Source: Squalus acanthias (Eukaryota). From it: a stretch of DNA of 64,000 nucleotides. A program made the translations under genes and the position numbers. The stretch is from assembly GCA_030390025.1 (NCBI GenBank), contig CM059431.1, forward strand, positions 97,838,001-97,902,000. The letters run 5' to 3'. Under the pieces are notes generated by a model. The model was given only the letters and a program-made list of their open reading frames with translations. It did not search any database and had not been told where the DNA came from. This document shows, one piece after another, positions 1-64,000 of this stretch (position 1 is its first letter; each line of letters begins with the position of its first letter).

Positions 1-3000
1 TGTAAATATTCACACACTCCCGGGGACCCCCTGTAAATATTCACACTCCCGGAGACCCCCTGTAAATATTCACACTCCCGGGGACCCCCTGTAAATATTC
101 ACACACTCCCGGGGACCCCCTGTAAATATTCACACACTCCCGGGAACCCCCTGTAAATATTCACACACTGCCGGGGACCCCCTGTAAATATTCACACACT
201 GCCGGGGACCCCCTGTAAATATTCACACTCCCGGGGACCCCCTGTGAATATTCACACACTCCCGGAGACCCCCTGTAAATATTCACACACTGCCGGGGAC
301 CCCCTGTAAATATTCACACTCCCGGGGACCCCCTGTGAATATTCACACACACCCGGGGCCCCCTGTAAATATTCACACACTCCCGGGGACCCCCAGTAAA
401 TATTCACACACTCCCGGAGACCCCCTGTAAATATTCACACACTCCCGGAGACCCCCAGTACATATTCACACACTCCCGGAGACCCCCCTGTAAATATTTA
501 CACACTCCCGGGGACCCCCTGTAAATATTCACACACTCCCGGAGACCCCCCTGTAAATATTCACACACTCCCGGAGACCCCCCTGTAAATATTCACACAC
601 TCCCAGGGACCCCCTGTAAATATTCACACTCCCCGGGACCCCCTGTAAATATTCACACACTCCCGGGACCCCCTGTAAATATTCACACACTCCCGGGACC
701 CCCTGTAAATATTCACACACTCCCGGGACCCCCTGTAAATATTCACACACTCCCGGAGACCCCCTGTAAATATTCACACACTCCCGGAGACCCCCTGTAA
801 ATATTCACACACTCCCGGGGACCCCCTGTAAATATTCACACACTCCCGGAGACCCCCTGTAAATATTCACACACTCCCGGGGACCCCCCCTGTAAATATT
901 CACACAGTCCCGGAGACCCCCTGTAAATATTCACACACTCCCGGAGACCCCCCTGTAAATATTCACACTCCCGGAGACCCCCCTGTAAATATTCACACAC
1001 TCCCGGAGACCCCCTGTAAATATTCACACACTCCCGGGGACCCCCTGTAAATATTCACACTCCCGGGGACCCCCTGTAAATTTTCACACTCCCGGAGACC
1101 CCCTGTAAATATTCACACACTCCCGGAGACCCCCTGTAAATATTCACACACTCCCGGAGACCCCCTGTAAATATTCACAGACTCCCGGGGACCCACTGTA
1201 AATATTCACACTCCCGGGGTCCCCCTGTAAATATTCACACTCGCGGAGACCCCCTGTAAATATTCACACACTCCCGGGGACCCCCCTGTAAATATTCACA
1301 CACTTCCGGGGTCCCCCCCTGCAAATATTCACACACTCCCGGAGACCCCCTGTAAATATTCACACTCCCGGAGACCCCCTGTAAATATTCACACACTTCC
1401 GGGGTCCCCCCCTGTAAATATTCACACAGTCCCGGGGACCCACTGTAAATATTCACACACTCCCGGAGACCCCCCTGTAAATATTCACACTCCCGGAGAC
1501 CCCCTGTAAATATTCACACACTCCCGGAGACCCCCTGTAAATATTCACACATTCCCGGCACCCCCCCTGTAAATATTCACACTCCCGGAGACCCCCTGTA
1601 AATATTCACACACTCCCGGGAACCCCCTGTAAATATTCACACATTCCCGGCACCCCCCCTGTAAATATTCCCACACTCCCGGGGACCCCCTGTAAATATT
1701 CACACTCCCGGGGACCCCTTGTAAATATTCACACACTCCCGGAGACCCCCTGTAAATATTCACACTCCCGGAGACCCCCTGTAAATATTCACACTCCCGG
1801 GGACCCCCTGTAAATATTCACACACTCCCGGAGACCCCCTGTAAATATTCACACTCCCGGAGACCCCCTGTAAATATTCACACTCCCGGGGACCCTCTGT
1901 AAATATTCACACTCCCGGAGACCCCCTGTAAATATTCACACTCCCGGAGACCCCCTGTAAATATTCACACTCCCGGAGACCGCCCTGTATATATTCACAC
2001 TCCCGGAGACCCCCTGTAAATATTCACACTCCCGGGGACCCTCTGTAAATATTCACACTCCCAGAGACCCCCTGTAAATATTCACTCCCCGGGACCCCCT
2101 GTAAATATTCACACACTCCCGGAGACCCCCTGTAAATATTCACACTCCCGGGGACCCCCTGTAAATATTCACACTCCCGGAGACCCCCTGTAAATATTCA
2201 CACTCCCGGGGACCCCCTGTAAATATTCACACTCCCGGGGACCCTCTGTAAATATTCACACACTCCCGGGGACCCCCTGTAAATATTCACACACTCCCGA
2301 GGACCCTCTGTAAATATTCACACTCCCGGGGACCCCCTGTAAATATTCACACACTCCCGGGGACCCTCTGTAAATATTCACACACTCCCGAGGACCCTCT
2401 GTAAATATTCACACTCCCGGGGACCCCCTGTAAATATTCACACACTCCCGGGGACCCCCCTGTAAATATTCACACTCCTGGAGACCCCGTAAATATTCAC
2501 ACACTCCCGGGACCCCCTGTAAATATTCACACACTCCCGGGGACCCCCTGTAAATATTCACACACTCCCGGAGACCCCCCCTGTAAATATTCACACACTC
2601 CCGGGGACCCCCCCTGTAAATATTGACACACTCCCGGGATCCCCCTGTAAATATTCACACACTCCCGGGGACCCCCTGTAAATATTCACACACTCCCGGG
2701 ACCCCCTGTAAATATTCACACTCCCCGGGACCCCCCTGTAAATATTCACACTCCCGGAGACCCCCTGTAAATATTCACACTCCCGGGGACCCCCCTGTAA
2801 ATATTCACACACTCCCCGGAGACCCCCTGTAAATATTGACACACTCCCGGGATCCCCCTGTAAATATTCACACACTCCCGGGACCCCCTGTAAATATTCA
2901 CACTCCCCGGGACCCCCTGTAAATATTCACACTCCCGGAGACCCCCTGTAAATATTCACACTCCCGGGGACCCCCCTGTAAATATTCACACACTCCCGGA

Positions 3001-5001
3001 GACCCCCTGTAAATATTCACACACTCCCGGGGACCCCCTGTAAATATTCACACACTCCCGGGACCCCCCTGTAAATATTCACACACTCCCGGGGACCCCC
3101 CTGTAAATATTCACACACTCCCGGAGACCCCCTGTAAATATTCACACACTCCCGGAGACCCCCTGTAAATATTCACACACTCCCGGGGACCCCCTGTAAA
3201 TATTCACACACTCCCGGGGACCCCCTGTAAATATTCACACACTCCCGGGGACCCCCTGTAAATATTCACACACTCCCGGGACCCCCCTGTAAATATTCAC
3301 ACACTCCCGGGGACCCCCCTGTAAATATTCACACACTCCCGGGGACCCCCCTGTAAATATTCACACACTCCCGGAGACCCCCTGTAAATATTCACACACT
3401 CCCGGAGACCCCCCTGTAAATATTCACACTCCCGGAGACCCCCTGTAAATATTCACACACTCCCGGGGACCCCCTGTAAATATTCACACACTCCCGGAGA
3501 CCCCCTGTAAATATTCACACACTCCCGGGGACCCCCTGTAAATATTCACACACTCCCGGGGACCCCCTGTAAATATTCACACACTCCCGGGGACCCCCTG
3601 TAAATATTCACACACTCCCGGGGACCCCCCTGTAAATATTCACACTCCCCGGGACCCCCCTGTAAATATTCACACTCCCGGGGACCCCCTGTAAATATTC
3701 ACACACTCCCGGAGACCCCCCTGTAAATATTCACACACTCCCGGGGACCCTCTGTAAATATTCACACTCCCGGAGACCCCCTGTAAATATTCACACACTC
3801 CCGGAGACCCCCTGTAAATATTCACACACTCCCGGGACCCCCCTGTAAATATTCACTCCCGGGGACCCCCTGTAAATATTCACACACTCCCGGGACCCCC
3901 CTGTAAATATTCACACACTCCCGGAGACCCCCCTGTAAATATTCACACACTCCCGGGGACCCCCTGTAAATATTCACACTCCCGGAGACCCCCTGTAAAT
4001 ATTCACACACTCCCGGAGACCCCCTGTAAATATTCACACACTCCCGGGGACCCCCTGTAAATATTCACACAGTCCCGGAGACCCCCTGTAAATATTCACA
4101 CTCCCGGAGACCCCCTGTAAATATTCACACACTCCCGGGACCCCCCTGTAAATATTCACACACTCCCGGGGACCCCCCTGTAAATATTACACACTCCCGG
4201 GGACCCCCCTGTAAATATTTACACACTCCCGGGGACCCCCCTGTAAATATTCACACACTCCCGGGACCCCCTGTAAATATTCACACACTCCCAGAGACCC
4301 CCCTGTAAATATTCACACACTCCCAGAGACCCCCTGTAAATATTCACACACTCCCGGGGACCCCCTGTAAATATTCACACACTCCCAGAGACCCCCTGTA
4401 AATATTCACACACTCCCAGAGACCCCCTGTAAATATTCACACACTCCCAGAGACCCCCCTGTAAATATTCACACACTCCCGGGGACCCCCCCTGTAAATA
4501 TTCACACTCCCGGGGACCCCCTGCAAATATTCACACACTCCCGGGGACCCCCTGTATATATTCACACACTCCCGGGGACCCCCCCCTGTAAATAGTCACA
4601 CACTCCCCGGGGCCCCCTGTAAATATTCACACACTCCCGGGGACCCCCCTGTAAATATTCACACACTCCCGGAGACCCCCCTGTAAATAGTCACACACCC
4701 CCGGGGACCCCCCCTGTAAATATTCACACTCCCCGGGACCCCCTGTAAAATTCTCTCACTCCCAGAGACCCCCCTGTAAATATTCACACACTCCCGGGAC
4801 CCCCCTGTAAATATTCACACTCCCGGGACCCCCTGTAAATATTCACACACTCCCGAGACCCCCCTGTAAATATTCACACTCCCGGAAACCCCCCTGTAAA
4901 TAGTCACACACTCCCGGGACCCCCTGTAAATATTCACACTCCGCGGGACCCCCCTGTAAATATTCACACACTCGCAGGGACCCCCCTGTAAATATTCACA
5001 C
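1..5001. repeat. Satellite/minisatellite of ~31-34-bp units TGTAAATATTCAC(AC)ACTCCCGG(G/A)GACCCCC, in a NAXD intron
   Basis: About 150 consecutive units; runs off the left edge of the window. Confidence 0.97.
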
Positions 5002-5242
5002 ATCAACAGGGAGCGGTCACATGTATAAGCAGACCCTGCGTCCTCTATGAACTGGAGTGTACCTTTATCGTCCAATATATTGTTGAACAGAGGTTGTAAT
5101 CAGAGGACGCCCTCATGGGCCCTGCTACTGAATCTTGTACACTCTGCCAGGTGCTATTCTATAAAAGCACTTTAGTGAGACAAGGTCAATTGTAAACCAA
5201 TAAACTGGTTCATTTTATATGAAATATATGAATGAACAGAAT

Positions 5243-6580
5243 GGGTAATATACTAGCATGGATTGAGAATTGGTTAACAGACAGAAGCAAAGAGTAGGGA
5301 TAAACGGGTCTTTTTCAGGATGGTAGGCTGTGACTTGCGGGGTACCGCAAGGATCGGTGCTTGGGCCCCAGCTTTTCACAATCTATATCAATGATTTGGA
5401 TGAGGGGACAGACGTAAGAAAACTACTAGGCACTTGGTCTAAGCATTAAACAAAGCTTTAATCAACTGTTTTACAACATGGAGGTCTAGTTGTGTCCTTC
5501 ACTAGTTCCGGTTAAGAATGTCCCGCGCAAGCTGGGCCCGTGCCCGAGTATTTATACTCTCCCTGGACAGCGCCACCAGCAGGCCGCCCAGTATTATTTC
5601 ATAAGTCATTTCCACATGAATGACAAGATTCATGTCAGGGACTAAATGTAACATTTCCAAATTTGCTGATGATACAAAGCTAGGTGGCAGTGTCAGTTGC
5701 GAAGATGTGAAGAGGCTTCAAGGGGATCTCGACAGGCTCAGTGAGTGGGCGAGAACATGGCAGATGGAATATAATGTGGATAAATGTGAAGTTATCCACT
5801 TTGGTAGAAAAAACAGAAAGGCAGAGTATTTCCTAAATGGTGAAAGATTGGGGAATGCAGATGCTCAAAGGGACCTGGGTGTCCTTGTACATGAGTCACT
5901 GAAAGTGAATGTGCAGGTGCAGCAAGCCATTAGGAAGGCAAATGGTATGCTGGCCTTCATTACAAGAGGATTTGAGTACAGGAGTAAAGAAGTCTTACTC
6001 CAATTATATAGGGCCTTGGTGAGAACACACCTGGAGTACTGTGTACAATTTTGGTCTCCTTACCTAAGGAAGGATATACTTGCCATAGAAGGAGTGCAAC
6101 GAAGGTTCACGAGATTGATTCCTGGGATGGCGGGATTGTCGTATGAGAAGAGATTGAGTAAACTAGGCCTGTATTCTCTTGAATTCAGAAGAATGAGAGG
6201 GGATCTCATTGAAGCATACAAAATTATTACAGGGCATGATAGGGTGGATGCTGGGAGAATGTTTCCCTTGGCTGGGGAGTCTAGAACCAGGGGCCACAGC
6301 CTCAGGATAAAGGGTAGGCCATTCAGGACTGAGATGAGAAGAAATTTCTTCACACAGAGGGTGGTGAATCTTTGGAATTCTCTACCCCAGAGGGCTGTGG
6401 AGGCTCAGTCATTGGGTATACTAAAAACAGAAGTCGATAGATTTCTGACTAGTAAGGGCATCAAGGGATATGGCAATAGGGCCGGTGAATGGAGTTGAGG
6501 CAGAAGATCAGCCATGATCTCATTGAATGGCGGAGCAGGCTCGAAGGGCCGAATGGCCGACTCCTGCTCCTATTTCTTAT
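5243..6580 (+). mobile_element. 5'-truncated CR1-type LINE (RT C-terminal half and 3' UTR)
   Basis: Encodes VPQGSVLGP and SKFADDTKL...[11 protein letters not shown]...VVNLWNSLP; tail ends cctatttcttatgt; interrupted by a solo LTR. Confidence 0.93.
5410..5637 (-). mobile_element. 228-bp solo LTR inserted in a CR1
   Basis: TSD GGGAC at 5405-5409 and 5638-5642. Minus-strand termini TGACAT...ACGTCT. TATAAATA then ATTAAA on the minus strand. CR1 sequence resumes on both sides. Confidence 0.75.
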
Positions 6581-6796
6581 GTCACAGCGTGATTCAGGTT
6601 CCTGCTGCTCTCCTGACTCTGCAGCACAATCTACAGGCAGCAGACTGCGCGAGACAGAGCTTCCATTACCGCAATGGACACATGCAATCTACCCAGGTTC
6701 AATAGCTAGCTGGGTGTGACGAAGTGAGCAAACATCCCTGCTTGTGGCATCGCACAGCAGACCAAACCAGCTCATAGCAAACACGCAACCCAGCCC

Positions 6797-7563
6797 CAGA
6801 AAGTCGTAGGTTTAGATCCCACTTCAGAGACTTGAGCACAAAATCTAAGCTGACACTCCAATGCAGTACTGAGGGAGCCCCGCACTGTTGGTGGGGCAGT
6901 ACTGAGGGAGCGCTGCACTGTCAGAGGGGCAGTACTGAGGGAGCGTTGCACTGTCGGAGGGGCAGTACTGAGGGAGTGCTGCACTGTCGGAGGGTCAGTA
7001 CTGAGGGAGCGCTGCACTGTCGGAGGGGCAGTACTGAGGGAGCACTGCACTGTCGCAGGGGTAGTACTGAGGGAGCGCCGCACTGTCGGAGGGGCAGTAC
7101 TGAGGGAGCGCTGCACTGTCGGAGGGGCCGTACTGAGGGAGCGCTGCACTGTCGGAGGGGCAGTACTGAGGGAGCGCCGCACTGTCGGAGGAGCAGTACT
7201 GAGGGAGCGCTGCACTGTCGGAGGGGCAGTCTTTCGGATGAGATATTAAACCGAGGCCATGTCTGACCTCAGGTGGATGTAAAAGATCCCATGACACTAT
7301 TTCGAAGAAGAGCAGGTGAGTTCTCCCCGGTGTCCAGGGCCAATATTTATCCCTCAACTAACACCTAAAAACAGATTATCTGGCCATTATCACTTTGCTG
7401 TTTGTGGGGGCTTGCTGTGCACAAATTGGCTGCTGTGTTTCCTACATTACAACAGTGACTACCCTTCAAAAAGTATTTCATTGGCTGTAAAGCACTTTGG
7501 GACGTCCTGAGGTCATGAATGGGGAAAGAGGTCATGAATGGGGAGTTATAGAAATGCAAGTCT
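6797..7563 (+). mobile_element. tRNA-derived Deu-type SINE with internal 33-bp array (~6864-7229)
   Basis: B-box-like head, array, conserved body gatgtaaaagatcccatg...gaagagcagg, L2-like tail ...tatagaaatgcaagtc. The Deu-type label is from recalled similarity to SacSINE1/AmnSINE. Confidence 0.8.
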
Positions 7564-8268
7564 TTATTTCTCTGTCCTGCGCAGATCAGTGTTGTCCAGT
7601 ACATTAGCCACATGTGGCTAATTGGGGATCCAGATGTGGCTAATAGCATTTCTGATTAATAAAGAAACAATGAGTGATGGGCACAGTCGTTGGTCATGTG
7701 AGTTCAATACTCATATCCACATGGTGTGTACACATGAACTTTACCACCCGAGTATTTTTTGATCGTTGTGGCTGGTTTACTTCCTTGGTTTTTCTGCTAA
7801 AATGGTGTAACACGGGTGAAAGACCAGAGTTCAGCACCGTGGAAACACCAGGATTGTATGGAATCATTGGTCAGCCCTGATATCGGAATAACCACGCCAC
7901 TGCTCGGTGCTAATTCACAGTTTGCTCTTCGCTCCCATGTTGGCTAATCTTGTTCAATGAGCGGAGACCTTTTAAATACTTGTGCGGCTGGTGTTCAATG
8001 GACAGATCCACTGACTGCATCAGTTACTGTCAAACCAACCAAAACCCGGCTTGCACACGAAACAGGAGCCGAGAGGAGTCAGGAACTGTTGGAAAACGTC
8101 CAAAATTAAACCCTTTATACAATTAAAAAGCTGATTGTTAGATGTTCTCGATCAAAAAGGAAAAAAGGTAGGATCAGCAGGATTTCCAACGTGATTAAAC
8201 TCACTCACATCAAAGGATCGCTTCTGTTTACATTCAGGATTTAAAAAAGTCTCTCTGATGCTTTCACC

Positions 8269-9452
8269 AACAACAACTTGTATTTATACAGCACCTTTAA
8301 CATAGTAAAATGTCCCAAGGTGCTTCACAGGAGCGATTATCAAACAAAATCATACACCGAGCCACATAAGGAGATATTAGGACAGGTGACCAAAAGCTTG
8401 GTCAAAGAGGTAGGTTTTAAGGAGCGTCTTAAAGGAGGAGAGATGGCGGAGAGGTTTAGGGAGAGAATTCCAGAGCTTAGGGCCCAGGCAGCTGAAGGCA
8501 CGGCCGCCAATGGTGGAGTGATTAAAATCAGGGGATGCTCAAGATGCCAGAATTGGAGGAGCGCAGAGATCTCGGAGGGTTGTGGGACTGGAGGAGGTTA
8601 CAGGGATCTCGGAGGGATGTGAGGCTGGAGGAGGTTACAGGGATCTCAGAGGGTTGTAGGAGGTTACAGGGATCTCGGAGGGTTGTGGGGCTGGAGGAGG
8701 TTACAGAGATCTCGGAGGGTTGTGGGGCTGGAGGAGGTTACAGAGATCTCGGAGGGTTGTGGGGCTGGAGGAGGTTACAGAGATCTCGGAGGGTTGTGGG
8801 GCTGGAGGAAGTTACAGGGATCTCGGAGGGTTGTAGGGCTGGAGGAGGTTACAGAGATCTCGGAGGGTTGTGGGGCTGGAGGAGGTTACAGAGATCTCGG
8901 AGGGTTGTAGGGCTGGAGGAGGTTTACAGAGATCTCAGAGGGTTGTGGGGCTGGAGGAGGTTACAGAGATCTCAGAGGGTTGTGGGGCTGGAGGAGGTTA
9001 CAGGGATCTCGGAGGGTTGTAGGGCTGGAGGAGGGTTACAGGGATCTCGAGGGTTGTGGGGCTGGAGGAGGTTACAGGGATCTCGGAGGGTTGTGGGGCT
9101 GGAGGAGGTTACCGTTATCCTGGAGGGTTGTAGGGCTGGAGGAGGTTACCGTTATCCTGGAGGGTTGTAGGGCTGGAGGAGGTTACAGGGATCTCGGAGG
9201 GTTGTAGGGCTGGAGGAGGTTACAGGGATCTCGGAGGGTTGTAGGAGGTTACAGAGATCTCGGAGGGTTGTAGGAGGTTTCAGGGATCTCGGAGGGTTGT
9301 AGGAGGTTACAGGGATCTCGGAGGGTTGTAGGAGGTTACAGAGATCTCGGAGGGTTGTGGGGCTGGAGGAGGTTACAGGGATCTCGGAGGGTTGTAGGAG
9401 GTTACAGGGATCTCGGAGGGTTGTAGGAGGTTTCAGGGATCTCGGAGGGTTG
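8269..9452 (-). mobile_element. L2-like LINE 3' end with an expanded 37-bp minisatellite (~8563-9452)
   Basis: 8269-8560 matches the L2-like tails at 25280-25590, 30155-31488 and 56630-57040. Unit GGCTGGAGGAGGTTACAG(A/G)GATCTCGGAGGGTTGT(G/A)G. Confidence 0.85.
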
Positions 9453-9549
9453 TCGGGTTACTGCACGCAACAGCCAATGAGCCGGAAAGCCAGTGAGCTT
9501 CCTAGAAGGAAAGGATTTCTGCGACTAAGCGGACTTTAGTAAAGCTTAC

Positions 9550-9670
9550 CTGTGGCTCCGTCTGAAATGAGATCTTTCTGTCCCTTCTGGACAATAGTCA
9601 CGTTTCCCAGTGCCTGGCTGAGTTGAAGCAGCATGCCTTGGTGGTCACTCACATCCAGAGGACCCTTGAG
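9550..9670 (-). CDS. NAXD: NAXD coding exon ([40 protein letters not shown])
   Basis: 121 bp, cttag/gtaagc boundaries, [14 protein letters not shown] motif. The later exons (CGGQGD motif) were not found and presumably lie left of the window. Confidence 0.95.
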
Positions 9671-10251
9671 CTAAGCACAGAGAATCCATGTCACTACCCG
9701 TCAACTACCGAGTGCTTATTAAAGACCAGTGTGCTGGGGAGCATGGAATGATACAGCACAGGAGGAGGCCATTCGGCCCATCGTGCCTGTGTCAGCTCTT
9801 TGAAAGAGCTCTCCAATTAGTCCCACTCCCCCTGCTCTTTCCCCATAGCCCTGAAAATTTTTCCTTTTCAAGTATTTTATCCAATTCCCTTTTGATAGTT
9901 ATTATTGAATCTGCTTCCACCGCCCTTTCAGGCAGCACACTCCAGATCACAACAACTCGCTGCGTAAAAATAACTCTCCTCATCTCCTCCCTGGTTCTTT
10001 TGCCAATCACCTTAAATCTGTGTCCTCTGGTTACTGACCCTCCTGCCACTGGAAACAGTTTCTCAAAGGTACGAGGCAGAGCAGAAACCTCGAGCTGTGT
10101 CCGAGCTGACGAATGCAATCGGCCAGTTCAGATCTCATGTCACCATGGCAACCGCTTCACAAGACGTCATCGACCCGCTTCAGTAAACCCAAGAGGCCGA
10201 GGCTCCGACTGAGCACAGTCACCCGTCCAATTATCCTTCTCAAAGACTTAC

Positions 10252-10356
10252 CACTGCGTTGTAGAGCCTGGCAAACTCGACGACATTTGGTGTTAGGATG
10301 GCTTTGGTGTATCCATGGATCAGGGACGGCTCTTCGGCAATGACCCAAAGTCCATC
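10252..10356 (-). CDS. NAXD: NAXD coding exon ([35 protein letters not shown])
   Basis: 105 bp, ttcag/gtaagt boundaries, LTPNxxEF motif. Confidence 0.95.
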
Positions 10357-10589
10357 CTGAAAAGGAAAATGATCCAAAACGTTAAGGAGACTGATCCTGA
10401 GCATCGAAGTGTCCACAGCACAAGGAGAATGGATCAATACTTCGCCTCCTAGTTTCTTATACTGAAAATAAAAATCCATTCTCCTACACACCTGGCGGTA
10501 CGCTGCGTGGGGACTGGAGGATTGAATTAAATGAATCGTTGACCAGAATTATGTGGATTCCTTGGTTTTCATAACACGCCAGGGCTCCG

Positions 10590-12197
10590 AACAGAGAATC
10601 AAGCACAAAATCGATACTGGCACTGACAGGGGGCAGCACTGAGGGAGCACTGCACTGTCGGAGGGGCAGCACTGAGGGAGTGCTGCACTGTCGGAGGGCA
10701 GTGCTGAGGGAGTGCTGCACTGTCGGACGGGCAGTACTGAGGGAGTGCTGCACTGTCGGAGGGGCAATACAGAGGGAGTGCTGCACTGTCGGAGGGGCAG
10801 TACTGAGGGAGCGCTGCACTGTCGGAGGGGCAGTACAGAGGGAGCGCTGCACTGTCGGAGGGTCAGTACTGAGGGAGTACTGCACTGTCGGAGGGGTAGT
10901 ACTGAGGGAGTGCTGCACTGTCGGAGGGGCAGTACAGAGGGAGCGTTGCACTTTCGGAGGGGCAGTACTGAGGGAGCGCTGCACTTTTGGAGGGGTAGTA
11001 CAGAGGGAGCGGTGCGCGGTCGGAGGGGCAGTACTGAGGGAGCGGTGCGCTGTCGGAGGGGCAGTACAGAGGGATCGCTGCACTGTCGGAGGGGCAGTAC
11101 TGAGTCAGCGCTGCACTGTCGGAGGGACAGTACAGAGGGTGCGCTGCACTGTCAGGAGGGGCAGTACTGAGGGAGCGCTGCACTGTCGGAGGGGCAGTAC
11201 TGAGGGAGTGCTGCACTGTCGGAGGGGCAGCACTGAGGGAGTGCTGCACTGTCGGAGGGGCAGTACAGAGGGAGCGTTGCACTTTCGGAGGGGCAGTACT
11301 GAGGGAGCGCTGCACTTTCGGAGGGGCAGTACAGAGGGAGCGCAGCACTGTCGGAGGGGCAGTACTGAGTCAGCGCTGCACTGTCGGAGGGACAGTACAG
11401 AGGGTGCGCTGCACTGTCGGAGGGGCAGTACTGAGGGAGCGCTGCACTGTCGGAGGGGCAGTACTGAGGGAGTGCTGCACTGTCGGAGGGGCAGTACTGA
11501 GGGAGCGCTGCACTGTCGGAGGGACAGCACTGAGGGAGTGCCTGCACTGTCGGAGGGGCAGTACTGAGGGAGCGCTGCACTTTCGGAGGGGCAGTACTGA
11601 GGGAGCGCTGCACTGTCGGAGGGGCAGTACTGAGGGAGCGCCGCACTGTCGGAGGGGCAGTACTGAGGTCAGCGCTGCACTGTCGGAGGGACAGTACTGA
11701 GGGTGCGCTGCACTGTCAGAGGGGCAGTACTGAGGGAGTGCTGCACTGTCGGAGGGGCAGTACTGAGGGAGTGCTGCACTGTCGGAGGGGCAGTACTGAG
11801 GGAGCGCCGCACTGTCAGAGGGGTAGTACAGAGGATGCGCTGCACTGTCAGAGGGGCAGTACTGAGGGAGCGCTGCACTGTCAGAGGTGCCGTCTTTTCG
11901 ATGAGACATTCAACCAAGACCCAGTCTGCCCTCTCAGGTGGTTGTAAAAGATCCCACGGCACTATTCGAAGAAGAGCAGGGGAGTTCTCCCCGGTGTCCT
12001 GGGGCCAATATTTATCACTCAACCAACATCACTAAAACAAATTAACTGGTCATTATCACATTGCTGTTTGTGGGAGCTTGCTGTGCCGTGGTTCCTACAT
12101 TACAACAGTGACTACACTTCAGAAGTAGTTCATTGGCTGTAATGCGCTTTGGGTCGTCCCGAGGTGGTGAAAGGGGCTGTAGAAATGCAAGTCTTTC
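10590..12197 (+). mobile_element. SINE with ~38-unit 33-bp array (~10630-11886)
   Basis: Unit CAGTACTGAGGGAGCGCTGCACTGTCGGAGGGG followed by the SINE body and tail. Confidence 0.88.
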
Positions 12198-12339
12198 TTT
12201 TACCAGGACTCAGCAGTGAGGAGTTTGTACAGGTAACATAAAATCCAGGCAGTGCATGACAACATTGAGAAAAAGGTGAAATCCCTGAGCTTAAAATACG
12301 ACAAGACCTGTGTGAATCTGAGCAGAAAGATATACTCAC

Positions 12340-12390
12340 GGCGTCAATCACAATGGGCATTCCTCGGAGCCTGCACTGCTCAATGATACC
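12340..12390 (-). CDS. NAXD: NAXD coding exon (GIIEQCRLRGMPIVIDA)
   Basis: 51 bp, aacag/gtgagt boundaries; first half of the VIDAD motif. Confidence 0.93.
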
Positions 12391-13234
12391 CTGTTGTGAA
12401 AGAAATCCGTTTTCAGTCCCCACATCACCTGGCGAGGGTTAGTTTTCAGGTTAACCACATTACATAGAAAGCCCAGCACAGAAACAGGCCATTCGGCCCA
12501 ACTGGTCTGTGCCAGTGTTTCTGCTCCACTCGAGCCTCCTCCCACCCCTCTTCATCTCACCCCATCAGCATATCCTTCTATTCCTTTCTCCCTCATGTGT
12601 TTATCTAGCCTCCCCTTAAATGTCTCTCTGCTATTCGCCTCAACCACTCCCTGTGGTAGCGAGTTCCACATTCTCTGGGTAAAGAAGTTTCTCCTGAATT
12701 CCCCATTGGATTTATTAGTGACTATCTTATATTTATGACCTTTTGATTTTTAAATTGATTTTGAATTTTCCGTGGAGCAGAGATGCCACATTCAACAGTT
12801 CAAGTGTCGGCAGACTGGGATTTGAAGCAATTGGGACATTTTCCTACATTAATGATGCTCCATAAACGCGAGCTGTTGTTGGGAACGTTGCGATCAGTGG
12901 AGGGCGGGAGGCAGGAGGCATCGGAAGAATCTGCAGCAGCGGCGATTCCACGTTGGGGGACTGCCTCAGGCAGGACGGGGGGGCACTCGGGAAATTGCCG
13001 ATTGTGGAACAGCCCCCTGATATTCAACTGTTAAAGACCAGGGCCGAGATATTCCGGGGAGCAGGGTACAAGGGTGGGGCTCGAGGTGCCCCCGATATTG
13101 GGCCTCGGCCTGATACCCATGAAGTGGGTAAGCTGCGAGAGCGAGAGGCAGCTGTCCCGGCGGAGCGCGTTTGAAGATCAGGGCCGGCGAAGAGAGCGCC
13201 GGTCCCCGGGTCATGGGGTGGGGGGGTGACCAGG

Positions 13235-13815
13235 TCGAGTTGGCTTTTATCTCAACAGGGCTGGAATACAATGGGGTGGAAGTTGTGTTACAGTTGTACA
13301 GAGCTCTGGTCAAACCCCATCTGGACACTGCAGGGGGGGCAGCGCAGATTCACCAGAATGATACCTGGACTAAAAGGGTTAAATTACGAGGACAGGTTGC
13401 ACAGACTGGCTTGTATTCCCTTGAGTGTAGAAGATTAAGGGGTGATCTAATTGAGGTGCTGAAGATGATTAAAGGAGTTGATGGGGTAGAGAGAGAGAAA
13501 CTATTTCCTCTGGTGGGGGGAGTCCAGAACAAGGGGGCATCACCTTAAAATTTGAGCCAGGCCGTTCAGGGGTGATGTCAGGAAGCACTTCTTCACACAA
13601 AGGGTGGTGGAAATCTGGAACTCTCTGCCCCAAAAATCTGTTGAGGCTGGGGGTCAATTGGAGCTTTCAAGACTGAGGGCGATAGATTTTTGTTGGGTAA
13701 GGGTATGGAGGGTTACAAAACCAAAGCGGGTAGATGGAGATGAGATACAGATCAGCCATGATCTAATTGAGTGGTGGAACAGGCTCGAGGGGCTGAATGG
13801 CCTCCCCCTGTTCCT
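13235..13815 (+). mobile_element. CR1 3' fragment
   Basis: QLYRALVKPHL...RRLRGDLIEV...WNSLPQ, then the 3' UTR hairpin tail. Confidence 0.85.
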
Positions 13816-14506
13816 GTGGGAGGTAGCGGTGTCCGGGGGGATGTTGGTGCGGTGGGGGGACGGGGGTGGCGATGGTTGTTGCCCGCATTGTTCGAATGTG
13901 GGATCAGGACTCCCGCTCCTCCTAGTTCCTCATTCAGGTACTTTAAACACTTACTGGTTGCAGCCGTCCCTTTACGGGACCCCCCTGTTGGGCCGAGTTT
14001 TCCCCGAGTGTAACCGGATGTCTCAGGGCGACCCAGTCCTGTAATGGGGCCTCAATCAGCTGTCAGGCTTGTAATGAGCTTCCTGCCCTCTAATACTGGA
14101 GGCCCCCAAAAAACAGTCTCTGCTCGGGCAAATCTCTGGGCCAGTAAATGTTAATTAGAAAACTGCAGTTAAATTAGCAGGTGGGGAACATTGTTAGCAC
14201 TTGCCAATTTTTAAAAAGGGTCCACTTTGGCACTGCAACAGTAATGAACGTACTGCTGACATCACAGCAGGTGCGTGTTACCGTGAGACACTCGGCAGCT
14301 GCAGCTTCACTGGGGCAAGAGAAGCAATTGATGCCTCTCCTCCTCCTCCACCCCCAGCCTCGATCCACCCCATCCGCCCCCGCCCGCAACCCAGGCAGCT
14401 CCGAGCTCTGTCGGGTGCAAGGTTCAGAATATCAGCACCACACGACTCGCCTGTTGCTAGACTCACGTCACCACAAGAACCTTCGGTCAGGACTGCTAAC
14501 CCTCAC

Positions 14507-14615
14507 CTTTGTATTCTGCAGTATCTTCTCATCTCTTCCCAAGCCCGGCCCGATCACCAGTGTGTGAAGAGCAGGTAACCATTTCTCCACGTCCTCAACA
14601 GCACTGCAGTGATCT
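14507..14615 (-). CDS. NAXD: NAXD coding exon ([36 protein letters not shown])
   Basis: 109 bp, ttcag/gtgagg boundaries, GPGLGR motif of the YjeF-C/NnrD family. Confidence 0.95.
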
Positions 14616-15537
14616 CTGAAAAAAGCAAACCAGATTTACAAACAGAACACGGTGCAACTCAGCACTCGCACAGGCTCCATCCGAAACCCAGGCACTCCAA
14701 ACAGTTCCCGTGCACGCTGCTCAATGCTGGATTGTTCGCCTCAGAAATCTGCCTCAGCGAGTTCGTCGCTGGTTTGGAACCAACATTTGCCAAACGCGAA
14801 CGCCTGGTCTCGGGTCTCGCTGGCTGTCGACAGAATGAGCACTGAACAGGGGTGAGAAATCGCCATCCAAGAAGCGAGATAAATCAGTAACTGCTCCGTA
14901 AACACCGCACCCCCCCCGCACCCAGCACCCCCTGCACCCAGCCCCCCCCCCCCGCACCCAGCCCCCCCCCGCACCCAGCCCTCCCTGCACCCAGCCCCCA
15001 CACACCCGCACACAGCCTCCGCGCCCCCACCGCACCCAGCCCCACACAGACTCTGCGCCCCCCACCCCCCCAGAAACATGCCATTCGGCCCAACCAGTCC
15101 GTGTCGGCATTTACACGCCACACGAGCATATAATCACATTTATCCGCCCTGTTCCCATATCTCTTCATCCCCTCTTCCTTCCAATCTAAACCTATGCCTG
15201 GTTCGGCCCTAAACCTCTCCAGTCTAATCTCGAGTGTTGACACTGTTTCTGCCTCAATCACTGACCCAGGGAGTGAATCCACAGCCTCTGAACTCTCTGT
15301 GTGAAGAGGTTTCTCCTGCCCTCTGTCCTAAATCTCTGACATTTAATCTTGTATCTGTGGCCCCTCACTCTAGACCCTCAACTACTGGGAACAGTCGGCT
15401 TCTATCCACCCTGCCCCGTCCTACCATCATTTTAAACCCTTCTATTGTCTCGCCCTGTAATCTGCGTCGTGCTAACTCGGTGCCGTGTTCTGCCTGTTGC
15501 ACAGGGCTGGACTCCCAACCTCGCAAAGTGAACTTAC

Positions 15538-15626
15538 AGGACGGGATGAACAATGATATCTGGGCTGTAGGATTTAATAACCGGAGCGGCATCTTTAGCG
15601 CAGAACACGTGAGAGAGGTCCGCACC
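15538..15626 (-). CDS. NAXD: NAXD coding exon ([30 protein letters not shown])
   Basis: 89 bp, gcag/gtaagt boundaries, GADLSHVFC motif. Confidence 0.95.
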
Positions 15627-16391
15627 CTGCAAAGACAAACCAAAGATTAACACGTTACACACACACCTCGCCCACATTGACACCTACTGTATCTGGCAGG
15701 ACAGGGAACCACAACTCAGACAGCTGTGGTGACACTGGCAACGCCACACTTACTGCCCAGCCCTGGTTGCCCCGAGGGCTCGGAGAACCAACCGTGTGGT
15801 GTGGGACTGGAGTCACGTGCAGGCCCAGACCGGGTACGGTGGCAGTTTCCCTTCCCGGACGAATCTAACAACTTCTAGGGGCCCTTTTTCTGTATAAGTT
15901 GGGTCAAAATCCTGGAACTCCCTCCCTAACAGCACTGTGGGAGTACCTTCACCATACGGACTGCAGCGGTTCAAGGCGGCGGCTCACCACCACCTTCTCA
16001 AGGGCAACTAGGGATGGGGTATAAATGCCGGCCTTGCCAGCGATGCCCACATCCCGTAAAAACGAATAAAATAAAAAATAAATGAAAGGTCTTTCTTTAA
16101 TTTGGATTCCACGGTGAGCAGACTCAACACAACGTGTGCAACACAAAGACACCGAACTGCTTCCTCTTCTCTGTATATCTTCACCGTGCAACACCAGACC
16201 AATCTTCCTGAACGACTTTGCCTTTCAGCTGGTTAAAGCCAGCACTCGGTTCTATCGCTGCGGTCTAAAGTGCTGCTGTAAACTACAAGTGTAGGTGCGC
16301 CAGGTATATAAACCCAGCGTAAAGTGTGAGGAGTTTTTTTTTTAAACATACATCTATAAATAGCATTCTTCCACCTCGGGCGAGTACCTAC

Positions 16392-16437
16392 CACTTTAAG
16401 CCCCGCGATTGCTGCAAAGTATGGAGCACCCGTATAC
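16392..16437 (-). CDS. NAXD: NAXD coding exon (YTGAPYFAAIAGLKV)
   Basis: 46 bp, AG/GT bounded, contains the YTGAPYFAA motif. Confidence 0.95.
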
Positions 16438-16990
16438 CTGGAAACCAGAAAAATGTTAAAACTGGTCAGAATTTATTGAAACACAGCACTTAGTGACAAA
16501 CTCTATTTAATTTTCCCAATTAATATTTATTTGACCCACAATTTTATTTTCTGTGCGAGTATTTTTAAATTGAAAATACAATTAAGTGATGCCGAGCAGA
16601 CATTGCAAGTTGGGAGTGGATGGCAAGCTGGTCTAAGTCAGTCCCCTCTCCCTCCCGCGCCCTCCGTCCCCGTCTCTCGCCCCCCCCGTCCGTTTGTTTG
16701 TTTCCCGCCCCATCCGTCCCTCTCCCGCCCCGTCCCTCTCTCCCCTCCCTCCCTCTCTCCTCTGAATCACTTGGATTAGCTGTTGTTGCTCGTGCTGTGT
16801 AAATGCAGCTTGGTGCTTTTACTGTCAGACAGAGCTTCCCCGAGGCTCTAACACAAACTGCCTGGGACGTGTCTGCAAAGTCCCAGGACATCGGTTTTCT
16901 GCCACGAGTGATTTCAGTGACAGCCAAAAATTAGCTTCCAAAAAGACGAGATACAGAAGGTAACGGTGACTGGACCTGCACTGCACTTAC

Positions 16991-17141
16991 TCAGAGGATC
17001 CCCCGATGATCCCTATCTTTCCATCTTGTCCTTTATGCTTCTCCGCAATTAAAGGAGGAACAATATTCTTGACCAGCTGAAGGTTCAGTTCCATACTTCC
17101 CGCAGGCCTGTGGCTGTGAAATGTAAAGGCTCTGTACAGAA
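16991..17141 (-). CDS. NAXD: NAXD (CARKD, ATP-dependent NAD(P)HX dehydratase) coding exon equivalent to human exon 2
   Basis: Encodes VLYRAFTFHSHRPAGSMELNLQLVKNIVPPLIAEKHKGQDGKIGIIGGSSE, matching the NAXD KHKGQDG motif. Acceptor tttcag, donor gtaagt; 151 bp with phase compatible with the next exon. Confidence 0.95.
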
Positions 17142-17259
17142 CTGAAACACAGGAAGAAAAACAACATAACCTGTAACATAACCCAAAAGGTGCAGCATTT
17201 ACACACACACTCCCAACGCTCACTGGCCTTTTCCAACAGAATCTAGAAACAAGGGAAAG

Positions 17260-18765
17260 TGTCAGCCGTGGCTCATTGGGTAGCACTCTCGCCTCGGAGT
17301 CAGAAAGTTGTGGGTTCAAGCCTCGCTCCAGAAGCTTCAGCACAAAATCCAGGCCGACACTCCCAGTGCAGTACTGAGGGAGCGCTGCACTGTCGGAGGG
17401 GCAGCACTGAGGGAGTGCTGCACTGTCGGAGGGGCAGTACTGAGGGAGTGCCGCACTGTCGGAGGGGCAGCACTGAGGGAGCGTCGCACTGTCGGAGGGG
17501 CAGTACTGAGGGAGCGCCGCACTGTCGGAGGGGCAGTACTGAGGGAGTGCCGCACTGTCGGAGGGGCAGTACTGAGGGAGTGCCGCACTGTCGGAGGGGC
17601 AGTACTGAGGGAGTGCTGCACTGTCGGAGGGGCAGTACTGAGGGAGTGCCGCACTGTCGGAGGGGCAGTACTGAGGGAGTGCCGCACTGTCGGAGGGGCA
17701 GTACTGAGGCAGTGCTGCACTGTCGGAGGGGCAGTACTGAGGGAACACCGCACTGTCGGAGGAGCAGTACTGAGGGAGCGCCACACTGTCGGAGGAGCAG
17801 TACTGAGGGAGCGCCGCTCTGTCGGAGGAGCAGTACTGAGGGAGCGCCGCACTGTCGGAGGGGCAGTACTGAGGGAGTGCCGCACTGTTGGAGGGGCAGT
17901 ACTGAGGGAGTGCTGCACTGTCGGAGGGGCAGTACTGAGGGAGCGCTGCACTGCACTGTCGGAGGAGCAGTACTGAGGGAGCGCCGCACTGTCGGAGGGG
18001 CAGTACTGAGGGAGCGCCGCACTGTCGGAGGGGCAGTACTGAGGGAGTGCCGCACTGTCGGAGGGGCAGTACTGAGGGAGCGCTGCACTGCACTGTCGGA
18101 GGGGCAGTACTGAGGGAGCGCTGTACTGTCGGAGGGGCGGTACTGAGGGAACGCCACACTGTTGGAGGGGCAGTACTGAGGGAACGCCACACTGTCGGAG
18201 GGGCGGTACTGAGGGAGCGCTGCACTGTCGGAGGGGCACTACTGAGGGAGCGCTGCACCGTCAGAGGGGCAGTACTGAGGGAGCGCTGCACTGTCGGAGG
18301 GGCAGTACTGAGGGAGCGCTGCACCGTCGGAGGGGCAGTACTGAGGGAGCGCTGCACCGTCAGAGGGGCAGTACTGAGGGAGCGCTGCACTGTCGGAGGG
18401 GTAGTACGGAGGGAGTGCTGCACTGTCGGAGGGGCAGTACTGAGGGAGGAGTGCTGCACTGTCGGAGGGGCAGTACTGAGGGAGCGCCGCACTGTCGGAG
18501 GGGCAGTACTGAGGGAGCGCAGCACTGTTGGAGGTGCCGTCTTTCGGATGAGATGTTAAACCAAGTCTGCTCTCTCGGGTGGATGTAAAATATCCCACCG
18601 CCACTATTTGGAAGAAGAGCAGGGGAAGTTCTCCCCAGCGTCCTGGGGCCAATATTTATCCCTCAATCAACACCATGAAAAACTGATGATGTGGTCATTT
18701 ATCACTTTGCTGTTTGTGGGATCTTGCTGTGTACAGATGTTGCACATTGCAGCAGTGACTCTGAC
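17260..18765 (+). mobile_element. SINE with ~35-unit 33-bp array (~17368-18533)
   Basis: Complete tRNA-like head (gtggctcattggg; gggttcaagcc), array, body. Confidence 0.9.
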
Positions 18766-18779
18766 TCTGTGGCTCCCTC

Positions 18780-19279
18780 NNNNNNNNNNNNNNNNNNNNN
18801 NNNNNNNNNNNNNNNNNNNNNNNNNNNNNNNNNNNNNNNNNNNNNNNNNNNNNNNNNNNNNNNNNNNNNNNNNNNNNNNNNNNNNNNNNNNNNNNNNNNN
18901 NNNNNNNNNNNNNNNNNNNNNNNNNNNNNNNNNNNNNNNNNNNNNNNNNNNNNNNNNNNNNNNNNNNNNNNNNNNNNNNNNNNNNNNNNNNNNNNNNNNN
19001 NNNNNNNNNNNNNNNNNNNNNNNNNNNNNNNNNNNNNNNNNNNNNNNNNNNNNNNNNNNNNNNNNNNNNNNNNNNNNNNNNNNNNNNNNNNNNNNNNNNN
19101 NNNNNNNNNNNNNNNNNNNNNNNNNNNNNNNNNNNNNNNNNNNNNNNNNNNNNNNNNNNNNNNNNNNNNNNNNNNNNNNNNNNNNNNNNNNNNNNNNNNN
19201 NNNNNNNNNNNNNNNNNNNNNNNNNNNNNNNNNNNNNNNNNNNNNNNNNNNNNNNNNNNNNNNNNNNNNNNNNNNNNNN
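18780..19279. other. Assembly gap (500 N)
   Basis: Run of N; the round length suggests a placeholder of unknown true size. Confidence 0.99.
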
Positions 19280-20356
19280 GGGGTTAGAGAGAGAGATAGA
19301 GACGGGTTAGAGAGAGAGAGAGAGACTGGGGTTAGAGAGAGAGAGAGAGAGAGACTGGGGTTATAGAGAGAGAGAGAGAGAGAGAGAGAGACTGGGGTTA
19401 GAGAGAGAGAGAGAGAGACTGGGGTTAGAGAGAGAGAGAGAGACTGGGGTTAGAGAGAGAGAGAGAGACTGGGGTTAGAGAGAGAGAGAGAGAGACTGGG
19501 GTTAGAGAGAGAGAGAGAGACTGGGGTTAGAGAGAGAGAGAGAGAGAGACTGGGGTTAGAGAGAGAGAGAGACTGGGGTTAGAGAGAGAGTGAGAGAGAG
19601 ACTGGGGTTAGAGAGAGAGAGAGAGAGACTGGGGTTAGTGAGAGAGAGAGACTGGGGCGAGAGAGAGAGAGAGAGAGACTGGGGCTAGAGATAGAGAGAT
19701 TGGGGTTAGAGAGAGAGAGAGAGACTGGGGCTAGATTGAGAGAGAGAGAGAGAGACTGGGGCTAGAGAGAGAGAGAGAGACTGGGGTTAGAGAGAGAGAG
19801 AGAGACTGGGGTTAGAGAGAGAGAGAGAGAGAGAGAGACTGGGGTTAGAGAGAGAGAGAGAGACTGGGGTTTGAGAGAGAGAGAGAGGGGTTTGAGAGAG
19901 AGAGAGACTGGGGTTAGAGAGAGAGAGAGAGAGACTGGGGTTAGAGAGAGAGAGACTGGGGTTAGAGAGAGAGAGACTGGGGTTAGAGAGAGAGAGAGAG
20001 GGGTTAGAGAGAGAGAGACTGGGGTTAGAGAGAGAGAGAGAGACTGGGGTTAGAGAGAGAGAGAGAGAGAGAGACTGGGGTTAGAGAGAGAGAGAGAGAG
20101 ACTGGGGTTAGAGAGAGAGAGAGAGACTGGGGTTAGAGAGAGAGAGAGAGAGACTGGGGTTAGAGAGAGAGAGAGAGAGAGAGAGAGACTGGGGTTAGAG
20201 AGAGAGAGAGACGGGTTAGAGAGAGAGAGAGAGAGACTGGGGTTAGAGAGAGAGAGAGAGAGACTGGGGTTAGAGAGAGAGAGACTGGGGTTAGAGAGAG
20301 AGAGAGAGAGACTGGGGTTAGAGAGAGAGAGAGAGAGACTGGGGTTAGAGAGAGAG
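19280..20356. repeat. Compound repeat (GA)n-CTGGGGTTA
   Basis: About 40 units of variable length. Confidence 0.97.
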
Positions 20357-20586
20357 GGAGTGAGTGTGGGTCTGGGGGAGTGAGAGAGGAGCTGGGCTTT
20401 GAGCCCAACTTGGAATTGGGAAATCATCAAGGACTAGTTCTCGGGTTGGTTAGTCAACAGTGAGCTGATGGGATGGAATTAAGGTTTTTTCTTGTTGTAA
20501 GCAAGTTGCCTCTGAGTTTTTCGATGAAGTTGCCCCAGTTAAAGCGTCTCTCCAGCAGCTGTTTGGTTGCATGCTCTGTTGAGGTG

Positions 20587-20990
20587 CTAGCCTGGCTCAG
20601 TGGGTAGCACACTCTGCCAAGTCAGAAGGTTGTGGGTTCGTGCCCCACTCCAGGATTTGAGGAGGTGGTGCTCTCTGTGCACCGGGGGAGTGCTGCACTG
20701 TTGACGATGCTGTCTTGAGGATGAGATGTTAAACCGAGGCCTTGGGCAGGTGCATGTAAAAGATCTCATGGTGCTACTGAAAGAAGAGCAGTGAGCTCTC
20801 CCTGTGTCCTCCCTCAACCAGAACCACCAAAAGATTAACTGGGTGTTCATCTGGTGCTGTTTGTGGGCACTTGTGTATATTCGCGATCTTGTGTACAAAT
20901 TGGTTGCTGTTTTTCTCTACATTTTAAGTAATTGAATGTGAAATGCTTTGGGATGAGCTCTAGATATGACGAAGTGCTGGATAATTCGAT
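20587..20990 (+). mobile_element. Diverged SINE of the same family with a single, unexpanded unit
   Basis: Head ctggctcagtgggtagcac...gggttcgtgcccc; one unit gtgcaccgggggagtgctgcactgttg; body. Confidence 0.8.
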
Positions 20991-21034
20991 CTAACTTTCC
21001 TCCCATTTTTCTACTTTTCCATCTTTTTAATTTG

Positions 21035-23862
21035 GTCTCTCGCCTCCGAGTCAGAAGGTCGTGGGTTCAAGTCCCACTACAGAGACTTGACCACAAAAAT
21101 CTAGGCTGACACTCCAATGCAGTACTGAGGGAGCGCTGCACAGTCGGAGGGGCAGTACTGAGGGAGTGCCGCAGTGTCGGAGGGGCAGTACTGAGGGAGC
21201 CCCACACTGTCGGAGGGGCAGTACTGAGGGAGTGCCGCAGTGTCGGAGGGGCAGTACTGAGGGAGTGCCGCAGTGTCGGAGGGGCAGTACTGAGGGAGCA
21301 CTGCACTGTCGGAGGGTCAGTACTGAGGGAGCGCAGCACTGTCGGAGGGACAGTACTGAGGGAGCCCTCCGCTGCACTGTAGGAGGGGCAGTACTGAGGG
21401 AGCGCAGCACTGTCGGAGGGGCAGTACTGAGGGGGCACTGCACTGTCGGAGGGGCAGTACTGAGGGAGCGCTGCACTGTCGGAGGGGCAGTACTGAGGGG
21501 GCACTGCACTGTCGGAGGGGCAGTACTGAGGGAGCGCTGCACTGTAGGAGGGGCAGTACTGAGGGAGCGCAGCACTGTCGGAGGGGCAGTACTGAGGGAG
21601 TGCCGCACTGTCGGAGGGGCAGTACTGAGGGAGCGCTGCACTGTAGGAGGGGCAGTACTGAGGGAGCGCCGCACTGTAGGAGGGGCAGTACTGAGGGAGC
21701 GCTGCACTGTAGGAGGCGCAGTACTGAGGGAGCGCTGCACTGTAGGAGGGGCAGTACTGAGGGAGTGCTGCACTGTTGAATCATAGAATCATAGAAGATA
21801 GGAGCAGGAGTATGCCATTCGGCCCCTTTAGCCTGCTCCGCCATTCAATGCAATCATGGCTGATCATCCAAATTCAGTACCCTGTCCCTGCTTTCTCCCC
21901 ATATCCCTTGATCCCTTTAGCCTTAAGAAATATATCCAACTCCTTCTTGAATCTATTTAATGAATTGGCCTCTGCTGCCTTCTGTGGCAGAGAATTCCAC
22001 AGGTTCACCACTCTCTGGGTGAAGAAATTCCTCCTCATTTTTGTCCTAAATGGCTTACCCCTTATCCTTAGATTGTGACCCCTGGTTCTGGACTCCCCGA
22101 CCATCGGGAACATCCTTCCTGCATCTAGTTTGTCCTGTCAATTTTATAAGTTTCAATGAGATCCCCTCTCATTCTTCTAAACTCCAGCGAGTATAAGCCC
22201 AATCAAACCAATCTCTCTTCATACGTCATTCCTGCCATCCCAGGTATCAGCCTTGTGAATCTTCGCTGCACTCCCTCCATGGCAAGAACATCCTTCCTCA
22301 GATAAGGTGACCAAAACTGCACACAGTACTCAAGGTGTGGTCTCACCAAGGCCCTGTACAACTGCAGCAAGACATCCTTGTTCCTGTACTCAAACCTTCT
22401 CGCTATGAAGGCCATCATACCATTTGCCTTCTTAACCGCCTGCTGTACCTGCATGCTTACCTTCAGCGACTGGTGCACAAGGACACCCAGGTCTCGTTGC
22501 ACTTCCCCTTCTCCCAATCTATTGCCATTCAGATAATAATCTGTCTTTCTGTTTTTGACACCAAAGTGGATAACCTCGCATTTATCCACATTATACTGCA
22601 TCTGCCATGCTTCTGCCCAATCACCCAACCTGTCCAAATCATCCTGGAGTTTCTCGGCATCCTCCTCGCAGCACACACGCCCACCCAGCTTTGTGTCGTT
22701 GGCAAACTTGGAGATATTACATCTAGTTCCCTTGTCTAGATCATTAATATATATTGTGACTAGCAGGGGTCCTAGGACCGATCCCTGCGGTACCACACTA
22801 GTCACTGCCTGCCACTCGGAAAAAGACCCATTTATTCCTACTCTTTGCTTTCTGTCCACCAACCAGTTCTCTATCCAAGTCAATACCTTGCCCCCAATCC
22901 CTTGTGCCTTAACTTTACACGCTAATCTCTTATGCGGGACCTTATCAAAAGCCTTTTGGAAGTCCAAATACACCACATCCACTGGTTCTCCCTTATCTAT
23001 TTTACCAGTTACATCTTCAAAAAATTCCAGTAGATTAGTCAAGCATGATTTACCTTTTGTAAATCGATGTTGACTTTTCCGATCCTGTCACTGTTTTCCA
23101 AGTGCTCAGCTATTACATCTTTTATAATGGACTCTAGCATTTTCCCCACTACCGATGTCAGGCTTAATTAATTCCCCGTTTTCTCTCTACCACCCTTTTT
23201 GAATAGTGGGGTAACATTAGCTACCCTCCAATCCATGGGTACTGTTCCAGATTCCATCGCATGTTGGAAGATGATCAGCAATGCATCTACTATTTCTGGG
23301 GCCACTTCCTTAAGTACCCTAGGATGTAGATTATCAGGCTCTGGGGATTTATCGGCCTTCAATTTCCCTAACACCATTTCCCTACAAATACTGATTTCTT
23401 TCAGTTCCTCCCTTTCATCAGACCCTATGTTCCCCAACATCTCTGGGAGGTTATTTGTGTCCTCCTTTGTGAAGACAGAACCAAAATATGTATTTAATTG
23501 GCCTGACATTTCTTTGTTCCCCATTATAAGTTCCCCTGAGGTGCCATCTTTCGGATGAGATGTTAAACCGAGGACCCGTCTGCGCTCTCAGGTGGACGTA
23601 AAAGATCCCACGGCACTACTTCGAAGAGGAGCAGGGGAGTTATCCCCGGTGTCCTGGCAAATACTTATCCCTCAATCAACATCACAAAACAAACAGATTA
23701 TCTGATCATCATCACATTGCTGTTTGTGGGATCTTGCTGTGTGCAAATTGGCTGCCACGTTTCCTAAATTACAACAGTGACTACACTTCAAAAATACTTT
23801 ATTGGCTGTAAAGCACTTTGGGACATCCGGTGGTCGTGAAAGGCACTATATAAATGCCAGTT
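21035..23862 (+). mobile_element. SINE with ~20-unit array, split by a CR1 insertion
   Basis: Head and array 21035-21777; body resumes gaggtgccatctttcggatgag at ~23538. Confidence 0.88.
21778..23537 (-). mobile_element. CR1-type LINE, 1.76 kb, 5'-truncated
   Basis: Minus-strand RT motifs [31 protein letters not shown]; (ATTCTATG)n tail at the left end. Confidence 0.95.
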
Positions 23863-23867
23863 CTTTT

Positions 23868-25000
23868 TTATTTGCGCACAGCAAGCTCCCACAAACAACA
23901 ATGTGATCATGACCAGATAATCTGTTTGTGATGTTGATTGAGGGATAAATATTGGCCCCAGGACACCAGGGTGAACTCTCCTGCTCTTCTTCAAAATAAT
24001 GACATGGGATCTTTTACATCCACCTGAGAGAGCAGACGAGGCCTCGGTTTAACGTCTCATCCGAAAGACGGCACCTCCGACAGTGCAGCACTCCCTCAGT
24101 AGTGCCCCTCCGACAGTGCGGCGCTCGCTCAGTACTGCCCCCCGACAGTGCGGCGCTCGCTCAGTACTGCCCCCCGACAGTGCGGCGCTCCCTCAGTACT
24201 GCCCCTCCGACAGTGCGGCGCTCCCTCAGTACTGCCCCTCCGACAGTGCGGCGCTTCCTCATTACAGCCCCTCCGACAGTGCAGCACTCCCTCAGTACTG
24301 CCCCTCCGACAGTGCGGCGCTCCCTCAGTACTGCCACTCCGACAGTGCGGCGCTCCCTCAGTACTGCCCCTCCGACAGTGCGGCGCTCCCTCAGTACAGC
24401 CCCTCCGACAGTGCAGCGCTCCCTCAGAACTGCTCCTCCGATAGTGCAGCGCTCCCTCAGTACTGCCCCTCCGACTGTGCAGCGCTCCCTCAGTACTGCC
24501 CCTCTGACAATGCAGCGCTCCCTCAGTACTGCCCCTCCGACAGTGCAGCGCTCCCTCAGTACAGCCCCTCCGACAGTGCAGCGCTCCCTCAGTACTGCCC
24601 CTCCGACAGTGCAGCGCTCCCTCAGTACTGCCCCTCCGACAGTGCGGCGCTCCCTCAGTACTGCCCCTCCGACAGTGCGGCGCTCCCTCAGTACTGCCCC
24701 TCCGACAGTGCAGCGCTCCCTCAGTACTGCCCCTCCGACAGTGCAGCGCTCCCTCAGTACTGCCCCTCCGACAGTGCAGCGCTCCCTCAGTACTGCCCAT
24801 CCGACAGTGCGGCGCTCGCTCAGTACTGCCCCTCCGACAGTGCGGCTCTCCCTCAGTACTGCCCCTCCGACAGTGCAGCACTCCCTCAGTACTGTACTGG
24901 AGTGCCAGCCTAGATTTTTGTGCTCGAGTCTCTGGTGTGGGGCTTGAACCCACAACCTTCTGACTCCGAGGCGAGAGTGCGACCCACTGAGCCACGGCTT
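23868..25000 (-). mobile_element. Minus-strand SINE with ~25-unit array (~24074-24896)
   Basis: Reverse complement of head, array and body; tail-to-tail with the preceding SINE. Confidence 0.9.
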
Positions 25001-26137
25001 ACACTGACGCAGATTCTGAGCTGGGAGCTGGAGTGTGGAATCTGCTAACCGACACATTTGGTTTGTCACATATTGGTGTGAGCTGGAGGGGGGCCATAAT
25101 ACTTTAAATTCACCCCTCCCCGTTCCCATCCCCATCCTCATCCGCCTCCAATTGCCTGTCAGGCACATTTAGCGGGGCGCAGTGTACTGCATGTCGAACC
25201 TGGTGCTCGGATGGTGTGCTAATCTATGCTGCCTATTTAGTTTGGATTTAAGGAGAACGCTGTCTTTTGTGTGCTATCCCTGTAACCTCCTCCCAGATCT
25301 CTGCGCTCCTCCAATTCTGGCCTCTTGTGCTTCCCTGATTATAATCGCTCCACCATTGGCGGCCGTGCCTTCTGTTGCCTGGGCCCTGAGCTCTGGAATT
25401 CCCTCCATAAACCTCTCTACCTCTCTCTCCTTTAAGACGCTCCTTAAAACCTACCTCTTTGACCAACCTTTTGGTCACCTGTCCTAATATCTTATGTGGC
25501 TCCGTGTCAGATTTTATTTGATAATCGTTCCTGTGAAGCACCTTGGGACGTTTTACTACGTTAAAGCCGCTGTATAAATACAAGCTGTTGTTCACATAGA
25601 TAAACAATTGGCTCCCACCTCCGACAGTGGAATTGTAGACCCAACACGCTGATCCAAATCAAAGGCGTGTCCAAGGTAACAGCCTCAAGACGCCGTCCCA
25701 CAGAAATCATTGACACCTGCCTGCCATGCTTAAACAATGCAATCTTTTGTTTGTCTTCCAAATAGTTGCCTCGTCCATTTAATACACTAACCCAGCAGAG
25801 AAAAGCGCAGCAAATCATCGAGTTACACAGAGTGTCCGGCCCCGAGTGTCCGGCCCCGGGTGTCCGGCACAGAAATAGGCCATTCGGCCCAACTGGTCCG
25901 TGCCGGTGTTTATGCTCCACACGAGCCTCCTCCCACCCCTCTTCATCTCACCCTATCAGCATAACCTTCTATTCCTTTCTCCCTTGTGTTTATCCAGCTT
26001 CCCCTTAAATGTATCTATACTATTCTCCTCAACTAGTCCCTGTGGTAGCGAGTTCCATATTCTCACCACACTCTGGGTAAAGAAATTTCTCCTGAATTCC
26101 CTATTGGATTTATTGGTGACTATCTTATATTAATGGC

Positions 26138-26672
26138 CAATGTTCCCTCTAAGCTGTCTGGCCGCACAGTGATGGGAAAGGTCCCGCGCGGGCCGCTCAC
26201 CGGCTTCTCCATTGTACACACCGCGCAGGCGCAGATATTTAAAGGGACCGCGCACTAAAAGAAACAGGCCGCGCAGAGCAATATAAGATTCTGAGGGGGA
26301 TTGACAGGGTAGAAGCTGAGAGGTTGTTTCCCCCTGGCTGGAGAGTCTAGAACCAGGGGTCACAGTCTCAGGATAAGGGGTCAGCCATTTAGGACTGAGA
26401 TGAGGGGAATTTCTTCACTCAGAGGGTTGTGAATCTTTGGAATTCTCTGCCCCAGAGGGCTGTGGATGCTCAGTCGTTGAGTATATTCAATGCTGAGATC
26501 GATAGATTTTTGGACTCTAAGGGAATCAAGGGATATGGGGATAGTGCAGGAAAATGGAGATGAGGTCGAAGATCAGCCATGATCTTATTGAATGGCGGAG
26601 CAGGCTCGAGGGGCTGAATGGCCGACTCCTGCTCCTAATTCTTATGTAAAGCGCAGCTTACAGGGAGCATTG
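26138..26672. mobile_element. hAT-like MITE, itself interrupted by a CR1 3' fragment (~26280-26647, plus strand)
   Basis: TIRs caatgttccctctaagctg / cagcttacagggagcattg; 8-bp imperfect TSD ttaatggc / tttgtggc. Confidence 0.75.
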
Positions 26673-29600
26673 TTTGTGGCCCCTAGTTTTGGACTCCCCC
26701 CACGCACATCTTCTCTACATCTACCCTATCAAATCCCTTCATAATTGTAAAGACCTCCCTCAGCCTTCCCTTTTCTGGAGAAGAGAGCCCCAGCCTGTTG
26801 AGCCTTTCCTGATAGTGAGAACCTCTCAGTTCTGGTTTCATCATTCTGTTCCAGTTTGTGGTGACCTTCTCTCCACGGCCAGATACTGCGGAAGAAGTTC
26901 TTGTTTCGCTGAAGAGTTGGAGCTGTTCCCTGACCCTGACAGTCAGACAGACCTGAAGCCAGTTATAGTGAGGAACGGAGCTTGTATTGCAATAAAAAAA
27001 TAAGTTATACAAGCAGCTTGCTTGATTTATGTACATTGTTTGTTGTAGGAGTAAAATACTGAAATCTCTGGGGCCCATTTTGCCTCGATACAATTTTTAA
27101 AAAGTTGTGTGTAGTTGGGAAATTACCAAAATGGCCTCGCCCCCTCTGTCCAATAACGTTTGTATAATAAGTATGTGCTGCTCATGAACCCTCGGGTAAG
27201 CTTCCATTAAGAGGAAACGTGGCTGTAATCTTCCTTATTTAGGTTTTATTTGAAACTTCTGTAAGGCAGCCAGAGAGGCAACTATTGCGAGGGGGGATTG
27301 GCGTGGGATGGTGAGTGAGTAATCCTCGGCAGAGCATGGTCTCGAGCCTGGAGTTGGTGTGGGGTGTTCACTGCATGTGACTCTGAAGTGAATCGGGAGA
27401 CAGACCAAGTACTGGCGACGATTTAGACCAGCTGGGAATAACGACTGGGTACCGCACAAGCCGTTGAGTTTGTCTGATTTTAAAAAAATATATAAATCTA
27501 CCCGTGCCAGCCGTGGATCAGTGAGTAGACACTCGGGTCTGAGCCGGAAGGTCGAGGGTTCAACTCCCAATCCAGAGACTTGAGTGTAGGAACAGGAGGA
27601 GGCCACTCAGCCCATCGAGCCTGCTCCGCCATTCTATTCGATCGCGGCTGATCTGTACCTCAACTCCATTGACCCGCCTTTGCTCCGTATCCCCCGATAC
27701 CCTTACCCAACAAAAATCCATCGCTCTCAGTCTTGAAATCTTCAATTGACCCCCCCAGCATCCACAGATTTTTGGGGGAGAGTGTTCCAGATTTCCACCA
27801 CCCTTTGTGTGAAGAAGTGCTTCCTGACATCACCCCTGAACGGCCCGGCTCTAATTTTAAGGTGATGCCCCCTTGTTCTGGACTCCCCCACCAGAGGAAA
27901 TAGTTTCTATCTATCTACCCCATCAACCCATAATGTAGGCTAACACTCTAGTGCAGTTGCTGTTTGTGGGACCTTGCTGTGCGCAAGTTGGCTGTTGCAT
28001 TTGATGACATAAGTGACTACACTTTAACAGCTTCTCATTGGCTGTGAAGTGCTTTGGGATGCCTTGAGGAAGTGCAAGGCGCTATAGAAATTAAAGTCCT
28101 TCTGTTCCTTCCCTTTTTTGTACAGCGATAAACACATTCCTCTCTCGGGGTTGGGGGTGTGTGGAATCACGAATTTCAAACTTTAGCCGTGTTTGACTAT
28201 AAATGGGAGAGGGGAGGGAGGAAGGTTCACATTCTGGTCGTGTTCCGAAGGCCCGTTATGTCCAATGCTTTTCTAGCAGAATAGTTTCTCGTGGGGCTAC
28301 ACTTGGATAAGTTCCAAGTAAATTCCCATCACATTGCTCTGAATAAGTCGCAGAATGCACTGTTTCTATAACAATGGGGATCCTATAAAGTCGGCCATAT
28401 GCTTACCCCGAGAAGCTTGTTCTAAGTAGGTTTCAGTTTCCTCTCAGCGAGAATCCTTGAAGCACAGGATTGTTCAAATGCTAGGCCAGTTACAGCTTGC
28501 AATAATGCAAATTTTGTGGGATCTCTCTCCATAACCTCAAGGGTTGTGAAACACATTTTGGCTTTTGTTCTAAGTCATGAATAGAGCGTTGATTGTGCAA
28601 TGTTCCTGGCTGAATTCAGGCTGTGCAGTCTCGGCTTGTTGTAAAGCTATCTGTCCGGCTCTGTAATGATCACAAGATCAAGGTGGGCTGGTCTAGTCTG
28701 TCAAAGCTTGTTTCAACATCTTCATAAGACTTCTGACCGCCATAGTCCATGTTGCTTCATCCTGTAAAATTTAATCAGCTGTCCAGTTTGACGTCTTGTC
28801 ACTGTAACAAAAGATGAAACCTGCTTTTCTGAATGGCGAGAAGTTGGGAACTGTGGGGGAGCGGAGAGATTCAGGGGTCCAAGTACACAAATCACTGAAA
28901 GCTAATGCACAGGTACAACAAATAATTAAACAGGCTACTGGAATGTTGGCCTTTATCTCAATGAGGCTGGGATACAAAGGGGTGGAGGTTGTGTTCCAGT
29001 TTATATAAAGCTCTGGTTAGACCCCATCTGGAGTAACCGTTCAGTTCTGGGCCCCGCACCTCAGGAAGGATATAGGGGCCTCGGAGGGGGAGCAGCGCAG
29101 ATTCACCAGAATGATACCGGGGGCTAAAAGGGTTAAATTATGAGGACAGGTTGCACAGACTAGGTTTGTATTCCCCTGAATATAGAAGATTAAGGGGTGA
29201 ACTGAAAGGGCAGTGGAAGCAGATTCAATAGTAACTTTCAAAAGGAGAAATTTGCAGGGCTGTGGGTAAAGAGCAGGGGGAGTGGGACTAATTGCAGAGC
29301 TCTTTCAAAGAGCCGGCACGATGGGCCAAATGGCCTCTGTGCTGTATCATTCTATGTGGTTTTGTTTCTTTCCATCTCTGGTACGAAACGGGCACAGACC
29401 TGAAGACAAGAATATCTTCGCATTGAAAACCTTTTCAGTGCGATGCCAAAAACCATTGGAGAAAATCTTTTTAAAAGCTCTGTGGTTGTGTGAGTCAGTC
29501 GGCTGCGATTGTACTGGTGTTAGGGGGTGGGGCCGCCGGCTTGTGTAATCGGGGGGAGGGGGGGGCAACCCACAGTGTAACCCCCCCAGTGTAACCCCCC

Positions 29601-30486
29601 AGTGTAACCCCCCAGTGCAAACTCCCAGTGCAACCCCCCAGTGTAACCCCCAGTGTAACCCCTGAAATAAAACCTAGAAATGCACAGCCGGCCGGGCAGA
29701 GTCTGTAACCGGAAAATACAGGTCATGACCTTTCGGGTGACCTTTTTCTTCCCGTTTTAAGTTGGATTCCAGGATGTTGGCACCAGTGAGCTGGTGTTTC
29801 GGCCGTTTTGAAAATTAGTTTTTGTTAACCATTTGCAGGGTGGGTTTTACCGGAGATACAAGTCTATGGAAACTGGTTTGGTGGCAGGAACTGGGTCACC
29901 CACACCAGCTCCCACAATCCTGCTTAAAAGACCAATTTTGCAAAAGGCTCCATCCTGAACTGTGTAGTCAGTCTCTTCACCATGAGTCTTTGTACTGAAG
30001 AAAGAACAGCAAAGTGGGCACTCCACTACAGTGGCCTTTCAAAGCAAGATACAGAGGCAGTTGGCCAGTCCTGAGGCTCTGCCCCCATGTTTCAGTGGGG
30101 TACGAGTTTCTGTGAAGTACACCTGGGATCTGGGAGTTCTGTTTCGGCTGAAACAGTCACTCATCACCCCTGTGCTCGCTGACCTACATTGGCTCCCAGT
30201 CCCTGAACCTGATTTTTAAATTTTTAGACTTGTTTTCAAATCCCTCCATGGTCTCGCCCCTCACTATCTCTGTAACCTCCTCCAGCCCTACAACCCTCCG
30301 AGACTTCTTCATGATTCCAAATTTTCCCTCTTGCGCATCCCTGATTTCCATCGCTCCACCATTGCCGGCCGTGCCTTCAGTTGCCTAGGCCCTAAACTCT
30401 GGAATTCCCTCCCCGAACCTCTCCACCTCTCTCCTTTTTAAGATGCTCCTTAAAACCTACCTCTTTGACCAAGCTTTTGGTCACCT

Positions 30487-31368
30487 TTTTTTTATTCGTT
30501 TATGGGATGTGGGTGTCGCTGGCAAGGCCAGCATTTATTGCCCATCCCTAATTGCCCTGAGAAGGCGGTGGTGAACTGCCTTCTTGAACCGCTACAGTCC
30601 GTGTGGTGAAGGTACTCCCACAGTGCTGTTAGGGAGGGAGTTCAAGGATTTTGACCCAGTGACGATGAAGGATCGGCGATATCCTTCCAAGTCAGGATGG
30701 TGTGTGACTTGGAGGGGAACTTGTAGGTGGTGGTGTTCCCATGCGCCTGCTGCCCTTGTTTTTCTCGGTGGTAGAGGTCGCGGGTTTGGGAGGTGCTGCC
30801 GAAGAAGCCTTGGCGAGTTGCTGCAGTGCATCTTGGAGACGGTACACACTGCAGCCATGGTGCGCCGGTGGTGGAGGGAGTGAATGTTTAAGGTGGTGGA
30901 TGGGGTGCCAATCAAGCAGGCTGCTTTGTCCTGGATGGTGTCGAGCTTCTTGAGTGTTGTTGGAGCTGCGCTCATCCAAGCAAGTGGAGAGTATTCCATC
31001 ACACTCCTTACTTGTGCCTTGTAGATGGTAGAAAGGCTTTGGGAAGTCAGGAGGTGAGACACTCGCTGCAGAATACCTAGCTTCTGACTTGCTCTTGTTG
31101 CCACAGTATTTATGTAGCTGGTCCAGTTAAGTTTCTGGTCAATGGTGACACCCAGGATGTTGATGATGGGGGATTCGGCGATGCTAATGCCGTTGAATGT
31201 CAAGGGGAGGTGGTTAGACTCTTGCTTGTTGGTGATGGTCATTGCCTGGCACTTGTGTGGCGTGAATGTTACCGGCCACTTATCAGCCCAAGCCTGAACG
31301 TTGTCCAGGTCTTGTTGCTCGTGGACATGGACTGCTTCATTATCTGAGGAGTTGTGAATGGCGCTGAA
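30487..31368 (-). mobile_element. Poly(A)-tailed CR1-group LINE of a second family, nested in an L2-like tail
   Basis: ORF 30592-31371 encodes an RT C-terminus (QDLDNVQAWADKW, LGVTIDQKLNW, YKAQVRSVMEY). TSD CACCT at 30482-30486 and 31369-31373. Same tail at ~15900-16085 and ~61350-61470. Confidence 0.85.
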
Positions 31369-31643
31369 CACCTGTCCTAATATCTCCTTATGTGGCTCGA
31401 TGTCAAATTTTGTTTGATAACGCTCCTGTGAAACGCCTTGGGATGTTTTACTGCGTTAAAGGCGATATATAAATACAAGCTGTTGTTAATAGTCTCCAAT
31501 CCAAAAGTCTCGGAAAGACGTGAAGTTTCAAATCCGTATTCGAGTATTGAGATCTAAAAGGGAAGTTAAGTCTCCTGCCTCCGTGTCTGGGACACATACT
31601 GCTGTTCACAGCACGGCCCAAAGTCACCCTAGCGGCCGGCGCT

Positions 31644-32277
31644 CATTCACTGGCGATCAGACCCCATTCACTGGCTGTCAGACCCCATTCACTGGCTGTC
31701 AGACCCCATTCACTGGCTATCAGACCCCATTCACTGGCTGTCAGACCCCATTCACTGGCTATCAGACCCCATTCACTGGCGATCAGACCCCATTCACTGG
31801 CTGTCAGACCCCATTCACTGGCTGTCAGACCCCATTCACTGGCTATCAGACCCCATTCACTGGCGATCAGACCCCATTCACTGGCTGTCAGACCCCATTC
31901 ACTGGCTGTCAGACCCCATTCACTGGCTGTCAGACCCCATTCACTGGCTGTCAGACCCCATTCACTGGCTATCAGACCCCATTCACTGGCTATCAGACCC
32001 CATTCACTGGCTATCAGACCCCATTCACTGGCTATCAGACCCCATTCACTGGCTATCAGACCCCATTCACTGGCTATCAGACCCCATTCACTGGCTATCA
32101 GACCCCATTCACTGGCTGTCAGACCCCATTCACTGGCTATCAGACCCCATTCACTGGCTGTCAGACCCCATTCACTGGCTGTCAGACCCCATTCACTGGC
32201 TATCAGACCCCATTCACTGGCTATCAGACCCCATTCACTGGCTATCAGACCCCATTCACTGGCTATCAGACCCCATT
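31644..32277. repeat. 21-bp minisatellite CATTCACTGGCT(G/A)TCAGACCC, ~30 copies
   Basis: Directly visible, no indels. Confidence 0.97.
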
Positions 32278-32692
32278 CCTCGGGTTCCCAATGTGCTGCT
32301 GGTACAACAACAACAACATGAACAACAACTTGCCTTTTTGATTCAAAAAAAACCTTCCATTAAATATCCCCTTGGTCTTCGTTGATTCAATGTAAATAGT
32401 CCCCTCCTCAGATTCCCATCGTGCTGTGTCATCCTGGTGAATCTACGCTGTATGCTCTCCATGACTTTAATGTCCTTTCTATGATGCACTCAGTATTCTA
32501 ACCGTGACCTAACCAATGCCTTCAACTTTATCATGACCTCTTTGCTCTTGTACTGAATGCTCCTGTGTATAAAACCCAAATGACTTCTTGGCTTTATCTA
32601 CCAGCGTTCCTCCTTTTGAGGAATTGTGCATTTGAACCTGTATATTGCTCTGTTCCTTCACACCCTCCAGTAATCGGTGTGCACTCCACTCT

Positions 32693-34935
32693 TGTCAGCC
32701 GTGGCTCAGTGGGCAGCACTCTCGCCTCTGAGTCAGAAGGTTGTGGGTTCAAGTCCCACTCCAGAGACTTGAGCACAAAAAAATCTAGGCTGACACTCCA
32801 GTGCAGTGCTGAGGGAGTGCTGCACTGTCGGAGGGGCAGTACTGAGGGAGTGCCGCACTGTCGGAGGGGCAGTACTGAGGGAGCGCTGCACTGTCGGAGG
32901 GGCAGTACTGAGGGAGTGCCGCACTGTCGGAGGGGCAGTACTGAGGGAGCGCTGCACTGTCGGAGGGGCAGTACTGAGGGAGCGCTGCACTGTCGGAGGG
33001 TTAGTACTGAGGGAGCGCTGCACTGTCGGAGGGTTAGTACTGAGGGAGTGCTGCACTGTCGGAGGGTTAGTACTGAGGGAGTGCTGCACTGTCGGAGGAG
33101 CAGGACTGAGGGAGCGCTGCACTGTCGGAGGGGCAGTACTGAGGGAGCGCTGCACTGTCGGAGGGGCAGTACTGAGGGAGTGCTGCACTGTCGGAGGGGC
33201 AGTACTGAGAGCGCAGCACTGTCGGAGGGGCAGTACTGAGAGAGTGCAGCACTGTCGGAGGGGCAGTACGGAGGGAGCGCTGCACTGTCGGAGGGGCAGT
33301 ACTGAGGGAGCGCTACACTGTCGGAGGGGCAGTACTGAGGGAGTGCTGCACTGTCGGAGGGGCAGTACTGAGGGAGTGCTGCACTGTCGGAGGGGTAGTA
33401 CTGAGGGAGCGCTGCACTGTCGGAGGGGCAGTACTGAGGGAGCGCTGCACTGTCGGAGGGGCAGTACTGAGGGAGCGCTGCACTGTCGGAGGGGCAGTAC
33501 TGAGGGAGCGCTGCACTGTCGGAGGGGCAGTGCTGAGGGAGCGCTGCACTGTCGGAGGGACAGTACTGAGGGAGTGCTGCACTGTCGGAGGGGCAGTACT
33601 GAGGGAGTGCTGCACTGTCGGAGGGGCAGTACTGAGAGAGCGCAGCACTGTCGGAGGGGCAGTACTGAGAGAGTGCAGCACTGTCGGAGGGGCAGTACTG
33701 AGGGAGCGCCGCATTGTCGGAGGGGCAGTACTGAGGGAGCGCTGCACTGTCGGAGGGGCAGTACTGAGGGAGCAGTGCACTGTCGGAGGGGCAGTACCGA
33801 GGGGGCGACGCACTGTCGGAGGGGCAGTACCGAGGGGGCGACGCACTGTCGGAGGGGCAGTACTGAGGGAGCGCTGCACTGTCGGAGGGGCAGTACTGAG
33901 GGAGCGCTGCACTGTCGGAAGGGCAGTACTGAGGGAGTGCCGCACTGTCGGAGGGGCAGTACTGAGGGAGCGCTGCACTGTCGGAGGGGCAGTACTGAGG
34001 GAGCGCTGCACTGTTGGAGGGGCAGTACTGAGGGAACGCTGCACTGTCGGAGGGGCAGTACTGACGGAGCGCTGCACTGTCGGAGGGGCAGAACTGAGGG
34101 AGCGCTGCACTGTTGGAGGGGCAGCACTGTGGGAAAGCTGCACTGTCGGAGGGGCAGTACTGAGGGAGCGCTGCACTGTCGGAGGGGCAGTACTGAGGGA
34201 GCGCTGCACTGTCGGAGGGGCAGTACTGAGGGAGTGCCGCACTGTCGGAGAGGCAGTACTGAGGGAGCGCTGCACTGTCGGAGGGGCAGTACTGAGGGAG
34301 TGCTGCACTGTCGGAGGGGCAGTACTGAGGGAGGGCCGCACTGTCGGAAGGGCTGTACTGAGGGAGCGCCGCACTGTCGGAGGGGCAGTACTGAGGGAGC
34401 GCCGCACTGTCGGTGAGGCAGTACTGAGGGAGCGCCGCACTGTCGGAGAGGCAGTACTGAGGGAGCGCCGCACTGTCGGAGGGGCAGGACTGAGGGAGCG
34501 CCGCACTGTCGGAGAGGCAGCACTGAGGGAGCGCCGCACTGTCGGAGGGGCAGTACTGAGGGAGGGACGCACTGTCGGAGAGGCAGTACTGAGGGAGCGC
34601 CGCACTGTCGGAGGTGCCGTCTTTCGGATGAGACGTTAAACCGAAGCCCCGTCTGCTCTCTCAGGTGGATGTAAAAGATCCCATGGCACTATTTCGAAGA
34701 AGAGCAGGGGAGTTATCCCTGGTGTCCTGGCCAATATTTATCCCTCAATCAACATCACAAAAACAGATTACCTGGTCATTATCACATTGCTGTTTGTGGG
34801 AACTTGCTGTGCACAAATTGGCTGCTGCGTTTCCTACATTACAACAGTGACTACACTTCAAAAAGTACTTCATTGACTGTAAAGCGCTTTGGGACGTCCG
34901 GTGGTCGTGAATGGCGCTATAGAAATGCAAGTCTT
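32693..34935 (+). mobile_element. Full SINE with ~55-unit 33-bp array (~32803-34614)
   Basis: Intact A/B-box head, array, body and tail. Confidence 0.92.
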
Positions 34936-37900
34936 CCTTTCTTTGTTTTTCCTCCAAAAATGCTTTACCTTGCACTTCTCCACATTAAATTGCGTCTGCC
35001 CCCTGCCTCCCATCCCACTAACCTGCTGATGCCTTCCTGAAGTATTTGATAGACCTTCTTGTTTGTCAAACCCTCTGCCGCTGTCCTGAGTTAGAACCTG
35101 TGCAGCCATTAACCTCCCTTCCCTCATTTTGGAGAGGTGAGTCGGGGATGAAAGTGTGCCAGACAGTCAGACTGTGTAAAGCGCACCTTCTCGTCTATGT
35201 GGGATGAAAGGTTGAGGCTGTTCAGTGAGAGAGCAGCATATATTTTAAAACAAAACTGAAGTTAGCAGTGGGGATTCTGTGCCATTGAGAGGTGTAGTTC
35301 CAGGGTTTTGCAAATGTCTAGAGATGTTTCTAATGGTAGCACAGGCCATTCTACAAATGGACCCCCTGGTTCCCATCCTGTAAGGAACTTGTGCTGTTCT
35401 TGTCATTGACCTTTCACCACTCCACCTTCTGAACAACCTTTCAGCTTCATCTCTCTTGTTCCCTGTAGTTTTCGCTCTGCTTTTATGAACAGCAGTTTAC
35501 CTTTCTATGGAGAGCATTTCCAACAGTTTAGGGTTTTTAGTTCTGACGGCATTTTTACTTTTCAAAAACTCTTTGGCAAGTTTAATTTATCCTTTTCCCC
35601 ATTATTGCTTCATGAAAGCTTTGCTTTGTTGTTGGCCCCATTGGGCTTGCATCTGAGTGAAATTAATGTCAGTAATTTGCATTGAGATCTAACTGGAATG
35701 GATTCCTAAGGTCAACGCAGCACTTCATCTTTAAGCAACTCCTGAAGAATGTTGGACTGAGGCCCAGGTTCTGGGCAGAAAGCCGAAGGGCCTGGGGGCT
35801 CGGAGAGGGACGGCCCATGGGAAGGGGAAGCAGTTGGGAGGGGCGTATGTGCCAACTAAGAGAAGTTGCAAAAGCTAACGGGAAGCTTTGAAAAAGCTAA
35901 CGGGTCAAAGGCTGTCAGCCAACAGTTGCACAAAGGAGAGGTTGGGCGGCTTTGAACAATCTAAAGTTATACCAACACTCTAAATACTTACACTGCAGGA
36001 AAACAATATTTGGCTGAGGGTGTGGATTTAGAAATTTAAAATGGGAAAGCGAGCACTGACACTAAAATATTTTGTTTCCCACTTCCCACCTGAGAAATTA
36101 TGGATTTTGCTTTATTTGGTGCATTTGGGAATCTTCTCTTAGAGTGTCAGCTTGTTTGAGTTGGTGACACTTTCAGTCAGCAGGTTGGGGGTTCAAGTCC
36201 CACTCCAGAGACTCGAGCCCGTAGTCCAGGCTGACACTCCCAGTGCAGTACTGAGGGAGCGCCGCACTGTCGGAGGGGCAGTACTGAGGGAGTGCTGCAC
36301 TGTCGGAGGGGCAGTACTGAGGGAGTGCCGCACTGTCGGAGAGGCAGTACTGAGGGAGCGCCGCACTGTCGGAGGGGCAGTACTGAGGGAGCGCCGCACT
36401 GTCGGAGAGGCAGTACTGAGGGAGTGCTGCACTGTCGGAGGGTCAGTACTGAGGGAGTGCTGCACTGTCGGAGGGGCAGTACTGAGGGAGTGCTGCACTG
36501 TCGGAGAGGCAGTACTGAGGGAGTGCTGCACTGTCGGAGAGGCAGTACTGAGGGAGTGCTGCACTGTCGGAGGGGCAGTACTGAGGGAGCGCTGCACTGT
36601 CGGAGGGGCAGTACTGAGGGAGTGCTGCACTGTCGGAGGGGCAGTACTGAGGGAGTGCTGCACTGTCGGAGAGGCAGTACTGAGGGAGCGCTGCACTGTC
36701 GGAGGGGCAGTACCGAGGGAGCGTCGCATTGTCGGAGGGGCAGTACTGAGGGAGCGCTGCACTGTCGGAGGGGCAGTACCGAGGGAGCGTTGCACTGTCG
36801 GAGGGGCAAGACCGAGGGAGCGTCGCACTGTCGGAAGGGCAGTACTGAGGGAGTGCTACACTGTCGCAGGGGCAGTACTGAGGGAGTGCTGCACTGTCGG
36901 AGGGGTAGTACTGAGGGAGCGCTGCACTGTCGGAGGGGCAGTACTGAGGGAGCAGTGCACTGTCGGAGGGGCAGTACCGAGGGGGCGACGCACTGTCGGA
37001 GGGGCAGTACTGAGGGAGCGCTGCACTGTCGGAGGGGCAGTACTGAGGGAGCGCTGCACTGTCGGAAGGGCAGTACTGAGGGAGTGCCGCACTGTCGGAG
37101 GGGCAGTACTGAGGGAGCGCTGCACTGTCGGAGGGGCAGTACTGAGGGAGCGCTGCACTGTTGGAGGGGCAGTACTGAGGGAACGCTGCACTGTCGGAGG
37201 GGCAGTACTGACGGAGCGCTGCACTGTCGGAGGGGCAGTACTGAGGGAGCGCTGCACTGTTGGAGGGGCAGCACTGTGGGAAAGCTGCACTGTCGGAGGG
37301 GCAGTACTGAGGGAGCGCTGCACTGTCGGAGGGGCAGTACTGAGGGAGCGCTGCACTGTCGGAGGGGCAGTACTGAGGGAGTGCCGCACTGTCGGAGAGG
37401 CAGTACTGAGGGAGCGCTGCACTGTCGGAGGGGCAGTACTGAGGGAGTGCTGCACTGTCGGAGGGGCAGTACTGAGGGAGGGCCGCACTGTCGGAAGGGC
37501 TGTACTGAGGGAGCGCCGCACTGTCGGAGGGGCAGTACTGAGGGAGCGCCGCACTGTCGGTGAGGCAGTACTGAGGGAGCGCCGCACTGTCGGAGAGGCA
37601 GTACTGAGGGAGCGCCGCACTGTCGGAGGGGCAGGACTGAGGGAGCGCCGCACTGTCGGAGAGGCAGCACTGAGGGAGCGCCGCACTGTCGGAGGGGTAG
37701 TACTGAGGGAGGGACGCACTGTCGGAGAGGCAGTACTGAGGGAGCGCCGCACTGTCGGAGGTGCCGTCTTTCGGATGAGACGTTAAACCGAAGCCCCGTC
37801 TGCTCTCTCAGGTGGATGTAAAAGATCCCATGGCACTATTTCGAAGAAGAGCAGGGGAGTTATCCCTGGTGTCCTGGCCAATATTTATCCCTCAATCAAC

Positions 37901-40010
37901 ATCACAAAAACAGATTACCTGGTCATTATCACATTGCTGTTTGTGGGAACTTGCTGTGCACAAATTGGCTGCCGCGTTTCCTACATTACAACAGTGACTA
38001 CACTTCAAAAAGTACTTCATTGACTGTAAAGCGCTTTGGGACGTCCGGTGGTCGTGAATGGCGCTATAGAAATGCAAGTCTTCCTTTCTTTGTTTTTCCT
38101 CCAAAAATGCTTTACCTTGCACTTCTCCACATTAAATTGCGTCTGCCCCCTGCCTCCCATCCCACTAACCTGCTGATGCCTTCCTGAAGTATTTGATAGA
38201 CCTTCTTGTTTGTCAAACCCTCTGCCGCTGTCCTGAGTTAGAACCTGTGCAGCCATTAACCTCCCTTCCCTCATTTTGGAGAGGTGAGTCGGGGATGAAA
38301 GTGTGCCAGACAGTCAGACTGTGTAAAGCGCACCTTCTCGTCTATGTGGGATGAAAGGTTGAGGCTGTTCAGTGAGAGAGCAGCATATATTTTAAAACAA
38401 AACTGAAGTTAGCAGTGGGGATTCTGTGCCATTGAGAGGTGTAGTTCCAGGGTTTTGCAAATGTCTAGAGATGTTTCTAATGGTAGCACAGGCCATTCTA
38501 CAAATGGACCCCCTGGTTCCCATCCTGTAAGGAACTTGTGCTGTTCTTGTCATTGACCTTTCACCACTCCACCTTCTGAACAACCTTTCAGCTTCATCTC
38601 TCTTGTTCCCTGTAGTTTTCGCTCTGCTTTTATGAACAGCAGTTTACCTTTCTATGGAGAGCATTTCCAACAGTTTAGGGTTTTTAGTTCTGACGGCATT
38701 TTTACTTTTCAAAAACTCTTTGGCAAGTTTAATTTATCCTTTTCCCCATTATTGCTTCATGAAAGCTTTGCTTTGTTGTTGGCCCCATTGGGCTTGCATC
38801 TGAGTGAAATTAATGTCAGTAATTTGCATTGAGATCTAACTGGAATGGATTCCTAAGGTCAACGCAGCACTTCATCTTTAAGCAACTCCTGAAGAATGTT
38901 GGACTGAGGCCCAGGTTCTGGGCAGAAAGCCGAAGGGCCTGGGGGCTCGGAGAGGGACGGCCCATGGGAAGGGGAAGCAGTTGGGAGGGGCGTATGTGCC
39001 AACTAAGAGAAGTTGCAAAAGCTAACGGGAAGCTTTGAAAAAGCTAACGGGTCAAAGGCTGTCAGCCAACAGTTGCACAAAGGAGAGGTTGGGCGGCTTT
39101 GAACAATCTAAAGTTATACCAACACTCTAAATACTTACACTGCAGGAAAACAATATTTGGCTGAGGGTGTGGATTTAGAAATTTAAAATGGGAAAGCGAG
39201 CACTGACACTAAAATATTTTGTTTCCCACTTCCCACCTGAGAAATTATGGATTTTGCTTTATTTGGTGCATTTGGGAATCTTCTCTTAGAGTGTCAGCTT
39301 GTTTGAGTTGGTGACACTTTCAGTCAGCAGGTTGGGGGTTCAAGTCCCACTCCAGAGACTCGAGCCCGTAGTCCAGGCTGACACTCCCAGTGCAGTACTG
39401 AGGGAGCGCCGCACTGTCGGAGAGGCAGTACTGAGGGAGCGCCGCACTGTCGGAGGGGCAGTACTGAGGGAGTGCCGCACTGTCAGAGGGGCAGTACTGA
39501 GGGAGTGCTGCACTGTCGGAGGGGCAGTACTGAGGGAGTGCCGCACTGTCGGAGGGGCAGTACTGAGGGAGTGCTGCACTGTCGGAGGGGCAGTACTGAG
39601 GGAGTGCCGCACTGTCGGAGGGGCAGTACTGAGGGAGTGCTGCACTGTCGGAGGGGCAGTACTGAGGGAGTGCTGCACTGTCGGAGGGGCAGTACTGAGG
39701 GAGTGCTGCACTGTCGGAGGGGCAGTACTGAGGGAGTGCTGCACTGTCGGAGGGGCAGTACTGAGGGAGTGCTGCACTGTCGGAGAGGCAGTACTGAGGG
39801 AGCGCTGCACTGTCGGAGGGGCAGTACCGAGGGAGCGTCGCATTGTCGGAGGGGCAGTACTGAGGGAGCGCTGCACTGTCGGAGGGGCAGTACCGAGGGA
39901 GCGTTGCACTGTCGGAGGGGCAAGACCGAGGGAGCGTCGCACTGTCGGAAGGGCAGTACTGAGGGAGTGCTACACTGTCGCAGGGGCAGTACTGAGGGAG
40001 TGCTGCACTG
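33750..40010 (+). repeat. Tandem segmental duplication, period 3147 bp
   Basis: Unique sequence 34615-36245 recurs almost identically at 37762-39392; ORF calls are offset by 3147. Confidence 0.93.
36143..38082 (+). mobile_element. Hybrid SINE with ~46-unit array at a duplication junction
   Basis: Head matches the SINE at 39290; body and tail match the SINE at 32693. Confidence 0.88.
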
Positions 40011-40345
40011 TCGGAGGGGCAGTACTGAGGGAGAGCTGCACTGTCGGAGGGGCAGTACTGAGGGAGCGCCACACTGTCGGAGGGGCAGTACTGAGGGAGT
40101 GCCGCACTGTTGGTGGGGCAGTACTGAGGGAGTGCCGCACTGTTGGAGGGGCAGTACTGAGGGATCGCTGCACTGTCGGAGATGCCGTCTGTCGGATGAG
40201 ATGTTAAACCGAGGCCCCGTTTGCCCACTCATGGCACTATTGGAAGCAGAGCTGGGGAATTCTCAATGTCCTGGGGCCAATATTTATACCTCAACCAACA
40301 TCACCAAAACAGATGGTCTGGTCATTGATTTGTTTTGTAGTTTGT
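39290..40345 (+). mobile_element. SINE with ~24-unit array (~39391-40180)
   Basis: Head, array and a diverged body. Confidence 0.88.
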
Positions 40346-40389
40346 GTAAGTGATATCACTACAACTACGACTGCCCCGTTGCTTTTGTG

Positions 40390-41506
40390 TGCATTCGATA
40401 AGATGCCACACAAGAGGTTATTACACAAAATAAGGCTCATGGATTGGGGTAATATACTAGCATGGATTGAGGATTGGTTAATGGACAGAAAACAGAGAGT
40501 AGGAATAAACGGGTCATTTTCGGGTTGGCAGGCTGTAACTAGTGGGGTACCTCAAGGATCAGTGCTTGGGCCTCAGCTATTCACAATCTATATCAATGAT
40601 TTGGATGAGGGGGACCAAATGTAATATATCCAAGTTTGCTGATGATACAAAGCTGGGTGGGAATGTAAGTTGTGAGGAGGATGCAAGGAAGCTTCAAGGG
40701 ATATCGGCAGGCTAAGTGAGTGGGCAAGAACATGGCAATTGGAATATAATGTGGAGAAATATGAAGTTATCCACTTTGGTAGGGAAAAATAGAAAAGCAG
40801 AATATTTTTTAAATGGTGAGAAATTGGGAAATGTTGGTGTTCAGAGGGACCTGGGTGTCCTTGTACACAAATCACTGAAAGTTAACATGCAGGCACAGCA
40901 AGCAATTCGGGAAGCAAATGCTTTGTTGGCCTTTATTACAAGAGGATTTGAATATAAGAGTAAAGATGTCTTACTGCAATTATATAGGGCCCTGGTGAGA
41001 CCACACCTGGAGTATTGTGTACAGTTTTGGTCTCCTTACCTAAGGAAGGATACACTTGTCTTAGAGGGAGTGCAACGAAGGTTCACCAGACTGGTTCCTG
41101 GGATGGGGGGATTGTCCTATGAGGAGAGATTGAGTAGACTCGGCCTATATTCTGTAGGGTTTAGAAGAATGAGAGGTGATCTCATTGAAACATACAAAAT
41201 TCTTACAGGGCTTGACAGGGTAGATGCAGGGAGGATGTTTCCCCTGGCTGGGGAGTCTAGAACCAGGGGTCACAGTCTCAGAATAAGGGGTTGGCCATTT
41301 AGGACTGAGATGAGGAGAAATTTCTTCACTCAGAGGGTTGTGAATCTTTAAATTCTCTACCCCAGAGAGCTGTGGAGGCTAAGAGAACCAGAGGATATGC
41401 GGATAGTGCGGGAAGGTGGAGTTGAGGTCGAAGATCTTATTGAATGGCGGAGCAGGCTCGAAGGGTCGAATGGCTGACTCCTGCTCCTATTTCTTATGTT
41501 CTTATG
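40390..41506 (+). mobile_element. CR1-type LINE fragment with frameshifts
   Basis: AFDKMPH...[10 protein letters not shown]...[11 protein letters not shown]; ends ttcttatgttcttatg. Confidence 0.93.
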
Positions 41507-42521
41507 CTGATTTCTTAACTAACTCTTTTTCTCTGTGACTTGTTTCCTTTCCACAGTCCTAATACTTATTGTGACTTTTTTACAGCTGATGCCATTTCCC
41601 GGCAGGCCCGCTACCTGTTGGCACTGACCCCCATTCTTAATCCCCAGTCACTTGCTCCTGTGGCCTGGAGTTAGCTCATTCCCTTCAGTGTGACAACTCG
41701 CCAACTGAACCCAGGGCTACCCACTCGCCCTAAACAAACACTCTGCTTTCATTCACTCCTGTGGCCTTTCGAAGACCACAGTCCCTTCCCTTAGCTTTTT
41801 CATTCTCAATTTTTACAACTTTTATTCACATCTATAGGAAGCAGTTAGTATTGATTCATTCAAATGCAAATTGGAGAGATTTCTGTCAGAGAATAATATT
41901 TTGTGCTCCAGTATCTGAGTAATTGGAGACATGAGGTGTGGTGAGTGTAGTGAGCTCGGGAGGAACAGGTGACTTTGGACCTCTGGTTCCCGAAGCTCTC
42001 CACCACTGGGGGTTTTCCTCGCCTCATGTCTGGGTCTGTTGTAGACTCATTGATAGAGATTGATTGCTGTGATTGGTCAACAACTCCATTATCGTTGGAT
42101 CATGTGACCACCAGGATGGGAGAGGGTGAACTAGACGGACTGTGGTCTTTTACCGTCCAGCGATTCCTGTGTCCCTATCAGTTGTACCAAGCTCTCGTGC
42201 GTAAACTTCCCTCACGGCTTCCGTCGTACGTCCCACAGTATCTTTAACACTCTAGAAAGTTGTCCCAAGTTTTTGAGTAAAATGAAGCTTCCACTTTCTG
42301 GGATGGAATATTGTGTGCAGTTCTGGTCACCTCACTATAGGAAGGACGTAGAAGCATTGGAAAGAGTGCAAAGGAGATTTACCAGGATGCTGCCTGGTTT
42401 GGGGGGGAGGTCTTATGAGGAAAGATTGAGGGAGCTGGGGCTTTTCTCTTTAGAGCGGAGGAGGATGAGAGGCGACTTAATAGAGGTTTATAAGATGATG
42501 AGGGGGATAGATAGAGTGGAT

Positions 42522-43989
42522 ATCGGTGCCGTCTCCTGCTCTCGCCCTGAACTAGAACATTTCATTCACTATGCTTCCAATTTCCACCCTTCCCTCACCT
42601 TCACATGGTCCATCTCCGACTCTTCCCTTCCCTTCCTCGACTTCTCCATCTCCATCTCTGGGGATAGGTTATTGACTAACATTCACTACAAGCCCACTGA
42701 CTCCCACAGCTACCTGGACTACACTTCCTCCCACCCCGCCTCCTGTAAGGACACTATTCCATTCTCCCAGTTTCTCCGTCTCCGCCGCATCTGCTCTGAT
42801 GATGCCACCTTCCATACCAGTGCTTCCGACATGTCTTCCTTTTTCCTCAACCGAGGATTCCCCTCTACCGTGGTCGACACGGCCCTCGACCGTGTCCGTT
42901 CTATCTCCCGCACTTCTGCCCTCACCCCTGCCCCTCCCTCCCGGAACCATGATAGAGTTCCCCTTGTCCTCACCTTTCACCCCACCAGCCTCCACATTCA
43001 ACGGATCATCCTCCGCCATTTCCGCCACCTCCAGCGTGATCCCACCACCAAACACATCTTCCCCTCACCTCCCCTTTCAGCATTCCGCAGGGACCGCTCC
43101 CTCCGCGACACCCTAGTCCACTCCTCTACCACCCCCAGCACCCCTTCCCCTTCGCCCGGCACCTTCCCGTGCACGCGCAGGAGATGCTACACATGCCCTT
43201 ACACCTCCCCTCTTCCCACTGTCCAGGGCCCCAAACACCCCTTCCAGGTGAAACAGCGATTTACTTGTACTTCCTGCAATTTAGTATACTGTATTCGCTG
43301 CTCACGATGTGGTCTCCTCTACATTGGGGAGACCAAACGCAGATTGGGTGACCGCTTTGCGGAACACCTCCGTTCAGTCCGTAAGGGGGACCCCGAGCTC
43401 CCGGTGGCCTGTCACTTTAATTCACCGCTTCACTCCCACTCTGACCTCACCGTCCTCGGCCTATTACACTGTTCCACGGAAGCGCAGCGTAAGCTCGAGG
43501 AACAGCACCTCATCTTTCGTTTAGGCACGCTACAGCCCTCTGGACTCAATATCGAGTTCAACAATTTTAGATCATAACCTCAGCTCCAATCACATTTATA
43601 TTTTATTTTTTCCACCCTTTTATTTGCCCCCCCCCACCTTTTTTTTCCTCCGAGAAGCTGGCAGCTGTCCTTCATTCTGCCAGTGGATTTCACACTTCTT
43701 TCAGCCTTAATCTGTCACATTAACACCACCTCTAGCCTTGCATATCTCTTAATGTCTCTTAAAGTCTCTTCATCTCCCCCTTTGTTCTTTTATCCCCTCC
43801 CCCTTTTCCCAGCTTTACTCTGGCCTTAAATCTATTTGATTTCCGGCTCTTCACAGTTCTGATGAAAGGTCATCGACCTGAAACGTTAACTCTCTTTCTC
43901 TCTCCACGGATGCTGCCTGGCCTGCTGAGTTTTTCCAGCGTTTTCTGTTGTTATTTCAGATTTCCAGCATCCGCAGTATTTTGCTATCG
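42522..43989 (+). mobile_element. 5'-truncated Penelope-like element (RT C-terminus, Cys linker, GIY-YIG endonuclease, 3' tail)
   Basis: Motifs LPFLD, YKPTD, SSHP, CxxRRCxTC, [17 protein letters not shown]...EH and GLN. 14-bp TSD TAGATAGAGTGGAT at 42508-42521 and 43990-44003. Confidence 0.92.
43855..43891 (+). ncRNA. Minimal type-I hammerhead ribozyme motif in the Penelope tail
   Basis: agtt-CTGATGA-a-aggtc(atc)gacct-GAAAC-GTT-aact: conserved core boxes, stem II, stem I agtt/aact, palindromic ACGT stem III. Confidence 0.65.
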
Positions 43990-44881
43990 TAGATAGAGTG
44001 GATGTTCAGAGACTATCTCCTCGGGTAGAGGCAGCTGTTACAAGGGGGCATAACTATAAGGTGCATGGGGGGAGATATAGAAGGGATGTCCGAGGTAGAT
44101 TCTTTACTCAGAGAGTGGTTGGGGTGTGGAATGGACTGCCTGCTGTGATAGTGGAGTCGGACACTTTAGGAACTTTCAAGCGGTTATTGGATAAGCACAT
44201 GGAGCACACCAGAGTGATAGGGAGTGTGATAGCTTGATCTTGGTCTCGGACAATGCTCAGCACAACATCGAGGGCCGAAGGGCCTGTACTGTGCTGTACT
44301 GTTCTATGTTCTATGTTCTATGAATCTTAACATTTGGCACTGACCATGCCTTTCGTAACTTTTGTCAGAATGTTTATTTTCATACACGTCAGCAGCCAAT
44401 GTTTCAACATCAGCATTTTGCAAAATATTCGCCTTTCCTCACTGGGCTTGGAGGGCCTCTGTGTTAACCAACGAGATCGTTCTAGAGCCGTCAACATCTG
44501 AAGGGAAATGTACGGAGTGAGCCCATAATCATTCAGTGTGTGATAGATTGAAACCACACACTGGAGACAGTCCAGCAGCTCCCTGAGCCTCTTCCTGTAA
44601 CTCATATATTTTGGAGCATTTTGTCCTTTTTTTTTACAAAAAAGGAACATTATTACATTGTGCAATTAGTTTCACTTCCAGTGGAACAGGGGAACAGGAG
44701 AAGGCCATTCAGCCCTCGAGCCTGTTCCTCCATTCAATTAGATCATGGCTGATCTGTACCTGAACTCCATTTACCCGCCTTGGTTCCGTAACCCTTAATA
44801 CCCTTACCCCCAAAAAGTCTATCAATCTCAGTTTTGAAATTTTCAATTGACCCCCAGCATCAACAGCCTTTTGGGGGGGAG

Positions 44882-44985
44882 AGTTCTAACGGAAGGTCAT
44901 CGAGCTGAAACGTTAACTCTGTTTCTCTCTCCACAGAGGCTGCCTGACCTGCTGAGTATTTCCAGCATTTTCTGTTTTTATTACA
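44882..44985 (+). mobile_element. Short Penelope-like tail fragment inside a CR1 3' fragment
   Basis: gaaggtcatcgagctgaaacgttaactctgtttctctctccacag matches the tail at 43866-43950; the hammerhead core is mutated. Confidence 0.65.
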
Positions 44986-45175
44986 AATTTCCAGATTTCC
45001 ACCACCCTTTGTGTGAAGAAGTGCTTCCTGACATCACCCCTGAACGGCCCGGCTCTAATTTTAAGGTTATGGCCCCTTGTTCTGGACTCCCCCCACCAGA
45101 GGAAATAGTTTCTCTCTATCTACCCCATCAACTCCTTTAATCATCTTCAGCACCTCAATCAGATCACCCCTTAAT

Positions 45176-45642
45176 CATAAGAACATAAGAACATAAGAAA
45201 TAGGAGCAGGAGTAGGCCAATCGGCCCCTCGAGCCTGCTCCGCCATTCAATAAGATCATGGCTGATCTGATCCTAACCGCCAATCTACTATCTATCACAG
45301 AACCATCTCCTGCATCTAACAGAATTGCACACACGAAATAGGAGCAGAATCAGGCTACACAGTCCCTGGGCCCGCTCCACTACCCACAGGGCCATGACCG
45401 ATCCGAACCTAGACTCATGTCCAAATTCCTGCCCGCTCCCCGTAACCCTTAATGCCCTTTACTTCTAGGAAACTGTCTATTTCTGTTTTAAATTTAATTA
45501 ATGTTGTAGCTTCTACAGCTTTTTGTGGCAGCATATTCCATGGACCTACCACCCTCTGAGTGAAGTAGTTCCTCCTCATCTCAGTTTTGAAAGAGCAGCC
45601 CCTTATTCTAAGACTATGTCCCCTAGTTCTCGTCTCACCCGT
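45176..45642 (-). mobile_element. CR1 3' fragment with doubled tail
   Basis: Two successive tail-like segments, as in 62368-62570. Confidence 0.8.
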
Positions 45643-45994
45643 ATCTTCTATACTCCAGGGAATATCAGCCTAGCGTAGCCCAGTGCAGGAAACAAAATCT
45701 TTATGTTTGAAACTGTAAAAAGAGCAGGAGATTGTGAGCCTGGGTTGGCAGCTGCTGATGGTGTTGCCTGGAGGTTGACTGAAAACCAGTGCTCGAATAT
45801 CCAGGGAGTGATGCCTGTCACAGTTGGATTGCGGAGAGCTGAGCAGCTCCTCCCCTCCAACTAGGGGTGCGGTGTGTGTGTGTGTGTGTCCAGGCTGTGG
45901 GCGGGAGGATGGTGACAGTCACCTCGCACGACTTGTGGTGAGCTGGGCTCGCCTGTTGCGGGCTTGCACCTGTGCTATTTACAATGAAAAGAAA

Positions 45995-46268
45995 GAAAGA
46001 CTTGCATTTCTATAGCGCCTTTCACAACGTCCGGGCGTCCCAAAGTGCTTCACAGCCAATACTTTTTAAAGTCACCGGTGTAATGTCGGAAAAAGCGGCA
46101 GACAATTTGCGCACAGCAAGATCCCACAAAACAGCAATGAGATAAATGACCAGATCATCTGATGTTGGCTGAGGGATAAATACTCAAAATAGTGCGGTGG
46201 GATCTTTTACGTCCACCCGAGAGAGCAGATGGGGCCTCGGTTTAACGCCTCATCCGAAAGACGGATAA
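45995..46268 (-). mobile_element. Partial SINE (body and tail)
   Basis: Reverse complement of the SINE body, ending ~85 bp before the RAB20 acceptor. Confidence 0.8.
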
Positions 46269-46352
46269 TTCAATGTAGGACGAATGACCCGGGCTGGTGA
46301 TTCTGTGTCTGGAACGGGTCGGGTTTTCTGATGCTTTGCCGTATTTTGACAG

Positions 46353-46870
46353 GACGGGAGCAGTTCCACGGGCTGGGCTCGATGTATTGCCGCGGAGCCG
46401 CCGGGGTGATACTCACCTACGACGTGACGAACCGTCATAGTCTGCGAGAGCTGGAAGACCGGTTCCTCGCGCTGACTGACACCGCGCAGCCCGACTGCAT
46501 CTTCGCTGTTGTGGGGAATAAATGTGATTTGACTGACGCCTGTGCGGAGACTGATGAAAGTGAGCCAGAGGGGCCAGTTCCAGCAGCTCCCGCCCACAGA
46601 GCCTGTAAGCAGGTCGTCAAAGAAGATGCGTTGTATTTCTATCGCCAACTCATTAAATACAAGATGCTTGATGAAAAGGACTTCCCAGCGGCAGAGAAAA
46701 TGTGTTTTGAAACCAGCGCCAAGACGGGCTACAATGTAGACCAGCTCTTTGAGACCATTTTTGAACTGGTGGTGTCTCGCATTGCGGAGAAACCAGTCAA
46801 GCCCTCCCAGACTGTAGACCTCGGGCGCACCGTGAAGTCTAAACAGACGAAATCGCCCTGCTGCAATTAA
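46353..46870 (+). CDS. RAB20: RAB20 small GTPase, last coding exon
   Basis: Acceptor ttttgacag, then GREQFHGLGSMYCRGAAGVILTYDV...VGNKCDL...FETSAKTGYNVD...KSPCCN*. Has the NKxD and ETSAK boxes and a C-terminal CC prenylation motif. Position between NAXD and COL4A2 matches known vertebrate synteny. Confidence 0.95.
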
Positions 46871-47722
46871 GGGAAGGATGGTTGAATGCTTTGCTGCAGT
46901 ACACTCCATCTTCAAATGGAGGAGAAATCCCACTCGACAGTACAGTATCAATTCTGAAGGAGTGAGCGGTTCCCTGCGCTGTGTGTGTGTGTGTGTAAGC
47001 AAGATCCACCGCGGAGAAACAAAGGCCAACCGCTGGTGTACGTCACGGTCCCTTCGAGAATCAATTCAGTCCGGTGCCACCGCGTTCTGGTATCAATGGG
47101 AATGCCACACTATGGGTAGTGCAATAAGTGCTTGTTCACTCGTGAATGGTGACTCCTCGGGACACTAATCGCAGTCCCTGTGCGCTAGAAATGGGGGTTG
47201 TTAAAACAATCCGTCCCCCTTTTCACAGACTTGCGTAGCTGTGATTTAAAATGAACAATCACCAGAGTGAAAGGTTAATTTGGCAGACGGGTGTTTTTAA
47301 GTGCGCTGCTTGGAACCATTCGGGAAGGTCTTGAGTATTTTTTTTGGGTGGGTGGCGGGGGTTATAGATTTGATTCTCCCACCCTGCTTTTAAAGGGGTT
47401 TAATTGCAGTGTGGCAGTCAGCAGATTATAGATTATTAAAAGAAATTCCTGCTGTAAATTAATGATTTGAAATCGGATAAATGCAATGTGATTTAATGTG
47501 AATTCCCTGATGCATCGTGCACAACATTTTTTCTTACAGTTTAAAAAAATGCTATGTGTTAACAGACTTGTGAAAATTAAATTGACTTTTGAACAGTTGA
47601 ATTCATGAGCGTCTGTGTAAATCATTATGCCTGGGCTCCGATAGCCAGCTCTCGTGTGTTGAATTGTACACTTACAGTAATTTGTGTACATTCCCTTACT
47701 GTATATAATCTGTTAAATAATA

Positions 47723-47728
47723 ATTAAA
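47723..47728 (+). terminator. Candidate RAB20 poly(A) signal ATTAAA
   Basis: Ends an AT-rich ~850-bp 3' UTR-like stretch and is followed by T-rich sequence. Not confirmed by transcript data. Confidence 0.45.
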
Positions 47729-48115
47729 CTCCAGATTTTACAGCATCTATTTATTTCTGCCCTTTCCTATTGCAGTGGGGAAAGAGTTAAACTGACATTG
47801 CTGGCACTTTCACTGAATGGTGTAAGAAAGACAATACTTTGCAGTCGTGAGCGTTTTCTAAATTGCTGAACTGGTAGTTGAGATAACTTAAGATAACTGG
47901 AACCATAAGAGGCCGAGAGGATGTAAGTCCTGTTCTGGCAGAAAGGTAAAACAATGGGTTAGAAGTAAGAAGGCCTAGAGAGGCAGGAAAGGAGGACAAT
48001 GAGTCAGAAGTACAATGTTGATGAGACCCCATTTGGCATAAACAAAGGTCAGAGGTGCAACAACAGCTTGGGGGATAACGGACATATACTTTTCCGATAA
48101 TAGAGGCGGTACTTC

Positions 48116-49489
48116 TGATGCGACAGGGGTTACTAGTTTCAGGGGACATGCTGCATTCCACCAAAGGATTAAGAGGAGCTAAGGAACCGATATACTCACA
48201 GGAATAAACACGGCCCTTGATATACAAGGAGTCCAGAGTCGTGTGGAACGACTACAAGGGGTAATATAACAGATTTTAGAGAAGGAAACTGGTTTGGTTC
48301 GACAAGGATCAGAGTTGGGGGGACATACGATAAAGAAATTACTCGAGGGAATCAAGGTTATAGAGGACCATGCTAGCATTATCAACAAACTAAACCATAG
48401 AGATGAGGAACAGGCAAAAGACGGTGTAGGGCGAGGCTTGTGTCATGCCTATGGCCAATGGATCACCGGACAGTTAAAACACAATCTGGCACAGATACAG
48501 CAAGGTGAGGTACCAGACTGGATCTGAGCCAGAATCCAGGCCCTCTGAGTGCTTGCACCCTCAAAGGGATGACCAGAGTATATCCGGTGATACAAAAATG
48601 TAAAGCAGAAGTGACAGTAATGATAGGCATGGTACTCCTGATACCGGTGGTGGGACTAGACACGACTCCATACCCACAGTACCAGGTAACAAACATAGGC
48701 ATAGTGAGGGGTGAGACATACCTCCAATACTATCCAATTGATACCTATGCCATCAGGAAGAATGGTACTATGAGAGGAGTCTCCCTAAACGGATGCCACG
48801 GGAAAGGCACGCTTACGATATGCCCACATCCGGTAGGAGAAGACCCTAAGGATGAGTGCGGCTATAATAAGACAGAGGGGTGTGTGTTGGAATTATCACA
48901 TGTTGACCACCATCACACCCGCTCGGGATATAGAGGCGAAGGGGAGTATTGTTTCGCCACCACAGAGACTGAGTACCAATATAGTAACCTTGTATGTGCA
49001 ATCACAATGCCTAACTTCTGCTTTACGCCAAAGATCCCTGTGACAATTGGACACACCAGATTGGTGTATGTACATTCAAGGGAGGAGATAAAACTAAATG
49101 TGCCAGATAGTCTAAAGGACGAGTTGGTCAATTATGAAGATCCGGTAGGGGCCCCAATACCCCGCCTGCAAGAGGATCTGCAAGAAATGAAAGAGGATTT
49201 AAGTAAGATGGTGAAACAATACATAGTGTTGCAATGGAATCTTGGGGAATTAGAAAGGGACATAGAGGTAGAGCTACAGGAAGTCCCGTGATATGAGAAG
49301 CTGTGGGATTGGGGAATGAATGTCAACATACACCCATGGATCCGCATCATTTCTCATATGTTAGTGATAGTACAGTTAGTCATGGCTATAGGATGGGGAA
49401 TAGCAGCATGCACTGCTTGTAAAAAGAAACGGAACAAACAAAGAGCTAAAGCGAGTCGGAAAGAGCTGGAAAACACAAGGTTGCTCTAA
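48116..49489 (+). pseudogene. env: Retroviral env pseudogene (end of SU plus TM)
   Basis: Furin site RIKR at 48165-48176, heptad-like segments, Cys-rich ectodomain, hydrophobic TM helix ~49346-49411, basic tail. Stops at 48180, 48267, 48525 and 49289, and a frameshift near 48530. Confidence 0.85.
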
Positions 49490-49608
49490 ACATGATGGGT
49501 ATGCAGGGCCTCCCGAACCAGCGCCTGATCACCGCATGGGCAGGAGGCACAGCGATGCTTATACATGTGGTTTAACTTGGGCAAGGGCCAAGTACCAAAA
49601 GGGGGGAT

Positions 49609-50203
49609 TACAGTGGGGAAAGAGTTAAACTGACATCGCTGGCAGTTTCACCGAATGGTGTAAGGAAGACAATACTTTGCAGTAGTGAGCTTTTTCTAAA
49701 TTGCTGAACTGGCAGTTGAGATAACTTAAGATAACTGGAACCATAAGAGGCCGAGAGGATGTAAGTCCTGTTCTGGCAGAAAGGTAAAACAATGGGTTAG
49801 AAGTAAGAAGGCCGAGAGAGGCAGGAAAGGAGGACAATGAGTCAGAAGTACAATGTTGTTGGAACCCCATCTGGTATAAACAAAGGTCATAGGTGCAACA
49901 ACAGCTTAGGGGATAACGGACATATACTTTTTCGATAATAAAGGCGGTACTTCAATGTAACGCAGCATAGGCAACCAATCAGTGAAGATGCATGCGGGCC
50001 AAGGTCCAATCAGGTGGCAGGAATGAATTTTGCATCAGCTGGACATGTGTATTGTAATGTATAAAAATGTAGTGTTTGCTGTAACAATTTGGAGAAGTCT
50101 GGCTAAGACAGAGTGGGCTGTCTCCCCACCGGTGTAATAAAGACGACTTGATTATCGATCTGAAAACCTTGTGTCGAGTGTTGGTTTAAAATACACCACA
50201 ACA
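49609..50203 (+). promoter_or_regulatory. 3' LTR (595 bp) with CCAAT boxes, TATA box and poly(A) signal
   Basis: CCAAT at 49975 and 50006, TATAAAAA at 50060-50067, AATAAA at 50136-50141. Confidence 0.85.
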
Positions 50204-50346
50204 CCTATTGTTGAGGCACAGAGGTTGCCATCACAGAAGGAGGCCATTCGGCCCATTGTGTCTGTGCCAGCTCTACCAAGCAGTCCAAAGCTAATTCCTC
50301 TACCCTGCTCTCGTAACCCTGTATCCATCCCAGAATCTTTACAGGT

Positions 50347-50935
50347 ATGGTAGCACAGTGGTTATGTTACTAGACTAGTAATCCAGAGGCCTGGACTAAT
50401 AATCCACAACAACTTGCATTTATATAGCACCTTTAATGTAGCAAATACGAAGTCGTGAGTTCAAATCCCACCAGGGCAGTTTGTGAATTTGAATTCAATT
50501 AAATAAATCTGGAATAAAAAGCTAGCATCAGTAATGGTGACCGTGAAGCTGTCGGATTGTGGTAAAAACCCATCTGGTTCACTATCGTTCTTTAGGGAAG
50601 GAAACCTGCCGTCCTTACCCGGTCTGGGCCTATATGTGACTCCAGTCCCACACCAATGTGGTTGACTCTTAACTGTCCTCTGAAATTGCCGAACGAGACA
50701 CTCAGTTGTATCAAACCGCTACAAAAAAGTATAAGAATAAAAAAAAGCGGACAGGCCACCGGATTCGGACACGACAAAGGCACAACCAGCCCCGTCGACC
50801 CTGCAAAGCCCTCCTCACTAACATCTGGGGACTTGTGCCAAAATTGGGAGAGCTGCCCCACAGACTAGTCAACCACCAGCCTGACGTAGTCATATTCTGG
50901 GGACCTGCGCCTAAATTGGGAGAGCTATCCCACAT
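50347..50935 (+). mobile_element. tRNA-headed element of a different family followed by an endonuclease-like N-terminus
   Basis: A box tagcacagtgg, B box gagttcaaatcc, then LLTNIWGLVPKLGELPHRLVNHQPDVVI. Confidence 0.6.
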
Positions 50936-51069
50936 ACTATTTCCGATATAAATTCCTTTGTCCATATTTATTACAGAAACTGCCCATGTAAACGTCATGT
51001 TGTAATTACACCTTTGCTTCAGTGGTGGTGCTGCAGAGTCTCCACTAGAAGAAGATTATTAAGGAGAAA

Positions 51070-51390
51070 TAACAACAGAAAACGCTGGAAAAACTCAGCA
51101 GGCGAGGCAGCATCCGTGGAGAGAGAACCAGAGTTAACGTTTCAGGTTGAGACCTTTCGTCAGAACTGGAAACAGCAGGAAATCAAATAGATTTAAGGCG
51201 AGGATAAAGCTGGGAAAAGGGGGAGGGGATGAAAGAACAAAAGGAGAGATTAAGAGATATTCAAGGCAAGAGGTGGTGTTAATGTGACAGGTTAAGGCTG
51301 AAAGAAGTGTGAAATGCACTGGCAGAATGAAGGACAGCTGCCAGCTTCTAGGAGGGAAAAAAAGGAGAAAGTTATAAAGGAGAAAGTTGA
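51070..51390 (-). mobile_element. Penelope-like 3' tail fragment with hammerhead motif (51132-51167)
   Basis: Reverse complement closely matches ~43640-43955; contains CTGACGA...GAAACGTT. Confidence 0.8.
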
Positions 51391-52166
51391 CAGGAAAAAT
51401 CTGCAGTCGCAAAACTATTAACAACGAGATGGAAAGTATTAAAACCACATCAAAGGCAGCAGCATCTGGTAAAATACTTTTAATTTGGATAATTACATCG
51501 ATTGAGAAGTTTCATTTGCCATACAATAGATATAAAAGGGGATAGTATGTACAGGTAATTGCTGGCTTAACAAGTCTAGCTTCTGTTTGGTGAAGCGATT
51601 GTTCTTTTCCAATGTGATTACTTTGCTGATGCCTAACATTGCATTGGTAGTTGCAGTAACTCTCATTCATAACATAATGTCTCAAGTTCAGTCCCATTCC
51701 CACACCTTGGTGCATGGAAACGTATGTATAGCACCTTTGTTTAATCTGGTCATCCTTTTAACTACCAATGTTATTCATTGCTGCCTGTTGCCAAATTGAT
51801 AGCAAGTCATTCGTCAAACATTCATAAATTAGTGGCAAGATATGTAACAGTGGACACATTAAAGCAGCACGTAAACAGCAGTATTAATGTACAAACTGCG
51901 AGTTACATGTAGAGGAACTCAAGGAAAGAATTTGCATTTATATAGCACCTTTTGTGTCATCCAAAATGCTCTACAATCATTACTTTCGAGGTGCAGTTAC
52001 TGTTGTTCTGTCGGCAAATACAGCAACCAGTTTGCACACAGCAAGATCCCACACAGAGTAATGGTGTCGGTTGAGGAAGGAGTGTTAGCCTGGACATTGG
52101 GGAGAACTACTCGCACCTCTTTGAATAGCACCATGGGATCTTTTACATCACCCAAACAGGCAGACG

Positions 52167-52977
52167 GGTGGAGAAATGTGAAGTTCTCCACTTTGGTAGG
52201 AAAAATAGAAAAGCAGAGTATTTCTTAAATGGTGAGAGATTGGGAAATGTTGGTGTTCAGAGGGACCTGGGTGTCCTTGTACACGAATCACAAAGTTAAC
52301 ATGCAAGTACAACAAGCAATTAGGAAAGCAAATGGTATGTTGGCCTTTATTACAAGAGGATTTGAGTCTAAGAGTAAAGCTGTCTTACTGCATTTATATA
52401 GGGCCCTGGTGAGACCACACCTGGAGTATTGTGCACAGTTTTAGTCTCCTTCCCAAAGGAAGGATATACTTGCCATAGAGGGAGTGCAACGAAGGTTCAC
52501 CAGACTGCTTCCTGGGATGGGGGGATTGTCCTATGAGGAGAGATTGAGTAGACTAGGTCTATATTCTCTAGAGTTTAGAAGAATGAGAGGTGATCTCATT
52601 GAAACATACAAAATTCTTACAGGGCTTGACAGGGTAGATGCAGGGAGGATGTTTCTCCTGGTTGGGGAGTCTAGAACCAGGGGTCACAGTCTCAGAATAA
52701 GGGGTTGGCCATTTAGGACTGAGATGAGGAGAAATCTCTTCACTCAGAGGGTGGTGAATCTTTGGAATTCTCTGCCCCAGAGGGCTGTGGAGGCTCAGTC
52801 GTTGAGTATATTACAGACAGAGATCGATAGATTTTTGAATATTAAGGGAATCAAGGGATAGAGCAGGAAAGTGGAGTTGAGGTAGAAGATCAGCCATGAT
52901 CTTATTGAATGGCGGAGCAGGCTCGAGGGGCCCAATGGTCTACACCTGCTCCTATTTCTTATATTCATATGTTCTTA
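52167..52977 (+). mobile_element. CR1 3' fragment
   Basis: RT C-terminal motifs and 3' UTR tail. Confidence 0.92.
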
Positions 52978-53459
52978 AACCCGTTCACATTCAATAACCC
53001 TGTTTATTTGATTTGAACATCAATTTGAAAGAATTTGACACTGGATTGGTATTGGTGTGAAAGTTTAACTGCTTTATTAAAGTTTAAAAATTTGCCTTTT
53101 ATATATGTGGAATCCTTGATATACTGATTGGAGCTAAGGTAGTGTTTATTAGTCATGCAATTCGTTTGCTTTCGGGAGATGGTACCGTCATGGTGGGGGT
53201 TACATTAGGAGCTTGTGCTCAGGGTGTGGAGCCTCACCCACTGGGAGAGCATATTGAGAATTTTGTTGCAAGCCCCCAGCATGCCTCTCTGGATGGAAGG
53301 ATGTGGTGGGCGGGGGTCACGTGCCTGAATTCCAGATATGTGCTCCCTCTAGGCCAGGCTCCACATTGGGAGCTCAAACTCAGAAAATGACCCCTTGCAC
53401 TTGCAAACCTTTCAATGTCCAGCTTGCCTAAAACCATGCCAAGCTCAGTGAAAAGAAAG

Positions 53460-53865
53460 CCAGACTTGCATTTACATAGTGCCTTTCACATCCTCAGGAC
53501 ATCCCAAAGCGTTTTACAGCCAATGAAGTATTTTTGAGGTGTAGTCACTGTTGTGATGTAGGAAACGCGGCAGTCACTTTTCACACAGCAAGATCCCACA
53601 AACAGTAATGTGATAATGACCAGATAATTTTTAAAAAAAAGTAAAGTTGGCTGAGGGATAAATATTGGGCAGAACTCCCCTGCTTTTCTTCGAAATAGTG
53701 CCATGGGATCTTTTATGTCCACCTGTGTGTGCGGCGTTCCCTCAGCGCCGCACTGGGAGTGTCAGCCTGGATTTTGTGCTCAAGTCTCTGGAGTGGGACG
53801 TGAACCCACAACCTTCTGACATCAGAGGCGAGAGAGAGTGCGACCCACTGAGCCACGGCTGACAT
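53460..53865 (-). mobile_element. SINE, unexpanded, with an internal deletion
   Basis: Head at 53760-53865, partial single unit, body and tail. Confidence 0.85.
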
Positions 53866-54197
53866 TTCTGCGAGCAAAGCTTAGCTTGTGAACATTGAGC
53901 TGTGTTATGTTAGTGGTGCCTGCTTATTTAGTGCTATGCCTTGAATGGAAGACAAGAAGCTAAATTTAGTGCGTTAATGAAGTTAAATGCGTGTGCCAGG
54001 GTCTCTCCGGTGGAGCGATGCATTTACTTGGCTTCAGTCACGTTTTGATCTGCGTGTTACGAGGTAACACGTTAGAAGACAGCGCGGTTTAATAAAGAAT
54101 CTGGTTTCCTATATTATTTTCTGTTCCATCACCTTGTTGCCTTTACACTGTGGAATCCTGAAAGGTGGGCGGTGATTTGTTTCCTGCGGGAGGTTTG

Positions 54198-54458
54198 TTA
54201 TAAATTCTTCATGCAGACCTGGCACCGACCGATTCGAGTCAGAAGCTGTCCCGCTTTCAGAGTTTCGGGCACGGGCAGCTCCTCGAACTGCTGGCTGGGG
54301 TCGATGGTGGAAAGCCAGAAACTGTACTTGTTGGCAAAGTAGTGACACGTCCCACGGGCACCATTGCACTCCACGAACGGGGTGGTGCGGAAATCCTCGA
54401 GGCAACTCCCAGGGGACACCAGCGACTGGCCACCCCCTTCACTGCCTGCGGCCGTGTG
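54198..54458 (-). CDS. COL4A2: COL4A2 last coding exon (NC1 C-terminal part)
   Basis: [49 protein letters not shown]...CQVCMKNL*. The CQVCMKNL ending is alpha2(IV)-type. 261 bp after a cacag acceptor. Confidence 0.95.
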
Positions 54459-54759
54459 CTGTGGAAAAAACAAACGTACACAGAGTTCACGCATCCAATC
54501 TAACGGAAATAGACCAGCAACCTCACTGGAAAAAGCAACAGGACTTCAGTCAACTTTCAGTCCCTTGACAACAGGGCGGTTGCTCCATATTGAGCAAACT
54601 ACAAATAGTAAGGATAGAGTAAACTGCATGCCAATTCCGTGCTCCCGGCTCAGAGTCTCTCCCACCGGGAGCAGGAGGCAGGAATGGGAGTTCCGCACAA
54701 TATCTGCCCTCAGTGGGCAAAGGTGCGAGGTCTGAGTGAGCAAAGTAATGGACATCTGG

Positions 54760-55235
54760 AAAATATATCCAAGAGCGCCTCGGCGAGGGGGCAGAGGGGA
54801 TTTACTAGAATGGTACCTGGGATGATGGCCTTCAGTGACGTGGAGAGACTGGAGAAGCTGGGGTTGTTCTCCTTAGAGCAGAGAAGGTTAAGGGGAGATT
54901 TAATAGAGGTGAATCATGAGGGGTTGTGATAGAGTAGGTAAGCAGAAATTGTTTCCATTGAAGGTCGGTAACCAGAGGACACAGATTTAAGATAATTTAC
55001 AAAAGAACCAGAGGGGAGATGAGAATTTTTTTGACGCAGCGAGTTGTTGTGATTTGGAAGCAGATTCAATAGGAACTTTCAAAAGGGAATTGGATAAATA
55101 CTTGAAGGGGAGAAATTTGCAGGGCTGTGGGGAAAGAGCAGGGGGAGTGGGACTAATTGGAGAGCTCATTCACAGAGCCGGCACAGGCATGATGGGCTGA
55201 ATGGCCTCCTGCTGTGCTGTAAGATTCTATGATTC
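54760..55235 (+). mobile_element. Degenerate CR1 3' fragment in a COL4A2 intron
   Basis: QRGFTRMVPG...LFSLEQRRLRGDLIEV; tail gattctatgattc. Confidence 0.82.
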
Positions 55236-55330
55236 AACAGTGCCTGTTCCACACATCATAAATGGGCTTTACTGATCTACAGAGAAATTGTGGAAGAATT
55301 ATGATGTATTGAAATGAGGAAAAGTATTAC

Positions 55331-55617
55331 CATTAGGAAAGAGTAACCGATCCACAGACTGCGCCACCCAGCGGGGCACATTGGGATTGTGATATCCTGG
55401 CTGTGAACAGCGACTGCAAGGGAAGGAGCCTCACAGACAGAGCACCGGCTGATGTACGGCTTGATATCTTCATCGCCAACAGGCATCATTGGAATTGGAG
55501 CGTTGGTAGACAACCAGTAGGACTTGTCATTTCTGCTTGCAAAGTAGCAAACTTCATTGATGTTACAGTACACGAACGGGATTGTACTGAACCTTGGCAT
55601 GCACGATCCAGCTAATC
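55331..55617 (-). CDS. COL4A2: COL4A2 penultimate coding exon (NC1)
   Basis: [38 protein letters not shown]...[12 protein letters not shown]; 287 bp, cag/gtaata. Confidence 0.95.
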
Positions 55618-56629
55618 CTGGGTGACAAAGAAACAGCGGCAATCAGTGCACTTCGGAAATTCTGCATTCATGTTACTCCCATCCACGGCCACACTGTTAC
55701 AGTCCCCAACATTTCATTTACCCAGTTCCATCCTGCCAATTGAGCTTCCAGTGGACCAGGAACATAAACTTGTTCCGTTTCCCCACCCTGACAATGGACA
55801 CACTTTCACATTACTTGGTTCAGTGGGTAGACTCTCGCCTCTGAGTCAGAAGGTCGTGGGTTCAAGTCCCACTCCAGAGACTTGAGCACAAAATCCAGGC
55901 TGACATTCCCAGTGCAGCAGCAAGTGCCGACACCCCCTCATCTGGTCTAACTGGGGGCCAGCAATAAAAGGCACAGTCGCAGGAGAATCACCAGCCCTGC
56001 GCCCCTTGACCCCCTGCTCCCCCCACCCCCACCTCCCCCTGTCCCCTGACCCTGCCCCGCCCCCCCTGCTCCCCGCCCCACTTCCCCCTGACCCCCTGCG
56101 CCCTCTGCTCCCCTTGTCCCCTGACGCCCCGCCCCTGCGCCCCCTGCTAATCACCTCGTCTCCCTAGCCCTGCGGGCAGGCAGGCGGTGAAGGGGCGAGG
56201 GTCCGAGATCCCAGTTGGGGTGGGGGAAACTCGCGGGCGGCGTTCGAAGGGACGGGGATCTGGCGGAGCGTCCCGGCCCCATTTTGCCCCTTCCATCTGG
56301 TTTTGGTCAATGTGGTAGAGGAAAATCCCAGCCTCAATCTCGAAATCAGGACTTCAATCTGGACTCAGCCCATTCAATACTGATTTGCCTGGAGTTGGCA
56401 CCCACACTCCTCATCCAAGGGCCGATTCACGAAGCCGTGGTCCCATTGTGGAGCGTCATCCTTGGGAGCGCACACCTGGAAATCCACCAGCGCACTCCTC
56501 GCCATTTCAGGTGCGCTGGTGATTCCCGCTCTCTGCTCCCAACGGGCAAGGCCCAGCACAGGGTGCACCGGTTTCACAAACTCGTCCCTTTTACTTTCAG
56601 CTCCTTTCGGCCGTCAGATTTTAAAGGAG

Positions 56630-57040
56630 GCAATAACAACAACAACTTGCATTTATATAACGCCTTTAAATGTAGTAAAACGTCCCAAGGCGCTTCACAG
56701 GAGCAATTATGAAACAAAATTTGACACCGAGCCACATAAGGAGATCGTGGGACAGACGATCAAAAACTTGGTCAAAGAGGAAGTTTTTAAGGAGCATCTT
56801 AAAGGAGGAGAGAGAGGTAGCGAGGCGGAGAGGTTTACGGAGGGAATTCCAGAGCTTAGGGCCCAGGCAGCTGAAGGCACGGCTGCTAATGGTGGGGCGA
56901 TGGAAACCGGGGATGAGCAAGAGGCTAGAGTTGGAGCAGCGCAGAGATCTCCGGGGGTTGTGGGGCCGGAGGAGGTTACAGAGATAGGGAGGGGGGCGAG
57001 GAGACCATGGAGGGATTTGAAAACAAGGATGAGAATCTTA
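56630..57040 (-). mobile_element. L2-like LINE 3' end (unexpanded)
   Basis: Encodes [13 protein letters not shown]; tail ...aggcgttatataaatgcaag(ttg)n. Confidence 0.82.
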
Positions 57041-57071
57041 AGAGGCGCAACATTATCTTTTTGCAACGTAC

Positions 57072-57263
57072 CCAGGTCCTGGTTGTGGGATTTTTCCTGC
57101 CCTTCCACAAATAACAGGCTGTATCCGTCCCAGAGCCTGTTCATTCCCAGTGGGCATGGTGGGACTTGCTGCGACTGACTGTGCTTGACCAGGAGATAAC
57201 CCACACTGACACTTCGCCCCGGCATTCCCGCCATACCTCGAATACCTGTCGTCCCAGGAGCAC
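57072..57263 (-). CDS. COL4A2: COL4A2 exon spanning the triple helix/NC1 junction
   Basis: [30 protein letters not shown]...[12 protein letters not shown]; 192 bp, ccag/gtacgt. Confidence 0.95.
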
Positions 57264-57274
57264 CTGGAAAACAA

Positions 57275-59315
57275 GATAAGAACATCAGAACATAAGAAAT
57301 AGGAGCAGGAATAGGCTACTTGGCCCCTCGAGCCTGCTCCGCCATTCAATAAGATCATGGCTGATCTTGGGCTCAAAAGTCACTTCCCAGCCCGCTCCCC
57401 ATAACCCTTCACTCCCTTATCTTGCAAAAATCTGTCTATCTCCACCTTAAATGTATTTAATGACCCAGCCTCCACGGCTCTGGGGCAGAGAATTCCACAG
57501 ATTTACGACCCTCTGAGAGAAGAAATTCCTCCTCATCTCAGTTCTAAAAGGGCGACCCTTTATTCTGAGACTGTGCCCCCGAGTTCTAGATTTCCCCATG
57601 AGGGGAAACATCCTCTCTGCGTCTACCTTGTCGAGCCCCCTCAGTATCTTATATGTTTCAATAAGATCACCTCTCATTCTTCTAAATTCCAATGAGTATA
57701 GGCCCAGCCTGCTCAACCTTTCCTCATAAGTCAACCCCCTCATCTCCGGAATTAACCGAGTGAATCGTCTCTGAACTGCCTCCAATGCAAGTATATCCTT
57801 CCTTAAATAAGGAGACCAAAACTGTACGCAGTACTCAAGGTGTGGTCTCACCAATACCCTGTACAGTTGTAGCAGGACTTCCCTGCTTTTATACTCCAAC
57901 CCCCTTGAAATAAAGGCCAACATTCCATTTGCCTTTTTGATTACTTGCTGCACCTGCATGCTAACTTTTTGTGTTTCATGCACAAGGACCCCCAGGTCCC
58001 TCTGAACTGTAGCATTTTGTAATCTCTCTCCATTTAAATAATAGTTTGCTTTTTTATTTTTCCTGCCAAAGTGGATAACCTTGCACTTTCCCACATTATA
58101 CTCCATCCGCCAAATGTTTGCCCACTCACTTAGCCTGTCTATATCCCTTTGCAGATTCTTTGAGTCCTCTGCACAACTTGCTTTCCCACCCATCTTTGTA
58201 TCATCCACAAACTTGGCTACATTACACTCAGTCCCTTCATCCAAGTCATTAATGTAGATTGTAATAGTTGAGGCCCCAGCACCGATCCCTGTGGCACCCC
58301 ACTAGTTACCGTTTGCCAACAGGATAATGACCCATTTATCCCGACTCTCTGCTTTCTGTTAGTTAGCCAATTCTCTATCCATGCTAATATATTACCCCCA
58401 ATTCCGTGAGCTCTTATCTTATGCAGTAACCTTTTATGTGACACCTTATCGAATGCCTTCTGGAAATCTAAATACACCACATCCACTGGCTCACCTTTGT
58501 CCACCCTGCTCGTTACATCCTCAAAGAACTCCAGGAAATTTGTTAAACATGATTTCCCCTTCATAAAACCATGCTGACTCTGCTTGACTGCATTATGATT
58601 TTCCAAATGCCCTGCTACTGCTTCCTTAATGAAGGACTCCAGCATTTTCCCAACGACAGATGTTAGGCTAACTGGTCTATAGTTTCCTGCTTTCTGTCTC
58701 CCTCCTTTCTTAAATAGGGGTGTTACATTAGCGGTTTTCCAATCCGCTGGGACCTCTCCAGAGTCCAGGGAATTTTGGTATATTACAACCAATGCATCCA
58801 CTATCTCTGCAGCCACTTCTTTTAAGACCCTGGGATGCAGGCCATCTGGTCCAGGGGACTTGTCGTCTTTTAGTCCCATTATTTTACCGAGTACTATTTC
58901 CTTAGTGATAGTGATTGTCTTTAGTTCCCCCCTCCCTGTGGCCCCTTGATTATCCATTATTGGGATGTTGTTAGTGTCTTCTACAGTGAAGGCAGATACA
59001 AAATATTTGTTCCGAGTCTCTGCCATTTCCCCGTTCCCCATTATTAATTCCCCAGTCTCATCCTCTAAGGGACCAACGTTTACTTTAGGTACTCTCTTCC
59101 TTTTTATATACCTGTAGAAGCTATTACTAGCTATTTTAATATTTCTTGCCAGTTTACTCTCATAATTCATCATCTCTCTCTTTATTATTTTTTTTGTCAT
59201 CCTTTGCTGGTTTAAAAAAATTTCCCAATCCTCTGGCCTCCCACCAATCTTGGCAACATTGTATGCCTTCGTTTTCAATTTGATACCATCCTTTACTTCC
59301 TTAGTTAGCCACGGA
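57275..59315 (-). mobile_element. CR1-type LINE, ~2 kb, with a near-complete RT domain
   Basis: ORFs 58217-59278 and 57447-58244 carry [35 protein letters not shown] and FVDD, with one frameshift between them. Confidence 0.96.
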
Positions 59316-59489
59316 TGTTGCTCCGAGATGCTGAGAATAACATCAGGCTAGTCATTTCGCTCGCTGAAAAATTAAAAAAAATATTGCAACAGGATGAATG
59401 ATAGAGTTTGTTCCCCAAAACCTTCCAAGGATCTTAACTAGAAAATAATCTTCTGCATTGCGATTCTCCCTTCTCAATCCTCTTTGAAG

Positions 59490-60335
59490 CTCACACACAT
59501 GCACACACCCTCATACAACACACCCTCATACAACACACCCTCACACAACACAACACACCCTCACACAACACACGCACACACAAACACACCCTCACACACA
59601 TGCACACACCCTCATACTACACACCCTCACACACACACAACACACTCTTGCACACACACAACACAACATACTCTCACACACACACCACACCCTCACACAC
59701 ACAACACACTCTCGCACACACATACAACACACCCTCATACAACACACCCTCACACACACACACACCCTCACACACGCACACAACACACTCTCGCACACAC
59801 ATACAACACACCCTCATACAACACACCCTCACACACACACACACCCTCACACACACAACACACTCTCACACACACGCACACACCCTCATACAACACACCC
59901 TCACACACAAACACACAACACACTCTTGCACACACACACAACACACTCTCGCACACACACACAACACACTCTCACACAACACAATACACTCTCACACACA
60001 CACCACACTCTCGCACACACACCACACTCTCGCACACACACACAACACACTCTCGCACACACACACACAACACACTCTCGCACACACACACAACACACTC
60101 TCGCACACACACACAACACACTCTCACACAACACAACACACTCTCACACAACACAACACACTCTCACACACACAACACACTCTCGCACACACACACAACA
60201 CACTCTCACACAACACAACACACTCTCACACACACACCACACTCTCGCACACACACACAACACACTCTCGCGCACACACACCCTCACGCCCCCACAGACG
60301 CACGCTCAGACATGTTCACACACACATGCACACAC
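59490..60335. repeat. Degenerate CA-rich low-complexity repeat
   Basis: Directly visible. Confidence 0.95.
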
Positions 60336-60544
60336 AGTTTATAAGCAAGTGTAGAGCCAATGAAAAGGGGGGAGGGGATGAAAGAAGAAAGGGACGGTCT
60401 GTGATAGGGTGGAAGCAGGAGAGATTAAATGAAAAAAGGGATGATGGTGCGAGGCAAAAGGGGGTGGTAATGGGACATGCAGGAGGCCATCCCACTCCCA
60501 CTCTGACCTCTCTGTCCTCGATCTCTTATACTGGTCCAATGAAT

Positions 60545-60718
60545 TTCTTATAAACTGTTACATCTCTAACTTTTTCCAGTTCTGATGAAAGGTCACTGAC
60601 CTGAAACATTAACTCTGTTTCTCTCTCCACAGATGCTGCCTGAACCTGCTGAGTATTTCCAGCATTTGCTGTTTTTATTTCAGAAATTTCCAGCCTCCGC
60701 AGTATTTTGCTTTTGTTT
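60545..60718 (+). mobile_element. Penelope-like 3' tail fragment with degenerate hammerhead
   Basis: CTGATGA at 60582-60588, GAAAC at 60603-60607; downstream tail similar to 43890-43985. Confidence 0.75.
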
Positions 60719-60926
60719 TCGAGAGAGCTCGAGTCTGGGTTTAGGCAAGTGCGCAGTCTGTCAACTTCAAATCGAAAAATAGAACATGTTGGGGGGGTGA
60801 TGGAACTGACCGTGGGCGATAGCACAAATTGGGCGGAGTGTGAAGCGGGCTGGCGATTCGCTGACCACACGACGAATTTCAGGCCCCCCCTCCCCTCAAT
60901 GTGTGGAAGAGTCGAAGGTTTCATAC

Positions 60927-61043
60927 CGTGAAATCCCAATGGTCCTTGTTGACCAATATTGCCCGGTTCACCTCTGGGGCCCATCGTACCGGGGGAGTTG
61001 CTGCGACCGGGGATTCCTGGTCTACCCTTTGGGCCCTTCGGAC
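60927..61043 (-). CDS. COL4A2: COL4A2 Gly-X-Y exon
   Basis: GPKGPKGRPGIPGRSNSPGTMGPRGEPGNIGQQGPLGFH; 117 bp, phase 1-1, acag/gtatga. Confidence 0.9.
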
Positions 61044-61585
61044 CTGTGAAGAAAGACATTCAAGCACAACGCGCATCAGAGAGCGTTAAAGATATTCTCA
61101 GAGCTCAGATCAGCAGCACAGCAAGGCAGAAGCAGCAACAAATGAGCAAAACCTATTCTCGCGCTCTCTCCTCCAGGTTCGATATTTAAAGAAAGACTTG
61201 CATTTCTATAGTGCCTTTCACCACCTCAGGACTTCCCAAAGCGCTTGCAGCCAATGAAGTTCTTTTTGAGGTGGAGTCACTGTTGTAATGTAGGAATCGC
61301 GGCAGCCAATTTGCGCACAGCAAGCTCCCACAAACAGCAATGAGCTAATGACCATTTATTGCCCATCCCCAGTTGCCCCTTGAGAAGGTGGTGGTGAACC
61401 GCCTTCTTGAACCGCTGCAGTCCATGTGGTGAAGGTGCTCCCACAGTGCTGTTAGGGAGGGAGTTCCAGGATGGTGCAGTCATAATGAGCAGGACGAGAT
61501 ATGTTTGCATTGTCCCCAGACAACATAGCTCACATTCTCGGAATCCTGCAGAAAAAGGAAACCGAAGAGATGTTCACATTCTCAC

Positions 61586-61732
61586 CTAGATCCCCAGGAT
61601 TTCCCTTTGGACCCGGATCCCCTGGAAATCCATGACGTCCGGGACTTCCGGGCAGACCTCGAGAACCTTCCGGAGCGGGGAAACGTTGAGGAGGAGGGGC
61701 TGGTCCGCGTGGGCCTGGCAATCCCAGTATAC
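61586..61732 (-). CDS. COL4A2: COL4A2 Gly-X-Y exon with an interruption
   Basis: GILGLPGPRGPAPPPQRFPAPEGSRGLPGSPGRHGFPGDPGPKGNPGDL; 147 bp, phase 1-1, ctag/gtgaga. Confidence 0.9.
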   Translation of the reverse strand, partial: VYWDCQAHADQPLLLNVSPLRKVLEVCPEVPDVMDFQGIRVQREILGI

Positions 61733-62367
61733 CTAGAGTCCAATCAAATCAAAGACAGAGTTAGGCAGCAAAGATGTATTGCATCCAACGCACTCTGAGC
61801 TTCCTCCTCCGATTCCACCTCCCCTAGTTTGGTGTTATCCGCAAATTTGACCACATTGCAGTGAGGTTTAGAGTGGAAGTCTTAGATGTAAATTAGAAAC
61901 AGCAGAGGTCCCAATACTGAGCCATTCAGCATTTCCATGCTGTCTTGATATAACTCCTCTGTCAAATACTTGTTGTGTTCTGTCCTTCAGCCAGATTCTT
62001 ATACGCTCCCAGGGTTGACCCTGAATCCCCACAACTTTGAGTGGAATGAATAGCCTTTCATGTGGAACTTTATCAAATGCCTTCCTGAAGTCTAGATACT
62101 CCCGTACCGTGCGGCTTCCCCGGTCCTTGTGGGTTGTAACTTCCGTATGGGCAGGAACTTCCCCTTCTGAAACCCACGTGATGGCAGCTTGGGGTTTGGA
62201 AGCCTGAAGGTTATTGGACAAAGGAAAGGACACAGGAACAGGAGGAGGCCATTCAGCCCCTCGAGCCTGTCCCAGGGAGGTGAAGAGTTGGCTGGTTTAA
62301 AGACTCTTGGGATGAATCGATTGGACCAGTGTGAGCCGGAATTTCCCATACACGTCTATGATTGGGT

Positions 62368-63637
62368 AACATAAGAACATAAGAAATAGGAGCAGGAGTA
62401 GACCAATCGGCCCCTCGAGCCTGCTCCGCCATTCAATGAGATCATGGCTGATCTGATCCAACCTCAACTCTAAAGAACACAAGTAGGAGCAGGACCAGGC
62501 CACTCGGCCCCTGGGCCCGCTCCGCCACCCACAGGGCCTTGACCGATCCGAACTCAGCCTCATGTCCAATTTCCAGCCCGCTCCCCGTAACCCCTGATTC
62601 CCTTTACTTCTAGGAAACGGTCTATTTCTGTTTTAAATTTATTTAATGAAGTAGCTTCCACAGCTTCCTGGGGTAGCAAATTCCACAGACCCACTACCCT
62701 CTGAGTGAAAAAGTTTCTCTTCATCTCAGTTTTGAAAGAGCAGCCCCTTATTCTAAGATTATGTCCCCTAGTTCTAGTTTCACCCATCATTGGGAACATC
62801 CTCACCGCGTCCACCCGATCAAGCCCCTTCACAATCTTATATGTTTCAATAAGATCGCCTCTCATTCTTCTGAACTCCAATGAGTAGAGTCCCAATCTAC
62901 GCAACCTCTCCTCGTATGTCCACCCCCTCATCCCCGGAATTAACCGAGTGAACCTTCTTTGTACTGCCTCGAGAGCAAGTATGTCTTTTCTTAAGTATGG
63001 ACACCAAAACTGTATGCAGTACTCCAGGTGCAGTCTCACCAATACCCTATACAACTGCAGCAATACCTTCCTGTTTTTATATTCTATCCCCCTAGCAATA
63101 AAAGCCAACATTCCATTGGCTTTCTTGATCACCTGCTGCACCTGCATACTAACTTTTTGATTTTCTTGCACCAAGACCCCCAGATCCCTTTGTACTGCAG
63201 TACTTTCCAGTTTCTCGCCATTAAGATAATAACTTGCTCTCTGATTTTTCCTGCCAAAGTGCATAACCTCACATTTTCCAATATTGTATTGCATCTGCCA
63301 AATCTCTGCCCACTCACCCAGCCTGTCTATATCCCCTTGTAGGTTTTTTATGTCCTCCTCACTCTCTACTTTCCCTCCCATCTTTGTATCATCTGCAAAC
63401 TTTGATATGTTACACTCGGTCCCCTCCTCCAAATCGTTAATATAGATTGTAAAGAGTTGGGGACCCAGCACCGACCCCTGCGGAACACCACTGGCTACTG
63501 GTTGCCAGTCCGAGAATGAACCATTTATCCCAACTCTCTGCTTCCTGTTAGATAACCAATCCTCCACCCATGCCAGAATATTACCCCCAATCCAGTGATT
63601 TTTTATCTTGAGTAATAATCTTTTATGTGGCACCTTG
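62368..63637 (-). mobile_element. Young CR1-type LINE fragment with an open 361-aa frame and doubled tail
   Basis: ORF 62560-63645 is uninterrupted from KVPH to the natural C-terminus. Confidence 0.96.
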
Positions 63638-64000
63638 TAAGCCAATCAGCCAGGGGTACAAAGTCGGAGAATTTCCCGTTTGATTCCATCACAGTGAGAT
63701 AATTACACCAAAGTTGTCTACTGAGAGAAATAAGGGCTGATCGACTGATCCCACACTCCCGGCACTGGAGGCAGCATCAGTCGGGAAATCCGTGAAGCTC
63801 CTGAATTTTTCTGTCCATTTATTTCCCTCCCTGGGTATTGGTGCAAGTTAAAGGAAATGGGACTGCAGCAACTGAATGAAAATGCTTCGTGGGTTGTGCA
63901 ACATAATTAAATGAAAATTGTAAATTCTGCCACATCATAAGCAACATTACAAGTTAATCCAGGAATGGAACAGTTACCCCGTGTCCATTCGAGCACAGTC

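Follow-up and report, generated by a model that had tools for sequence, protein, structure and literature searches.

A fossil endogenous retrovirus of the shark Squalus acanthias with a probable F-like (class Ib) fusion glycoprotein of possibly spuma-like lineage

Introduction

F-like (class Ib) fusion proteins of retroviruses have so far been described in foamy viruses, from structures published in 2024, and in lokiretroviruses, from weak sequence similarity; the published E-value of the lokiretrovirus Env against PF00523 is 2.2e-7 (PMC7947760). According to the accessible part of the same study, lokiretroviruses are unreported from cartilaginous fishes. The walleye viruses are the orthoretroviruses known to have an Env that is not gamma-type.

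In the accessible part of the published pol trees, the foamy-like endogenous retrovirus (FLERV) of Xenopus tropicalis is nested inside the shark FLERVs, and the corresponding part of the FLERV study states that in either host no gene besides pol could be found. The catshark element ERV-Spuma.0-Sca is 9220 bp long and has an env annotated at 6989-8314, and a catshark 'Spuma' ERV has been described with a third ORF without a recognisable Env domain. Here we describe an env remnant from the spiny dogfish, Squalus acanthias, and the family of envelope proteins to which it belongs.

Results

The insertion

The window analysed is a stretch of 64,000 nucleotides of the S. acanthias assembly GCA_030390025.1 (contig CM059431.1, positions 97,838,001 to 97,902,000, forward strand), and all positions below are counted from its first letter. 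Positions 47771-50203 hold what is left of a provirus after an internal deletion. Its features and those adjoining it are:

47766..47770, no strand: 5' copy of the target-site duplication, CCTAT; the identical 5-mer adjoins both LTR ends
47771..48115, + strand: truncated 5' LTR, starting TG; 345 of ~595 bp kept, with a gap-free alignment to 49609-49953
48116, + strand: internal deletion junction (48115/48116), where LTR similarity ends and env similarity begins
48117..48176, + strand: last 20 SU codons, ending RIKR; aligns to the stretch before RSKR in a 714-aa Mustelus protein
48177..48524, + strand: TM part 1 (frame A) with the fusion-peptide position, predicted HRA helix and GEVPDWI; the relative's equivalent is modelled as helical (H252-366)
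48525..48556, + strand: frameshift zone, 32 nt versus ~18 codons in relatives; TGA 48525-27 closes frame A
48557..49168, + strand: predicted beta-rich core of TM (frame B) with GMVLLIP, YQVTNIG and a conserved cysteine ladder; pLDDT 70-95 over most strands
49169..49336, + strand: predicted HRB helix (~49169-49276) and Trp-rich membrane-proximal stretch (49292-49336); helix H221-256 in the window-fragment model
49337..49489, + strand: predicted membrane-spanning helix (49337-49420), basic cytoplasmic tail (49421-49486) and natural stop TAA (49487-89)
49597..49608, + strand: polypurine tract AAAAGGGGGGAT, directly 5' of the 3' LTR
49609..50203, + strand: complete 3' LTR of 595 bp, ending CA; TATAAA at 49875 and 50060, AATAAA at 49937 and 50136
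50204..50208, no strand: 3' copy of the target-site duplication, CCTAT; the identical 5-mer adjoins both LTR ends

The paired TG..CA LTRs, the polypurine tract and the short duplication identify the locus as an LTR retroelement insertion, and together with the strong homology to an env family they bear out the original prediction of an ERV env remnant. The window contains the LTR seed two times, compared to 0 occurrences expected by chance. The two LTRs have 18 mismatches in 345 positions (94.8 % identical, K2P 0.054), corresponding to an age of ~27-54 Myr at rates of 1.0-0.5e-9 substitutions per site per year. The duplication is 5 bp long; as TG follows both CCTAT copies, a length of 7 bp is also possible. 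The distal TATAAA/AATAAA pair of the 3' LTR is absent from the truncated 5' LTR, and the rest of that LTR, the primer-binding site, gag, pol and ~225 env codons are missing at the junction. The distance from the env stop to the polypurine tract is only ~107 bp, which leaves no room for an accessory gene. A retroviral pol of the element was found in none of the 26 long ORFs scanned in the window, and a tRNA scan around the element found none.

The long ORFs elsewhere in the window come down to fragments of LINE-type RVT_1, a GIY-YIG element, an exon of the Ras family and artefacts of repeats.

Reading frames and damage

Frame A (48117-48527) contains ...FHQ-RIKR (48165-48176), a polar Gly/Thr-rich stretch, a long helical region and GEVPDWI. 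Frame B (48509-49489) contains GMVLLIP, YQVTNIG, LNGC-x8-C, ECG-x6-C and GEGEYCF; these are followed by another helical region, by a stretch rich in Trp (LWDWG..IHPW) and by a hydrophobic helix with a basic tail behind it. Kyte-Doolittle values of the frame B translation peak in windows that begin at residues 280-285, at the membrane-spanning helix. The env-derived sequence begins at 48117, straight after the LTR break, so that 20 SU codons stand upstream of RIKR, which is the sole RX[KR]R match in the window translations (regex scan). The TM fusion subunit is complete at ~436 codons, close to the ~430 first estimated, and is in frame ~6 codons shorter after the cleavage site than the Mustelus protein.

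The window env is dead. It has three internal in-frame stops (TAA 48180-82, TAA 48267-69, TGA 49289-91) and one frameshifting deletion, with the frame lost at TGA 48525-27; the natural env stop is at 49487-89. An earlier count of four stops and one frameshift agrees with this when the TGA at 48525-27 is included among the stops. This damage is private to the window copy: at the three stop positions nearly all overlapping contigs of sequencing runs X4, X13 and X14 have another letter, and other copies in run X14 contigs have extra letters at 48523/48524 that are missing here. Five run X13 contigs of other copies also have a different sequence upstream of 48116. The summed contig depth over env was 10^3 to 5x10^4, compared to 15-30 on the unique flank. 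The flank-LTR joint is spanned by a run X1 contig (47600-47883), and a run X4 contig enters the LTR by 25 letters only. Runs X13 and X14 have contigs ~93 % similar to the 5' flank which diverge exactly at 47771 and extend only ~30 letters beyond.

Relatives of the env

The frame B translation (P0002) matched the 714-aa protein of Mustelus asterias (E 1.1e-92, 47 % identity) and, in a search of 1.84 billion proteins, 28 representatives at E <= 0.001. The Mustelus protein is an intact env copy of the kind thought worth looking for at the outset, and open reading frames persist in several sharks. The shark hosts belong to at least six genera, Mustelus, Chiloscyllium (2 species), Heterodontus, Heptranchias, Pristiophorus and Scyliorhinus; other hosts are the coelacanth Latimeria and the frogs Xenopus tropicalis and Pelodytes. 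The env family is unannotated in these sharks, the coelacanth and the frogs. The closest relatives of the window env are all from sharks, in accordance with the shark host suspected from the letters, and in the env tree the frog sequences are nested inside a shark/coelacanth clade with support of 99/98.

A cleavage site (RIKR, RSKR or RRKR) is present and aligned across the family. The 25 residues following it are only weakly hydrophobic: the mean Kyte-Doolittle value is -0.14 for the window copy, and relatives range from 0.35 to 0.88. Pfam scans used cut-offs of E <= 10 for the window translations and full-length relatives and E <= 0.01 for the 28 representatives. No viral family was matched at E <= 10 by either of the two window translations or any of the three full-length relatives, and Foamy_virus_ENV was matched neither by these nor by the representatives. 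None of the 33 family proteins scanned matched PF00523 (F0) or a TLV_coat-type family, and one of the 33 had a sub-threshold match to Baculo_F (PF12259; E 0.0011, 18.1 bits versus a cut-off of 24.1). Run against the sequences of the PDB, the solved foamy Env among them, the family profile gave 9 matches, all of them coiled-coil noise. In regex scans CX6CC was absent from the window translations P0001 and P0002, the Mustelus protein P0003, the relative P0022 and the frog protein P0034, and LQN[RK] was absent from the TM subunits of all five; the sole LQN[RK] match, at residue 98 of P0003, falls within SU, since the furin site of that protein comes later, at 249. By these motifs the window env is not gamma-type, as had been argued from the missing CX6CC and immunosuppressive domain. 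Judged by the searches, the env family has no Pfam model and is separate from the gamma-type, the published lokiretrovirus and the Pfam foamy Env families.

Some family members, not all, have further N-terminal features. In frog P0034 an N-terminal anchor is followed by a second furin-type site, REKR, at residue 62, and in the Mustelus proteins WTTW adjoins the signal sequence. A Chiloscyllium gene model (P0041) has an integrase-tail-like GD..V..W.GP segment, a motif read by eye, fused directly to a family env; a search with this N-terminus returned only P0041 itself. Searches for a linked pol gave pattern matches, with none confirmed, in metagenomes (queries P0006 and P0002), and none was found in IMG/VR (queries P0006, P0002, P0034 and P0022). 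None of four family motifs was present in the supplements on the catshark element ERV-Spuma.0-Sca, where sequences are given as nucleotides.

Predicted fold

Two AlphaFold models were compared with known structures. The AF2 model of the 714-aa Mustelus protein had a mean pLDDT of 56.8, with core stretches at 70-92, and the model of the window fragment, with X at the stops, a pLDDT of 68.1. Model confidence was middling (pTM 0.39 and 0.42) and TM-scores were low, 0.2-0.5. When the Mustelus model was searched against the PDB with Foldseek, 238 matches were obtained at E <= 0.001, of which the best 38 were all paramyxo- or pneumovirus F proteins, hPIV3 F being the best (4.8e-10). With VIA against 48,161 chains, ranks 1-9 were all F proteins (Z 9.1-11.1), and six of these nine, rank 1 included, aligned over 269-279 residues with an rmsd of 5.4-6.5. 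Foamy Env followed (8rm1_D, Z 7.8; 8rm0_A, Z 7.6, 268 residues, 14 % identity), and unrelated coiled coils started at Z 5.7. The aligned range, 174-568 of the Mustelus protein, crosses the furin site at 249-252, so that both subunits would form the core.

The window-fragment model gave 25 Foldseek matches at E <= 0.001, and among the best 18 of these foamy Env took rank 2 (E 1.9e-4), all the others being F proteins. With VIA, 49 of the 50 matches listed for the fragment were single-helix matches and none had Z >= 8; its residues 50-195 aligned with foamy Env 8rm1_D at Z 6.1 over 129 residues. 

Among the predicted viral structures of BFVD the best matches were chu-, arli- and lispivirus-like glycoproteins (E 1.2e-13 to 1e-10). 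This search also returned baculovirus F (2.4e-10), the Envs of the walleye viruses WEHV-1 (9.4e-11, rank 7) and WDSV (8.1e-9, rank 18), and feline foamy Env (2.4e-5, rank 41). The ESM Atlas neighbours belonged to the Baculo_F, Fusion_gly or Gypsy families with scores of 0.91-0.93, which we treat as a lead only.

The env core is thus predicted, at moderate model confidence, to be of the domain I/II/III class Ib type with HRA, HRB and a C-terminal anchor, and the beta-rich core at 48557..49168 would correspond to domains I/II of F-type fusion proteins. In the Mustelus model ~15 residues separate an HRC-like helix (213-234) from RSKR at 249, and an extra Cys-rich N-terminal region of ~135 aa, poorly modelled, precedes the core. 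The combination of AlphaFold and Foldseek proposed with the original prediction placed F proteins best and foamy Env next in the PDB, and the suspected link to paramyxo- and pneumovirus F proteins and foamy Env appears, from the models, to be a shared fold type. In BFVD the walleye Envs outscored feline foamy Env, which touches on a condition named with the original prediction, that best matches to gamma- or epsilon-type Env would count against it.

Discussion

We consider the locus to be, quite probably, a fossil of a high-copy shark ERV family which encoded an F-like (class Ib) class I fusion glycoprotein and whose lineage may be spuma-like. A member of this family would have integrated once in the germ line, and an internal deletion would afterwards have taken out everything between the mid-part of the 5' LTR and env codon ~225. 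What remained of env would then have gained three stops and a frameshifting deletion, leaving no protein function. By analogy with solved F and foamy Env structures, furin would cut the precursor of this F-like class I glycoprotein at RIKR. The C-terminal subunit would start with a fusion-peptide segment and the long helix HRA, continue through a beta core rich in disulfides (domains I/II) to HRB, and finish with a membrane-proximal segment rich in Trp, the membrane anchor and the basic tail. The short C-terminal piece of SU would also take part in this core, with strands and one helix. During fusion HRA may extend as a trimeric coiled coil and HRB pack back onto it.

The lineage reading draws on host distribution and tree shape, the window copy having no pol, gag or primer-binding site. 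The original prediction cautioned that the element could not be classified without pol, and this still applies, as none is in the window copy and none was found linked elsewhere. Its suggestion of a spuma-related or loki-like lineage has fared unevenly: the family stands apart from the lokiretrovirus Env as published, and a spuma relationship is the most plausible, on circumstantial grounds. The nesting of frogs among sharks in the env tree parallels the published FLERV pol clade and leans towards a spuma-like origin. The second furin-type site after the N-terminal anchor of frog P0034 resembles a foamy leader peptide and leans the same way, as does the third ORF, of no recognisable Env domain, in a catshark 'Spuma' ERV. 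The element is a poor fit to exogenous foamy viruses, from which it differs by its duplication of 5 bp, its LTR of 595 bp and its lack of accessory genes after env. The weakly hydrophobic segment behind the cleavage site does not suit foamy viruses either. Our tentative first choice for the env family is the spuma-like shark-frog ERV clade (CmiFLERV/XtrFLERV), in which env has gone undetected. It is possible, if somewhat doubtful, that the family is the missing env of these basal foamy-like retroviruses, a compact F-like protein with an extra N-terminal domain and no receptor-binding domain (RBD) before the furin site.

Other origins have to be weighed against a spuma-like one. That the env came from a class I retrovirus of the epsilon-like kind, with an Env like that of the walleye viruses, seems unlikely to us, although both walleye Envs stood above feline foamy Env in BFVD. 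Foldseek E-values cannot separate families within the F-like superfamily, walleye Envs are 1159-1317 aa long compared to ~714 here, and the 28 sequence matches include no long retroviral Env. Walleye viruses also have accessory genes downstream of env, for which there is no space here. In the available portions of the literature, a review describes the walleye virus Env as without gamma-type hallmarks, and epsilon-like ERVs with a downstream env in a chimaera genome cluster with walleye and amphibian viruses. In the accessible part of one survey, however, all 17 of 17 non-spuma amphibian retroviruses, epsilon-like ones included, were assigned a gamma-type Env, which would leave the frog members of the family unexplained. 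An Env of a divergent, so far unreported lokiretrovirus of cartilaginous fishes is, in our estimate, rather improbable. The lokiretrovirus Env is the one retroviral Env already linked to Pfam F0, its layout includes a signal peptide, an RXKR site, a fusion peptide, a coiled coil and TM, by eye its short motifs come in a similar order to those of the family (G-R-I-P-x-Y-L/G-E-V-P-D-W-I, LNLPI/LLIPV, a C..CP...CG ladder), and lokiretroviruses are present in coelacanth and frogs. Against it, PF00523 was matched by none of the 33 family proteins, the Loki fusion peptide is strongly hydrophobic and the family's is not, and the accessible parts of PMC7947760 contain none of six family motifs in the supplement and no lokiretrovirus in three Orectolobiformes genomes. 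The Loki-Xtr and Loki-Lch Envs are, by eye, visibly unlike the family members of X. tropicalis and Latimeria, so that two Env types would coexist in those hosts.

A non-retroviral source would be either an errantivirus-like element of the Ty3/Gypsy type whose env is of baculovirus F type, or the capture of a glycoprotein from a chu-, arli- or paramyxo-like negative-strand RNA virus. Such a source would account for the leading BFVD matches and the baculovirus F value of 2.4e-10, for the ESM Atlas neighbours at 0.91-0.93 (a lead only) and for the one sub-threshold Baculo_F match. We nevertheless hold it to be very improbable: the gene occupies the place of env, with the pol-side deletion before it and the polypurine tract and LTR after it, an integrase-tail-like segment (by eye) is fused to env in the Chiloscyllium gene model, and a systematic screen, in its accessible part, found no intact vertebrate homologues of invertebrate errantiviruses. 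Capture of the glycoprotein in the deep past may have taken place and would be compatible with our main reading. The intact family ORFs in M. asterias could finally suggest a domesticated (syncytin-like) host gene or a functional env at the window locus, a proposal whose probability we put at practically nil and which the reading frame rules out. The window copy is without signal peptide and most of SU, has the three internal stops and the frameshift, and is missing the 3' part of its 5' LTR, and its defects are absent from other copies.

The window locus is an ordinary dead insertion, and its value lies in the env family. A third Env family, invisible to sequence searches yet present in sharks, coelacanth and frogs alike, would mean that the F-like fusion machine is commoner in ancient vertebrate retroviruses than domain searches suggest, and that 'no env detected' in surveys of basal ERVs can reflect a failure of detection. 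If a pol of the family joins the foamy-like ERVs, it would help to order the events between F and foamy Env, such as gain or loss of the receptor-binding insert. If the family is indeed the missing env, it would show the form of foamy Env before insertion of the RBD and provide a direct bridge, in sequence and structure, from retroviral Env to the F proteins of negative-strand RNA viruses. Work on endogenous foamy viruses of cartilaginous fishes published in J Virol in 2023 may already describe this env family.

Comparison with known systems

Baculovirus F and errantivirus Env (Baculo_F, Gypsy) are predicted to belong to the same fold superfamily (BFVD E 2.4e-10 to 1.5e-7). They come from insect viruses and Ty3/Gypsy elements, and vertebrate homologues are unreported in the accessible part of one screen. 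The walleye epsilonretrovirus Envs (WEHV-1, Q9WHI8; WDSV, A4GTG3) are, as Envs of fish orthoretroviruses, not gamma-type either and match the family in predicted structure, the walleye structures being predicted only; they are about twice as long and have no sequence match to it. The lokiretrovirus Env (Wang and Han 2020, PMC7947760) is likewise F-like, is found in lower vertebrates, has RXKR and shares the motif order by eye. In X. tropicalis and Latimeria, which are hosts of both, it appears, again by eye, to be another protein family, and the family studied here has no PF00523 similarity and no motifs shared with the accessible part of the supplement.

The paramyxo- and pneumovirus F proteins (hMPV 7sem, RSV 8wsq, hPIV3 1ztm, NDV 3maw) are the best structural matches of the env family. 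Both appear to be furin-cleaved precursors in which a short N-terminal subunit joins the core, with the order HRA, beta domains, HRB and TM anchor. The family differs in having no detectable sequence similarity to F (PF00523 is unmatched), in being encoded between LTRs in vertebrate genomes and not by an RNA virus, in its extra Cys-rich N-terminal region of ~135 aa before the core and in a much less hydrophobic fusion-peptide segment.

Compared to foamy Env (simian FV, 8rm0/8rm1), the family has no Pfam or PDB sequence match, is shorter (~714 aa versus 981 aa in feline foamy virus) and is without the C-terminal dilysine signal typical of foamy Env. The target-site duplication is 5 bp here and 4 bp in foamy viruses. 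In foamy Env the RBD (217-543) lies between HRC and the furin site, and the family model has no inserted domain there. The foamy leader peptide has an N-terminal membrane anchor and W-x-x-W and is cut from SU by furin; some family members may resemble it in a second furin-type site after the anchor (frog P0034) or in W-x-x-W near the N-terminus (Mustelus). The predicted class Ib core is shared, and the Mustelus model and foamy Env align at Z 7.6-7.8, with 268-312 residues and 12-14 % identity.

Structure of the provirus remnant

The subject is a dead endogenous retrovirus (ERV) remnant, recognised by its LTR pair, polypurine tract and flanking duplication, which retains the TM subunit of an env. 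Its features are as follows.

47771-50203 (+): LTR element (provirus remnant)
47766-70 and 50204-08: duplication CCTAT on either side of the element, read from the sequence
47771-48115 (+): 5' LTR, TG start, 345 bp, matching the 3' LTR free of gaps, with no match beyond 48115
48117-48524 (+): env frame A, 20 SU codons to RIKR, then a polar segment rich in Gly and Thr, an extended helical region and GEVPDWI
48557-49486 (+): env frame B, a cysteine-laddered core rich in beta strands, then another helix, a Trp-rich stretch, a helix of hydrophobic residues and a basic tail
immediately 5' of the 3' LTR (+): polypurine tract AAAAGGGGGGAT, read from the sequence
49609-50203 (+): complete 3' LTR, 595 bp, CA end, found by self-comparison of the window

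A 22-base LTR seed had two exact occurrences in the window, compared to 0 expected by chance. Duplications of 5 bp are usual for class III ERVs. Env-like coding sequence begins at 48116, directly where the LTR stops; gag, pol, the primer-binding site, the remainder of the 5' LTR and some 225 codons from the start of env have therefore been lost in an internal deletion. The two LTRs differ at 18 of the 345 aligned positions (K2P 0.054), which dates the insertion roughly, and with wide error, to ~54 Myr at the shark substitution rate of 0.5e-9 adopted in one published study, or to ~27 Myr at double that rate.

The original prediction was of an env remnant of foamy-virus/F-protein type, not gamma-type, and its description, coordinates and defect count for the env agreed with our reading of frames A and B. 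When the env was translated with X in place of stops, in-frame stops were found at 48180 (TAA), 48267 (TAA) and 49289 (TGA). The frame is lost between 48525 and 48556, where 32 nt stand against about 18 codons in relatives. The window copy is incapable of making a working fusion protein. A regex scan of the window env translations gave 0 matches to CX6CC and LQN[RK].

Logan contigs from four sequencing runs were placed on 47600-50400 at a likeness of at least 90 %, giving 496 to 16,603 contig pieces per run. In the three DNA-type runs the summed depth over the env was 10^3 to 5x10^4, compared to 15-30 on the unique 5' flank; summed contig depth does not equal copy number, as the tool warns, and by this depth env-bearing copies are many. 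Where the window copy has its three stops, almost every other copy reads another letter, and other copies have extra letters at 48523/4; the defects, missing from other copies, therefore arose in the window copy after insertion. In five contigs of one run other sequence continues upstream of 48115. Several coded organisms contained 29-57 % of the words in the stretch.

Surroundings of the insertion

46301-46870 (+): small GTPase terminal coding exon (Pfam Ras, E 8.6e-17)
31644-32278: 21-bp array
32803-34614, 36245-37761 and 39392-40181: 33-bp minisatellite in three arrays of 24-55 copies each, with 92-93 % matches
22203-23087 (-), 58217-59347 (-), 62560-63645 (-), 5620-6498 (+) and 42135-43577 (+): fragments of reverse transcriptase from non-LTR retrotransposons (Pfam, RVT_1 E 5e-22 to 8e-4) and an ORF with a weak GIY-YIG match

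The GTPase exon, which may belong to a RAB20-like gene, is on the strand of the ERV and its stop codon precedes the element by 900 bp; the 3' UTR of this gene may thus contain the ERV or end shortly before it. In run X1, possibly RNA, one contig bridges 47600-47883. Immediately 3' of the insertion, from 50232-50400 onward, is a very abundant repeat with a summed depth of about 10^6 in three runs and many loose ends. This repeat is probably a SINE, though ARAGORN found no tRNA gene in it, and between it and the target-site duplication lie only about 24 bp of sequence with lower copy number. The minisatellite arrays are spaced about 3.1-3.4 kb apart. The tandem arrays account for long ORFs that stay open in either direction, and for spurious Mucin-like, Colipase-like and hexapeptide Pfam matches. 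The RVT_1 and GIY-YIG fragments, the latter possibly Penelope-like, are not related to the ERV.

Relatives of the env

The window translations had 0 Pfam matches at E <= 10, and a PDB sequence search with them returned a coiled-coil chance match and nothing else. The protein search found an 'uncharacterized protein' of 714 aa, intact, in Mustelus asterias, 47 % identical to the window env (E 1.1e-92). At 90 % identity it belongs to a cluster of 7, three of them named and carrying separate Mustelus gene names, and two more such names occurred among further matches. The env family has 28 representatives at E <= 0.001. Its named hosts are sharks (Mustelus, two Chiloscyllium species, Heterodontus, Heptranchias, Pristiophorus, Scyliorhinus), the coelacanth, Xenopus tropicalis and Pelodytes ibericus. 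None of 33 env-family proteins matched a viral Env family above the Pfam threshold; one gene model had a sub-threshold Baculo_F match.

A maximum-likelihood tree was built from 22 rows, each covering at least 180 residues of the window fragment (a 327-residue translation); in it the window copy formed its own lineage, grouped with Mustelus, Chiloscyllium and Heterodontus sequences (94/93). The frog sequences fell inside a clade with one Chiloscyllium and one coelacanth protein (99/98).

Three host gene models contain pieces of the env family. The F-box protein Heterodontus francisci fbxo15 isoform X3 (P0026) has the env HRB-TM-tail as its C-terminal end, Pristiophorus japonicus cadherin-related 5-like (P0035) has an env fragment at the start of a cadherin-like protein, and Chiloscyllium punctatum P0041 has an integrase-tail-like segment fused to env; these could be pieces of ERV that have become exons, or chimeras made in annotation. 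The N-terminal region differs in the frog/Chiloscyllium branch, where P0022 (C. punctatum) has the UniRef name 'Ig-like domain-containing' and P0034 (P. ibericus) carries an anchor at its N-terminus and, after it, another furin-type site (REKR, residue 62). In P0023 (2352 aa), one of the representatives and probably a translated tandem repeat, 39 separate stretches aligned to window-fragment residues 46-109, with odd repeated Pfam matches; it was excluded from every alignment.

Predicted fold and fusion mechanism

The structure models, of moderate confidence, make a predicted F-type env well supported. The Mustelus protein model, built with a 33-row alignment, had a mean pLDDT of 56.8, rising to 70-92 in residues 160-200 and through most of 360-560. 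A Foldseek search of PDB gave 238 matches at E <= 0.001, the best 38 all being paramyxo-/pneumovirus F. In VIA-align against 48,161 representative chains, nine F proteins headed the list (Z 9.1-11.1), six of them, rank 1 included, with 269-279 residues aligned at rmsd 5.4-6.5; foamy Env came next (Z 7.8 post-fusion, 7.6 pre-fusion), and unrelated helices followed from Z 5.7. The matched range, 174-568, crosses the furin site at 249-252, the hallmark of class Ib as named by Fernandez et al. The window fragment model (mean pLDDT 68.1) gave 25 Foldseek matches at E <= 0.001, those listed being F proteins, with foamy Env at rank 2. In its wide search foamy Env was the sole non-helical match in the best 50 (Z 6.1, 129 residues, 16 % identity). 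Among predicted viral structures (BFVD), the Mustelus model matched chu-, arli- and lispivirus-like glycoproteins, baculovirus F, paramyxovirus F and two walleye epsilonretrovirus Envs (9.4e-11 and 8.1e-9), with feline foamy Env lower (2.4e-5). ESM Atlas neighbours with Baculo_F, Fusion_gly or Gypsy families serve as a lead only. The scores from these searches do not separate the F-type families by nearness.

The furin-type site is conserved throughout the family, the modelled beta core, which has a long helix on each side, can be overlaid on domains of F and foamy Env, and a membrane anchor lies at the C-terminal end. By analogy with solved homologous folds, the protein would form a trimeric pre-fusion spike, in which, after the trigger, HRA would extend, the N-terminal segment of the TM subunit would insert into the target membrane and HRB would fold back to give a six-helix bundle. 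The weakly hydrophobic segment after the furin cut is a candidate fusion peptide.

Retroviral lineage

A spuma-like lineage is our tentative reading of the env, and a lineage other than those weighed here, known or not, takes the probability that they leave. In the RT/Pol trees of Aiewsakun and Katzourakis, the X. tropicalis foamy-like ERV (FLERV) nests within shark FLERVs, and pol is there the sole gene detectable in either host. The shark-frog pairing in our env tree is the published FLERV pairing, which circumstantially favours a spuma-like origin. A catshark 'Spuma' ERV of 9.2 kb, described in a later paper as having three ORFs and no recognisable Gag or Env domain, is a further circumstantial point. 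Endogenous foamy viruses of cartilaginous fishes are the subject of a 2023 J Virol paper, which may already describe the env.

An epsilon-like origin is unlikely: the walleye Envs among the BFVD matches speak for it, but their size speaks against it, as does one published survey, in which all non-spuma amphibian retroviruses are reported to have gamma-type Env. Kinship with lokiretroviruses is more doubtful still. Short motifs follow a similar order by eye, but the published consensus Envs have a strongly hydrophobic fusion peptide (PMC7947760), and in the available part of the supplement the single chondrichthyan row has 0 of 3 Orectolobiformes genomes positive. Published loki Envs are also visibly unlike the family's proteins from X. 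tropicalis and Latimeria, and 0 of 6 env-family motifs occur in that part of the supplement; by these comparisons, made by eye and by motif, identity with a published loki Env is ruled out.

The spuma-like reading has to be set against foamy Env itself, which has no sequence-level match to the env family and has a domain nested before the furin site, whereas the modelled env lacks such a domain.
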